64,000 nt of DNA from Octopus sinensis (lineage: Eukaryota). The notes under the pieces were generated by a model. It was not told the origin of the DNA and did no database searches. It saw only the letters and a program-made list of their open reading frames with translations. Position 1 is the stretch's first letter. The number at the start of each line of letters is the position of its first letter. Of this stretch, positions 1 through 64,000 are shown in pieces. A program made the position numbers and the translations under genes. Location: contig NC_042997.1 in assembly GCF_006345805.1 (NCBI RefSeq), positions 101,742,001-101,806,000 on the forward strand. The letters are read 5' to 3'.

Positions 1-80
1 AATATAACACTCAAAGTATTAGAAAATTAATCAAAAATAGAATAAAGATAGTTATAGGCACAGACATTGCTATGTGAACA

Positions 81-233
81 GGCACATGAATAGCTGTGTG
101 GTTAAGAAGCCTGCTTTTTAACCATATGGTCTCTGGTTCAATCCCACTGTGTGACACCTTGGACAAGAATCTTCTACTACAGGCCAACAAAAGCCTTGTG
201 AGTGGATCTGGTTGACAGAAACTGGGAAAAGCC

Positions 234-290
<57 letters not shown>

Positions 291-530
291 ATATTTTTTT
301 TTTTTTTTATGCATGTGTGTACCTTGACATCATGTGATAATTGTAAACAAACAACACCAACATACAAGTGAAGTTATTCATTTCTTCCATGAAAAACATG
401 CTTGGCTATGGGGAGATGTTACCTTACCGAGAAACAGGTAAAGGTTGACCACAGGAAAATCTATCTCAATAAATTCCATTCTGATCCATGCAAACATGGA
501 AAAATGAATGCTAAATGATGATGGTGATGA
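81..530 (+). mobile_element. octopus-type tRNA-derived SINE with internal (TA)n and (GAT)n tail
   Basis: gctgtgtggttaagaagc...ggttcaatcccactg head recurs at 20020, 31541, 36680 and 48620; tail atgatgatggtgatgat. Confidence 0.7.
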
Positions 531-580
531 TCAGAACTAGGCAATGTATTTTAGTTCATTAATAACATGGCTGTACATAC

Positions 581-709
581 TTCTTTTAGCTTCATTTTTT
601 TCTTTTTACGTGATATTTTCCTTTTTTTATTTCTCACAGCATTCCTTTTCTTTTGTTGCTCTGCTTCTTCAGATGCTTTAGAATTATCTATATTTTCTAA
701 AGTTGGAAT
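581..709 (-). CDS. second coding exon of the same gene (IPTLENIDNSKASEEAEQQKKRNAVRNKKRKISRKKKKMKLKE); gene continues off the left edge
   Basis: atattttttccag acceptor, GAA|gtatgt donor, 129 nt stop-free, phase 0-0, in frame with exon 2498-2596. Confidence 0.75.
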
Positions 710-1159
710 CTGGAAAAAATATGAAACAAACCTGTTACAAGGATTTTTTTTTTTTTTAATTTTGTACTGGTTGTATTAAATTATATTTCACATCTATGAA
801 ATTCTTCCAGCTAATAGTGATGAGAGTATTTGCTGAGGTTTAGTTCATTACACCTTCTATAATATTTTTTTTTCTTTTACATCAACTTTTTTGTTTCAAA
901 TAATTGATATTAAGCAAGTATGGAGGAATGAGTATATCAAAGAATCAGTCAAGATAAAAGGACTTGCAGTATGTCATATTCTCTTACATTTTGAGTTGAA
1001 TGACAGCTGGAAATTACAAGTTAAAATGCTAGCAGTTTTTGACAAGTGCACGAACAAGATAGTTGTTAGTCCTTCCATCAAATACTGATGTTGTAGTTGA
1101 GTCACAGGTTGCTGAAGGTGTCTAGTGCAATATGTTCATGTCTATAATATTTATTAGTT

Positions 1160-1290
1160 ATCCGAGGTCAACTTTGTCTTCCATCCTTTCAGGGTCAATA
1201 AAATAAGTATCATTTGAGCACTGGAGTCAATATGATTTACCCCCTACCCCAAACTTGCTAGTCCTGTGCCAAAATCTGAAGCCAATATTT
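1160..1290 (+). mobile_element. tRNA-derived SINE, second family, 3' part
   Basis: gaggtcaactttgtcttccatcctttcagggtcaataaaataagt core recurs at 11541, 19620, 51181-51590, 54451 and 59061. Confidence 0.7.
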
Positions 1291-2039
1291 ATTAGTTATA
1301 ATATTAGTGTCAAAAGTTTCTCAGTCTGGTTCTAATGTCCAGGTCAAGGTTTTTCTTGAGATGTATACTGCCATAGCCATTACCTGTGGTTTTTATAAGC
1401 CAGAGAAGAGTTCAAAATTATTTTGACTGGCCATCGCCACTTCAACAACAAAAAAAAAAAGGTTTCTCTTTCCATGCAAGAAAAACAATAAAAAAAATCT
1501 GCTCAACTATTCCATACCATTTATGTTCCACAGTCAAAACCCACTTGGCAACAATATACTTTATTCCATCTTAGGTGTAGTTTAGTGATTTAAACTGTCC
1601 CTGACACATGATCAAAATATAGCCAGTGGACTGAGAGTTCAGTTTTCAAATTTTTGGCAAGACTTATTATTTTAGGTACTGATGTTGAGTCAACTGACAC
1701 TATCATCATCCAATATTTGAGACATTATACCAATGTGAAAAAATTAATATTAAATATGAACAAATTTGTTGCATTGACAAGTAAAGCTAATTTGTCATAA
1801 TTAACAGTGAAGTAACAGAAGAAAATATAACTGTGTATATGTTTGTTTATGTGTAGGGGGTGCTGTTATGTCGCCATAATAGTCAAATTTCCCTAAAACC
1901 ATATCTTATCGCCTTGAAAAGGAAAGATATATACATTATGTATTGCTAAATAATGTATATCTGGAAAAATGATCAGATGACTAAAGGTATATTCGATCAG
2001 AGATGATCTGAGATAAATAACAACAGGAATTTTACTCGG

Positions 2040-2680
2040 AACAGCATTTTGCTAGAGTGATACAAGACTATGTATCCATTCCGGTTTCATATTGTGCCAG
2101 CGATCTGCTGTATTCTTCTAAAAAGTTACAGACCATACATTTATAGAGGAAGAAAAGAAGCAGATGTTATGATCTGAATGCCGTTCCTAAGAAAATTAAC
2201 AATATTAGTTACATGAAATTGCTCAATCAGGTAATAAAAATTATAAACGTTTAAGCTCTTCTTAAAGCTTGTGAGAAGTTTAATTCATTAGATGAAATTA
2301 CATTTCAGTCACTCAAAAATATGAAATCAGTACGAAAACGATAAAATTAATTTTCAATAGTTTCTACATTTACTGTCAATAGATAAAAACCAGTAAAAAG
2401 TTGAATGGTGGAAAATGAAGCAAAACAAACGACCACGTGTGCTAAAGTGCCGTTTAATTGAGTAAACAAACATAAATATGCAACACGAATAACTCACTTG
2501 TTTCCTTTGAGAAAATGCTACGTTTTTCAACTTCTTCAATTTACGAAGAAGTTTTCTATTTTCTTTTCTTTGGGTAACTTTAATAATTCCTTTCATGTTG
2601 ATTATCAAGATATTCAACGGTGTAATGCGAAATTAATCTCATCATAAAAAAAAGACCACACGAGTTTCTGTTGCAAGAAA
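2040..2680 (-). promoter_or_regulatory. CpG-retaining 5' region (5' UTR, core promoter, proximal intron 1) of the second gene
   Basis: Visibly more CG dinucleotides than the surrounding DNA, centred on the ATG exon. Confidence 0.5.
2498..2596 (-). CDS. first coding exon of a second gene (MKGIIKVTQRKENRKLLRKLKKLKNVAFSQRKQ); basic nucleolar-type N-terminus, possibly NOM1/Sgd1-like
   Basis: caacATG start with A at -3, CAA|gtgagt donor, 99 nt, phase 0, CpG-retaining context. Confidence 0.75.
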
Positions 2681-3297
2681 GGGGGCTAATGCAGTTTCGC
2701 ACCTCTCCTTGAAAAAGGGATTTTTTCGGATTCCTACGTTTTAGATATCGGAGATTACGAATATGCCAAAAAAAATTTTTATTTAACCCCCACTTCTCCT
2801 CCTTCCCAATTTAAATTTTTTTATTTTGTTTGCTCTAAAGAGATCGTAGCAAATTGACGAACATATGCAAACTGAAATTAAATACAGACAAAAACATCAA
2901 AGTGAAAAGAATTTGCGTTTTACTTATGTTTGCCTTAAATAATATATTTGTCAACTAAATGTAGCGGTCCTATAGAAGACGTTGTTACTGTTATTTTTAA
3001 CCCCAGGAAGACAGTCATGTCTATCTATCTATCTCTTTATACACATATCCGTATCCTTACTGAATTTAAAATTTTGAAAACGTGGTTTCTGGCACGTAGA
3101 TGACAGGATTTCCGTCATCTAAAACAGGGGAAAAAATTTTTGAAAAAGTTCAAAATTTTAAATGGGAGTTGGGGAGGTGGTTACATTTTTTTTTTTTGCA
3201 TATTCGTAATCCCCGTCATCTAAAACGTAGGAATCTGAAAAAAAAATTTTCAAAAAATGCATTTTTCAAGGAAAGGTGCGAAACTGCATTAGCCCCC
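2681..3297. mobile_element. foldback MITE with long terminal inverted repeats (GGGGGCTAATGCAGTTTCGCACC ... GGTGCGAAACTGCATTAGCCCCC)
   Basis: Arms about 2681-2830 and 3140-3297 are reverse complements (also gattcctacgttttagat/atctaaaacgtaggaatc); possible imperfect TSD aagaaa/aagaag. Confidence 0.8.
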
Positions 3298-3886
3298 AAG
3301 AAGGAAATGAAAACATTTCGAAGTAGTAAAGTGAAATATAAGAACCATTTTGAAACGGGGAAGTGAAACAGACTTAGGGGACTTTTAACTCGTGAATTTT
3401 TAAAATTGATATAATATAACAGATCCAGCATTATAATTTTGTGGGAATAACAGTGAAAATACTTAAACAGGAAAAAAAGGTATTCAAAAATCTAAGATAC
3501 AAAATCAATATTTGCACTCCTATTTACTTTTCATATGTTTAGAAAACAGTGAAAAAAAAAGTGATCTGTAAAAAGTAGCTCTTACGTTTGTTCTCAACGA
3601 ACAAAAATAAATAAAAACAATAAGACATTGTAAAATTTTTGGACCCCCTAAACAAATTTTGTTCCTGAGCCAGAGCTCGTACCCTCTCAACTGGATCAAT
3701 AGTAACAACAATTACATTCACAAGCAAGTCCTTATAGGGCTTTCCATACAAACCAAGGAGAGAAAAAAGTGGAAACTGTTATTTCACTAGATATTTATAA
3801 CATCTTTTAATGGGGTGAGTTGATGGATTATGCTGGTTTGAGTTTGTAGCTTACGCTTAGTGAAATTCTCTCTCTCTCTCTCTCTT

Positions 3887-4651
3887 TGTTATATATAACA
3901 TAAATATGGACATAGCAGATAACAGCTAACCTTCGGCCATTTGAACCCTGTTGTTTCCACTACTCTGATTGGTTGGTATTGGCGCAATTTGTCTCTTGCT
4001 CTATTACACGCCAATGTGCAACCCAACCAATCGTAGCCTTCTGATAAGGTCCCATGACACAGTTATCTAAATTCTCCGTTGGAGCTTCCTAGTCACTATA
4101 AAAGCTAGTCACAACAAACCGTATTTCGTCTTTGGTTCTAGACCTTCTAAGGTCTAACCACTGACCACAGAGCACACAGTCAGTTCCAGTGACAGACTAC
4201 ACCAGCAACAACATGGAGAAACATCAACAATTCATCTAGCAGCATTCAGGACCTCCATCTCCGTCACCGCCCTCATCTTAATGATACCAACAACATCTCT
4301 ATATACACTGCAACATTTGCTCAGGTTTAACTACTCACTGCTTGTGAATTACTTCACCATGGTTAACAGAAAGTACTACCTGCGAGATCTTCCTGTATCA
4401 AATAACTGGCACAGCATAGTAGCCACAACTGCTTACATGACAAGTGATTCAACCGGCTCTGCATTTTAGCCACAACTTCTTGTTATAGAACTTCAACTAT
4501 TGTGTACCTTACTACGAACTGGTATTTATCTTCATTGTGTCTGAACTTCTAGCGTCCTGTTATAGATTCTTTCTATGCTCTGTATTTTATATCACATGCA
4601 TACACCCTTGTTTGTACACACATACACATTATGTATGCATGACGGCCTGTC

Positions 4652-4683
<32 letters not shown>

Positions 4684-4879
4684 TTATGTTGCACACACAG
4701 ACACACTCTGCTAACACATAAATAAAACCTTTCCCTTAACATTCTATAGTCGTGTTGTCTTTCTTATCCTTCTGGCAGTTGTACTCATTTATCCATTTTT
4801 GCTTTTAATGTAAGTGACTGTGTGGTGTATTAAAGGAGTCATTCATTCATCACTTCTCCTTTCGCACGGTCATTTTACA
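3887..4879 (+). mobile_element. LTR-like element (possible solo LTR)
   Basis: TG...CA termini (tgtta/ttaca), CCAAT boxes at 3963-4036, TATAAAA at about 4098, AATAAA at about 4721; no matching TSD found. Confidence 0.45.
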
Positions 4880-4899
4880 AGTTCCAATTTATGAGTATA

Positions 4900-7760
4900 T
4901 ATGGATAAAGGAAGAAAGAAAACTAGGAGGATTAAATGCAACAATTTATTCAACCTGAATAAAGGGTAGACAAACAAACTGTGAACATACATTTACTACA
5001 ACCTCAATAAATATCTCCGATGGACTGTCAGAGACAGTTAAGTAAATAATGTATAGTTTGTTTAGATATTCTTATTAGTACAATAGTAAGGAGTTAAATA
5101 CCCATTGAATAGGTCAGTAACAGTTAGGTGGTCAGCTACTTCTTGAAGGAGGCCAGTAAGGTAAAGTACACAGGTAGGTGCTCCTGTTTGGCCAGATATT
5201 CTTTTGAGCAGTTTAAGGATAGTTATATAAATAAAGCATTGGTAGGGGATCCAGTTTGATAAGACATCTGCAGCAGGAGATGGAATTTAAGTGAAAGTCC
5301 ATCTCCAAAGACCGGTTTCATTACACTTCCACCCAAATTTTCAATGGTAGTCTCTAGATGAAATTTGTTACTTTGGTCATCATTTCATCCCAGTTATCCC
5401 TTTCAACGGCCTGCATCAAAATGGACTCAAGTAACTTAATTAACTGAATTATGGAGCCTGCTAGAAATAGCAGACAAACATCACCTTAAAAGCTATGATA
5501 ATTCCTGTACTCAATAATATAATAGTATACACACGATACCTGAAACAAAAAATGCTTTTGATCATTTTTACCTGGGGCCAAACAACCACAGCCACACTTT
5601 TGGTCCAGCAATAGATTCCCATCAATAAAAACTTACCTCCCCATGAGCCAAGCTACAATAATCACCAGGTTGGTTTTTGCAAGTTTCTCTTCATTATTTT
5701 GCCCACAAAAACTCAATTTCCTGAAACTCCAATTTGTTTCCTTGCCTGAACTCAAGTAGGGCATGTCTAAAAACATTCAGTTATCACAATAAAAATTCCA
5801 GATTTAAACAACATATACAGAAGCAGTGAGAATAAGATGTCAAATGACTCAAACCAGTGACTAAATGGTTGTTACACAAAGAAGCACTACCAAATCTAAA
5901 GACGGTGCAAAAACCAACTGCCCTAGGACATCCCCTACCTGCCAATGGTCAATATCTTGATGGATTTGAGTTGTTCAGAGCCACTCCAGACTTTATAATG
6001 CATATCACAAGGTGCAACCAGTTTTTCTTAACTTAGAAGATATAAAACTCTGCTGAGTGTTCATTGATTTTACTCTTGTCAACTTTTCCTTGAAGAAGGA
6101 CTCTATCTGAAACAGACTTTTCCTCTCCCCATGACAAGTTCACTGTACTTTTTTTTTTGTCAATCTTACAAAATATCATGAGGTGGATGTTATCCTGATT
6201 GACATTGTGAGGAATAACATTTGCTTGTAGAAAGACAAGAGCTAGCTTTATCAGAAATTTCAACCAAATTCTTCCATATTCTTTAATTCTGCTTTTAGCT
6301 AAGTTATGGACCTAAAAATCTTAACAATACTACCTTTGCATTGCTTCCAGTCTATTGCTAGTTACAATACACATCAACTAAAATTGCCAAACAGAATTTG
6401 TACAGCTGACTGTTCACTCTGAGAGATGTGCTCTTCATGTAGTCACCTAGGACTTAGTTTACTGCAGATGCTGTGACATACTTCTTATGCCAATTTGCCA
6501 CAGATACTGAAGGCCAAGTTAAACTAATAAAATAAGCTGTTAAAGACTACCAATGCAAACATTCCATCTTTTTCAAGCAATCTGTTAAAGAGCTACCTAA
6601 AAGATCTCATACTTAGGATTGTATACCAAACATTGATCTTCATCTCATAGCATACAATAAGTCTGTTCTAATATTTCTGATGAATGCGGATCCAATAAAT
6701 TGGTTTTGTTGTTTCAAGTTTGCTATTTGAGAGACAAGAAAAGCAGGCAGTGTAATGCATAAAGGCATCTTTCATTATAAGATGATGGTTCTGCAGGAGT
6801 TGAGGTGCTAGCAAAAACCATCCAGTTTGCAGGAATAGATGATGTTTTCCATGCATTGTCATTTGTCCCCAGTCTATTGTATTATACAAAAAAGCAGCAT
6901 TTCTGACTTTATTGGTTACCAACCTATCACCTGCAGTTCCAGAATCTTACAAATGATGGTGATCAATATAGGTTCTTCAGAGCCAGATCCACTGCATACA
7001 TGCTCCCCTACATTACACAACAGTAGTCTTTCATATTTGAGAACTTCATGGTAGGACATACTGTTGCTCTTCAGACAGCAAAGCCTTCGAACATATCTGC
7101 TAACTGAGCCTCAGTTTGATTGGAAGTTTGTCAGACCACTCTGAGAAACTTCATATACTGACAGAACATATACATATATATGACACCACATATTGATGGA
7201 ACACTTACTCTCTGTCTAATTCATATTCTGTTAACCTTTGTGTAACTCACTTTTGTCATACACTTCCAACTCTTAATGAACTACTCAATTACTTCTAGCC
7301 AAACTAGCAGCTGATAACTGAGATGATGCCATTTTTCAAATCCAGGTGGTTATTATCCACATATAACAAAACACCTCAAGTTAGACATGCATTTCTTCTC
7401 ATAACAGAAACCTTCTAAATATTCTCAATGGAAATATGGTAACCTAGTCCCTTTCAACAACACCAAAAGAAAGTTATATAAAATAACAACATATAACACA
7501 GTGCCTTTCTGACAAGAGAACAGTTCACAACAAAACAAACTTTTCAAATGTTAAGCCTTACAATTAGTCATATTTACAAAGCCTTTCCTTTAGAGCCAGA
7601 AAGTATTTCAGTGTTAAACAGCTGGTGACAATGCATAAGTGTACTTCAAAGAAGCATAATACGTCAAGTATATAGCAGCTGTTACACAGAAATACTCTAC
7701 ACTGCTTTTTCAAAATAGTCATTTGACTAATAGGCAAAGTTTCATTAAAGAATTTAACAA
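4900..7760 (+). mobile_element. heavily decayed retroelement, probably Penelope-like
   Basis: Interrupted coding-like sequence; 7600-7750 loosely resembles a GIY-YIG end; GAAACCGGTC ribozyme-type motif in inverted orientation at 5310-5319. Family assignment is inferred. Confidence 0.35.
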
Positions 7761-7779
7761 CTTCAAAGTTAATTTGTTA

Positions 7780-8060
7780 TATGGTTTCTTTATTATTATT
7801 CTTTGAAATTTTGAAAATAAACTAGGATTAGATACCCTATTATTTTTTAGTGTAAAAGTTGACACGTTTTACCTAAGTATTATGAGGATAATTGTTATTA
7901 ATTATTTTTTATTTAGAACTTAAAAGGCTTGGTGGTTTTACATATCCAGTTAGAAGAATTTGTTAATTAATTTGATAATCCACATTTTAAACTTACTTTT
8001 TTTTTTCTGAGATTATATATATAACAGTTTATATATTGCTGTTGACAGTTAACTCAAAAT
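7780..8060 (+). pseudogene. NUMT: mitochondrial 12S rRNA fragment
   Basis: Exact conserved 12S motif AAACTAGGATTAGATACCCTATTAT at 7819-7843, followed by aacttaaaaggcttggtggt, gataatccac and cagtttatatattgctgttg (decayed versions of conserved 12S blocks). Confidence 0.9.
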
Positions 8061-8099
8061 AAATCTTCATAATAATTAATATACTAATTAAAAAAAAAC

Positions 8100-8330
8100 A
8101 ACTAAAATAAGTACACATAGCCTCAAGCTCAATAGGGTTTTTTCATCCCTTTAAACCATTCAAGCCTGCTCACTATGAAAATGAATTTCTAATATATAAA
8201 ACAGAGTCTAATTCTCATTAAACCATTCATTCTAGCCCCAATTTATAAGGCAAATTATTATGCTACATTAATACAGTTACAATACCGCAGTTGTTACTAA
8301 CTTTACCTCATCTTTTATAACTTTAACTGT
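8100..8330 (-). pseudogene. NUMT: mitochondrial 16S rRNA fragment, inverted relative to the 12S piece
   Basis: Minus strand reads ctgcggtattgtaactgt..tagcataataatttgccttataaattggggctagaatgaatggttt..aagggatgaaaaaaccctattgagctt, the conserved cephalopod-type 16S block. Confidence 0.88.
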
Positions 8331-8679
8331 CCCTATGGTGCTATCACAAAAAGTTACCAGGATTCAGCCATGTTTCCTCATTTTTGCCGTTTCACACTCA
8401 TATTAAACACTTTACTCAAATCTTTTTCTTCAAAACTGCAAATTTTTCCATACCTCCTTTTTTTTTCTTCCAAGCCAAAATGTTCAATTAAATTTTCAAG
8501 TTAAACTGCATTAACTTGTCAACTGTGGGAAGACCTATAAAAGATACAGCCACCCCTCTCTACATACACATATTGTAACTCAAAATAGATAAAGCTATAT
8601 ATATATATTAGAAATATTAAAATTACTAAGTCTCTATAACTATAAGAATGCCATATTAATATGGTGATAACAATTATAT

Positions 8680-8685
8680 ATAAAT

Positions 8686-8722
<37 letters not shown>

Positions 8723-8724
8723 AT

Positions 8725-8763
<39 letters not shown>

Positions 8764-8790
8764 AATATATAAATATATCTATATATAAAG
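8680..8790. repeat. (TA)n microsatellite
   Basis: Direct reading. Confidence 0.9.
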
Positions 8791-8799
8791 TGTGTAAAT

Positions 8800-9480
8800 A
8801 TTAGGTTAAGATACTCTTGGATAGAAAAAGTGAAAGGCTGCCCATGGAAGTGGAACCCACATCATTTGTAAATATGAGACATTATACCAAGACAATTCTT
8901 CAAATTTCTTCAACCATTTTAAAAGCTTTGTTTTTACCAGCAACAGTTCTATGTTCGTCATCATTTCACGTCCGCCTTCCATGCATGACCAAACCATTAG
9001 TGTTCTCTCTTGCACACTGCATCTAATTCATTTTATGCCTAATCTTTTTTTCCATACACTAACATTGTATTGCACATGTATACTGACATTGCACATCCAG
9101 TGGAGCATACTAGCTTCATTTCTCTCTAGCCTTCACGTATCTTCTGCATTCAGCGTCCACATCTCATTGCCATGTAGCATTGCTGTTTGTACACATGCAT
9201 CATACAATCTTCCTGTCATTTGGAGAGACTGTTGGTTGCCAACAGAGGTAAAAGCTCTCTGAATTTCCTCCATCCTATTCTTATTCTAGTGATTACACTT
9301 TCCATATATCCTCCCCAACTGGTAATTATATCTCCTACATAGCAGAAAATATCTACTACAGCTAAAGAGCTTCTGGGACATTTGAGAAAATTAATTTCCT
9401 GAGTAACTGTAATTTTAATGGCTCCTGTGCATTTTCCACAACACTACTTTCTCTGATAACCTTTCTATTATTATTCCACT
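8800..9480 (-). mobile_element. decayed RTE-clade LINE 3' fragment
   Basis: Similar to the RT C-terminal part of the 18049-18870 copy (gtacacatgcatcatacaatc, gcattgcacatccagtggagcatactagc). Confidence 0.7.
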
Positions 9481-11110
9481 CGATCTTCTGTGTATCATCA
9501 TCATCATCATTACTTAATGTCCATTTTCCATACTGGCATGGGTTGGACAGTTTGACTGAGGTCTGGAGAGCCAGCAGCTGCACCAGTCTCCAATCTGATT
9601 TGGCAATGTTTCTCCAGCTGGATGCCCTTAACACCAACCACTCTGAGAGTGTAGTGGGTGCTTTTTACATGCCACCAGCACAAGAGCCAGTCAAGTGGCA
9701 CTGGCCACAGCTATGATATTGGTTTTACTTGACTCAATAGGTCTTCTCAAGCATATCATATCATCCAAAGCATCAGGGGTACTCTTAACTGGTTCGGACA
9801 TGTGTGGCTGTGATCTCACTCTAGTTGCCGGATCTTCTTAATCACAGCATATCTCCAAAAGTCTAGGTCTCTTGTCATTGATTTTGTGAGGCCCAACGTT
9901 CGAAGGTCATTCCATGTCTTCCTGGGTCTACTCCTTCCACAGTTAGGGAGTGGCACTTCCTCACACAGCTGTCCTCATCTATACGTAACACATGACCATA
10001 CCCAATTGATGCTTCTTATGCCCAACTGTTCTCTCAGGGTGCTTATGCACACTGACATTACACATCCAGCATATCATACTAACTTCATTTTCTTTCAAGC
10101 TTACGCATGTCCTTAGCAGTCATGGCCCATGTTTCACTACTGTGTAGCATGGCAGTTTGCACACATGCATCATTCAGTCTATCTTTCATCCCGAGCAAGA
10201 GGCCCTTAGTTGCCAGCTGAGGTAGGAGCTTCCTGAACTTTGCCCAGGCTATTCTTATTCTAGCCGCTACACTCTCAGAGCAACCACCCCCACTACAGAC
10301 TTGGTCACCTAGATAGTGGAAGCTGTTAATTACTTCTAGTTTCTTCCCCTGGAATGTGATAGAATCCGTTTTCTCTACATCTTAAGTGTTTATTGCACCT
10401 CTGCATCTGCCACACACAAAAACTATTTTCCCAGTTAACCTTCCTTTCATATTGCTGCATCTTTTGTGTCCGTAGTTTACACTGGGCACATCGTATGGAG
10501 TTTCTACCCATGCCTTTTTTACAGATTGAGCAAGGCCATCTACCTGAGGGGGTTTGTGATTTGACAACTTTCCTACTTACTAAGACTTTGGTTTTGCTAG
10601 GTTAACCCTAAGGCCCTTTGGTTCTAGACCTTGCTTCCACACCCTAAACTTTGTCTATTTTTGGCAGTGACTTGATTATTAGAGCAAGATATCAGCATAG
10701 AGGAGTTCCCAGGGGCAGCCAGTCTTGAATTCCTCTGTTATTGCTTGGAAAACTATAATAAATAAGATGGGGGGGGGTGCAAGAACTGATCCTTAGTGAA
10801 CTTCTACTTCTACTTGGAATTCTTCACTATACTTGTTGCCAACTCTCACCTTACTGACAGCATCCCTGTACAGCTCTTACCAACCACTCGTCCAGCCCCA
10901 GTTTCTGCATTGACCACTAGATAAGGGATTGGGGGACCCTGTCAAAGGCTTTCTCCAAGTCAACAAAAGCCAAGTACAGAAGTTTATCTTTGGCTAGATA
11001 TTTCTTCTACAGTTGCCTTACCAGAAATATAGCATCATTGGTATTTATGCCTGGCACAAAACCAAGTTGCATCTCATCTAGGCTAACTCTCTCCCAAATT
11101 AGTTGGGCTA
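9481..11110 (-). mobile_element. RTE-clade LINE, 5'-truncated and frameshifted, with (GAT)n tail
   Basis: RT motif LYLAFVDLEKAFDRVP at about 10940-10990; Cys-rich insert NSIRCAQCKL; tail catcatcat at about 9495. Confidence 0.85.
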
Positions 11111-11119
11111 AGCTTCTCT

Positions 11120-11710
11120 CAGTTTCCATCTACTGAAACCACTCACAAGGCTTTGGTCAGTCCAGGGCTACAGTAGAAGACACTTGCATAAGGTACGATG
11201 CAGTGGGACTGAATTCAGAACCATGTAATTGGGAAGCAAGTTTCTTATCACACAGGCATGCCTTTGCCTAACCGTCAAAAAATTGCTATATACATTTCAT
11301 TTTCTAAATAAATAAAGAGAAATCTTGGACTTCATCAACATAATCTTAATCTGTAGCTTTGAAAGAATCATAAAAGGTATGCATTATTAAAAGTTATGAA
11401 GAAATTAGGTGAGAGTGGCATGGGGCACTAAACTGTAGTCATGCTTATCCATACTCATAAAGATAGTCCTGCAAATTTCATCTTAAAATTTTCAGAGATG
11501 TACTGGCAAGTGATTTGATCTGAGATTGTGTCTTGAAACTGTCACAGTTACACTGACCCCAATACTCAACTGGTACTTATTTTATCAACCCTGAAAGGAT
11601 GAAAGGCAAAGTTGACCTTGGTGGAATTTGAACTCAGGATGTAAAGACAGACAAAATGTCACTAAGCATTTTACCCAGTTCAGTAATGATTCTGTCAGCA
11701 TGCCAACTTT
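11120..11710 (-). mobile_element. two tRNA-SINE copies (about 11120-11270 and 11541-11710)
   Basis: Reverse complements of the two SINE families above. Confidence 0.65.
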
Positions 11711-12094
11711 TCAATAATAATAGTTGTGCACATATTATTGTGATTCATGTGCTTGGTGTACCCTTATCAAATGGGTAGTCATGATGGGTATATTGTATAT
11801 CTATATATATTCTTTTATCCTTTTGTATGTTTCAGCCCAAAGGTTGTGGCCATGCTGGAGCACCACCAGTGTAATTACCTTTTCAATGGCTATTCTTATG
11901 TGATTGGCTTTATATACAGTTCTTTTTGTAGTAAACCAGTTTCTCTTCTAATTCACATCTTGGAAAAGTTACTTGAATTTACTATTGCCAATTGCAAAAA
12001 AGTAAAAATATTAAAAAAAAATTTTTTTATAGAAAAAAAAGTCATATTTATCATGTAATAATTTCTCTAAAATGAAAGGATAAAAACATCAACT

Positions 12095-12757
12095 TTTATT
12101 AATATCACAGTAAAATAAAAAAATACTCAAACCTAAGAAATGTAAGTACAAGTATTAAAATGTTACAACACATAATGTTTTAATTTCTAGACAATCTTTT
12201 CTAAAAACCTTTTCTTTAGTTGTATTCAACCAATTTCTTATTTCATGGAATTATAAAACAATGTAGTAATACATTATTCTTATGGAGACACATACATGCA
12301 TATCTACAGTTGTAATGATTTACATTTTTGTATATAACAGTTGCAATTTAATAGTTAATGAAATGACAATTATACAAAAATAAATTGCATCAGAAATTAA
12401 ACAATTTCAATAATCTCTGTTTTTACATATTTTTATTAAATTTGATACATATGATCATGCTCATGGTAAAAACACAGCAGAAATAGTTTTAATTTACAGT
12501 TTCACCAGATTGTCAAAGTTCTTATGATAAATGTTTTTATATATCTGTGTTTCTATACTGGCATGTTTTCAACAAAATAAAAAAGAATATTTCTCTGTTG
12601 CTTTTTTTTTTCACATTATAAATTTTTTTGAGACAAGTCTGGTTGGATACCAATACATTATCCCTAAGAGGAAGGTAACATAAATAAAAACAAGTTACAA
12701 ACTGAACAAGAACCCAGTTTGATTTTTCATTTACAATTTGTACTGAATTAAGCATAT
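12095..12757 (-). other. DOP1 3' UTR with candidate AATAAA signals at about 12432-12437 and 12095-12100
   Basis: Repeat-free AU-rich sequence after the stop; plus-strand tttatt hexamers. Confidence 0.55.
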
Positions 12758-13096
12758 TTATGATGGAGGGAAAAACTCTAAGAAATCTTTTTTAACATAT
12801 TCTTCAATGACTTGTTGGTTGTTTAAAGGACAAAAATTGCTGGAAGGAAGTATTTCAGAGTTTACTGTGGTTCGATAATCAAATTCTGGTGCAGACCGAG
12901 ATTTAGGAATGAAAGACCTTGGTGTTAGTAATGTCTCAGAGGGTATCAAAGATGAAGGACTAGTAGATTTTGAACCTTTTGATTCTTGATAAAGAGCATT
13001 AAAAAATGGTTGTAATTCCATTAGAGATCTAATATGGCTCATATTAAGTAGTGGCTGTCCTTGAACAACTTTTAGGCTTGAGGGTTCCCCTTGTAT
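12758..13096 (-). CDS. DOP1A: DOP1 terminal coding exon ([35 protein letters not shown]...[14 protein letters not shown])
   Basis: ttttcttttgacag acceptor, 339 nt to TAA; contains track ORF 12758-13042. Confidence 0.93.
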   Translation of the reverse strand: MQGEPSSLKVVQGQPLLNMSHIRSLMELQPFFNALYQESKGSKSTSPSSLIPSETLLTPRSFIPKSRSAPEFDYRTTVNSEILPSSNFCPLNNQQVIEEYVKKDFLEFFPPS

Positions 13097-16000
13097 CTGT
13101 CAAAAGAAAAGTAGTTTTGCTTTAAATATAAACACACAATGATTGTTTAAATAGGATCTTTCTTTTATCAATATCACTACAGTTATTTTCTTCTCACTAG
13201 TTATTTTCACTACAGTTATTTACTGCTCAGTTAAAATGTTCTTGTTTCTCAAAATCTTGCTTTACATGTAGCATCAGACCTTATGCAAATCATTCATTCT
13301 GAGGACAGCATTCCTCTTTTTTTTCTTCTTCATATTTCCACATAATACTAACTTCAAAGTTTTAAAACTCTTACAGACATCATTTTAAGCATCAGTAACT
13401 TTCCATTACCAGAGACTTCTTAAATACTTTGTTCATCCTTTTTGGATAAATGCTTTAAACTTTCTTAACATTAACAGCAATGAAATGTATTTCTCGATTT
13501 TAAAGCCAACTGATGACAAGTGGGTACATATTGCTAGATAAAGTTTTAAATGTAGAAGTGAAATTACTAAAATGATTTTGGCATCAGAAAGGGCATCCAG
13601 CCATAGAAACCAAGCCAAACCAGATTGGAGCTTGGTACAGCTCTTTGACTCACCAATTCCAAACAAACTGTCTAACACATGCCAGCATGGAAAATGGCCA
13701 CTAAATTAAGATGATGATGATGATGACGATAAGCTATTAAACTTGCAAACCATGGTTTGTAAGTTTATATTGCTACATAAACTTTCATACTCTACTTTGT
13801 TCAGATTTTTTAATTGGAGAATAGGTATCTCACTTTCTGCAAAAAGTTACCTACATTGGAATGAAAGGGAAATATCTCTGCCCTCTTTAAGCATTGGCCC
13901 AAAGGTTTATTGTAGTTTAAATAAAGGAAGGACATTTTGTGGAGATAAAAGAGGTAACAGAATTACAGTTAGCATTTAGATGAATACAATGTAAGTTCAA
14001 GTTACTTTAGAGCCAGATTAACCTATAATTACTCTGGAGTTGTTAGGTTACATTCTGAGTCTATTACAATATCCTCCCATACCAGACACAGACATTAATG
14101 AATAATTTGGAGAGAGTTGCTTACTCGACTGTTGAGGAGTTTACTGATTCGAGTTACATGACAGACAAAACTTTTTATCTTAGGGTTCTGCTTTGGATCT
14201 TCGTGATGGTCATCTTCAATACTAGGTCCACCTGTGAAAGCCCATTTGTAGCTGAAAGGGAAATATCAATAATGAGTGTTTGGCTTACATGTACAACAAT
14301 AGGAAAATGTACATGAAATAGAAAACAAAATATAAAAGTGGTTCTTAGTTTCATCACAATTATATAATTAAATATTTACTTTCCTTCATATACTGTAATA
14401 AAAAAAAAATGCATACAATAACTTCACTGTACACTACAAAGAATTATATACTAGAATACTACTCACAGTTGAAATTGAGGAATAATATCTGCTGGTAGGA
14501 TTAATGCCATGTCAAGCAATTTACACACACTTAGATAGAGCTGAAGCCAAATTGGATTGTTGTGAGCATTCAGACCATTCCCGAGATGAGCCCAGCTTGA
14601 TTCAAGAGCAGCTATCCTCTGTAGTTGAGCTCTGTTAACAGAAAAATGTAACTGTATGTGCTTTGCAAGAAACAGTTCACTCACTTGATAAAAATTTTAA
14701 TCCAGTTTCTTTCAAAGTAGATATCATTAGATTTTGCTCAATAATAGTTTTTGATAAATTTCTCCATTTATAAAAATTGGCCCTCACTAAAGTAATTTCA
14801 AAGATTACCTATAATGCTAGCCATAAAAAAATTTTAATTAAAAAATTATATTTTTTAAGGATAAATATTTTAAACAAATTTAAGAGAAGCCTAATTTTAA
14901 ACAATTTTCCTCTTTATATTACATGCATATATTTTTATTCCTTTTCTGTGTTCAGTTTCTGGAATGAGGCCATGCTAGAGCTTCTTTAAAAATTTTCATC
15001 AGTTATATTGGCTATCAGTGCTTAGTCTCTTATTTTAATTTTTCTTGGTTTATCAAATGGCTAAATCTAGTCATAGCATGAAAGCAATATAATACCTAAA
15101 TACCACAAGATATTTTTGATTGCAAAGCAAACTTCTCAATTGTACATTAATGCTCATGTATCTAAATGGATATTTGACTTTGCTTAACTAAAATAAAAAA
15201 AAAGGAAATTTAAAGCTAGTTTTGCTAATTGTGATAAAAATTATTGTACTTCAATGTTAATTTAAAATACTCTTAATACAAATGTAAACTAACAGTAATC
15301 TAGTGTTGTATGTGTCACTGATAGAGGAATATATAGATCAATGCAGTAATTACAGAGAAATGCAGGATAAAATATAATTAAAATTAATGTCAGGCAATAA
15401 ATATTCATATAAACATGAATAATTTCTAAGATACAGGTGCTAAGAAAGTGAGAATTCTGCAAAGTTACTTTTCTGTCTAACAGCCATGTGAAAGCTATTA
15501 ATCCTTTCATTACTGTATTTATTTTGAGATGGTCTGTGTTTCTTTTAATTATTTTAAATATAACAAAGAATTTAGTAAAATAACTTAGTTATCATTCAGT
15601 TAGTGTTAGGAACATAAATTGTGACTAAGGTTTGGTGAAAGATTTTAATTCAGAATTTATGAAAGCAAGACCTTTGTACTACAGAGCCAGTTTCAGCCAT
15701 GTTGGAAATGAAAGGGTTAATTATAAAAACTAGACTACTTAAATGGCTGATCCTATGAAATACATTTGACTGTTTAGTCTTCAGTGGTGTCAATAATCAT
15801 TGGAGATACATTCCAACACAGCAAAATAGATCATAAAACGTGATGGATATAGTTAGAAACAGTGTCTGGTGTGCTGAATAGGTACATAGTTGTGAGAACT
15901 GAAATATTGAAGTCTATTTAAAATTTATATATATATAAATTTAGAAAATATAAATAAATGAAAAAAAAAATTTAAATCTAAGAGAATATAAATATTAAAA

Positions 16001-17243
16001 TTGAGACCATTTATGAAAACCAATTTAAACTAAATACAGACAAACATTTTTTGTTTTGGCTTCAACAATTATGTTGAAATATAAAAACAATAATTTCTCA
16101 ATATTCAAATATATCAAATCATTTAGATACTGAACTAATAATAGTTATTTTTTGAAATGCATGGACTTATTTAAAAAACAAAAGAAATGGAATTGTACTT
16201 GAATCAAATATTTCTATGAAGCTATGAAAATGCTGAAAGAGAAACAGTTTAATAATTAAGAAGAATCACTGAAATTATAAGTTCTAGAAAAGAAAAGAAA
16301 AAGCATAGTAAAGCAAACAAATATTTAATGGGATTTATACAAAAGCAGAAACCTAAAAGATATTGATGAAAATAAAAGTAGAAATAAAGCAGCATAAGAG
16401 TTAAAGAAACAATATGTAATAAGCAAATTAAAAAAGAATAATTATTGAGATTAGATGAAGATTTTAGATACACACACAATACATATATGCACATACAAAA
16501 CACATTTAATTTGAAGTCAACAATTCAATCAATCATTACTTAAAGTTTTATGTTTTTGCTTATTAAACAGCATAAAATATTTAGCAACAACTGTACTTTC
16601 ATGAAACATTGGAGCTTTAAGTAAGAACAGATTAAAGTTTCTGCTTCAAATTAAAAGAATGTAAACTATACACCATATATTGAGTACTTTTGTGCTTTCC
16701 TTATAAATTCAAATACATATGCATGTAGATACATATTGCCATCATTGCTTTAATGCCTACTTTTTCAGGCTTGTATGGGTTAGATGAAATTCAGTGAAGT
16801 AGATCTAATGGCAGGAGATGCACTTTTTGCCACTAGTAAAATGGCTGAACATGATTTCACAGAAGATTGCAAACTAACAACACTGCTTGTATGATGGTGA
16901 TATTCATTTGCATCCAGAGCACAATCTCAAGATAACAAAACATGAACACACACACACACACGTGTAGCTGAGAAGTTTGCTTCCCAACCACAAGGTTTTG
17001 AGTTCAGTCCCACTCTGTGACCCCTTGGGCAAATGTCTTCTGTGAGCCCGTTGCTGTTACAAGTGGGTAAAGCTTGGTTGACATCTTTTAGACTTTCATT
17101 AGCTGTTTTAGATGCGACCATAGCCAAGTGCAGACATAGATAGCTCTCAGCTGACCAACTCTTTGACCCAAGAGAGCATTGGTAATATGGCAGCAGAAGG
17201 AAAAGAGGGCTGCAGTACTAGCACTCATTTACAAATGCAGAGA

Positions 17244-17277
<34 letters not shown>

Positions 17278-18878
17278 TAATTCCTAAACAAAATGTTGCT
17301 GACAGTAACTTCAAAGTTTTGGCCAGCTGAGCCATCATCAGCTGTAACTTTGAAGTTACTGTCAACAACATTCTTATTTAAGAAGATAAATTTGTACTCC
17401 ATAAAAGAATAGAGTAACCCATCAGATTAATGTAAAATTGTCTTTATTATAACTGAACATAAAAACAAACATATATGTGTGTGTATATATATATCATCAT
17501 CGTTTAACATCCGCTTTCCATGATAGCATGGGTTGGACGGTTCAACTGGATGCCCTTCCTAACGCCAACCACTCCGAGAGTGTAGTGGGTGATTTTATGT
17601 GCCACCGACACAGGTGCCAGACGAGGCTGGCAGACGGCCACGCTCGGATGGTGTTTTTTATGTGCCACCGACACAGGTGCCAGACGAGGCTAGTTGACGG
17701 CCACGCTCGGATGGTGTTTTCTTATGTGTCACCGACACAGGTGCCAGACGGGGCTGGCGGACGGCCACGCTCGGATAGTGTTTGTTATGTGCCCTCAGCA
17801 CGGAGGCCAGTCGTTGCGGTACTGGCTACGATCACGTTCGGATGGTTTTCTTATGTGCCACCGGCACTGGTACCACAAGGATACAAATTCCATTGATGTT
17901 CATCTATTTTGATTTGGTTCGATTTGATTTGATTTGATTTGATTCGATTCTCACTTGCCTCAACAGGTCTTCACAAGTGTCACAAGAAGGAAGGTATGCA
18001 CAGGTGGACTGACTACGTCCCAGGTAGGGGCCACGGATTATGGCTTCACTAGTCTTGCCGGGTCTTCTCACGCACAGCATACTTCCATAGGTCTCGGTCT
18101 CTAGTCATTTCCATGGTGAGACCTAACGTCCGAAGGTCGTGCTTCACCACTTCGTCCCAGGTTTTCCTGGGTCTACCTCTTCCACGGGTTCCCTCAACTG
18201 CTAGGGATTGGCACTTTCTCACACACCTATCTTCATCCATTCTCGCCACATGACCATACCAGCGCAATCGTCTCTCTTGCACACAACAACTGATGCTTCT
18301 TAGGTACAACATTTCTCTCAAGGTACTAACGCTCTGTCGAGTAAGTACACTGACATTACACATCCATCGGAGCATACTGGCTTCGTTCCTCACAAGCTTA
18401 CGCATGTCCTCAGCAGTCACGGCCCATGTTTCACTGCCATGTAGCATAGCTGTTCGTACACATGCATCATACAGTCTGCCTTTTACTCTGAGCGAGAGGC
18501 CTTTAGTCACCAGCAGAGGTAAGAGCTCCCTAAACTTTGCCCAGGCTATTCTTATTCTAGCAGTTACACTTTCAGCGCACCCGCCCCCACTACTGACTTG
18601 GTCACCTAGATAGCGGAAGCTATCAACTACTTCTAGTTTTTCCCCCCGGAAAGTGACGGAAGTTGTTTTCTGCAGATTTTCGGAGGTCAATGCTCCAGAG
18701 CATCTGCCACATACAAAAACTATCTTCCCAGTTAGCCTACCTTTGACATTGCTGCACCTCTTATGTGTCCATAGCTTACACTGGGTACATCTTATAGAGT
18801 TTCTACCTACACCTTTTCTACAGATCGAGCAGGGCCATCTTCCTGAGGATATTTGTGGATTTTCTAACTTTCTACTTA

Positions 18879-18913
<35 letters not shown>

Positions 18914-21900
18914 TTTATGATTGTGAGCTGAGCATCCCAACCACAAGTTCACTCCCATATGTATGCATGCACAGACACACAGAGAATGGAATAAAGAAAT
19001 GGAATGGCAATCAGCTGAGATTCCATGAATATCAACAGATATTGATTTAATGCTTATATATGAAGAAATGATCTAGAAAAAGCTTTTTATTTCCAATGGA
19101 AGATGTAGCATATATATAAATTCAATTGTTTCAACTGAGTAAGTAACCATTCCATCACAACAACTTACTCTAGATGAAAAGAGGAATTTAACCCTTTACT
19201 ATTTAAACCGGCCATATCCGGCCAAAATATTTAATCTGTTTTATGCTCAAACTGACCAGATCCAGGCTCTCACACCTACCCTACAATGTTATTCTACATT
19301 AGGTAATTACACCATCAAGATCTTGAAGATATGAGATAATGCATGATTAAATCAAATCAATGTGAATCAATAAGCATTATGTTTGATAGAATAATCAGAA
19401 CACTAAAGGGTTAAGGTGTCTATTTTGGATTTACTTAAATATGTTCATCGAATCAACTTAAATGTTATGTCTCCACTCACTACTTCAAATTATGCTTTAT
19501 TGTTTAACATTCTTCCTGTAGAAAGACTCATGGCTTTGAAGAAACTTAAACTGAAGTTTTAGCAACAGTATTTATTACATGGCCAAAAAGGGGCAGCAGT
19601 CAGCATATCAGACAAAAGGCTTAGTGACATTTCTTTTAGTTTTACATGCTGAGTTTAAATTCTGCCAAGGTCAACCTTGTCATTGATCCTTTTGGGGCCA
19701 ATAAAATAAGTACCAGTCAAGCACTGGGGCCAATGTAATTGACTAGACCCCTCCCCACAAATTTCTGGCCTTGTGTCTACATCAGAAAGAATTATATAGT
19801 CAATTTTTTTTTATTCAGTTATTGTTTTAAACTTCTTAGATCAAAATATGTAAATGGACACAGAAAACAACAAAATAATATACAGCTGGTGACTTCTTTA
19901 TCAAGTCAGATTTTAATATTTTTTCTTTCTATTTTGCTTATTTTCTTTCAATTTATCAGCAAAAGTACTGAGTCGGTTGGTTATACTATGATGAAATACT
20001 TATGTGATCTTATGAAAATTAGGCTGTGTGTTAAGAAGTTTGCTTCCCAGCCACATGGTTTTAGGTTCAGTCTCACTGCATGGCACCTTGGGGCAAGTGT
20101 CTTCTACTCTAGCTTCAAGCCAACCAAAGCTTTGTGAGTGGATTTGGTAGATGAAATCTGAAAGAGGTATGTCATATATATGTACATATCTATGTGTGTG
20201 CCTTTGTGTCTGTGTTTGTCCCTCATTACCAACTGGCAACTGGTGTAGTTATGACCTCATAACTAAGTAGTTGGGCAAAAGAGACTAATAGAATAGATGC
20301 CAGGCTTAAAAATAAAAATAAGTAGTGGAATCGATTTGTTTGACTAAAATCCTTCAAAGCAGTACCCCAGTATGGCCATAGTCTAATGACTGAAATCAGT
20401 AAAAAAATAAAAGAATCATTGCTACCCTAATTTTAAAGGTATTAAATGAAGCAAAAAAAGAAGTTGTTTTGGAGAAAAAATTTATTAAAAACAAACACAC
20501 ACACATGCATGCACACAAACACAACTTGCTTTTAAAAATGGTGAACACTGATTTTATAAAATCATTTTTTATTACCTTGTCTAGCGAAACCCAGATTTTT
20601 TTTCATAGAGCCCACTTTGAGAAATGCTAAACCAAGCAATGAAATCTATTTTTATTTGTAACCAAATTTAATGTTGAAAGCAAATAGTAGAGAAGTCATG
20701 ATAGCCATTTCAAAGACATGCATGCCATTGTTATTACTTTTGTTTTATTGCAACAAAAAATTCCAATATATACATACATCTAGGGCCTGATTACTAGCAC
20801 AATTCCACTGCATATATTAAAGGTCAATAGATACAGTGTAACTATATTAATGACTAGGTCATAAACGTAAAACACTTTTGATTTTATAGTATTATCACAT
20901 AACAAAAGTGGTGATAGTGGCAATAGCATCCAAAGCAGTCAGTGCCCATGGTCTTTTATAGGGCCTTTGAGATTGGTGGGAGACTGAGCCCAAAATGTTT
21001 GCAACAGAGTGGACTTCTGCTAAAGGCACTCAAGGTGGTGGTGTTAAACCAGGTAACAGATTAACTCTACAACTCAAGTGATTGTTCCATAATGTGTTTT
21101 AGTTTCATCATGCAACCTCAAATCAACTAACCTGCCAAATAATAACAACTCTGAAAGAAGGTTGAAAACATTTTCTTAAAACAGAGTGTGCAGATACGCA
21201 AAGTAAACACGAAGTGTGCAGTTGGTTCTCAGCTCTAATATGTCACTTTATTTTCAGATTTTATATATATCTATACCAACACACCCATGCATATAGTTGG
21301 AACATAACTCAACCATAGATGAAAAACATTCGAGTTCGCTAAAGTTAAATTGTGTCACTTGCCAAAAAGCAAAATACTATTTTAGTGTCTGGCTTTGAAG
21401 TTATACCAACTAGCAAATTAAAATGAAATGATAGTAGTCCTATAGTAGTTAGTTTCAAGACTAAGATGTAAATTAGTTGCATCTTTCATCAAGATTCCTT
21501 CCAGAAAAATACTCTGGTAAATTCCAAAAATCACTTTATCAGCTCTTGAAGATAAAGTGCTTCGCAATAAAAAATATAGCTGAAGACAAAGTATCCAAGT
21601 TTCCTTGAAGACAATGTAATTTATACATAATTTATAACTCAGTCATATGAAAGAAACAGTTATAAACTTTATTACCCAATGTTTGCAACAGTTCTATACT
21701 AAAAGAGTCATTAACCTCACTTAAAATGAAACAAAGTACATAAGTTTTAAAATATGATAAATATACACAACATCTAGCTTTGAGAAATAAAAGGAGATTT
21801 AAAATGTTTCATTTTTCATTTGAAATGAGCAGTTAAAGAATATAGCAGCATAGAAATAAGTCATGATGGAAGTATTTTATCATAGGTCATTTCCAAGTTG

Positions 21901-24900
21901 CCATTAGAAAAGCAGTCCTTTGAGATTATTTTATCAGTTCATCTGGCATAGATGACAAGTAATAAACCTAAACTGTCTAATATGAAACTTCATTCTTGTG
22001 AATCACAAAGGCAGAGTAAAATGAATAGTTTTTGACTGTTCTACAAAAGAATGATAAATATACTTCAAAAAGTATTTGGGGGAGGAGCGGAAGTTACTTT
22101 ATACAATTTGTAGTTCACACATAATATTTTTCACATTCAAATGTCACTTCTTTCCAATTACTACATTTAAAGATAGAAATAAAGATTAAAAGAAAAAAAA
22201 TAGCAAAAGAAGACAGCTCAGTTTAGGCAACAGAATAATATTACTGCCAAGATAGAAACAAACTCAAAATTTGTCAATAGTTAATACATATAACATTACG
22301 AGAAAGTTTTCAAAGTTTGCAGTATAATTTTAAAATATGCATTGTTTACAAAACTAAACCAGTGTTGAAAGTATATAACTTAATAGAACACACTAAACAG
22401 TAAGTGCTACTATAATTAGAAATGTTAATGAAAAGATGTTTTAATCCAATAAAACACAAAGATTAAAAAAGGAAAAGCACTTCTTTGATTGATTATTTTA
22501 ATTATAAAAGACAGCATGAATAATATGAATTTAATAAATAATATTTTGAAAATAAATAATTTTATGAACTGTCAGGAACAATTTAGAAGTTCCAGTTAAC
22601 ATGAAATCTTAAAATAAATTTCACTCTGCTCTCAGTGGTCAGTTCTCCTATCACTAAATGTTTCATTGTTAATACAAACTTGCTTTAAAATAATAGTCAC
22701 AATTTAACATTTTGAAGAACATAATGCTGATTACAGAGAGAATGATTTGACTCTAGCATAGGGACTATAAAATCTAAACTTTTTGTCTTCCAACCATGTT
22801 CTATGGCAATAAGGCACCATATCTTTTTGTAACAATTTGTAGATATTTTCTTGCTGGTAATAGTTGGCACTACACATGCCATTAGGAAAACTATAGCATA
22901 AAACTTTGAAATTATACATCCAACTAAAATGAGCATATAAAAATTAAAATTATACTAAAAAGACACGCACAAATTAGCAAAAAGGAGTATTGTTGTTAAA
23001 GTAGATCTAAACATTAACAACAGTCAGATAGTCTAGGGACTAATAACAAGAGGTTTCAAAAGAATGTACTAAAATGAAAAGGAAACTACTGAAATAGATT
23101 CTATAATGCATAATTCACATTAGATTAATCTGGGTTATACTGTATTAATATGGTTATATAAAAAAAAAAGAAAAAAAAGCCAGAACTTCAACATTCAGTT
23201 TATTACAGGAGATGCTATAAATATTAAACTATATTGACAGTTTTTTCTAGTAATCAGTGTTAGTTTACATAATAAGAAACTATTATTATTAGATAAGAAC
23301 AGAATGTCAAGCAATTCTGTATGATGAAGTATAATTAGCAAATAGAACTACCATTAATGTTAGGCAATCAATGTCAGTGAAATTAGGCAGATCTCAACTT
23401 GAGGCTAGATCAGTAACTGAATTAAAGGCATTTTTAAGACAAACTGGAAATAATAAAAAAAAACAAAAAAAACAAAACAATAATGAACATTCACAACAAC
23501 AGTAACAACAACAATAGCAATTATAATAGCATAAAGGGAAAGAAAGTGAGAGGCAGAAAGGAAATACGGTTTTGAACTTATGCAGAGACATTTTAAGGGG
23601 AAAGTTTGCCACAAAATAATATCAAACAGGTGTTGGATTAAGCCAAAGAGAGCAGCAATTCCAACAGATGAAAAAATTTTTTTTTTTACAAATTTGTAGG
23701 CTATTTAGATATAAAGAGATAAAATGTTTAACCTGATGAAATGAAATCTAATATTTACCTCATTAGTTAGGTTTTAACATTTCATGATAACATGAAATTT
23801 AAATATACCTGGAAGTCAATCCAAGGTATCAGTGCTTATAACAACTTAGATCTTCTAATTATCCATTAAGTTTGTTTATATATATATATTTAAAAAGGCA
23901 ACAAATTACAGGAGTTTGTGAAAATCTTTTCTTATAAATCATCAAGTAATAGAACTAGAAAATATTCCATATAAACAATTCATAAAAACTTAATTTCAAG
24001 AGAATAGCAAGGACAGTGAAATAAGATATAAACTTAATCGACTTTAGCAATGACAGCCTAATATTTAATACTGTGATTTCTATTTAGCTACAATCTAATG
24101 GCATTTGAAGTAACTCCAAAGAAAACATTTGGCTCTAGATCATCACCGAGAAAGAATTTAAATTGGCAGATTTAATTACTTGAAATGTAAAGGAATTCAT
24201 GAACATGTCATAGTCAACCAATATTATCAAAGATAATAACTTAAATGACATTCTTAAAATTGTAAGAAAACTAATGTATTAAATAGAACAAGACAAATTC
24301 CCACTTGTAAACTTACATTAAAATGAAAGTTAAAGAAATTGACTCTATTCATAGGTTTTGAACAAGCATACTTAAATGACTATGTTTTATACAACACTGT
24401 TTAAATACTCTATGGGATAATGAAAACTACAAAAAAAAAATTACCCCAAATTTAGTTCTACTCAAGAATGAGTTGTATCCTCAATGGAAAAATTGCACTA
24501 TAACTGTTATTGAATGAAGCATTTAAATTTTTCACAAATATAAATATTGTAATGGGAAAATATGAAAGCTGAAACAATTTTCCATGAATAAAGTAGCTAG
24601 TTAGAAATGATTAGATGAAAAGTAAATAAACATGCCTAGATATAATGCTTTTACTATTGTAGGAATGAGTAGAAAGAATTTGAAACGGAAACTGAATAAC
24701 AGCCATATATAACAAGAAAATAATGGGGAAGAACTTTTTAAAGTATTTAGCCTAGTGAAGTTTAAATCTTAAAAATGTCAACAAGAGTTAAATAAAACAG
24801 TCCAAATTATTGCAAAGATGTTATTGGTATTACATTTAATTAAATTGGAACAATGTAAAGTTTCTGATGGAACTTAGAATATAAACCACGAAAATAAACA

Positions 24901-27900
24901 CAATAATACATTTAAGTAGGCCCTATATTTATTGTTGTATTTGGTTTGCAAGATTCTTTATGTAAATTCTTGTGTTGAAACAAATTTAGTTGTGTCTCGG
25001 GAGAATCATTACACGAATAATAATTTAACTGAGTCACTGAAGAGTCATGAACAGTTATGAAAGGACTTTTAACTAAGAAACAACCAACTGATTGTTTAAC
25101 CAGCACATTAAATAAATGATCGATTAGTTAGTTGGTTAGACATTTAACTAATTAACAATAAAGAAGTGGAATTGAACCTGTGCATATGTTGTTATTATTA
25201 TTGCTGTAATGACTCTCCTAAAACACAAAAAAAGAGGACTCCATCTCATTTTTCTTATTGTACAAACAATATTTACTCTAACAAAGCAAGAAGCCATATT
25301 ATTCTACATTAAAGTACATATTACACAAACAATGATATTTACTTTAACAAAGCAAGAGGCTATTTTTTTTTTTACTATAAAGTACATATTTAATCAATTC
25401 CTTTGAGACACAAAAACCAAAGTCAACAACAGTGAGATTTAAAATCAGAGCAGTGAAATATGTAAGCTGACACTGTAAAGCATCTTTGTCAAGCTCGCTA
25501 CAATCTATGCCATCTCCAAATAAAGTGAATAATAACATGTATATTCTAAATGGAAAAGCATCAGAATCTACAAATTGTAATACATGAAATACAGCACTAT
25601 AAATAGATTTTAATGCCGATTGTATAAAATGAAAAGTTTAGAAACACTCCAACTCCATTAAAATACAGAAAGGATTTGACTACTCTAAGTAAAAAATTTC
25701 AAACAATACTCTTTGCTCAGTAAAACCATGTTTTATATTTCAGCATGAGAATATCTTTTATAAAAATCTACATTGGACAAATAAATTATTCATATGAATG
25801 TTTTCTTCCAAGTCCAGTGTATACACGAAGTCAATCACATCAAATACCCTTCTTCTCTTGGACCTTCCATCAGAGAAATGAAAACTAAGAAATAAAACTA
25901 GCAATCATATTGCTCACACAGACACACACACACACACACACACAAACATGGAACTGAATATATAAAAAAAATTCAAGAAGCTGCTACTATGAAACTGATT
26001 TCCTCTTAACCACTAGAATAGCAAGTAGGCCAATACTGAGACAAAGATGGAATTTTTATTGATAATTTACTCAATGAAATAATTACTTTTTTTTTTTTTT
26101 TTATCTCACTGGTAAAATTTATGTAAACTGCTCAAGTACTATTCCATATTATTCTTAATTTACAATTCATCTGAGATTGAGGTAAATGAAGAACTAAAGA
26201 ATACTGTACAACTGATGAGGCAATGGAGATAAACATGAACTAGTGCATACACCCTAGAAATACCAGCAAAAATTGTAGTTATATTGACAATTAGATCATT
26301 AGAAGTTTATAGAGAACCATGAAACTGTGCCTTTTTTTTTTAAGCATTTAATTCTTGAAATGGTACAAAGTCGACATGGGAGTACTGCAGATGCAGTCTT
26401 GAGAGAGAACAACTCTAAAACCCATATTTTTTTGTCAAACACTTGTCACTTCTTTTAACTTGAGAAGGTTATCTATTATTTTTATGTATCAAAAGTAAAG
26501 TGTAAGCTATGGAATGAAATCTAAGACTATCTGTCGATAATATTATTCTGCTATAGAAGGCATTGTTAAAGTTTTAATAGAACATTATTTTCAAATGAGA
26601 GAAAAAGTGCTCATGCCTGGACTCACAGTGCACAAAGTGCAGTAGCTGACCTACTGCACCATAAATTCTAAAAAAATATATATCAGTAATATCACATTTA
26701 CAAGCCAATTATCATAAATATAATATAAATATTGTGCATATAAATTGTCTATGATTGTGTCCCACAGCCAGTGTTACTGCATAAACTGTAGTTGTTACAT
26801 ATATATTATTCTACAATAGTCTATGTAACAATGTAGGCTTTTGCAGAAAATATATATATATATGGCTTTAGTTATATATAAAAACAAAAGGCAGATACAA
26901 AAATTTAGTTTTTAAAAAGGTGTCAGTAACTTTGAAGTTTTGCACTCCTCATTTTTGAAAGATATAAAGATTACTAGACTTTTTAAATTTAAAATAACAC
27001 AAACACACACGCACTTTAAATGTACTAGAAAAACACTTGAAACTTTTGTCAACACATTGCTGTTTTACTGATTGGAATGTAATTTACCCTTCAACAAAAA
27101 CAAATAAATATTTATTTGTTGCAGATTACATCTGCTGCTGGACATTTTTTATATATCTTCACTCTGAAATACAGGTTGCTACTGTAAATCTGAATTTTGA
27201 AAATTACTGAGAATAAATTGCCATTCATATTAGGTCTTCTAAGCAGCAATTTCAGACAAAAACTGATGAGATTCCAACCATGTATAATCTATTCTCTTTA
27301 CTCAGGTAAGTTACTATAGATGTTTTTTTTTTTAACCTTTCCTTCCCATTTAACTGTACAATATAGCAGGGGCAAATAACATTTCTAACAAGCTTAATTT
27401 AAGAAGAGGAAATAGGAGCCACTTAGTAATAGAATTAGAAACACAGTCACCTGACAAAGGAGAGATATATGGTTTCAATAATGCCTGTTGCCATTTTTTG
27501 TACCTCGAATTGATGCCAATAATATCAGATATCATCTACTTCAAAATCTTAGTAGTTTATAATCTCATCTAGCATTATTACATTTTAGTATCATTGTTTT
27601 TAATGCCTTTAGAGATAATATCATTATGTTTTTAATATGTTTAAGAATGCCACAAACATTACTGTTTTCCATTTCTATATCCTAGCCTTTGGCATTTATA
27701 AGAAATCATTATCCTAAATACATTCTGAATAATTAGAATATTCTGAAACCTCATGAATAATGACAGCAAACTGTAAATCAGGCATCAAAACAAAGGGAAA
27801 GTATGATGTATGTACTTACAACTTATTCCTTAACAAAAACTATTCCAAAACAAATACTGACACACTAACACTCAAATGGGATACAGAGTTTTTTTTTTAT

Positions 27901-30900
27901 TCACAGTTAATTTAGCATATTAACAACAGTTATTAAGCCAAAAGAAAGTAAACAGTCATGGAAGGGTAAATTTTGAAGCTCAGTTTTGCTTTAATAAATG
28001 ATATATAGACAAAGGAAGAAAATAAAGATAACGGCATATCTCTGCGTAACTTCAACACCAGAGAACTAAAAGATATACATGCTAAGGCAAAATAAAGATG
28101 ATTAAACAAGGTTAAAAAAGAAAAGGAAAATAGGGAACATAGTGGTTTGTTTTGATACCTGGAACGAGTCTTGATGTAAACTCTGCATGAAAGAGAGAAA
28201 GCATATATATGACAGAAGACAAGAGTAATCTTTACTTGTCAACAATAATGACATCAATTTTGCAACCTTTGCAGCAGCTTTTGTTCAAGAAAAAAAAAAT
28301 CATTAGATTCTAAGGAATGTTCTCTGCTTCATAAACAACACAACATAACACCTTAATATTTTTCACCATATTTTTGATGGAAACTGCAACCATATCAAAT
28401 CAAGGGTTTGTAAACTGTATTTCGAACATATAAAATGATTCAATAGTCAGATAAAACTAATACCCATTAGCTTCAATTAGAATAAATTGACAAAATCCAA
28501 GAGATCATGTAACTTTAGATGTCAAACCTAATAATTAATATACTTATTATCGATATTGTTATAAACGAGTGGAGAATCTCTACCCTACACAATGCTTTCT
28601 CAATTTTTCTTCTGCAGTCTCTATCTTTAAACTCAGCTGACTCTATTCTTTCCAGAGTTTCAGTCAAGTCAAAGTTTTCCTTTAAGTACTTTGAATAACA
28701 GTACACTCATGTGAGGGAAAAAAAAAGGAAAGCTGGGTGGTGATGAAATTGATTAATTAGAAAGGAGGGAGTTACAAGTGTAGTTGAAAGGAAAACAATT
28801 AGTTAACAGAAAACAGCAAAGAAATTTTATCGGAATATAAATGTATAAATGCGTTACAAATCTAATTAGATGAAAATTATTACAATTGTGATCTCATTTT
28901 TTTTTTTTTAATTTATCATTTTCAATCATTTTATTGCTTTGTCAAAGGAGGAAGGGCAGTATCCATGACTCTTTCCAGGGCTTCTGCGTCAGGTGATTAG
29001 AAGGGAGAATGTTTATCCTCAGACTAGAGATCTAACTCAAATGCTTGTAACAAAGTGAAAATAACTAAATGCACTCAATAACTACCAGATGGTGATGTTA
29101 AACTGGGCAACAGGTTAAGTCTATACCCCAAGATAGGAATAGTCCATCCATCCATTATGCTTCCACATAGGATCAGTCTACCAAATCTCACTCACAAGTC
29201 TTTGATTAACCCAAGGTTCAGATAGCAGTGTCTTGCCCAAGATGTACAATGGTGTCAAGCCAAAACCCAGTGTGGCAAAAGTGAACTCATTAAACAAGGT
29301 GCCATGCTGACATCTATATTTTAGAAGTGAATGCATAGACTGAAGAACTCATCACAACTTGAAGTCAAGTTAATGCCAAAAGTTTCTTAACACTAGCATT
29401 TAAACCAACCATATCTGGCCCAAATATTCTCCTTGTTTTACATTCAGATCAGTCAGATCCTATCTCTCACACTTATGCTACAATGTCCTTCTAAAAATAT
29501 ACAATCATATCCTCAAAATCTTGAAGCTACAAGCATTACATTTAACAAAATAATCTGAATGCTAAAGGGTTAGATGTACTTTAGTAGTAAAATATATCCG
29601 AGAAATCTGAATATATTTTCTAAAGCATAACAAATATTTCCTTTCTATTACATACAAATTTTACTGTTTCACAACTGTTATTCTATGCTAACAAGAATAT
29701 GAACTGAGGTAGTTTTTTTTTCTCCTTTAGTATAAGATGTTAATAAAAGGAATGATAATGTACAATATTGGCTATAAATAAAAACTGACAACAAATGTGA
29801 CAAGCTGCATAATTTAGCTGTACAGGATTAGATCATCAATATTAGATATAATTGTTATAAGCTTGTTATTTATAACAGAACAGAGTCTTTTCGAAAAAGT
29901 TTGAAAAAAACCCATATAAAATGTATTTTCACAAAGTAAACAGCAAGCAATAAAATTGCTTTTAAAATTTATTTTTGTGGTTGTTTTTTCACTGATCATT
30001 TGAGGTTTAATAAAAATCCCTAGTAGTACTCAAATAAATAAATAAAAACAAAATTTATTTTTAAAGATGTAAAGAATGCAACCAGAATCAAGTGATGTCT
30101 TGAAAAAGCTGGGTATAAATGTCAATAAGGAGGAAAAAAACCAAATAAACGATGGAGGTACATAAACCTGAACTTTTCTCTTATTGGTTACATTTTATGT
30201 CCTGTTTCAGCTTTATCAAATAATACTGAATTACTTTACAAACCCTTAGTTCTTTTTATTTTTCTCCAGCTCTTCCTTAATTGTAAACTTTTCTATTCAG
30301 AACAGTTTCAAATACATCTAAAATATTCATGAAGGAGGAATATAGTGGCAAATGTAGGAGGAATAGAAGATTATACAGATCACTTAAAACTGGAGGGAGG
30401 GAGGGGGGGAAGAGAGAGAGAGAGGGCACAATAGTAAAGCTAAAGTTAATATGGTAGGATGCAGTCTGGATTTGGTGTAGGTAAGAGCTAGTAACACTAG
30501 ACTTTACTTTGCATTCGTAGAAGGTAGCTCTTACACAAATAAAAGTGGGTACTGAAAAGTTCCTGGCTTTAAGGGTATCGCAAAAGGCCTGGTTGGAGGC
30601 CCAACCTTCTGAGTTCTTTTACAGGGTTTAGAAAAACTGGAAGACTGCTGCAGTAAGTGTGTGAATCTGAGAGGGGAATATTAAAATAATTAACTGATCC
30701 TCCTGTATTTTCTTTTACCCAAAGCCAGGAACTTTTCAGCACCCCTTGAGAGAGAGAGAGAGAGAGAGAGATCTCAAAACTCCTCTGAGTAATGAATGCA
30801 AATTTTTGAAATGCTTTGCAGAAAACTGTTGACTATCCAATGACCAACTAAATTTTTTAAAATAGCAGATACAAAATTCCCTTGACCTAACCAATAAGTG

Positions 30901-31771
30901 AATTTTCAAAGAATGCAGGTACACATGACAATTCATTTCTTTGAATTCAGAATTTTAAGAGTAGTAGGAAAATAGGATACAAAAAAAAAAAAGGAAGTAA
31001 TTGAGAAACAAAAGAGGCAAAAATCCAATTTCTCTCACAATTCCTTTTAAGCATACATACAGCAATTGGCAAACAAATGGAGACAGCATAGTGTAAAGAG
31101 GACTCTTTGGTTTTCCCAATGAAAGACTACCTCTCTTATGATTGTACCACAATTAAATTTAGTCAGTACACTGTAAAGTAGCTGAACAGCATCCAGCCTT
31201 AGAAACCATATCAAAGTTGAAGGTGTGAAACATGGTGATTGGTCCTGCTTCAGGGACATGTATTTTACTTCATCCTAGGTTACTTCAACTCTCTCAGAAC
31301 ACTCCCCAGATCTTGCATTCATTCTACACTGATGCTGTCAATGCAGAAATCCAATTTTATCTAAACCTCAACTCTCTATATGAACTAATTTCATCCATCA
31401 CACACATCCCAACTGACACGAAGACTCCAAACATCATTGATCTCTTTCTCCCCACCAAACCCAGCTTCTACTAGATGAACATCTCTGCATCTATCAGGCC
31501 ATCCACTCATTGCTTCATCACCTATTCTCACCATCTTACACTGATTGACATGGTAGTGTGGACACAGAATTTGCTTTGTTAAAAGGTGGTCTCGGGTTGT
31601 ATCTTACTGCATGGCACGGTGGGCAAGACTCTTCTACTCTGTAGATTCAGACCAACAAATACTTTCAGTGAAATTTGTAGATGGAATATATATATATATA
31701 TATATAGATATATACAGTAGGACCTCGAATTTCGAACACTTTTGCTCATGAATAAATTGTGCTTTATATAT

Positions 31772-31831
<60 letters not shown>

Positions 31832-32373
31832 TATGTAAAAAGCACTTCTTAATGGTGATCAGTGGCGTTCATAAACTGAGGTACTACTGTATTAAATGAA
31901 TATGAGAAAGACGGAGATAAAGCACGATTTAAACATGATCAGAGGTATTTGAAAACTGAGGCACACACCCACACACACGTCAAGGTCACCAGCACAAATC
32001 CATACACGTATACACACGCACCTTCATTTTGGGATCATTACTACTTTATTATCTCCCCTTCTTCCCAGCTCTCCTGACTGACCACCTCTGTCCGGCAGTT
32101 GCCATGATAGATTGCAAGCCACAAAACAGTTTTTAATTTCCTCCCTCTGTATATTTCTATCTTCTTTTCTGTTGAAGAGTGTAGACTCAAAACGTAAAAG
32201 ACTTTCTTACTTCCCGAGTGTTAAACTAATACATTTGTTTGTTGTTTATATACCTGACTTCATCAATTGTTTTTTCATAAATTCTCACTATGTATATATA
32301 TATATATACACACACACACAGTGCCTCAGCTTTCGGACCACTGATATATATATACATATATATATATACACAC

Positions 32374-32428
<55 letters not shown>

Positions 32429-32720
32429 CACACATATATATATACATATATATATATACACACATATATATATACATATATATATATACACACACATATA
32501 TATACATACACAAATATATATATACATACACACACATATATATATACACACATATATATATACATACACACACATATATATATACACACGTATATATATA
32601 CATACACACACATATATATACACACGTATATATATACATACACACATATATATATATACACACGTATATATACATACACACACACACATATATATATACA
32701 TACACACACACATATATATA

Positions 32721-32759
<39 letters not shown>

Positions 32760-33452
32760 CACATATATATTCATAGATGCATACATACATATATATATTC
32801 ATAGATGCATACATACATATATATATTCATAGATCCACACATATATATATATATACAGATATATATACATGCATATATATATACATATATACAAACACAC
32901 ACACATACATATATATATACATATATACAAACACACACACATACATATATACAAACACACACACATACATATATACAAACACACACACATACATATATAC
33001 AAACACACACACATACATATATACAAACACACACACATACATATATATATATATATGTTCATACATACCAAATCCAAAAACGAAATATATATATATATAT
33101 ATAATATATATATATATTTGTTTTGTTTTTTTTTTCGTTTTTCTTGTTTCAGCTCAGAGCTGTGGCAATGCTGATGCACCGCCGTTTTGTGCTAAGAGAC
33201 TCCTCTAATATGTGGCACTTGGTGAAGAATGGAGTTTGATATAGCTACCCTCATTTGCACCTCTTGCCGTGAGGTAGGTTTATCTGGGGCTCTCGACAGG
33301 AAGATGTCCAGCTTTGATTTAAAAACTGTTACATCTACTTTGTGCAAGTTCTTCAGACTCTTTGGGAGAATATTAAAAAGCTGTGGGCCCTTGAAACCCA
33401 GGCTGTTGCAGTAGCTGGTCCTTAAGTGTGATGGCACTGCTGGGATCTTTGG

Positions 33453-33503
<51 letters not shown>

Positions 33504-33504
33504 C

Positions 33505-33539
<35 letters not shown>

Positions 33540-35564
33540 CATATGCATACAAATATATATACATACATATATTTATATACATATATATACATACATTTAT
33601 ATACATATAATTATATACAAACATATATCTACATATATATCTACATATATATATATATACATACAATATCTATATATATATATATATACATATATATACA
33701 AATATATATATACATATATATGCATATATACAGATATATACATACAAATATCTATATATATATATATATACATATAAATATATTAAATATATATATATAT
33801 ACATACAAATATCTATATATATATATATACATATAAATATATTAAATATATATATATATATACAAATATAAAGTAAATAAATGGTACAACAAGGCACCGA
33901 TATTTACTGGAAAATAGCAATCGTAATAAATACGACGCTATTGTATAGCTTCACTGTGTATATACTAGCAAAGACGCGAGTGTGCAACAAACATGAAAAA
34001 AATTTGTCTTACCTCTAGGAAGAACATCTGATAAATGGACAACCTAGAATTGGATGATGCATGACCGTTTTCTGACTCTTCAAATACGTTTGACAACGTA
34101 AATTTGATTAGTCTTCATCAGCTGCATTTACCTAGACAAAAGTGATAGGGTAGGGTTGGGATGGGATGGATAGGGAAGGTGGGGTTGGACTGTGTGGGTG
34201 TGGGGTTACAAGGGAGGGGTGACGAAGGGAGAGGGGGAGGGAGAAGGTGGATAGGAGTAAACAGAAGAGAAGTTGGTAGGAGAGTCCAGTTTGCTGGACA
34301 TTGTTGTAGAGCTGAAAAAGAAGTAATTTCTACTCTTCTCCTCTGGAAGCCATCTACTCGCAATACCAGAGGGCGCACACTCTCCTACCCTGATGTAATC
34401 TCCAGGGATACAGGCATCCAGCAACAGGACCTCCGTAATGCTATGATGGACCGTGAAGTCTGGCGTAACATAGTAAATTCCATTGTCTCGACCACGGTCG
34501 AACAATGATGATGATGATGATAGAGCAAGAGAGGAGAGGTGGGTGAGAGGAAGTAGGTGTGAGAGGAAGAGAGAAGAGGGGAGGAGAGTTGAGCCCATGT
34601 GGCGCAAAGGAGCGAAGAGAGAAGATTAATCCCTGTTCATGGCACAAACAGGAGTCCAGATAGCCCATGTGCAAGGACAATCTGAATACATACAGGTGTT
34701 GCAAAGAGTGACCAGAAGAGTGGAAATGGCATGAAACTGGGGTGTCATTGCTGAGTCGGATGTCTCAGTGGTATTCCATAAACCGGTCAGCCATGCAGCA
34801 TCCTGTTTGCCCAATGTATAGAGAAGAGCAGGAGATGCAGATGACATTGGTAGAAGTGCAGGCGAAGGAGTCGGTGATATGATAGGGTCAATGATGGGTG
34901 CTGGTGAGGATGGTGTTGGAGAGGTAAGGGCAAGTGTGGCAGCATGGGTGGGAGCAGGGGAATGAGCCGGGTTGTGAGGTTGGGTTAGTGAAGAGGATGT
35001 GGAGCAAGACGTTTCGTAGAATGTGGCTAACCTTTCATAATATCACTTTCATAATATCTGACCCCTCCACTTCATACATCTTCCCACCTCTCGGTGGGAA
35101 GATGTATGAAGTGGAGGGGTCAGACTGGAGTCACCAGAAGGCCCAGAGAATGGTGCATTGGAGAGGTAGGGTGGTAGTTGAGGGGAAAGGGGAGACTGGA
35201 GACAGTGGGTCAGGTCCAGGGGAAGAGAGCAAATGTGCAGTTCATGGAACATGCTCTGGCAAGAGTAGTGTGGATAGTGGTGAAGGGATATCCATGTAGC
35301 AAGAGGTGGAAAGCCATGACTTGAAACTGAGTCTCAAAGTCATAGTTGTCACTGCAGAGCCTGCATCGACAGAGGAATTGGGAGGATTCTCTACCTAGAC
35401 TTTCTACTCTTGAACACTTCAGCTGCACCTCACTGCCCACCATGGATTACAATGGACTTCTCTGTTGATGATAAACCGCTACATACATACATACATATAT
35501 TTGAATATATATATATATATATATACATACATACACACACACATACATATATACATACATGTGC

Positions 35565-35597
<33 letters not shown>

Positions 35598-35971
35598 TAC
35601 ATATATATATACATACATGTGCATATATACACATATAAGCATATATGTATATATACATTTATCATCATCATCATTTAGCGTCCGTTTTCCATGCTAGCAT
35701 GGGTTGGACGGTTCAACTGGGGTGGCATCAGGCCCAGTCTGATCTGGCAGTGTTTCTACGGCTGGATGCCCTTCCTAACGCCAACAACTCCGCGAGTGTA
35801 GTGGGTGCTTTTTACGTGCCACCCACACAGGTGCCAGACGGTGCTGGCAAACGGCCACGAATGGATGGTGCTTTTACGTGCCACCGGCACGGAGGCCAGT
35901 TGGGGCGGCACTGGCAACGGCCACGAACATGTATATATATATACACATATGTGCATATATACACACATATA

Positions 35972-36018
<47 letters not shown>

Positions 36019-36108
36019 GCATATATGTATATACATACATATACATATCTATATATATATACATATGTATATATACATAAGTATATATACATATATAGAT
36101 ATACAATC

Positions 36109-36149
<41 letters not shown>

Positions 36150-36350
36150 TAGACACACACACACACACACATATATATATACACATATCTGTTCATATAT
36201 GTTTATACATACATATATATATATACAGACACACACATATATATATATATAGACACACACATATATACACACATATATAGATATATATATACAGACACAC
36301 ACATATATACACACATATATATATATAAATATACATATACCTATATGGAG

Positions 36351-36389
<39 letters not shown>

Positions 36390-36444
36390 AATACATATAT
36401 ATGTATATATACACATATTTATACATACACACACATATATATAT

Positions 36445-36477
<33 letters not shown>

Positions 36478-38829
36478 CATATACATATATATACACATAC
36501 ATATACACACATATGTATATAAAGTGGTTTATTTATGTATATGAAAGGGAATTTATTCATGTTTCTACCATATGACCACTGTTGTTTCAGCAAAGTTTTT
36601 GTTTGCTAAGTGTCATCAGAGATAGCATGTTTCACGGAAATGATGGCAGCCATGTTGTAAGAATATAAATACACAGGTGAAGGCATGTCTCCACCTATTA
36701 AGAAGCTCACTTTGCAACCATGTAGTTTCAAGTTCAGTTCCACTGTGCAGCCAACCAATGCATTGTGGGCGAATTTTGTAGATGGAGACTGTGTGGAAAC
36801 CTATCGTGTGTGTGTGTGTCTTGTCCTCCCACTGCTTGACAACTGGTGGTGGTCCTTGTCGCTTAACAGTTTGGTAAAAGAGACCCATAGAATAAGTACC
36901 AGATTTATTTTATCAGTTCTGGGTGTTGATTTATCTGACTAAACCCTTTAAGTTAGTGCTCCAGCATGGCAACAGTCCAATGACTGAAACAAGTTAAAAG
37001 ATAACCCCATTTATATAAAACTCAATGTTCAACATGGATTTCCTTCATAATTGTGGGTTAATTTAAAAACAAAGGAATATTACTTAGGGTTGTAGATAAT
37101 ATTCATTCACGTAAAAGTTTCCTTCATAATTGGGTTAACATGACCCCCAGATTGGAATCTTCCATATGTGTCTGTCAAGATTTGAGCTCATATATTCAAT
37201 TAGGACTGCCCCAGCTTGGCCACAGTATGAAGACTGCCACCAATATAAGAATACTAATCTAGAATTAATCTACTTTTAAATCTCGTAACAAACCTCTAAC
37301 TGCAAAACAATGTTAACAATGGATACAAACATAATGGGTTTTACAAATATGATTGCTACTTAATGTAGAATGTTGGCACTTCTGAAGAACCATTATAAAA
37401 ATATTCTAAGAAAACCAAGACAGCTGGTGTTAATGTAGGACAGGAAGAGTGATGAATCTAGTGTGTAGAAAATGGTGGGAAGAGTTTATAAAGGTTTTTC
37501 TTTTAGTTTTAATAAGAGGGCTAGTGCCCATGATCTGCAATGGCCCTCCCAGTCTGGTGAGATTGATGCAGTAGGTGTTTGGTTTACTTCAAGTTGATGA
37601 GGTTAGATCGTCAGTAGGTAGCATAATAGATGTGTCTTGAATGAGTGTTATAATTGTAATGTTGACATGGTTGTTGTAATATGAAGAGAATTTTTTTTTT
37701 ACAGCACAACTGCAAAGCTGCTTCAAAGGTATGTTAGCCTAACTATTGGAGTCATTGAATAATATTTAAATAGATACATAAAAAATGAATATACTAATAT
37801 TTACAGAGGTCATAGTAAAAGAACTTGAAAGGGGAGTGAGAGTTTTTAATATATTAATAAGACTACTATGTGGTTATGAAGAAAGATGGATAAAAGGTTA
37901 TGATGCAAAAATCTATCTCTAATGAGAAATGTGCTTTTAACATTGATTAGAATCTAAAGTTGAATGTCTAAAGGCAAGGAGAATAATCATGAATAGGAGA
38001 TAGACATGGAAGCTGTAATAAGCTACTATGTTAAACTTCCACACAATACAAGTACTAAGATGAACAGAGAATTTGGTACAATGGAAAAAGAAAAAAAGGT
38101 AAATTAAGAAGCAGGTAATATTAAATTCCTTAAGAAGGAAAGGTAATATTAAATATTAATTATCAAATAATGTAGAGGGTTTACGATAATTTAACAGGAA
38201 ATATAGTGTGATCTATTAGATAAGCAATATTAAAAACTTTTAATAAAGACTAATTTGTTTTAGTAAACACTAGGTGATAACAAATTTATATATGAAAGTT
38301 AAAGTTAAATAATCTAACCTTTGAACAAATACATTTTAAATTATTGCAGTAACATATTTGAAATTAATAGGCTAATTTTAAAATACTGGTCATTATTTAA
38401 AATTAAATATTAACTCTTAACTGAGCGAAAATAACTGCAACAAAATGCTACAACAAAGTCATTACTATAAAGATAGCTATGTCGCTGTGACATCATCGCT
38501 ATCAATATAGTAATGTCTTTAAAACAAACAACAACTGTTACATCTCTAAACAACAACTGGTTTCAACAATAATTGCTTGAAAACACATCATTTAAAAACA
38601 AAGGAATATTACTTAGGGTTGTAGATAATATTCATTTACGTAAAAGTTTCAAGACACCAAAGTAAAAAAATATTGAAATAAAAGAATTACATCACACTAT
38701 AATAATTGAACACTCATGTGTAAAAGAAGACAACTTCAGCTGTTACAAGAAATTCTATGACATTTTAATCTGAACTACTTTTAAATAAACACATCACAAA
38801 ATTTCTTATACAAAAGCATAAAAAGAATT

Positions 38830-38861
<32 letters not shown>

Positions 38862-40663
38862 TGCTTGAAATAAACAAATATCACCAGAATAAACTAACAG
38901 AATGTTTAATAAAAAAGAATCACAAGAGGAATAAGCAGGATAACAACTATGCTGGAAAACAAACAAACAAGTAGAAAATAGCAAATTTGGACAAAATTTA
39001 GTATCACTAAAAGGAAACCTAAAAGAAAGCAGACAAAAGAACTTTATTGATACACTATAACCAATAAAAACAAAAATTAAGCTCTTTATAATGAGATAAA
39101 CCACGAATTTAATGCATTTCAGTGCAATTTGTATTATAAGGGTATGGTTAGAAATATAGCATGAGACCTTGTAAATGTTGCGCAATAAAGAGCCTTTTTT
39201 TGTAAGCAATATATGGCCAATAGATTAGGATATTGTACAACTCTACTGAAAATTACAACTTCATCTATTATATCTAATGTCAGTTGGTTGGAGCCTATCT
39301 TTTCTCATCTAATATTTGCAAGAGAAGTTTAATTTAATACTGAAAGATTAGCGGATATTTGTATATTTACAGATAGGGGATTAAAAAAATTTGAATTCAA
39401 AACAAATGTAATGAGAAAAATATTAATTGATGACTAATGTTTTTTTTCCTAGTAAATAAAGGAGACAACTCAAGATATGTTTCTGCTTTCATCAACATTC
39501 CTTATCAAGGTTCTGCCTCTTCATAACCTGCAGTTATTTAGTAGTGAACAAATCACTAAGTAAATATAGAGAAATCAAAATTTGTATGATAAAATAGTAT
39601 TGAATGCCTGAGAATAATGTTAACAGTATCAGGTTACTCCTTACTGTACCATACTTATTTAGATAGAGATGAACTAAGTTAGCTTGAAGCCAATTGTCAA
39701 TGCAGCAGCAGCATTGACAAAATATGAACTATTAACCATTGAATTAATAATCAAATATGAAATATCTATAGTTGTTGATTAATAAAATATGATTTAATTG
39801 ATATATAGATTTTATGAAGAAGGTTCATATACAGAAAACGATTAGTAAGATTTAGTAATAGGTAGATTTGTGAGAACCACAAGATTATTGTAACGCTAAT
39901 AATTATATGAGAAAATGAACATTGTTTCATTAGCTTTTCGAGAAAATAGAAAGAGCATTTTTAAGTACACAATTACAAATATAATAATCCAAATAAATAC
40001 TAGTTCTTTACTTATCCCTCTAAAATTCAGTAGTTATAAGTTCTCAATGTGTAGTGGTATAGCAAAGGTTCCCAGAGTCTAGGGGCAAAGTTTGTTTTGG
40101 TGCCACTGCCTTAATTAGCAAACCTAATAGAGGAAATTTTCTGCCTCTTCACACAGAACCTGGGATTGACCGCCCCTTTCTCTCCTTACTACACATCTGC
40201 TATGTGGGGACTCAGTTATTCAAAACAATGCATATATTTAATGGATATATAAGATGTTTTTTTAATGCTTCATAACTGAGACAGAAATTTTTAGCTAATG
40301 GCTTTCATGTTTTTATATATATATATGATGGCCATCCACTCATGACCGAGGAAGACCATTGTTGTCCTTCAAGAACACTGAGTGCTCTAGGACTATTTTA
40401 TTTTGCATTTGTGGCTCCGTTGGTGGCTAATGAGTCCTGCTCGACAAGCTAACATGTCTGCAAACATTGCAAACCAAGCTTTCCCCATTCACTACACCAG
40501 CGGTGCACTTTCGAGAAGCACGCTTAAGTTCTTCATGCAGAATACATGAACTCTCAAAGGTGTTGACCCCCTCCTTAACCTGCTTCCTCCATCTGTGGCG
40601 ATGACAGGCATTACTCTCCCATTCACTCTCCTGCATATCACAGGCCCTTAATGAGGAATAGAT

Positions 40664-40699
<36 letters not shown>

Positions 40700-43600
40700 C
40701 ACACACAAATTCAACTTTCAATTAAAGCATAAATAAATAATACTCAGGGTAGCAGGTATACAAAGATATTCTACAGAACCATTTCTCAAGTTATCTCTTA
40801 TTCTTCAAGTTATGGATATAATTTTACTGCAAAATATCTTTACATTTAATATATATTCATTTATAAAAGCAAAATAGTTAAAAATTGCTAATATAATATT
40901 TCAACTGTTGATTTTAAAATGTTGAACTTATATAATTTAAGTAGCTACTTAAAAAAGCAATGATTATTTAGCCTGAATATAAGTAATGATGGCTTGAATA
41001 TAGTGTTCTGCATTTAAAAATTTTTCAAGATTCTTTTCTTATACGTAAGAGAGTATTGCAATTTCCTTGAAGTATCAAATTGTAAGTAACTGATATAAAT
41101 GTTTGAAAAAAGTCCTTTGAGCATTGTAGGTAAGAAGTTACACAAAATATATAAAGTGATGTCAATAAAGGAAAACATTGTATTATCTCATGTAAGTTAT
41201 TTAACGAGCCTATAGTTCAAGAAGGAAACTTCACATTGCTCTGAACTCTATTTTTTATTTGAAAAGAAGAATCTTTCCCAAAATATTATAGGACCATTAA
41301 ATAAACTAGGTAAGGTAATGCAATAATTTTTCCCTTTGATTTCATTTATTGCCATCACATATTTTGTCTGCATTGCTTAAAGGATTTTTTCAAACATATC
41401 ATTTTCAGTTATTTCAAAAAACTTTTTATATTTTATCTTATATAGTGAAAATGTATAACATAAATTAATTATCTTTTAATTCATGATTTTTTAAAACTAA
41501 ATGAATAAATGAAACCATGTAAGTATACAGGCATAAAAAGAAAAAAGAGATCTCTGGTTTATGCCTATATACAATATCCTTATCAACCTAGTCATTCACT
41601 AACTCTCAGTTTCTTTACTTAATATAACCAATAAAGAAACACATACACACAAAAAAAAACAACAAAGAATGGGTGCAAAACACAAAAACTGCTGCAAGGA
41701 ACAAGCAACCAAATTTACAATGTTGAAAACATTGAAAGGAAAGGAGTTCAAAAATAACAGGAAGGAACAACAAAGGTAAAAAAAAAAAAATTACTTTAAT
41801 TCAGTCTTAAAAAATTAACCAATCTTTTTTGTAGTTTAAAGAAATATTTATAACGTTTATAGTTAAACTTTAGTATAAACAAAATATATAATTGTAAAAA
41901 ATACTTTGCTAGTTGAAATAAACAATGGTTAAATAAAACTAAGAAATATATTTACAAAATATTTTTTTCTCTTATGTCCACATTATTATTATTTTGTTAT
42001 CTAGCATGAGGTAAATGGAGTATTTCCTATAATCTATGTCTAAATGTTTCATGCAATTTTCAGTTTACAAATTCATAAATGTTAGTATTTTAGTAGAAGC
42101 TCAAAAAGAAACCTAAATTTTTCTCTTTCTTTATGAGAAAGTAGGCAACTACCTAGGAATTTGAGAAAGCTAGAGAGAAAAATTAAAAGACATCCTTCAG
42201 AAAATTATTAAAGGTTTTTAAGTTTTCCAAAATGTGCTATTTCCTACATTCTAGACTGTTAGTTGATTAATCTCAATCTTAGAATTGGCAAACACCACAA
42301 GCAAAAATTCAAGACATTTTTTTCTTCCTTTTCTTCTTTTGAAACATTTTTTTCCACTTTAAGGAAAATGATATGCATAAAAGAAAATGTATTTATAAAG
42401 CTTTAGATATTATGTTTAGGCATATATACATGCCTAGACATAAACAAATGTATCAAATTAAGCCAAACCTATTCACTACAATACTCCACTACTCTTAATC
42501 ATTATAAAGAGAACACAAGAAGTAAAACATTGATAATCAAAAATAATGAAGAGGAGAAAAAAATAGGTAAGTAACAGTTTAATAGATACTAGTAACCGTT
42601 AATATTGCAAGAAAAAGAAATCCCTACCAACAAAGAAAGAAAATCACACAAGAGAAAAACCTAAAACAGAACCAAGCACAACCTGTTCACATGACTTCCA
42701 AACATGCTGGTAACATCAACAAAAGGAAATAACTGCCATTATTTACCTGAAAAATATAAAAACAATAATTAATTAATATAAGCTTCAAGTCTGTAATTAA
42801 AATATTATCAAATACGTCAGCATAAGAGCAAAAAAACAAAACAAAACACAATTACATGTTGAGGCAAGTATGAAAGCCTATGATAGGGGTTTGCAAATAC
42901 CATTCTTTTTGTTGAAGAATATTTCACATTTAGATGCCTTAAATGAGTGGTTCTCATTAAAACTTATGTGCAATAAACTGGTTATATTTCTACTACACAC
43001 AAAATATTTAAACATTATTTAATACAATTTCTAATATTTAATCATAAAAATATAATAGCAGATTTTAGACATGGAATAGGTAATGAAGCCCCCTGCTGAG
43101 TAACATAGGAATCAAAGGGGTCATTAGCAAAAAAAAAAAAATGTTTGAGAACAACTGCCTAAAATGAAGCAAAACAATTTTTCTTAAGCAGATTTTGGCA
43201 TTAAGTACACTGTTAACACATATCTCCATAATAAGTATAGTCAAAGTATGAGAAAAAATATTAAGTCAATATATACATGACTCAACAAATAAGCAGTTTT
43301 ATAAATACTAAGGATACAAATGCTTTAATATTTAAGGTTTATGCAAGCCATGCTTGAACTAGGTTCTCAAGTTTTGCTCTAATTCAGAATAGTAAAGTGG
43401 AGTATTTCTGATTGTTTTGCCACATCTGGGTATGAAAGCATTCAAATTCTCAGTACACTTAATACGTGTCACTGCAAAGCATTGTTAGAGAAAGCACTGT
43501 AAAGCTTCTTCAACAAGAAATCATTAGTTTTCAGTAATAGGTATTTGATAAAAGACATATTTACAAACAACCAGGAGTTAGTGAATTAGAATACAATACT

Positions 43601-46600
43601 AAAGAAAAGGTTGGATAGCAATATTATAGACATTTAAAACTGTATCATCGAAAGTCATCATAGAAACATATTTACCATAAACATAAGGAGTTACAAGGCT
43701 TCTATATCTACAAAGCTATTATAAAATATGACTACAAAAATATATAGCAAAGAATAAACAGCAACAAAACAAGAACAAACAAAGAAAAACTATATTGTCT
43801 TAAGAAAGATGTAAAACAAAGGCTGCAGTAAAGAGGTAAGAGGCAATTGTGAAGAAGATGGTGAAACAAAATGAGAGCATTTGATAAATTAGATTAAAAA
43901 TAAGACTTCAAGATGCAATAGTAAGAAGGTGAGGGAAAAACCCCAACATGATCAATACCAAAAAAGAATGAGTTACGTACATTAAATAAAAGTCCTTAAA
44001 CCGATTGAAACCCAAGAAAGTACATCTGAGGCTAGAGAGTTTTGACTGAGCATATAACAAAAAAGCCTACCCCCAAGAACTAAACTAAACAAAAGAAAAT
44101 ACATATAAATAGACTCGAGCATAAAAAACAACAGAACATGTGAAAGCTGTAAGAAACAATAACATCATTTCTGGTTCCCCAACTATAATTAAAATCAGAC
44201 ATTTAGATATACTGAAGACATTAAGGAGAACAAAAAAATTTTTTTCCCAAGAGATATTATATCATAGAAAGCAATGGGTAACTGATTAAACTTAAGGGCC
44301 TAGAAGATGGGGTTGGGTGGGTCAATGTAAGCGTACTCTTAGCAGAGAAATGAGCTGAAAAAGTGATTGAGGTAGTCAAAGAGTGTGATAAGATTGTTTA
44401 AGCTGAGATTAATATTAGATTATGCTACAGTAACATTTATCTCAGTATGTGCCCCACAAGTTGGACTGATGGATGAACTAAAGGATCACTTCTATGAGTC
44501 CAGAAAGCCACCAGCCACTTGGTCACTTATGAATCTGGTGGACACAAAAGTCAAATTGACAACATTTTCACCAGAAAACAGGTTAGGCAGATGCTTGTGA
44601 ATTCAAAGTCCTTTCCTGGTGAAGAATGTACTTCCCAACATCGGTTAATCTTGAGTTCAGACTAAGAGCTCTAGCAAAGCAATATGGAAAAGGAAGAGCT
44701 AAAGGCTTAGAGATTTTTTAAACAGCTAGAGATTTGATGAAAAAGAGGAGGAGATAGGAACATATAATGTAGAGGACAATTGGAAATTCTTACAAGACAA
44801 TCTACTGAGGGCTACAAATCAAATTTGTGGTAGGTGCAAAATTCCAGCTAGACCAAGGGTGACATGGTGGTGGAACAAGGAAGTAGACAGAGCAATAAAA
44901 GTGATGAAGCAAGCATGGAAGGTTTTGAACAATGGGGACAGCAGAGAACTTTACCAGGTATCTAGAAGAGAAGCTAGGAGGTAGGTCTATTTAGCAAGGG
45001 AAGTGGCAGAAAAAAAAGGGGTTTGCCAACATTCTACACCATGAGGACAAAAGACATGAGGTGTTTCCCAATTGCAAGGCAGTGTACCAGAGAAAATTGA
45101 GATGTGGAAGAGAAATCTATGCAGAAAGAGGATGACTTGCTTGCATTTAGTGATTCTGAAAAGAAGGAGGCATAGAAGTGATATTATGAAAGGTTATTAA
45201 ATGTGAAGAATGCATAGAAGAAAGAGAATCTCCCTAATGTGAACCTGACAGAGGGTCTAGCCATTTGTGTTGTAGTTAAAGTAATTAAGAAAATGAAGAC
45301 TGAGAAAATCCCTGGTATATCTGGAATTACCTCTGATATGCTTAAAATATCTGGCAGGGTAGGATATGGCCTAGTCACTCATATAGTTAATCAGATTGTA
45401 CAAGAAGGCATCATATCCAATGACTGGTGTAGCAGCACCATAGTCAACTGTTATAAGGGTAAAGTATGTGTTGATCTCTATGGAAGAGGTAGACCTAAGA
45501 AGACGAGGGACAAAGTGGTGAAGACTGACCTCAAGAAGAGATTATAGGGGACTGTGATAAATGGAGTTATGCTGTGCTTGGGAAGATTTGTCCATCTCAG
45601 CAGAATTAAGGCTCAGTCAAGCCATTTCCCACAACTCATCTTTTATTTTCTTCACTTCCTACTACACTGAACTGATATCCTCTGTGTCCAACTCATTTCC
45701 TATCTTTAATCATCTTTCACACTATTTTCACTCAGTACATTTCCTATTCTGTCTCGTGTTCATGTACCTGGACCTCATGTCTCTCTCTTTCTCTCACTTC
45801 CCAGGTGAGCAAGCCATGCGCTCACATCTTCAGCAAAACACCTGTTCCTCATCCTCCACCATAGTTTCTTTCGCCAGTCTACACCCCGCTCAGTTGAGGA
45901 GTCTTATTTTGTGGGTACTTGGTGACCTCACTGGTGCTGGTGCTACATAAAATGCACCCAGTAGGCTACTAAGTAATTAGCATTAGAAAGTGCATCCAGA
46001 TGTAGAAACTATGCCAAAGCAAACATGGATCCTGTTGGAGCCCTCTGGCTCTTTTGTTCTTGTCAAACTTGCCAACCAATGCCAGCAAGGAAAAAGAGAT
46101 GTTAAATGATGATGATGGCTGAGTTATGCACTGAAGGAACACAATAGGATTATTACAATAATAATAAATTAATATTCAACATAAGACCCTGGTCGATTTC
46201 TCAGTCCAAATTGCCAACAAAATAGAAGTCACTACAAGTAAATATTATTGTAAAGAGACCATCCCCAATCCAAATTTGCAAGATCATAGCTAGAAAATTA
46301 TTGGTTAGGAGGAACAGAAAAATATCCTGTCAAAGGTAATGTTAGAAACCACACCAAATTAGCTTTTAAAGAAATGCTGGAATTGAGATATAAATAGCAG
46401 AGTTGGAGAAAACTAATAAGTCCTTAAGAGTTGAGAAGACTTGTTACTATCACATTCCTTATATGAAACTTGATATGACTAATGTGCATCTTCTTCATGA
46501 TTATGATGATGATAATGAAATAATAAACAATATATGACTGAATTTTATGGAAAAGAAAAACTTCAACAAAATCATCGAAGAGAACTAAAAGTTATATTTT

Positions 46601-49600
46601 TGAATACAATGAATTAGAATTTTGTACCTGAATTCATCTGTGTCTGTTGATAATTCTTGTTCAATTTGTAGAAATACATTCACCTATAAGGAAGTAAAGT
46701 AGAACAACCAGTAAGTCATATAAAGAAAATATGCGTTTTTCCAATATCAGTTATTCAATTTGAGGCTTCTTACTGACTAACGATTAATTTTTATTTAAAT
46801 TCCTTCTTAAGAACTATGAAAATAATTTAAACAGTCTACTGAATGAATTATATATTACAGTAATCAAACAGAGAAAACAAACATAATATACACAGAATTG
46901 GGGGAAAAAATTCATGATAGATGGAGAGGGAACACAAATAGCATTGAAAACACACACACATTATATATGATAAAAATGTTTTTTTCCTTTTCTGTTAAAA
47001 TTCTAATTTTATTCTCAATGAAACACTTTTTCTAAAATTGAAATCCCAATTAAATAAAGTGTGCAAAGATTTTTTTTCTCTATTCTAGTATAGAAAATTA
47101 AAAATTGTGTCATGCAGTGTTTGGGTGCATGAAGTGAATCTGGGCACATGACATGCAATTTTTCCTGCATAGTTTCTCATAAATGTCAATGTTCTGATAT
47201 AAATAATAATAATAATAGGGCACAATGACCTTGGCTAGTGTATTGAAATTGTTGGTGTAGTTCTGAAAATTTGGACATATGACATGCAGTTTTGTTTACC
47301 TCTCATATATCTCAGTATTCTGGTATAAATAACAGTAGGGCATAGTAACTGTGGTTTATGTGTAACAATTGTATGAAGAGATCAGTAAATCCTTGAGATT
47401 TCATTAATGTACTCAGACAGAACACAGAGACAAAGGCAGCTAAAACCTACATTTATCTATCAAATATTCAATAACAATATCTTAACAGTTAACAATATCT
47501 TAAACTGAATACTTAATAATGAGAAATATATTCAAATAAAGAAGCATTGATAACATTCTTTACTTTTTAATGTAAATGTATTTAATTATCTAAAAAGAAA
47601 CCAAATTAATGCTTTACTTTTCAGCTTTTGAGGTTAAATTTTATTGTATTAGGCAAGTGAAACAGCTTATTTTGCCTGAAATTACTCACCTTAACATCCA
47701 TCATAAAGTGTTTTGGCTTCAGATTTCAGTACTTTAAACATCTTAACCTCAAAATAATTTTATCAAAATACTCTAATCAAAGTAGCATATCACCAAAACA
47801 TGAAGTGCACCTGAGCATTGTATACAATAAGTTCATTATCATCATCATTATTATTATTATTATAAAAAGACCTATTTATCTACAGAAGCTTAAGGTGATA
47901 CCACTATAACCCCCCCCCCCCAAGCCTTATTTGGACAAAACATTTTTTTGACTGTGTATTTGGTCAGGAAAGACAGAATCCAAAGAAATTACTTATAAGA
48001 TATTGCAAACAATTCAATGGGATGAATATGTAATTATAGTTCACAATGAAAATAAATTAGGTGTGAATAACTCACCATTTCAGTGATAATAATTGGCCAA
48101 AGTGAAGTCAGTTGAAGTGGAGACATTCTAAGTATTAATACACGGAAACAGAGAAATACTTGTGACATAACAGATGGCACTTGAGGTGTTCTTAGACATT
48201 CAGCAAGACGCTCTATTCATCAAAACAAAAAATATAATGTACCAAAGAGTTTTCTGCAGATCAACTTTATTTACTTACCTGACAAATTCTAGTTATCAAA
48301 GAAAATTATTTCTTTAAATAAATTACAAATTGAATTACCACAGTTTTTATCAATTTAAAATTTCCATTTACATGCTAAATAAGAACGAAGAAATAAACAA
48401 CAGCAACAAACAAATAATGGAACAAGGAAGGAGAATTACCTTGAATATCTGGCATGTTTCTTTGATACTGATCTGATTCACTACTTAAAATGGTAAAAGA
48501 TAACCGCTTCAGCATCTGGGCACGTAACTCAAATTCTTGTTCCTTGCTACTGAAGAGATTCAGGGAACCAGATTGTGTTATGGCAACACGGGCTACAAAA
48601 TAAAGAAATGACAATCAGTAAGAACAGGTTTCTTCCCAATCACATGGTTCTGGGTTCAGTCCCACTGTGTAGTAGATTGGGCAAGTATCTTTTACTATTG
48701 CCTCAGGTTGACCAAAGCCTTGTGAATGGATTTGGTAGATGGAAACTGAAAGAAGCCTGGCATATGTGTGTTTCCCCATCACCATTTGACAACCGGTGAT
48801 GGCGTGTTTACATCCCCATAACTCAGCAGTTGTTCTGGAGTCAATTTGTCTGACTAAAATCCTTCAAGTCCATGCTCCAGCATGGCTGAAACAAGTAAAA
48901 GAATAAAAGAAAGACAAGTCACATTAACATGATTTTGTCGAAAGAATACCTGTCCATCATCATAACAGTTCCTCCATGGTGGCATTGGCTGGAGAGGTCT
49001 GTTACATAGAAACAAACATTCGGTCCAGAATTGTAACATTGGGTGTTTTGTTGCCTACATCAATGGGTGACCCCTAGTAGTCCTTGTGTGACAGTAGAAG
49101 GGGCTGAAACACCTACAGCACTACTTCACTGCCTAATACATGAACTGCTAGATTCAGAGAGAGAGAGAGAGCACAGAAGCACCCTTAGCACACAAGAGTT
49201 TTATTCTAAACATACTGTCATGTGTTTATGACTCAACACCCTAAAATCTGACCTCTCCATTTCTTACCAAGTATTAAGGTGTCTGAAATATGTAAGAGTA
49301 GACTTATAGCCAATACTGAAGTAGTGGTCTTTTTAGTGATGATAACCATAAAGTTACATGTGGTTGCCTAGCCTGCTAGAAATAACAGTGAAATCTTACC
49401 TATGGCACTCTACTGTCTTACTAAAAACAAAACCAGGAAGGACACAATAGATAATACAGTATGAGATACAGTCATAGAAGTCTGGTGCTGGCGTTTTCCT
49501 GGCTGGTTCCTGTCAAACCATCCCACTCCTGCCAACTTGGAAGGCAGACGTTAAATGATAATGATGAGATAGGCATGAAAAAGACTGGGTGATCACAGAG

Positions 49601-52600
49601 TGCCTATTTTAGGTCTGCTTCATTAGGACCTAAATGGTAACCACCACAACAGTATTAGAGAAACAGAATAGGTAAGAATTTAAAAAAAAAGAACTTAAGC
49701 TTCTCAACAAATATTATCTGTATCATTTCTGCTTATCACAACTAGTGTTCGAATGTTATAGTCTCAAAGGGAAATAACTTCGTCTTGAACAAATGTAATC
49801 AATAGAAGAGGAGGTAACAGGTGTTGGGAGCAGATGTGCAAGTGGCAATGGTCAGATATAGAAAATAAAATGAAGAGCATTTTCCTTGTTTCTGCCTGTT
49901 TCTGTCTCTCGTGTTTACTCTTGTGAATTCTTGGTGAAGAAGGATAATAATAATAACAATAATACGGGAGTGCCATGATAGCAGTATGTTAAATGGTCAA
50001 CTGCCCTGAAAGTGACCCGTTGTGGATGGTAGTAGTGATTGAATTCCTGAAACATCTCTTTTGAATGTTTTCTTTATAAAATTTGCATAGGTGTTATTCT
50101 AAACAGCCATAGTGGTAAAGTTAGGAAGGAGGTGGCAGAGAGATTAGAAGACAAAGAAGAAAGAGAAGGGAGAATAAGAAGGAATGTAGGTAGTATGATA
50201 GAAGTAAGGTGTTAAATGGTCAAGTGACCTAAAATTAGCTTGTTATGGATTATAGCAGTGATTGGGACTGTTTTTTAATGAATTCTTAGGAACCTCTTGA
50301 GTGTATCATTTTTAATATTTGTGTGTGTTTGTGTTATTCTAAGGCTGTGTGGATATGTCGTCTGTTGTAGACGCGTTCAAAAGAGGTCTGTATTTTGTAA
50401 TAGAGTCTCTTTACTAATTCATTGGTTACAGGTTGTATCGTCCCTGAATTGGTAGAGGGGGGAAAATTCTGAAGCTTGGATTTTTGTTATTGGCGCAAAT
50501 GTCTATGTGTTGGCTGAATGCTATTTTTCTGTTTTGGGGGATTTTGATCTGGGATCTGTGTAGAGCCATTCTTTTATGTAGACTGTTTTTTATTTGGCCT
50601 ATGTATTGTTCTTGATACTCAGAGCAGGTTAGTGCGTATATCAGGTTCTCTGAAGCACATGTGAAGTTGCTTTTCACTGTGAAACATTGCTCCTGTTTGA
50701 AGGAGAACTCTGATAACATTAAAAAGAAAACTTATGGTTAACAAAATTTCATAAAAAGTGGAAAACAATTCAATAATCTGAAGACTTACACATCAGGTCT
50801 TTGAAAGTAGTTTTATCATGAGTCATCAGGTTATCAATAACAATGCTCCAGTGACATAAGCACTTCAAATCCATTTGGAAAAAACTAGGGTCCATCAGCA
50901 AATCAAATGCTTCCTTTCGCCAAGCCTTTCGTGTATACTGGTAACCACTAATACTGGATAGAAGCTGGGAAGCTGCTCTGAAGCTGGGTATATTGTGGCC
51001 GCTGTGAATAGAAATATATAAACATAAGTAATTTTAAAATGTAATAATTATATGTTTAAAAAAAAGAAGTAATAATTATTACCTTTCTATAATTATCTTG
51101 AAATACACACACACACACACACACATACTTTAATAAAAAAAAAGGCAATGCAGTAATAACAAGAATTGTTTTTGATTTATACACAAGGCCAGAAATTTTG
51201 AGGGGAGGGAATTGACCCCAGTATTTGATTAATACTTTATTTTATTGACCCTGAAAGAACAAAAGATAAAGATGACAGGATTTGAAACCAGAATATATAG
51301 AGGTAGAAAAAAATACTGTATGGAATTTTGTCTGATATGTTAATGATTCCGCCAGCTAGCTGTCTTTCTACCTTTCATTAAGAAAATTTAAGAATTTCAT
51401 TTAACAATCCTTTCTACTATAGGCACAAGGCTTGAAATTATTTAGGGGAGAGGGTTAGTCAATTACACTGACCTCAGTATTCAACTGGTACTTATTTTAT
51501 CAATCCAGAAAAGATGAAAGGCAAAGTCAATCTTGACAGCATTTGAACTTGGAATGTAAAGCTTGAAGAAATGTACTTGCTTGCCACCTTAATTTTGGTT
51601 AATAATAGAAACAAGAAATCTCAGTAGTGACCCTTCTATTACTTCGAAATATTAAACTGTACAGCTAGCTCCAATCCTTAATAAACTCTATAATATTTCT
51701 CTCTCTTTTCAAAGGAATCTATTTCAATCTAGAGACACATGGTATAGGAAGTCCTGTTTTTGAAATGCATATCCTTATGGATCTTGCCATGTACCAATCT
51801 ATGACTCTCATTTCCAACATCACAAAAGTGAAGAAGATAGTCATAAACAACCATCTCTTCTATTCCCTTCCCCTCCATGTTCAGTAACTACCAGTACAGT
51901 TTCCATAGTGCCAGTTCTACTGGAGATTTTCTCCCCTTTGTCATATACCAGTAGTTACTGACTCTCTAAAATTTCAGCACCAGCAATGTTGTTCTTGAAT
52001 CAACAAAGCCATTGACTATGGTTAGCATGAGAACTTCCTTGATAAGCTGCTAGCCTTTGGGATTCATCATGTCTAACTCCCTGGATTGAAATATGTACTG
52101 AAATGGTTCCTCTAACCCATGCTATCAACTCTAATGCTTCTCAAGATTTCATTCTGTCTTCTACACACTTCTTTCTATTGATTAACAACCTCTTACTATC
52201 ACTTCTAATAACATACATCGTTCACTAGACAGTTGTAACCCTCCACATCTAAATCTGATTTAACAACCTCTTGAGAGACTTGCATTACCTCCAAGAACAA
52301 AGATCTACTAAAAGAAAATCGCAATGGACATATGACAGACTAGTTTCCTTCAGCAACACAAAAACAACTGCCATGCATATGAAAGAAAGTCTCACATGGA
52401 CAACATGCAACTAAAGACCCCAAAGCAGTTTTAAATGCCAGACCCCACAATCACTGATGATCATTTGCAGTGACTTCACATTTATAAGATAATTAAAAGT
52501 GCTTTTTCCCTGAAGTAAGGTTGCCACTTCAGGAAAATGCTTCAGTTCTGATGGGAACTTGAAAATAAAAAAAATTTAAGAAATTTGGTTACAACTTCTG

Positions 52601-55600
52601 TCTTTCAGACAATGTTTCTTCTCTCAGCCACTTCTATACCAACTGCCACCACCTCTATCTCTCTAAACTAGTTAACATCATACCACACCATGCTACCTGT
52701 ATCAGGCCTATGGACAGATCTGTCTTTCCTACTCTTGTCCCATTATTTATCACTCAAAAGATCCCACTCAAAATACTTTGCTCAAATATTCCTCCATAAA
52801 GCTACAGAATGCTAGAATTCTTCTCAACTTGTACACATTTTTGTGCTAACAACCTTAAGATGTCCAAGATGGATCTTGGATCTTACTAGTCTAAGAGGGT
52901 TAGCAAAAGTTATAAGCACAGGTTCTCTTCAGCGGAAAGTGTGTGTGCTTTTCTATAAAAGTGAATGCTGAATAGTTAAAAAAACTACAAACCTATGATT
53001 TCTCAAATATGGGAAGACATTGTACATAATAGAAGTTAGGAATGAGGCTATTCTTTCCTTCTCATCGCTGCCATAAACAACATCCAAGAGAGGGGCCGTC
53101 AGCTATATAACAAAGGAAAAAAATTTACATAAATATGTATGTGTATGTATGTATATATACATACGTACATATATAAATTAGAAAAAAAACACCATTTATC
53201 AATTCAACAATGAAAAAATTATATCATATATATATATATATATATATATATACTAGACTACCCATGACCTGTTGGGTCACTGATGGTTCAGGTTATAAAA
53301 CACTGAAGTTGATTTCAACATTGCATTGAAATGAAAGTTAATTTTATGTTGATTCAGTTAAATAGGTCTGGTTTGCAAGTTCATGTTTAAGTTTTCTTAA
53401 TTATTCACAGCATCTAATAGAAATAGAACTTCTGGGATAAACTTGAACTCCAGTAACAGCATTTATTTATGGCATATGTGCACACTTTTACAAAAATGCA
53501 AAATTAATGGAAACAATCTTCCCATTTCAGGGTTATGTTACTTTCGGAGTATTTTCCCATTGTGCACCATTTTGGCTATTTATGAAGCTACCCCAAAAAA
53601 TGGTGTATCTCAGGAATCTGTGGTCCAATTTATGCGAAACTTGTTTTATTCTGTATTTACATTTCAAGGGTACCTTACTTTTAGAATATTTTCCCATTAT
53701 GCACCAGTTTGTCTGTATTAATTACAGACAAGCACACAAACAAAACTAGAATAACTATAGATGTGTACTCTGCACTGACTTTGTTACCTCATAACTTCCA
53801 GAAAATGGATACTTTTTAACAACATTTTCAACAAATACCACTTAGATGCTGGGGATTCAGAGTTTATAGGGATTTATGAGGAAGAATTTTTTCAAGGGGG
53901 TAGGGAGAGGAGTTTCAGAAAATTAACACAATCTGACTTCTTTCCCCTCATAGCTTTCAGGAAAATGGATATCTTTTAATGAAATTTTATACCCAAAACC
54001 TTTCAAATGGCATAGATTACAATTATAAAGAAATTTGTGGGGAAAATGTTTTCTGAGGGGTGGTGATAGGAGTTTCAGATCAGGGAGACCATATAAGTTG
54101 GAACTACTCCGTTTTGATGGGGATTTTACCCATTTTTTTTTTACAACTGTCTTTGAAATGATGTGGGTGGGGAACATCTTTTTATATATATATATATAAC
54201 GAAAAGACATTGGAAAGTAACTAATCTTTTGCTTTTACCTCAGCCAATATGGTTAAAGCCTGTACACAGTATTTCACATCTGTATTTGAATAAAGTTGAG
54301 GCTCAATGACTTTCCTTTCGGCCATATTTGCCAATTCTACATCTGCAATAAAAAGATGAACAATATTTTACAAATCATAAAGTATCATACTGGCACAGTA
54401 ATAAACTATGGAGAGTTTCAATCAATAATAATGATAATAATAATCCTTTCTGCTACAGGTACAAAGCCTGAAATTTTGTGAGAGTGGGCTGGTCGATTTC
54501 ATTGATTTTAGTACTTGACTGGTTCTTATTTTATCAATTCCCAAAAAGATGAAAGGCAAAATTGACCTTGGCAGAATTTGAACTCAGAATGTAAAGATGG
54601 ATGAAATACTGTTCTGCATTTTGTACAGTAATTAGATAAATTACAAACTTATTTGCATTTTAACAAATATCTCAGAGCAAAATTAAGGTTTACATTTTCC
54701 TTTTTGATTTAATGATTAATTAATAATGGCATTTTCCAAAGTCATTTTAAAAACTGTGATACATAAAAATGTTCATAAATATCAAGTTTTTAGGGGAGCA
54801 GTTTTGAAAGAACTTAAACTTTTTGAGCTGTTAACATTTTCTTTTGCTCATTTTGCCCTAAGGAAATAATAAGATTAATAGTCTTGAAAATTTTAACCTA
54901 CCATATTTGCCAGCATATAAGATGTACCCTCACATAAGATGCACCCCTATTTTACAAGTATATTTCATAGTGAAAACAAATTTAAAATGTTTCATCATAC
55001 ACCTTTTGAAAGACATTTAAAGCAGTTTTGTATAAGAAAAATTATGATTCTGTGCATGTAAATACAACGCTGTGTCAGTGTACTGGAATAAAATAAGAAA
55101 CCATAAATTTATTACATTTAAATTACATTATATGAATACTGTATTTCAACTTCATCTTCATTCAGGTTAACTCTATAGTTGTTTATATTTTGATCAAGAG
55201 AACTGCCATATACTATGTGAAACTTATCTGTTTCAATAAGATCTTTTGTGTTACAACAATTGGCCAGTAACAATTATTGTGCCTAGCAAAAATATGTACA
55301 TCTGGCTCTCTAGCCTATGATACTCAGTCCCCACCCTTTTGTAATATAGCTGCAGGAGACACAAGATGGATTTTTTAATAGATACAAAAAATTATAAAAA
55401 GCACATCTTATATGCCGGCAAATATGGCATTTTACCTTAATGCTTACTAAAACATATTTTATAATCAATTTATTGTCCAATAACATTACAAGATAGTAAA
55501 ATAAATAATATGTTTCAAAAGAGTTGGTAAAACTAACCACTTTCTTCAGTTGCTTCACCTTCTTCAGTTTCTAGAATATCAGTTTGAGGTCCTGGTTTCA

Positions 55601-58600
55601 CTGCAAGATTTCTTCGAAGCCAAGTAGTTTGTTCTAAACATAGACCTGCCACTGTGCTCACTGCTTCTACAAGCTTTTGAGCAATATCCTAAAACAGATA
55701 AAAACAAATATTTATATATATATAAAGAGTAAAGTTATAATTAGCAAGAAAACAGACAGAACACATGGGAAATCGATGTTCTGAAATGCTCAGGAGGATC
55801 CCTAGAAGTAGCAGATAGTTTCTGTTATCAAGATGACCTAATTAGCAGTGAAGGAGGATGCTCTGAAAGTATAGTTACTAAAATATGAATTGGCTGGAAA
55901 AAGTTCAGAGAACTTTTACCTCTGTTGGTAACAAAAGGCCTCCTCTCAGAATGAAAGACAGATTGTATGATGCCAGTGTATGAACAGCTATGCTAGTTGG
56001 CTGTGAAACTTGGGCTGTGAATGCAGTAGACATACAAAAACTTGAAATAAATGAAACAAGTATGCTCTGATAGATGTGCAATGTTTGTGTGCATGTATGA
56101 AAAATTACAAATATGTTTAGAGAAAAATTAGGCATTAGGAAGGGCATCCAGCCGTAGAAACATTGCCAAATCAAACTGGGCCTGGTGCAGCCTTCTGGCT
56201 TCCCAGACCCCAGTTGAACCGTCCAACCCATGCTAGCATGGAAAGCAGACGCTAAACGATGATGATGATGATGAAGTATCAGATGTGGTGAACAGGAGAG
56301 AAGATTGCACTAGTATGGTTATGTGATATGTAAAGATGAGAACAGCTGTATAAAGTGCCTAGTGCTAAACATAGCAGAAATATGTGGAAGAGGTAAATCT
56401 AGGAAGACATAGGATGAAGTGAAGATTGACCTCAAAATGTTGAGTCTCTCAAACGAGATGATGGGGGACCATGATGAATGGCATTATGTGGTGCTTGAGA
56501 AGACCCATCCATCTCTACAGAATTGAGGCTCAGTCAAGCCTTCCTCCACAACTCATCTATTTTAATCACCTTCCACTACAGTGTGACCAACTCATTCGCT
56601 ACCTCTAATCATCTGTCACACTATCTTGCAGGTACTTGGCGACCTCACTGGGCTGGTGCCACATAAAAAGCATCTGGTTCATTGTTAAGTGGTTGGTGCT
56701 AGGAAGGGCATCCAGCAGTAGAAACCATGCCAAAGCAGAGAACTTGGTAGAGCCTTGTGGCTCATGTCTTCTTGTTGAAGTGTCCAACCCATACTAGCAT
56801 GGAAAAGGGACGTTAAATGGTGATGATAATGAATTTAAAATTCATTTATTATTATTTACTCTTCAATAAATGTACTGCACTTTGTCGTTAGACAATGCTT
56901 GGAATGACAATTCTCAATTACTAATAGTTAATTAATTAAAGAAGTGTACTGTTAGCACTCTGTTAGCCAAGCACTCCTGGCAAGCTGGGAAGCTGCACCA
57001 GACATATATTCATATATAAATTTAATACATAACTGAAAGAGCTACCAATAATTTCATGCTTTTATGATACTTTTAAGGAGGTATATTGCTTTTGTTTCTT
57101 TCTTCTCATTACATTTTTTGCAGCAACCTTCTTTGCATTTTACTTCATGATTTTCTTTTCTCTTTCTTTATTTTCTCACTGTCCATCATCCTTGTTTTTA
57201 AAATATATATAACGCATAAATACAGCCCGAATGATTGTTTGGAGATACATGGCATATGTTATAAACATACCTAGTTAAAGTATCATAAAAGCATTAAACT
57301 ATTAGTACCTCTTTTGGTTGTATTTTAAATTGATATTTATCTCTCACTGTATGGAGTACTTTTTTTTTTTGCTAATTCTACCTGTGTTAGATCTCTAAGC
57401 AATATAACTGTTGAGAAGTAACAACAGGGTGAAGTATTCAATGCAAATGTAAAGTGCAATACTTTATTTAGACTAATCCGATGGCATATTACCCTAAAAT
57501 ATTTTAAGGATATTTCTACAGAGATTATAGCCAGCACTGATTTATATCCTACAATGTTTCTTATCGAGGCATCAGATGTAAACAAACAATGAGATCGGAG
57601 ACAAAAATGGGTAATGAGTATATATATGCCCCTTCATCAGCACCTGCCTAACCCACACTCATCTCCAAACATGTTGCTTATATAGCCACCACATACAGCA
57701 GTGTTAAGAGGAGACTCCCTTCAGTCATGAATGACCATGGGATTGCACCTAGAAAGTTACCCTCCAAGGCACAAGTCTGGGCAAGATTGTGGAAGGCCAG
57801 CAGTCACCCATGCATACCAGCCTCTCCACTCCACTGATGTTATCCTTGTGGTCATTTACGCACTTGAAATTTATTTCTATTATCTGTCCTATGTCTTGAT
57901 TTAATTTTTTGTCTGAGAGAAATTAGGTATTGTAATGGGTACTGGAAATATCTTCGTTCCTGGATATTACCGGGTAGCTCAGCTAATTGCTTATATAGCC
58001 TTCACATACAGCAGTGTTAAGTTATTGGATATACCAATCTACCATTGTATGCAGTGGCTATATAAACAATGTGTTCTGAGGCAAGAGTGAGTTAGATGGG
58101 TGATGATGAAGGGGCAAAAAACCCTGAAATATGGCATATTACCCATTTTTGTCTCTGATCTCATTGTTTGTTTACATCAGTTGTCTCGATATGAAATGTA
58201 GCAAAAAATCAGTGCTGGTTATAATTTCAGTAGAAATAACCTTAACAAAATTATGCAAAGAGCACAGCTAACACAGTAGAATGTGGTGTTGACTAATAAA
58301 AACATTTAATATACTTTATAGTATATTATAGTTGCATAATGAAATATTACATGCCTACAAGTCATTATATAGTCACTCTAAAGAACTAAAAAAAAAAAAA
58401 TTAAAAAATAAATCCAACCAGTATAGAGTAAGATATACTTTTTTACCTGAATATCTTTTTGGCTTTTTCTATCTTCCATACTTGGTATCCTTTGTACAAA
58501 TTCATTCAAAATCCTGAAGTTAAAAACATACAAATATTTTGAGATCTATCAGCTTGGAAAGATGTAGACTACTTCAAACTGAATATATGCATTTGTCAAA

Positions 58601-61600
58601 ATTATCTTTAACTCTTTAGTATTTAAACTGACAGTATTTGGTTCAAATATTCTGCCTGATTTATGTTCAGACTGAGCCAGATCTGGCCTCTCACACTCAC
58701 CCAACAATGTGATTCTAAAAATAAACATCACTGATGGAGCTACGAGATAATGAAAGATTAATTCAAAACAATGTGAATAAATAGGTATTATATTTGACAG
58801 AGTAATATAATGCTAAAGAGTTAAAGTTAAATAGAGGTTTCAATTTGATGTAGATTATGTATTTATCTGGTGAAATATTTCAAATAAAGTCTTAAAATTG
58901 GCAACAAAAATGTACTTTATTCATGTTGTTATACTAAAATAATCATAATGAATGTGTACAAAAAAACCCCATTCTTTTAACAAACAGATCATTACAATCT
59001 AGAATACTTATAATTAGTGACATAGTGGTGACATTATATATTTTGTAAAAGGCAGCAAGCTGGACTAAATGCTTAGCAGTGTTTTGTTTGTCGCTACATT
59101 CTGAGTTTAAATTCCACCGAGGTCGACTTTATCTTTCATCCTATCAGGGTCGATAAATTAAGTACCAGTTGAGTACTGGAGTCAATGTAACCAACTATTC
59201 CCCTTCCTCCAATTTCAGGCTTTGTGCCTATAATAGAAAAGATTATTTATTCTGTAGCAAATAGTTTTATAGTTTAATCCAGTAGGCTTAAACCATATCA
59301 CCATCATCAATTGATTTCTTTCTAGTTTTTCAAACTAATAAACTGGAGTGGACAAACCCTATTAAACAATAAGATATTAAGTACATAGTTGATAGTGATT
59401 CTCTTAGTGCAACTGTGAACAATGTGAAGCATATAAAATAAAGAGTTCTCAAACATATCAGCTGGGTACTACAAAATTTTGAATTTGTAATTACATACAA
59501 TTTTTATTGTCTTGAAATTTCAATGGTCATTCAACAATTGTGTTGAAACTAAATCACTATCATTTAGTACCCACTTTTTCATGCTTACTTGAACCAGATG
59601 GAGTTTAGTGAGGCAGATTTTTTATGGCCACATGCCCTTTCTGTTGCCAACCTTCAACTGTTTCCAAGCAAGATAATATCTACTCATAGTCTGACATGTT
59701 TTCACTGGAAGACTGGAAATGAACATTGCTTGTATGATGGTAATGCTCATTTATAACCATCATGTGATGTCTAGGCCAGGACATTTACACATACACATAG
59801 TTTCTTTTAGTTTCCACCCATCAAATCCACTCACAGGATTTGGCCAGCTCTGGCTGTAATAGATTTGCCCAAGGTACTATGCAGTGGAACCAAACCCAAG
59901 ACCACATGGCTGGAAAACAAGCTTCTTAACTACACATACATACCTGGGCTGATATCACTAGATATAGCTAAGAACTTTATTTCATTAAGGCCCTAAATTC
60001 GAAACCTGCCAACATCAAGTGTCGTTTGAACAGGGTTAATGAAATAAATACCAGTAATATATTGAAGTTGAAACAATCAATTGTACTCCTCTCCTAAAAA
60101 AAAACAAAAAAACAGAAAAATTTTCACCTATCCCTATGTAAGATGACATACTGATAAATATTATGCTTTGGTAGATCAGGTCAGGTATAGCATATGTGCC
60201 ATTGCAGCATATCTCTGCATCTGCCATTTGTCAGTATATCCTCAGGTCAGCCTGAGCAACCCTCCAAGCAGTGTTCCAGTCAGTTCCCATCTGCTTGAAG
60301 TACTCCCTCAACTGTTGTGACCTCAACTGGTGCATGACCAACCAACACAAGTCATCACCCCAGTCAGATCTACAGAGAAGAAAACATGGTACACAGGATC
60401 CAAATAGGAAAATTGAGCAACATGACCAAACAGTCTGAGCTGACACTCTCAAATCAAACAAGTAACAGGACACTTGCCAGCTTCCGAGTGACTCAATAAT
60501 ATATGTAAAGCTTTAAAAAAGAAATTATGATAAATCACTTGTAACATCGCCAGATTTTTAGTTTTTCATTCGATTACCCTGTTATAGTTTATAGTAGTAT
60601 AATACACTGTCATTATAAAGCAACTCCTTAAAACATTTTTGATGAATCAATTGGTAAATGTATTGTTGCCATATTACTTACTCTAACAACAGAAATAATC
60701 CAGGTGGTGAAAGGTTTAATGCTTGACCTTCTTTTAATAAAGACAATAATGACTGCTTAGAATCCAGAAGCTGTTGCACAGATGCTTGTTGGATATATGC
60801 GTAGAAGAACTGCAACATGTTGATCTCAAGAGAAACAGATTTCTAAATAATGAAAGCAAATAAATTACAATATAATCATGAATATAAAAAAAAACAAAAA
60901 AACTATTCAACTAAACATATTTTTTTAACAAGAAAGGAAACAGTAAGAACTAATATAATCTTTAAAGTAGCATCATGTAGGTTGAAGAATAATTATTTCA
61001 ATATGTCCATATTTTATGGATAGATCTAAAAAAGTATGACTCAGTGTATTTTACAAAACAAAACTGATAAAGGTGGCCAAAATTAAAAGCAGTGATTCGT
61101 AATTAAAAGATAAGCATAGGAATATGATGACATACAAGTAGGATAAATATGAAATTCCATAAATTCCAAATGTATTCATGCATATAAGAAGCATTTGTCT
61201 AAAACGTGTAGGAATAGTTATGGGTAAGAAAATACTGGAAAAAATATCTTCCATGTATAAAATGTACAGACTTCTCATGATGTATAGAAAAAAAAAATAG
61301 AGTTTACTTGGATTTCTCATGGTTAGATATCCTTCTATGATAATGGGAAAACAATTTAGTTAATTTGGGCCATGATGGAAAAGAAGGGGACAATCAAGAA
61401 AGAATTGGAAGTACATTATGAACAGCAGTGTATAACAACTGTTAGTCTGATTGATACAGTGATACAGTTACAATTATTTTGATTGTTGTGTAAAATACAC
61501 TGAAATACTTCAGAAGACAAAAAACAAATTCAAGAGTGACCTTCGAACTTCACAGAAGTGAAATATAAAAGTGCATCTGGTGTAGAATCAACATTGTGGA

Positions 61601-63995
61601 AATAACACACTGTTGTTGATATATATTCAATGTTTATCGAAAACTATCCTATTTTCTAACTTATTGGAATCAAACATCACAAAAACAATAAAACCAATTA
61701 AAGAGTACACAGGATTAAAAGAATCAACATACAAAATTGTTATTAACTTGAATTGAGAATTGTTTCTATATATCAAGCCCCGCAAATATGAAATTATATA
61801 AGATAGTAGCAATATCCGTTACTAATGTGAAGACATTAGAAATAGTGTCATGCCAACAGAAGTTCCATATCAATAATGTGGGCTGCTTCTAATGGACTTA
61901 CCATCAGGCAGCTAAATTTCCCTCAAACAACACCCTGCTATTGTATGTAAATGTATATTCTTGCATGAATCATCAAGCAAGATTTCTGTGTCACTTGTTG
62001 GGAAAAGGAGCCAATCCTCTATTAAATACACTCGTCTGTCTCATGTAACTCTGATTCTATATCTAGATATAGCCAGGTCACTCTGCTAGTTGTATTTAAA
62101 AAAAAAAAAAAAACTCTTTAAACTAGAGAGAATTCAGGAAAAAGAAAGAAAAAATTTAGTTTTATTAGAATATGCTATGCTAATCATCAGTTCCTCTTCT
62201 CAAAATTTTTGAAAGAAAAATTAAATATAAACTAATGACAGGATAGGGATGTGGGTGCATTTATTCCAAAATTCAATCGAGATTTTTTTAATTTATAAAA
62301 TTAAGATTGAAAGAACATTTTATATTTTCAGAGAATCAATAAACATTTTAAACAAATATATTCAAACAAGCGTTTCATATGTAATTTTATGGGACATAAA
62401 CTGAACAAATAATCTAGATCTTTAAAAAGAAAATCAGATTGTAGTTTTTCATTGCATACCCTTAATGTCTAGGTTTAAAAATTTGGTCAAAAGTTCATAT
62501 TATACATGAATAAATATGGTATTTCTTCATCGTGAAGACAATGACCAACAGTGCATTTCAGATGAAATTTCTATTTTTCTTTGTAGATAAATATTAGACA
62601 AGCTTCACAGATTTCATTTGGCACTAAAAAAGATTATGCTATATTATAACCTAATTGATGTTAACATTTATCTTTTTGTTTTATTACTATATCAAAGAAG
62701 GAAATTCATTGTCTATAACCATGAAAGTCATAAGGAGTTATAAAGTTGGGGTTTAAGTGTGATTATTAATATGGAGTTTGCAGTTAGTTTTGAGTTCAGC
62801 AGCAATGAAGCAATCCAGAATGAATGACTTCATATAGATGGCATGTAAAATAAGGAAGACAGAGACAGATTATGATTGCAAAAAAATAGAAAGATGAGAT
62901 AAATGTGTGTAGTGATAGTGTATAATTAGCAAATTTGGATGAATCTACAGGAGTAGATAATAAAGAAGGTAAGGTGAAAACTCTGCACATCGGTGGAGCA
63001 GTGTTTAATAATACTGTATTAATTTTAAATTTAAACTAATCATTATTAGAGGTAGGTTAAGTTTCAACTATCACTGGTTACTTCTCTTAATTGATGGATA
63101 TCTGAAATAATATTAAACTGTTTTAGATTTTCTTGGCAAATCTTAGGAAAATTAATTTCATTTTGTTTTTATGACTGCTTTTTCCTTGCTACCTAGCATG
63201 GGTTAGGTGAGTATATAAATAGAAAATATACAACAGAAGAACTTTAGAAGGGGCTTTAACTATACCACCTCCATTTATACTGTTGTATACATTAATCATT
63301 TGCCAAACTCCTGTTATAAGGAGGTATCTTACTTAAACTAATGTTTTTACATTGGTATTTAATTGATTGGATCAATCCCTACCCAGTATATGACAGGGAA
63401 GAAATTGATATCTGTTCGTATTTTGGCAATGTCACAGTGAAGAAGAAATCAACTCTGATAAAATTAAAACTAAGAATGAAGAACAAAACTATATACTTCA
63501 TAAGTATGTATATGTGTGTATAAATGTAGGTGAGTATACATGCACAAACACTGTTCTACTTCCTTTGTTTTTATATTAATATTGAAGAAAGGTAAAACAA
63601 TAAGCAGGTTCTATAAATAAATTTATAAAATTAAAAAAAAAATTCTCACCATAGTTTAAAACAAATGTAAAGTTCAATTTATAATTCAGTTGAAGGGTCT
63701 AATAGTTAAGGAACATTAATAAGGTGCATATAGATATTTTTTTGTGGTCTATCTATTATGATGCATTCAAAAGTAATTCATATGAAAAGGATTTTTGCAA
63801 GAAATCAAAAATTAAAAATAACTTATTGACAGAAAAAATGGTAACTTCTTTCACCTTTGTTTGTCCAAGATCACAAGGTGGTGGTTGTTTAAGTACTTGT
63901 TTCACTGTTTGTACCAAAGTATCAGTTGGTAACACTTTTATGGCATCCACTAATTGAACTAATAGAAGTTGGTCTTCGCAAGGTACTGGTATTAC
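12758..63995 (-). CDS. DOP1A: Dopey/DOP1 family protein (DOP1A/dopey-1/pad-1-like), 3' portion, 13 exons, 640 aa in window, 5'-partial
   Basis: Manually spliced exons 63855-63995, 60682-60842, 58447-58513, 55538-55688, 54239-54342, 52993-53102, 50790-51001, 48440-48592, 48076-48212, 46628-46683, 14467-14631, 14125-14251, 12758-13096. All have AG/GT ends and matching phases; total 1923 nt including TAA. Motifs [72 protein letters not shown] and [11 protein letters not shown] match the Dopey C-terminal region as I recall it from vertebrate DOP1A. Confidence 0.95.
13585..13730 (+). mobile_element. RTE 3'-tail fragment with (GAT)n
   Basis: gaaagggcatccagccatagaaac...gatgatgatgatgat. Confidence 0.7.
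14125..14251 (-). CDS. DOP1A: DOP1 exon ([14 protein letters not shown]...[11 protein letters not shown])
   Basis: tttccctttcag acceptor, gtaagc donor, 127 nt, phase 2-0. Confidence 0.94.
14467..14631 (-). CDS. DOP1A: DOP1 exon ([40 protein letters not shown]...PQFQ)
   Basis: tttttctgttaacag acceptor, gtgagt donor, 165 nt, phase 2-2. Confidence 0.94.
15502..15716. mobile_element. piggyBac-like MITE
   Basis: TTAA flanks, (c)ctttc...gaaaggg ends; reverse copy of the 19192 family. Confidence 0.6.
17281..17384 (-). other. about 104-nt inverted repeat / long hairpin
   Basis: 38/39-nt arms plus an inner cagctga/tcagctg stem; 3 C/T differences and 1 bulge. Confidence 0.85.
17494..18870 (-). mobile_element. 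young 5'-truncated RTE-clade LINE with open RT C-terminal ORF, 3' UTR tandem repeats and (GAT)n tail
   Basis: ORF 18049-18912 has [53 protein letters not shown] and [10 protein letters not shown]; CpG retained. Confidence 0.92.
17594..17880 (-). repeat. about 63-bp tandem repeat (3 near-identical + 2 diverged units) in the RTE 3' UTR
   Basis: Unit tatgtgccaccgacacaggtgccagacgaggctggcagacggccacgctcggatggtg. Confidence 0.9.
19192..19410. mobile_element. piggyBac-like MITE
   Basis: TTAA TSD at 19188-19191 and 19411-19414; TIR ccctttact/actaaaggg. Confidence 0.8.
19620..20400 (+). mobile_element. two tRNA-SINE copies (about 19620-19800 and 20020-20400)
   Basis: gagtttaaattc B-box-like sequence and family cores. 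Confidence 0.7.
28159..28182 (-). CDS. DOP1A: candidate alternative 24-nt microexon of DOP1 (adds VYIKTRSR)
   Basis: tgctttctctctttcatgcag|AGTTTACATCAAGACTCGTTCCAG|gtatca; symmetrical phase 2-2, stop-free, upstream TGC; no transcript evidence. Confidence 0.55.
29160..29575. mobile_element. decayed SINE (-) and piggyBac-like MITE copy
   Basis: Similarity to the families above; end gctaaagggttag. Confidence 0.55.
30541..30748. mobile_element. mariner-derived non-autonomous element
   Basis: TIR ggtactgaaaagttcctggcttt / aaagccaggaacttttcagcacc; interior resembles the mariner transposase C-terminus. Confidence 0.75.
31160..31540 (+). mobile_element. LINE apurinic-endonuclease fragment
   Basis: ORF 31232-31474 ends [23 protein letters not shown], resembling the QL..PT....N.LDL.L endonuclease motif. 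Confidence 0.55.
31541..31690 (+). mobile_element. tRNA-SINE copy
   Basis: Family core gcatggcacggtgggcaagactcttctact. Confidence 0.65.
31715..31889. mobile_element. pogo/Tigger-like MITE with internal (TA)n
   Basis: TA TSD; TIR cagtaggacctc / gaggtactactg. Confidence 0.75.
32040..32290 (+). mobile_element. Penelope-like terminal repeat fragment with decayed hammerhead-like motif
   Basis: tcttttCTGTTGAagagtgtagactcAAAACGTAaaaga at 32163-32201. Confidence 0.5.
32290..33120. repeat. compound TA/CA/TACA microsatellite with higher-order units
   Basis: For example atatatacaaacacacacacatac repeated about 5 times at 32880-33040. Confidence 0.95.
33120..33455 (-). mobile_element. CR1/L2-type LINE 3' end
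   Basis: [19 protein letters not shown]...[17 protein letters not shown]-terminal motif in ORF 33192-33548. Confidence 0.75.
33455..33870. repeat. compound TA-rich microsatellite
   Basis: Direct reading. Confidence 0.95.
34010..35420 (-). mobile_element. Penelope-like element 3' fragment (GIY-YIG endonuclease plus terminal repeat with hammerhead motif), interrupted by an RTE insertion
   Basis: Minus strand encodes frameshifted [23 protein letters not shown]...MADRF...[12 protein letters not shown]; hammerhead core at 34057-34127. Confidence 0.82.
34265..34520 (+). mobile_element. RTE-clade LINE extreme 3' end with (TGA)n tail
   Basis: VQFAGHC...LLLWKP...[16 protein letters not shown]...AMMDREVWR followed by tgatgatgatgatga. 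Confidence 0.8.
35460..36520. repeat. compound TA/CA microsatellite containing an RTE 3'-tail copy at 35660-35930 (-)
   Basis: Direct reading; catcatcatcatttagcgtccgttttccatgc tail family. Confidence 0.9.
36680..36990 (+). mobile_element. tRNA-SINE copy
   Basis: Family core. Confidence 0.65.
40327..40640 (-). mobile_element. RTE/BovB-like LINE 3' end
   Basis: [23 protein letters not shown]...LVCNVCR in ORF 40427-40714. Confidence 0.7.
44290..46100 (+). mobile_element. decayed, internally deleted RTE LINE (endonuclease to 3' tail)
   Basis: [18 protein letters not shown]-like segment, [19 protein letters not shown], (GAT)n tail at about 46085. Confidence 0.8.
46628..46683 (-). CDS. DOP1A: DOP1 exon ([18 protein letters not shown])
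   Basis: tttacttccttatag acceptor, CAG|gtacaa donor, 56 nt, phase 0-2. Confidence 0.92.
48076..48212 (-). CDS. DOP1A: DOP1 exon ([45 protein letters not shown])
   Basis: ttttgatgaatag acceptor, gtgagt donor, 137 nt, phase 1-0. Confidence 0.94.
48440..48592 (-). CDS. DOP1A: DOP1 exon ([32 protein letters not shown]...PDIQ)
   Basis: ctttattttgtag acceptor, AAG|gtaatt donor, 153 nt, phase 1-1. Confidence 0.94.
48620..48900 (+). mobile_element. tRNA-SINE copy
   Basis: catggttctgggttcagtcccactg head and family tail. Confidence 0.7.
49740..50720 (-). mobile_element. Penelope-like element 3' fragment with GIY-YIG endonuclease
   Basis: ORF 50426-50719 has [30 protein letters not shown]; duplicated terminal segments at 49980-50070 and 50200-50310. 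Confidence 0.8.
50790..51001 (-). CDS. DOP1A: DOP1 exon ([27 protein letters not shown]...[10 protein letters not shown])
   Basis: tttctattcacag acceptor, gtaagt donor, 212 nt, phase 2-1. Confidence 0.95.
51181..51590 (-). mobile_element. two tandem tRNA-SINE copies
   Basis: Reverse complements of the SINE family core. Confidence 0.7.
51760..52800 (-). mobile_element. old RTE-like endonuclease-region fragment
   Basis: Decayed coding-like sequence resembling the RTE 5' region; weak. Confidence 0.4.
52993..53102 (-). CDS. DOP1A: DOP1 exon ([36 protein letters not shown])
   Basis: tttgttatatag acceptor, AG|gtttgt donor, 110 nt, phase 0-2. Confidence 0.93.
53249..54190 (+). mobile_element. non-autonomous element, Helentron/DINE-like (inferred)
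   Basis: Starts after (TA)n with tactag and a short hairpin tgacc-tgttg-ggtca; internal direct repeats ttt(c/t)(g/a)gagtattttcccatt at about 53545 and 53680. Confidence 0.4.
54239..54342 (-). CDS. DOP1A: DOP1 exon ([10 protein letters not shown]...[11 protein letters not shown])
   Basis: tcttttattgcag acceptor, GAG|gtaaaa donor, 104 nt, phase 1-0. Confidence 0.92.
54451..54630 (-). mobile_element. tRNA-SINE copy
   Basis: Reverse complement of the family core. Confidence 0.7.
54901..55427. mobile_element. Tc1/mariner-superfamily (pogo/Tc2-like) non-autonomous element
   Basis: TIR ccatatttgccagcatataagatg / catcttatatgccggcaaatatgg; TA left, CA right. Confidence 0.8.
55538..55688 (-). CDS. 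DOP1A: DOP1 exon ([32 protein letters not shown]...)
   Basis: tctgttttag acceptor, gttagt donor, 151 nt, phase 0-1. Confidence 0.93.
55830..56830. mobile_element. cluster of RTE fragments in both orientations (55830-56100 -, 56130-56270 +, 56270-56830 +)
   Basis: Family similarity and two (GAT)n tails. Confidence 0.75.
57045..57305. mobile_element. Tc1/mariner-type MITE
   Basis: TA TSD; about 30-bp TIR ccaataatttcatgcttttatgatacttt / aaagtatcataaaagcattaaactattag. Confidence 0.8.
57500..58250. mobile_element. two inverted copies (about 190 bp) of a Penelope-type terminal repeat with hammerhead-like core, enclosing an RTE tail fragment
   Basis: 57500-57695 is the reverse complement of 58030-58240; 35-bp direct duplication at 57674 and 57987. 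Confidence 0.7.
58447..58513 (-). CDS. DOP1A: DOP1 exon ([22 protein letters not shown])
   Basis: tttttaacttcag acceptor, CAG|gtaaaa donor, 67 nt, phase 2-0. Confidence 0.92.
58612..58820. mobile_element. piggyBac-like MITE
   Basis: TTAA flanks; ctctttagt / gctaaagag ends; same family as 19192. Confidence 0.7.
59061..59940. mobile_element. SINE copies (59061-59240 +; 59570-59940 -)
   Basis: ttctgagtttaaattccaccgaggtcgac B-box region and family cores. Confidence 0.7.
60227..60480 (-). mobile_element. RTE-like LINE 3' fragment
   Basis: ORF 60231-60473 has [24 protein letters not shown], resembling RTE C-termini. Confidence 0.45.
60682..60842 (-). CDS. DOP1A: DOP1 exon ([18 protein letters not shown]...SPPGLFLLL)
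   Basis: tttcattatttag acceptor, gtaagt donor, 161 nt, phase 0-2. Confidence 0.93.
63855..63995 (-). CDS. DOP1A: DOP1 exon ([47 protein letters not shown])
   Basis: ttcag acceptor at the window edge, AAG|gtgaaa donor, 141 nt, phase 0-0. Confidence 0.88.
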
Positions 63996-64000
63996 CTGAA

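What the first reader, a model, noticed from the sequence alone, without database searches (positions are those of the whole stretch)
28159..28182. Candidate 24-nt frame-preserving microexon in the middle of the giant DOP1 intron
Seen: the minus strand reads ...ctcttgtcttctgtcatatatatgctttctctctttcatgcag|AGTTTACATCAAGACTCGTTCCAG|gtatca. It is exactly 24 nt, phase 2-2 like the flanking exons, and stop-free, changing DEFR-AQLQ to [20 protein letters not shown] sits about 20 nt before the AG. Established: neural microexons in bilaterians are 3n long, lie in long introns, carry an upstream UGC, depend on the eMIC domain of Srrm2/3/4 proteins, and are enriched in vesicle-trafficking genes. DOP1 acts in endosome/Golgi traffic. 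Inference: a neural-specific DOP1 isoform in a cephalopod, with the insert in a variable loop between conserved helices.
Basis: partly seen in the sequence, partly recalled or inferred. Interest (0 to 1): 0.75.

Follow-up and report, generated by a model that had tools for sequence, protein, structure and literature searches.

The report
Real, conserved DOP1 coding microexon
The 24-base stretch is a genuine, deeply conserved tiny exon of the membrane-traffic gene DOP1 in an octopod, and a public Argonauta gene model already contains it, but nobody has yet tested whether it is brain-specific.

Summary
In detail: minus strand 28182-28159 is a 24-nt, AG/GT-flanked, phase-2, stop-free element that turns DEFR-AQLQ into [16 protein letters not shown]. 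The motif alone is not beyond chance: shuffled introns give an equally good best candidate about 65% of the time. Comparative evidence settles it. (1) A 2,472-aa Argonauta hians DOP1 model (GAB1600861.1) contains exactly ...[16 protein letters not shown].... (2) In the A. hians genome the 24-mer is 24/24 identical. It sits in a roughly 400-nt intronic island at 84-92% identity, against 72% at third codon positions of neighbouring exons, and this is the best-conserved block of the intron. (3) Elysia marginata has a 24-nt, same-phase element mid-intron encoding EYLRTRS (chance about 1.6e-4), and an E. crispata model splices it to the next exon. (4) A spliced mRNA from another lophotrochozoan includes a 24-nt orthologue (VFLRQQS). 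(5) Isoform pairs in a sea spider, prawns, an ostracod and plankton transcripts differ by 15-21 nt at this junction. So this is a real coding microexon, probably an ancient protostome cassette exon. Neural specificity and eMIC dependence remain untested, although the cis-features fit. The known vertebrate DOP1A microexon lies elsewhere in the protein.

The parts
28159..28182 (-). 24-nt coding microexon (A GTT TAC ATC AAG ACT CGT TCC AG; phase 2 in, phase 2 out). It encodes (R)VYIKTRS(R).
   Evidence: Searches give the sequence and frame. It is 24/24 nt identical in A. hians at L014 55444-55467. It is present in A. hians protein GAB1600861.1 at residues 2256-2263. Orthologues exist in Elysia and in the mRNA L012/P0076.
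28183..28229 (-). 3' splice-site region: AG at 28184-28183, UGC at 28187-28185 and 28203-28201, a UCUC-rich polypyrimidine tract, and a 45-nt AG-exclusion zone.
   Evidence: measure the features (rank 4 of 7,456 AG sites). The region is 92% identical to A. hians over -50..-1, with the last 24 nt identical. The motif set comes from PMC8797185.
28153..28158 (-). 5' splice site GTATCA, preceded by exonic CAG.
   Evidence: It is identical in A. hians, and Elysia marginata has CAG|GTATGC. The orthologous donor is used in forward splicing in L012 and in a back-splice in L008.
27893..28291 (-). Conserved intronic island around the microexon (about 110 nt upstream and 265 nt downstream), presumed to hold splicing-regulatory sequence.
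   Evidence: It is the best blastn block of the whole intron between the two octopods: 590 nt, 80.7% identity, 476 bits. Per-bin identity is 84-92%, against 72% at third codon positions of six neighbouring exons. No Rfam family reaches threshold. The region is single-copy within the window.
46628..46683 (-). Upstream DOP1 exon ([18 protein letters not shown] + AG), which donates to the microexon.
   Evidence: It maps to P0076 and P0096.
14467..14631 (-). Downstream DOP1 exon (A + [54 protein letters not shown] + CT), the acceptor for the microexon.
   Evidence: It is 98% identical to A. hians.
14632..46627 (-). The 31,996-nt host intron, which the microexon splits into 18.4-kb and 13.5-kb introns.
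   Evidence: The mid-intron layout is the same in A. hians (19.3-kb intron) and in E. marginata (8.2 kb).

Best explanation
Window 28182-28159 (minus strand) is a genuine protein-coding microexon of the DOP1 (dopey) gene of an octopod. The spliceosome joins exon 46683-46628 to it and joins it to exon 14631-14467. This adds eight residues (junction R, then VYIKTRS, then junction R) to a flexible, length-variable linker between two helices of the DOP1 C-terminal domain. It is an old exon. It is identical in Argonauta, recognisable as [VE][YF][IL][KR]x[RQ]S-R in Elysia sea slugs and in another lophotrochozoan, and matched in position and phase by 15-21-nt alternative microexons in arthropods. Shown: the exon exists, is under coding and flanking constraint, and is included in spliced mRNA or gene models of relatives. 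Inferred: in octopods it is a regulated cassette exon, included in some cells and skipped in others. This inference rests on the roughly 400-nt conserved intronic island, and recognition would use the UGC/UCUC-rich 3' splice-site region. The most likely regulator, by analogy with other bilaterian microexons, is the neuronal Srrm2/3/4 eMIC pathway, but that step is not tested.
For:: A. hians DOP1 (GAB1600861.1, 2,472 aa) reads ...[29 protein letters not shown].... The window is a different octopod, since its last exon is only 79% identical; the 24-mer is 24/24 identical in the A. hians genome, mid-intron; the microexon sits in the strongest conserved block of the intron (590 nt, 476 bits). Flanks are 84-92% identical, against 71.7% at third codon positions of six DOP1 exons; the A. 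hians models combine RNA-seq and Octopus protein homology with ab initio prediction, and a 24-nt exon inside a 19-kb intron cannot be an ab initio product. E. marginata has ...ttcAG|C GAG TAT CTC AGG ACA CGG AGC AG|GTATGC, 4.3 kb after the upstream exon and 3.9 kb before the downstream exon. Differences from the octopod are mostly synonymous or conservative; only 22 AG-N24-GT elements exist in that intron. This one scores 23 against VYIKTRS and the next best scores 3. Only 1 of 136,550 native 7-mers reaches 23, so about 1.6e-4 are expected by chance; the E. crispata model KAK3801676.1 starts MLPKCSEYLRTRSR|TQIQRIAAL; mRNA contig L012 (P0076) reads GAA TTC AA|T GTG TTT CTA AGA CAA CAA AGC AG|A GTA CAG... 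and continues to the DOP1 stop; the same donor is used in an exact back-splice in L008; inclusion/skipping pairs at the same junction in Pycnogonum, Macrobrachium, Palaemon, Notodromas and two plankton taxa; the insert lies at the start of a pLDDT<50 stretch between helices with pLDDT about 80 and about 75, and it splits the Pfam DOP1_C match.
Against: I could reach no RNA data from the window's own species, so inclusion there is inferred from sequence identity with A. hians. No skipped isoform was seen in any cephalopod or mollusc, so the exon could be constitutive in these animals. The A. hians model might owe the exon to homology transfer rather than to its own RNA-seq. The microexon was not detectable in two other mollusc-type genomes whose complete orthologous introns I scanned (Candidula; the ERZ25073280 species), so conservation is patchy. 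Homology between the molluscan 24-nt exon and the arthropod 15-21-nt exons rests on position and phase, not on sequence similarity. The motif-only statistics are weak, and the unbiased all-against-all intron comparison was not significant.
Confidence: 0.85

Rival explanations
1. Neural-specific, eMIC (Srrm2/3/4)-dependent microexon. This is the first reader's full reading: the exon is included essentially only in neurons because the eMIC domain recruits early spliceosome components to the UGC-containing 3' splice-site region.
For: Two UGC motifs lie within 21 nt of the AG, with a UCUC-rich tract and a 45-nt AG-exclusion zone. This composite ranks 4th of 7,456 AG sites and matches the cis code described in PMC8797185. 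The region is 100% conserved over the last 24 nt in A. hians. Elysia has a UGC/UCUC tract and an AG-exclusion zone of about 120 nt. The exon's size (24 nt), frame preservation, long host intron and strong flank conservation are typical of this class. DOP1 is a trafficking gene, and vertebrate DOP1A independently has a developmentally regulated neural microexon.
Against: Nothing here measures tissue specificity or regulator dependence. The feature thresholds were examined after the candidate was known. The 3' splice site is strong by PWM (11.6 bits), whereas fly eMIC exons have very weak 3' splice sites. The tissues of origin of the transcripts that include the orthologous exon are unknown.
Confidence: 0.5
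2. Constitutive mini-exon: in octopods, and perhaps in molluscs generally, the 24-nt exon is always included, and DEFR-AQLQ mRNAs do not exist.
For: Every mollusc-side sequence that spans the site and was spliced includes it: the A. hians model, the E. crispata model, and the L012 and L008 transcripts. No skipped cephalopod or mollusc transcript was found. The 3' splice site is strong.
Against: Constitutive exons rarely carry about 400 nt of flanking intronic conservation above the synonymous rate. The positionally equivalent exon is demonstrably alternative in several arthropods and plankton taxa. The Candidula annotated protein lacks any insert. The A. hians protein is labelled 'isoform X3', which hints at several isoforms in the reference it was named after.
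Confidence: 0.2
3. Chance pseudo-exon: an AG...GT string that happens to be open and 3n long, is never spliced, and lies inside a conserved non-coding element such as an enhancer or a hosted small RNA.
For: Shuffled introns yield an equally good best candidate 64.5% of the time. The all-against-all intron comparison gave similar raw scores for low-complexity pairs.
Against: The exact peptide is in an annotated A. hians protein. Orthologous 24-mers with a codon-wise substitution pattern exist in Elysia (chance about 1.6e-4) and inside a spliced mRNA. No Rfam family matches.
Confidence: 0.02
4. Recursive-splicing (ratchet) exon that helps remove the giant intron stepwise and is not retained in mature mRNA.
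For: It lies mid-way in a very long intron, and the same mid-intron position holds in three species.
Against: A recursive site needs a 5' splice site regenerated at the junction (AG|GTRAGT). Here the exon starts AG|AGTTTA, so joining the upstream exon gives ...CAG|AGTT with no GT. The exon is retained in mature products, and it evolves codon-wise.
Confidence: 0.01

Closest known systems
Bilaterian neural microexons dependent on the eMIC domain of Srrm2/3/4 (Irimia 2014; Torres-Mendez 2019, from own knowledge; PMC8797185, read)
   Same: The size (24 nt, within 3-27), frame preservation and long host intron match. So do the strongly conserved intronic flanks, the UGC close to the 3' splice site with a UCUC-rich tract and an AG-exclusion zone, insertion into a surface or linker region, and a host gene in vesicle trafficking.
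   Different: Neural enrichment and eMIC dependence are untested here. The 3' splice site is strong by PWM rather than weak.
Vertebrate DOP1A microexon (30 nt, PTRSMRV[IL]CQ; zebrafish exon 13; PSI rises from 0.47 to 0.89 between 12 and 72 hpf; Calhoun et al., eLife 2025, PMC12626420, and bioRxiv 10.1101/2024.08.19.608697 Table S1)
   Same: It is in the same gene family, and it is also a frame-preserving, developmentally regulated microexon with nearby UGC.
   Different: It lies at a different position, between ...ELVDFLLDIVSL and ETYIEIQTEH... in the N-terminal half, not in the DOP1_C linker. The length and sequence differ, so it is not orthologous. Vertebrate and amphioxus proteins show no insert at the junction studied here.
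Annotated DOP1 isoform pairs in arthropods: Pycnogonum litorale CAM1295860/61, Macrobrachium rosenbergii X1/X2/X5/X6 vs X3/X4, Palaemon carinicauda X1 vs X2, Notodromas monacha CAG0914054/55
   Same: The exon-exon junction is the same (...[DE][DEQ]F | x-[AS]HLKRLS...), and so is the phase (the junction codon changes and the insert ends in AG). The inserts are microexon-sized and rich in K/R/S, and they are alternative.
   Different: They are 15 or 21 nt rather than 24 nt (RSSNS, KKGAS/KKGGS, KLTGAKS) and have no clear sequence similarity to VYIKTRS. Homology is positional only, and I could not inspect their genomic exon structure.
Recursive-splice-site exons of long introns
   Same: It is a small exon-like element in the middle of a very long intron.
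   Different: No 5' splice site is regenerated at its 5' end, and the exon is retained and translated.

Membership tests
Frame-preserving cassette microexon | Length of at most 27 nt (strict) or 51 nt, and a multiple of 3 | tested here: met
   It is 24 nt. The length is the same in A. hians, E. marginata and L012.
Frame-preserving cassette microexon | Canonical AG and GT splice sites, used by the spliceosome | tested here: met
   AG|...|GTAT in the window, A. hians and Elysia. The orthologous sites are used in mRNA L012 and the donor is used in back-splice L008. Use in the window's own species is inferred.
Frame-preserving cassette microexon | Present in mature mRNA or protein | tested here: met
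   The A. hians protein GAB1600861.1 has VYIKTRSR. P0076/L012 runs through to the stop codon. There are no RNA data for the window's species itself.
Frame-preserving cassette microexon | Also skipped (alternative) | tested here: inconclusive
   Skipping is shown for the positional counterpart in arthropods and plankton taxa. No skipped cephalopod or mollusc transcript was available. Flank conservation suggests regulation.
Frame-preserving cassette microexon | Conserved exon with conserved flanking intron | tested here: met
   The exon is 24/24 identical. Flanks are 84-92% identical against a 72% synonymous yardstick, and this is the best block of the intron.
eMIC/Srrm2-3-4-dependent neural microexon programme | Inclusion enriched in neural tissue | not testable with these tools
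   No tissue-resolved cephalopod RNA data could be reached.
eMIC/Srrm2-3-4-dependent neural microexon programme | Inclusion depends on the eMIC domain | not testable with these tools
   This requires knock-down or knock-out, or ectopic expression.
eMIC/Srrm2-3-4-dependent neural microexon programme | UGC motif close to the 3' splice site, UCUC-rich polypyrimidine tract, long AG-exclusion zone | tested here: met
   UGC at -5..-3 and -21..-19, four UCUC/CUCU, Py fraction 0.77 and a 45-nt AG-exclusion zone. The composite ranks 4th of 7,456 sites, and the region is conserved in A. hians. In E. marginata the UGC/UCUC tract lies at about -60..-30, with an AG-exclusion zone of about 120 nt.
eMIC/Srrm2-3-4-dependent neural microexon programme | Weak 3' splice site (fly eMIC exons) | tested here: not met
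   My crude PWM gives 11.6 bits, at least as strong as the flanking constitutive exons at 10.0 and 6.7. The PWM is generic and not trained on cephalopods.
Orthologue of the vertebrate DOP1A 30-nt microexon | Same exon junction in the protein | tested here: not met
   The vertebrate exon lies between ELVDFLLDIVSL and ETYIEIQTEH (exon 13). The present exon is at residue 2256 of 2472, inside DOP1_C.
Recursive-splicing exon | 3' splice site immediately followed by GT, so that a 5' splice site is regenerated | tested here: not met
   The exon starts AGTTTA.

The most novel reading that the evidence does not exclude
The exon is the molluscan form of a single ancient protostome microexon at the DOP1_C linker. 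On this reading it has been alternatively spliced since before the lophotrochozoan-ecdysozoan split, it is neuron-enriched and eMIC-dependent, and it tunes DOP1's role in endosome-Golgi traffic (DOP1-MON2-flippase complex) by adding a short basic Ser/Thr-containing patch. That would make it one of the very few individual microexons shared across protostome superphyla. It would also be a second, independent microexon in the DOP1 family besides the vertebrate N-terminal one.
Probability: 0.3. Interest if true: 0.6.

Novelty: new member of a known kind. Interest (0 to 1): 0.45.

Why it matters
Microexon programmes are well mapped in vertebrates and flies but hardly at all in cephalopods, whose large brains evolved independently. 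Here is a concrete, validated-by-conservation microexon in an octopod trafficking gene, with a defined regulatory island of about 400 nt that could be tested directly. It also appears to have positional counterparts that are alternatively spliced in chelicerates and crustaceans. Individual microexons are rarely shared between distant phyla, so this one could serve as a marker for how old the programme is in protostomes. At the same time the exon is already present, without comment, in public gene models (A. hians, E. crispata, RefSeq crustacean isoforms). It is therefore not a new gene feature so much as an undescribed one. I found no paper on it: the literature searches turned up only the vertebrate DOP1A microexon.

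Tried and rejected
1. Motif-only significance. PWM ranking plus shuffles showed the string is no better than the best chance candidate of such an intron, so I did not rely on it.

2. I first rejected the P0009/L008 lead, because the contig continues after 'VFLRQQSR' into an upstream DOP1 exon in another frame. That rejection was wrong in its conclusion. P0076/L012 shows VFLRQQS is the true orthologous microexon, and L008 is a back-splice at its donor.

3. The unbiased all-against-all comparison of every in-frame AG...GT element of the octopod and Elysia introns was dominated by long low-complexity pairs and was not significant. I replaced it with the targeted test, which suits a pre-specified candidate.

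4. The first two homologous-protein searches returned no cephalopod or full-length DOP1 proteins. These appeared only in the exhaustive representative search.

5. The E. crispata contig was not retrievable.

6. Plakobranchus (L010) has more than 10 kb of intron upstream of the exon and was not informative.

7. The complete introns of Candidula and the ERZ25073280 species show no orthologue.

8. I considered a recursive-splice-site reading and a small-RNA-host reading and rejected both.

9. The eLife supplement files held as text did not give the vertebrate exon's position. The bioRxiv Table S1 did.

10. A Pfam scan of the large intronic ORF gave only sub-threshold zinc-finger matches, so I do not name that element.
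Full report
**Observation.**
The sequence is as described. On the minus strand, 28182-28159 reads AGTTTACATCAAGACTCGTTCCAG. It is preceded by ...atatgctttctctctttcatgcAG and followed by GTatca. Spliced between exon 46683-46628 (...GAT GAA TTC AG) and exon 14631-14467 (A GCT CAA CTA CAG...), it keeps the frame. DEF-R-AQLQ becomes [16 protein letters not shown].

**Is the motif alone beyond chance? No.**
- A generic splice PWM finds 855 in-frame, stop-free AG...GT candidates of 3-51 nt in the intron. This one ranks second. Its sites (11.6 and 4.5 bits) are as good as those of the real flanking exons.
- In 200 block-wise dinucleotide shuffles, the best candidate was at least as good in 64.5% of cases. 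Both sites were individually matched in 16.5%.
- I then scored four 3' splice-site features that PMC8797185 describes for eMIC-dependent exons: AG-exclusion zone, UGC near the AG, pyrimidine content and UCUC content. On this composite the site ranks 4th of 7,456 AG dinucleotides on both strands of the window.
- It is also the only top site with an in-frame, stop-free 5' splice-site partner. The expected count is about 0.05 per intron of this size. This is suggestive, but the features were examined after the fact.
- The region is single-copy within the window.

**Gene identity.**
The window carries the last dozen or so exons of DOP1 on the minus strand, from about 63,998 to the stop near 12,758. 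I mapped them with P0076 and P0096. Homologues carry Pfam DOP1_C.

**Decisive evidence 1: a sister octopod.**
- The exhaustive representative search returned P0096. This is GAB1600861.1, 'protein dopey-1-like isoform X3 [Argonauta hians]', 2,472 aa.
- It reads ...[50 protein letters not shown]....
- The window is not A. hians. Its exons are 92-98% identical at the protein level, and the last exon is only 79% identical.
- In the A. hians genome (L014) the 24-mer is identical at 24 of 24 bases. It again lies in the middle of the orthologous intron, which is 19.3 kb there.
- Aligning the two introns, the strongest block by far is 590 nt centred on the microexon (80.7% identity, 476 bits). The flanking coding exons score 91 and 236 bits. 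The remaining hits are dispersed repeats or weak matches.
- Identity by bin is 88% (-100..-51), 92% (-50..-1), 100% (exon), 84% (+1..+50, including one 6-nt indel), 78% (+51..+100), 88% (+101..+200) and 84% (+201..+270). It falls to 55-62% further upstream.
- The neutral yardstick is the third codon positions of six neighbouring DOP1 exons, which are 71.7% identical.
- The exon therefore sits in a constrained island of about 400 nt. No Rfam family explains this island.
- The A. hians models were built with GINGER from ab initio, RNA-seq and Octopus-protein homology evidence (PMC12682272). A 24-nt exon inside a 19-kb intron can only come from the latter two.

**Decisive evidence 2: other lophotrochozoans.**
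- In Elysia marginata (L011) the upstream exon ([18 protein letters not shown]) ends at 2485 and the conserved downstream exon starts at 10703.
- At 6807-6830 lies ...ttcAG|C GAG TAT CTC AGG ACA CGG AGC AG|GTATGC. It is 24 nt, in the same phase, and encodes EYLRTRS.
- Compared with the octopod, four codons differ synonymously (TAC/TAT, ACT/ACA, CGT/CGG, TCC/AGC). Two differ conservatively (I/L, K/R). One differs radically (V/E).
- That intron has only 22 AG-N24-GT elements. This one scores 23 (BLOSUM62) against VYIKTRS and the next best scores 3.
- Among 136,550 native 7-mers from all six frames of three foreign loci, only this element reaches 23. The expectation is about 1.6e-4.
- The E. crispata model KAK3801676.1 begins MLPKCSEYLRTRSR|TQIQRIAAL. 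The annotator therefore spliced this exon's donor to the conserved exon.
- A transcript contig from another lophotrochozoan (L012/P0076, 61% identical to A. hians) reads GAA TTC AA|T GTG TTT CTA AGA CAA CAA AGC AG|A GTA CAG GTA CAA CGG... and continues to the DOP1 stop codon. It is a mature mRNA that includes a 24-nt orthologue, VFLRQQS.
- I had wrongly dismissed the same peptide in P0009/L008. In that contig the microexon's last base is joined to the exact first base of an upstream exon (A. hians genomic ...ctttctAG|GAAGCTAAT). This is a back-splice that uses the microexon donor.

**Negative results.**
The complete orthologous introns of the land snail Candidula (13.8 kb, best score 8) show no recognisable orthologue. 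Neither does that of the unidentified ERZ25073280 species (10.8 kb, best score 5). Conservation is therefore patchy. These two introns also serve as negative controls for the Elysia match.

**Evidence for alternative use at this junction.**
- Within single 90% clusters, or within single species, isoform pairs differ by a microexon-sized insert exactly here.
  - Pycnogonum: DDF-S-AHLK vs DDF-RSSNS-S-AHLK.
  - Macrobrachium and Palaemon: EQF-S-SHLK vs EQF-SKKG[AG]-S-SHLK.
  - Notodromas: EEF-N-SHLK vs EEF-KKLTGAK-S-SHLK.
- In two plankton taxa the pairs are P0012 vs P0072 and P0271 vs P0269. At the DNA level, L009 and L013 differ by T GAT CCT AGG AAA GCT AAC AG (21 nt) between ...TGG AG and T TCA CAT.
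- All of these are consistent with a phase-2 exon ending in AG.
- Amphioxus isoforms do not vary at this junction, and vertebrate proteins have a different linker.

**Protein context.**
- The linker between ...EQELS.D..F and WL.LYL..CKLLD varies in length and sequence across animals.
- An AlphaFold2 model of P0076 (mean pLDDT 63) places the insert (residues 445-453) at the start of a stretch with pLDDT below 50 (residues 450-477). This stretch lies between helix 412-438 (pLDDT about 80) and helix 479-497 (about 75).
- Pfam's DOP1_C match breaks at residue 443.
- No solved structure covers the region.

**Comparison with known cases.**
- Vertebrate DOP1A has a conserved, developmentally regulated 30-nt microexon, PTRSMRV[IL]CQ. 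It lies between ELVDFLLDIVSL and ETYIEIQTEH in exon 13, not at this junction, so it is not orthologous.
- The present exon fits the class of bilaterian microexons in size, frame, flank conservation and 3' splice-site motifs. Its neural specificity and eMIC dependence are untested.
- A recursive-splice reading fails because the exon starts AG|AG and is retained.

**Verdict.**
My confidence is about 0.85 for the exon together with its being regulated, and higher for the exon alone.
- The neural/eMIC interpretation is plausible (about 0.5) but unproven.
- The exon is already present, unremarked, in a public A. hians gene model. The novelty is therefore that of an undescribed member of a known class.
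- There is an interesting but unproven possibility that it is an ancient protostome-wide alternative microexon.

Noticed in passing
L008 nt 849/850 (ENA ERZ27229306 k141_50366); the acceptor corresponds to L014 31460: A transcript contig joins the last base of the orthologous microexon (...AGCAG|) to the exact first base of a DOP1 exon about 530 codons upstream (GAAGCT...). In A. hians that base is preceded by ...ctttctAG. This looks like a back-splice junction, that is, a DOP1 circular RNA ending at the microexon. A chimeric assembly cannot be excluded.
   Followed up: partly
Proteins P0099/P0240, P0111/P0244/P0245/P0251, P0145/P0253, P0012/P0072, P0271/P0269 (no window coordinates): Annotated or transcript-derived isoform pairs in a sea spider, prawns, an ostracod and two plankton taxa differ by 15- or 21-nt inserts at the same DOP1_C junction and phase as the octopod exon. 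The inserts are rich in K/R/S. This may be one ancient protostome microexon. Their genomic structure was not inspected.
   Followed up: partly
window 42505-42899, 23495-23772 and 23226-23383 (minus strand): Three further blocks of the same intron align collinearly with the A. hians intron (L014 47458-47834, 61898-62165 and 62792-62961) at 67-74% identity over 170-400 nt. They are weaker than the microexon island and of unknown nature.
   Followed up: no
window 35567-35801 and 17434-17575: A short element matches six or more places in the A. hians intron at 62-81% identity. It is a dispersed (SINE-like) repeat shared by both octopods.
   Followed up: no
window 18049-18912 (minus strand); related fragments at about 9133-9273 and 10326-10567: A 287-aa ORF lies inside the intron. 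Its only Pfam matches are sub-threshold PHD/C1 zinc-finger hits. Similar peptide fragments recur elsewhere in the window, so it is probably part of a repeated mobile element. It was not identified.
   Followed up: partly
window about 32100-33900 and 35400-36600: There are long tracts of imperfect TA/CA-type microsatellite, read as [10 protein letters not shown] in every frame of the ORF list. They make up several kb of the intron.
   Followed up: no
L001 10788-10877: About 500 nt downstream of the conserved DOP1 exon in the ERZ25073280 species there is a weak second match to that exon (KLHRVLAVSEH..NRVNARN..YWLHLYLSACKL, E about 6e-4). It may be a degenerate partial exon duplicate or a chance match.
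   Followed up: no
L015 (Candidula unifasciata) 46005-59777; merged L016+L001 about 11340-22155: The complete orthologous introns of a land snail and of an unidentified mollusc-like species contain no recognisable 24-nt orthologue. The exon has therefore been lost, or has diverged beyond recognition, in some lineages.
   Followed up: yes
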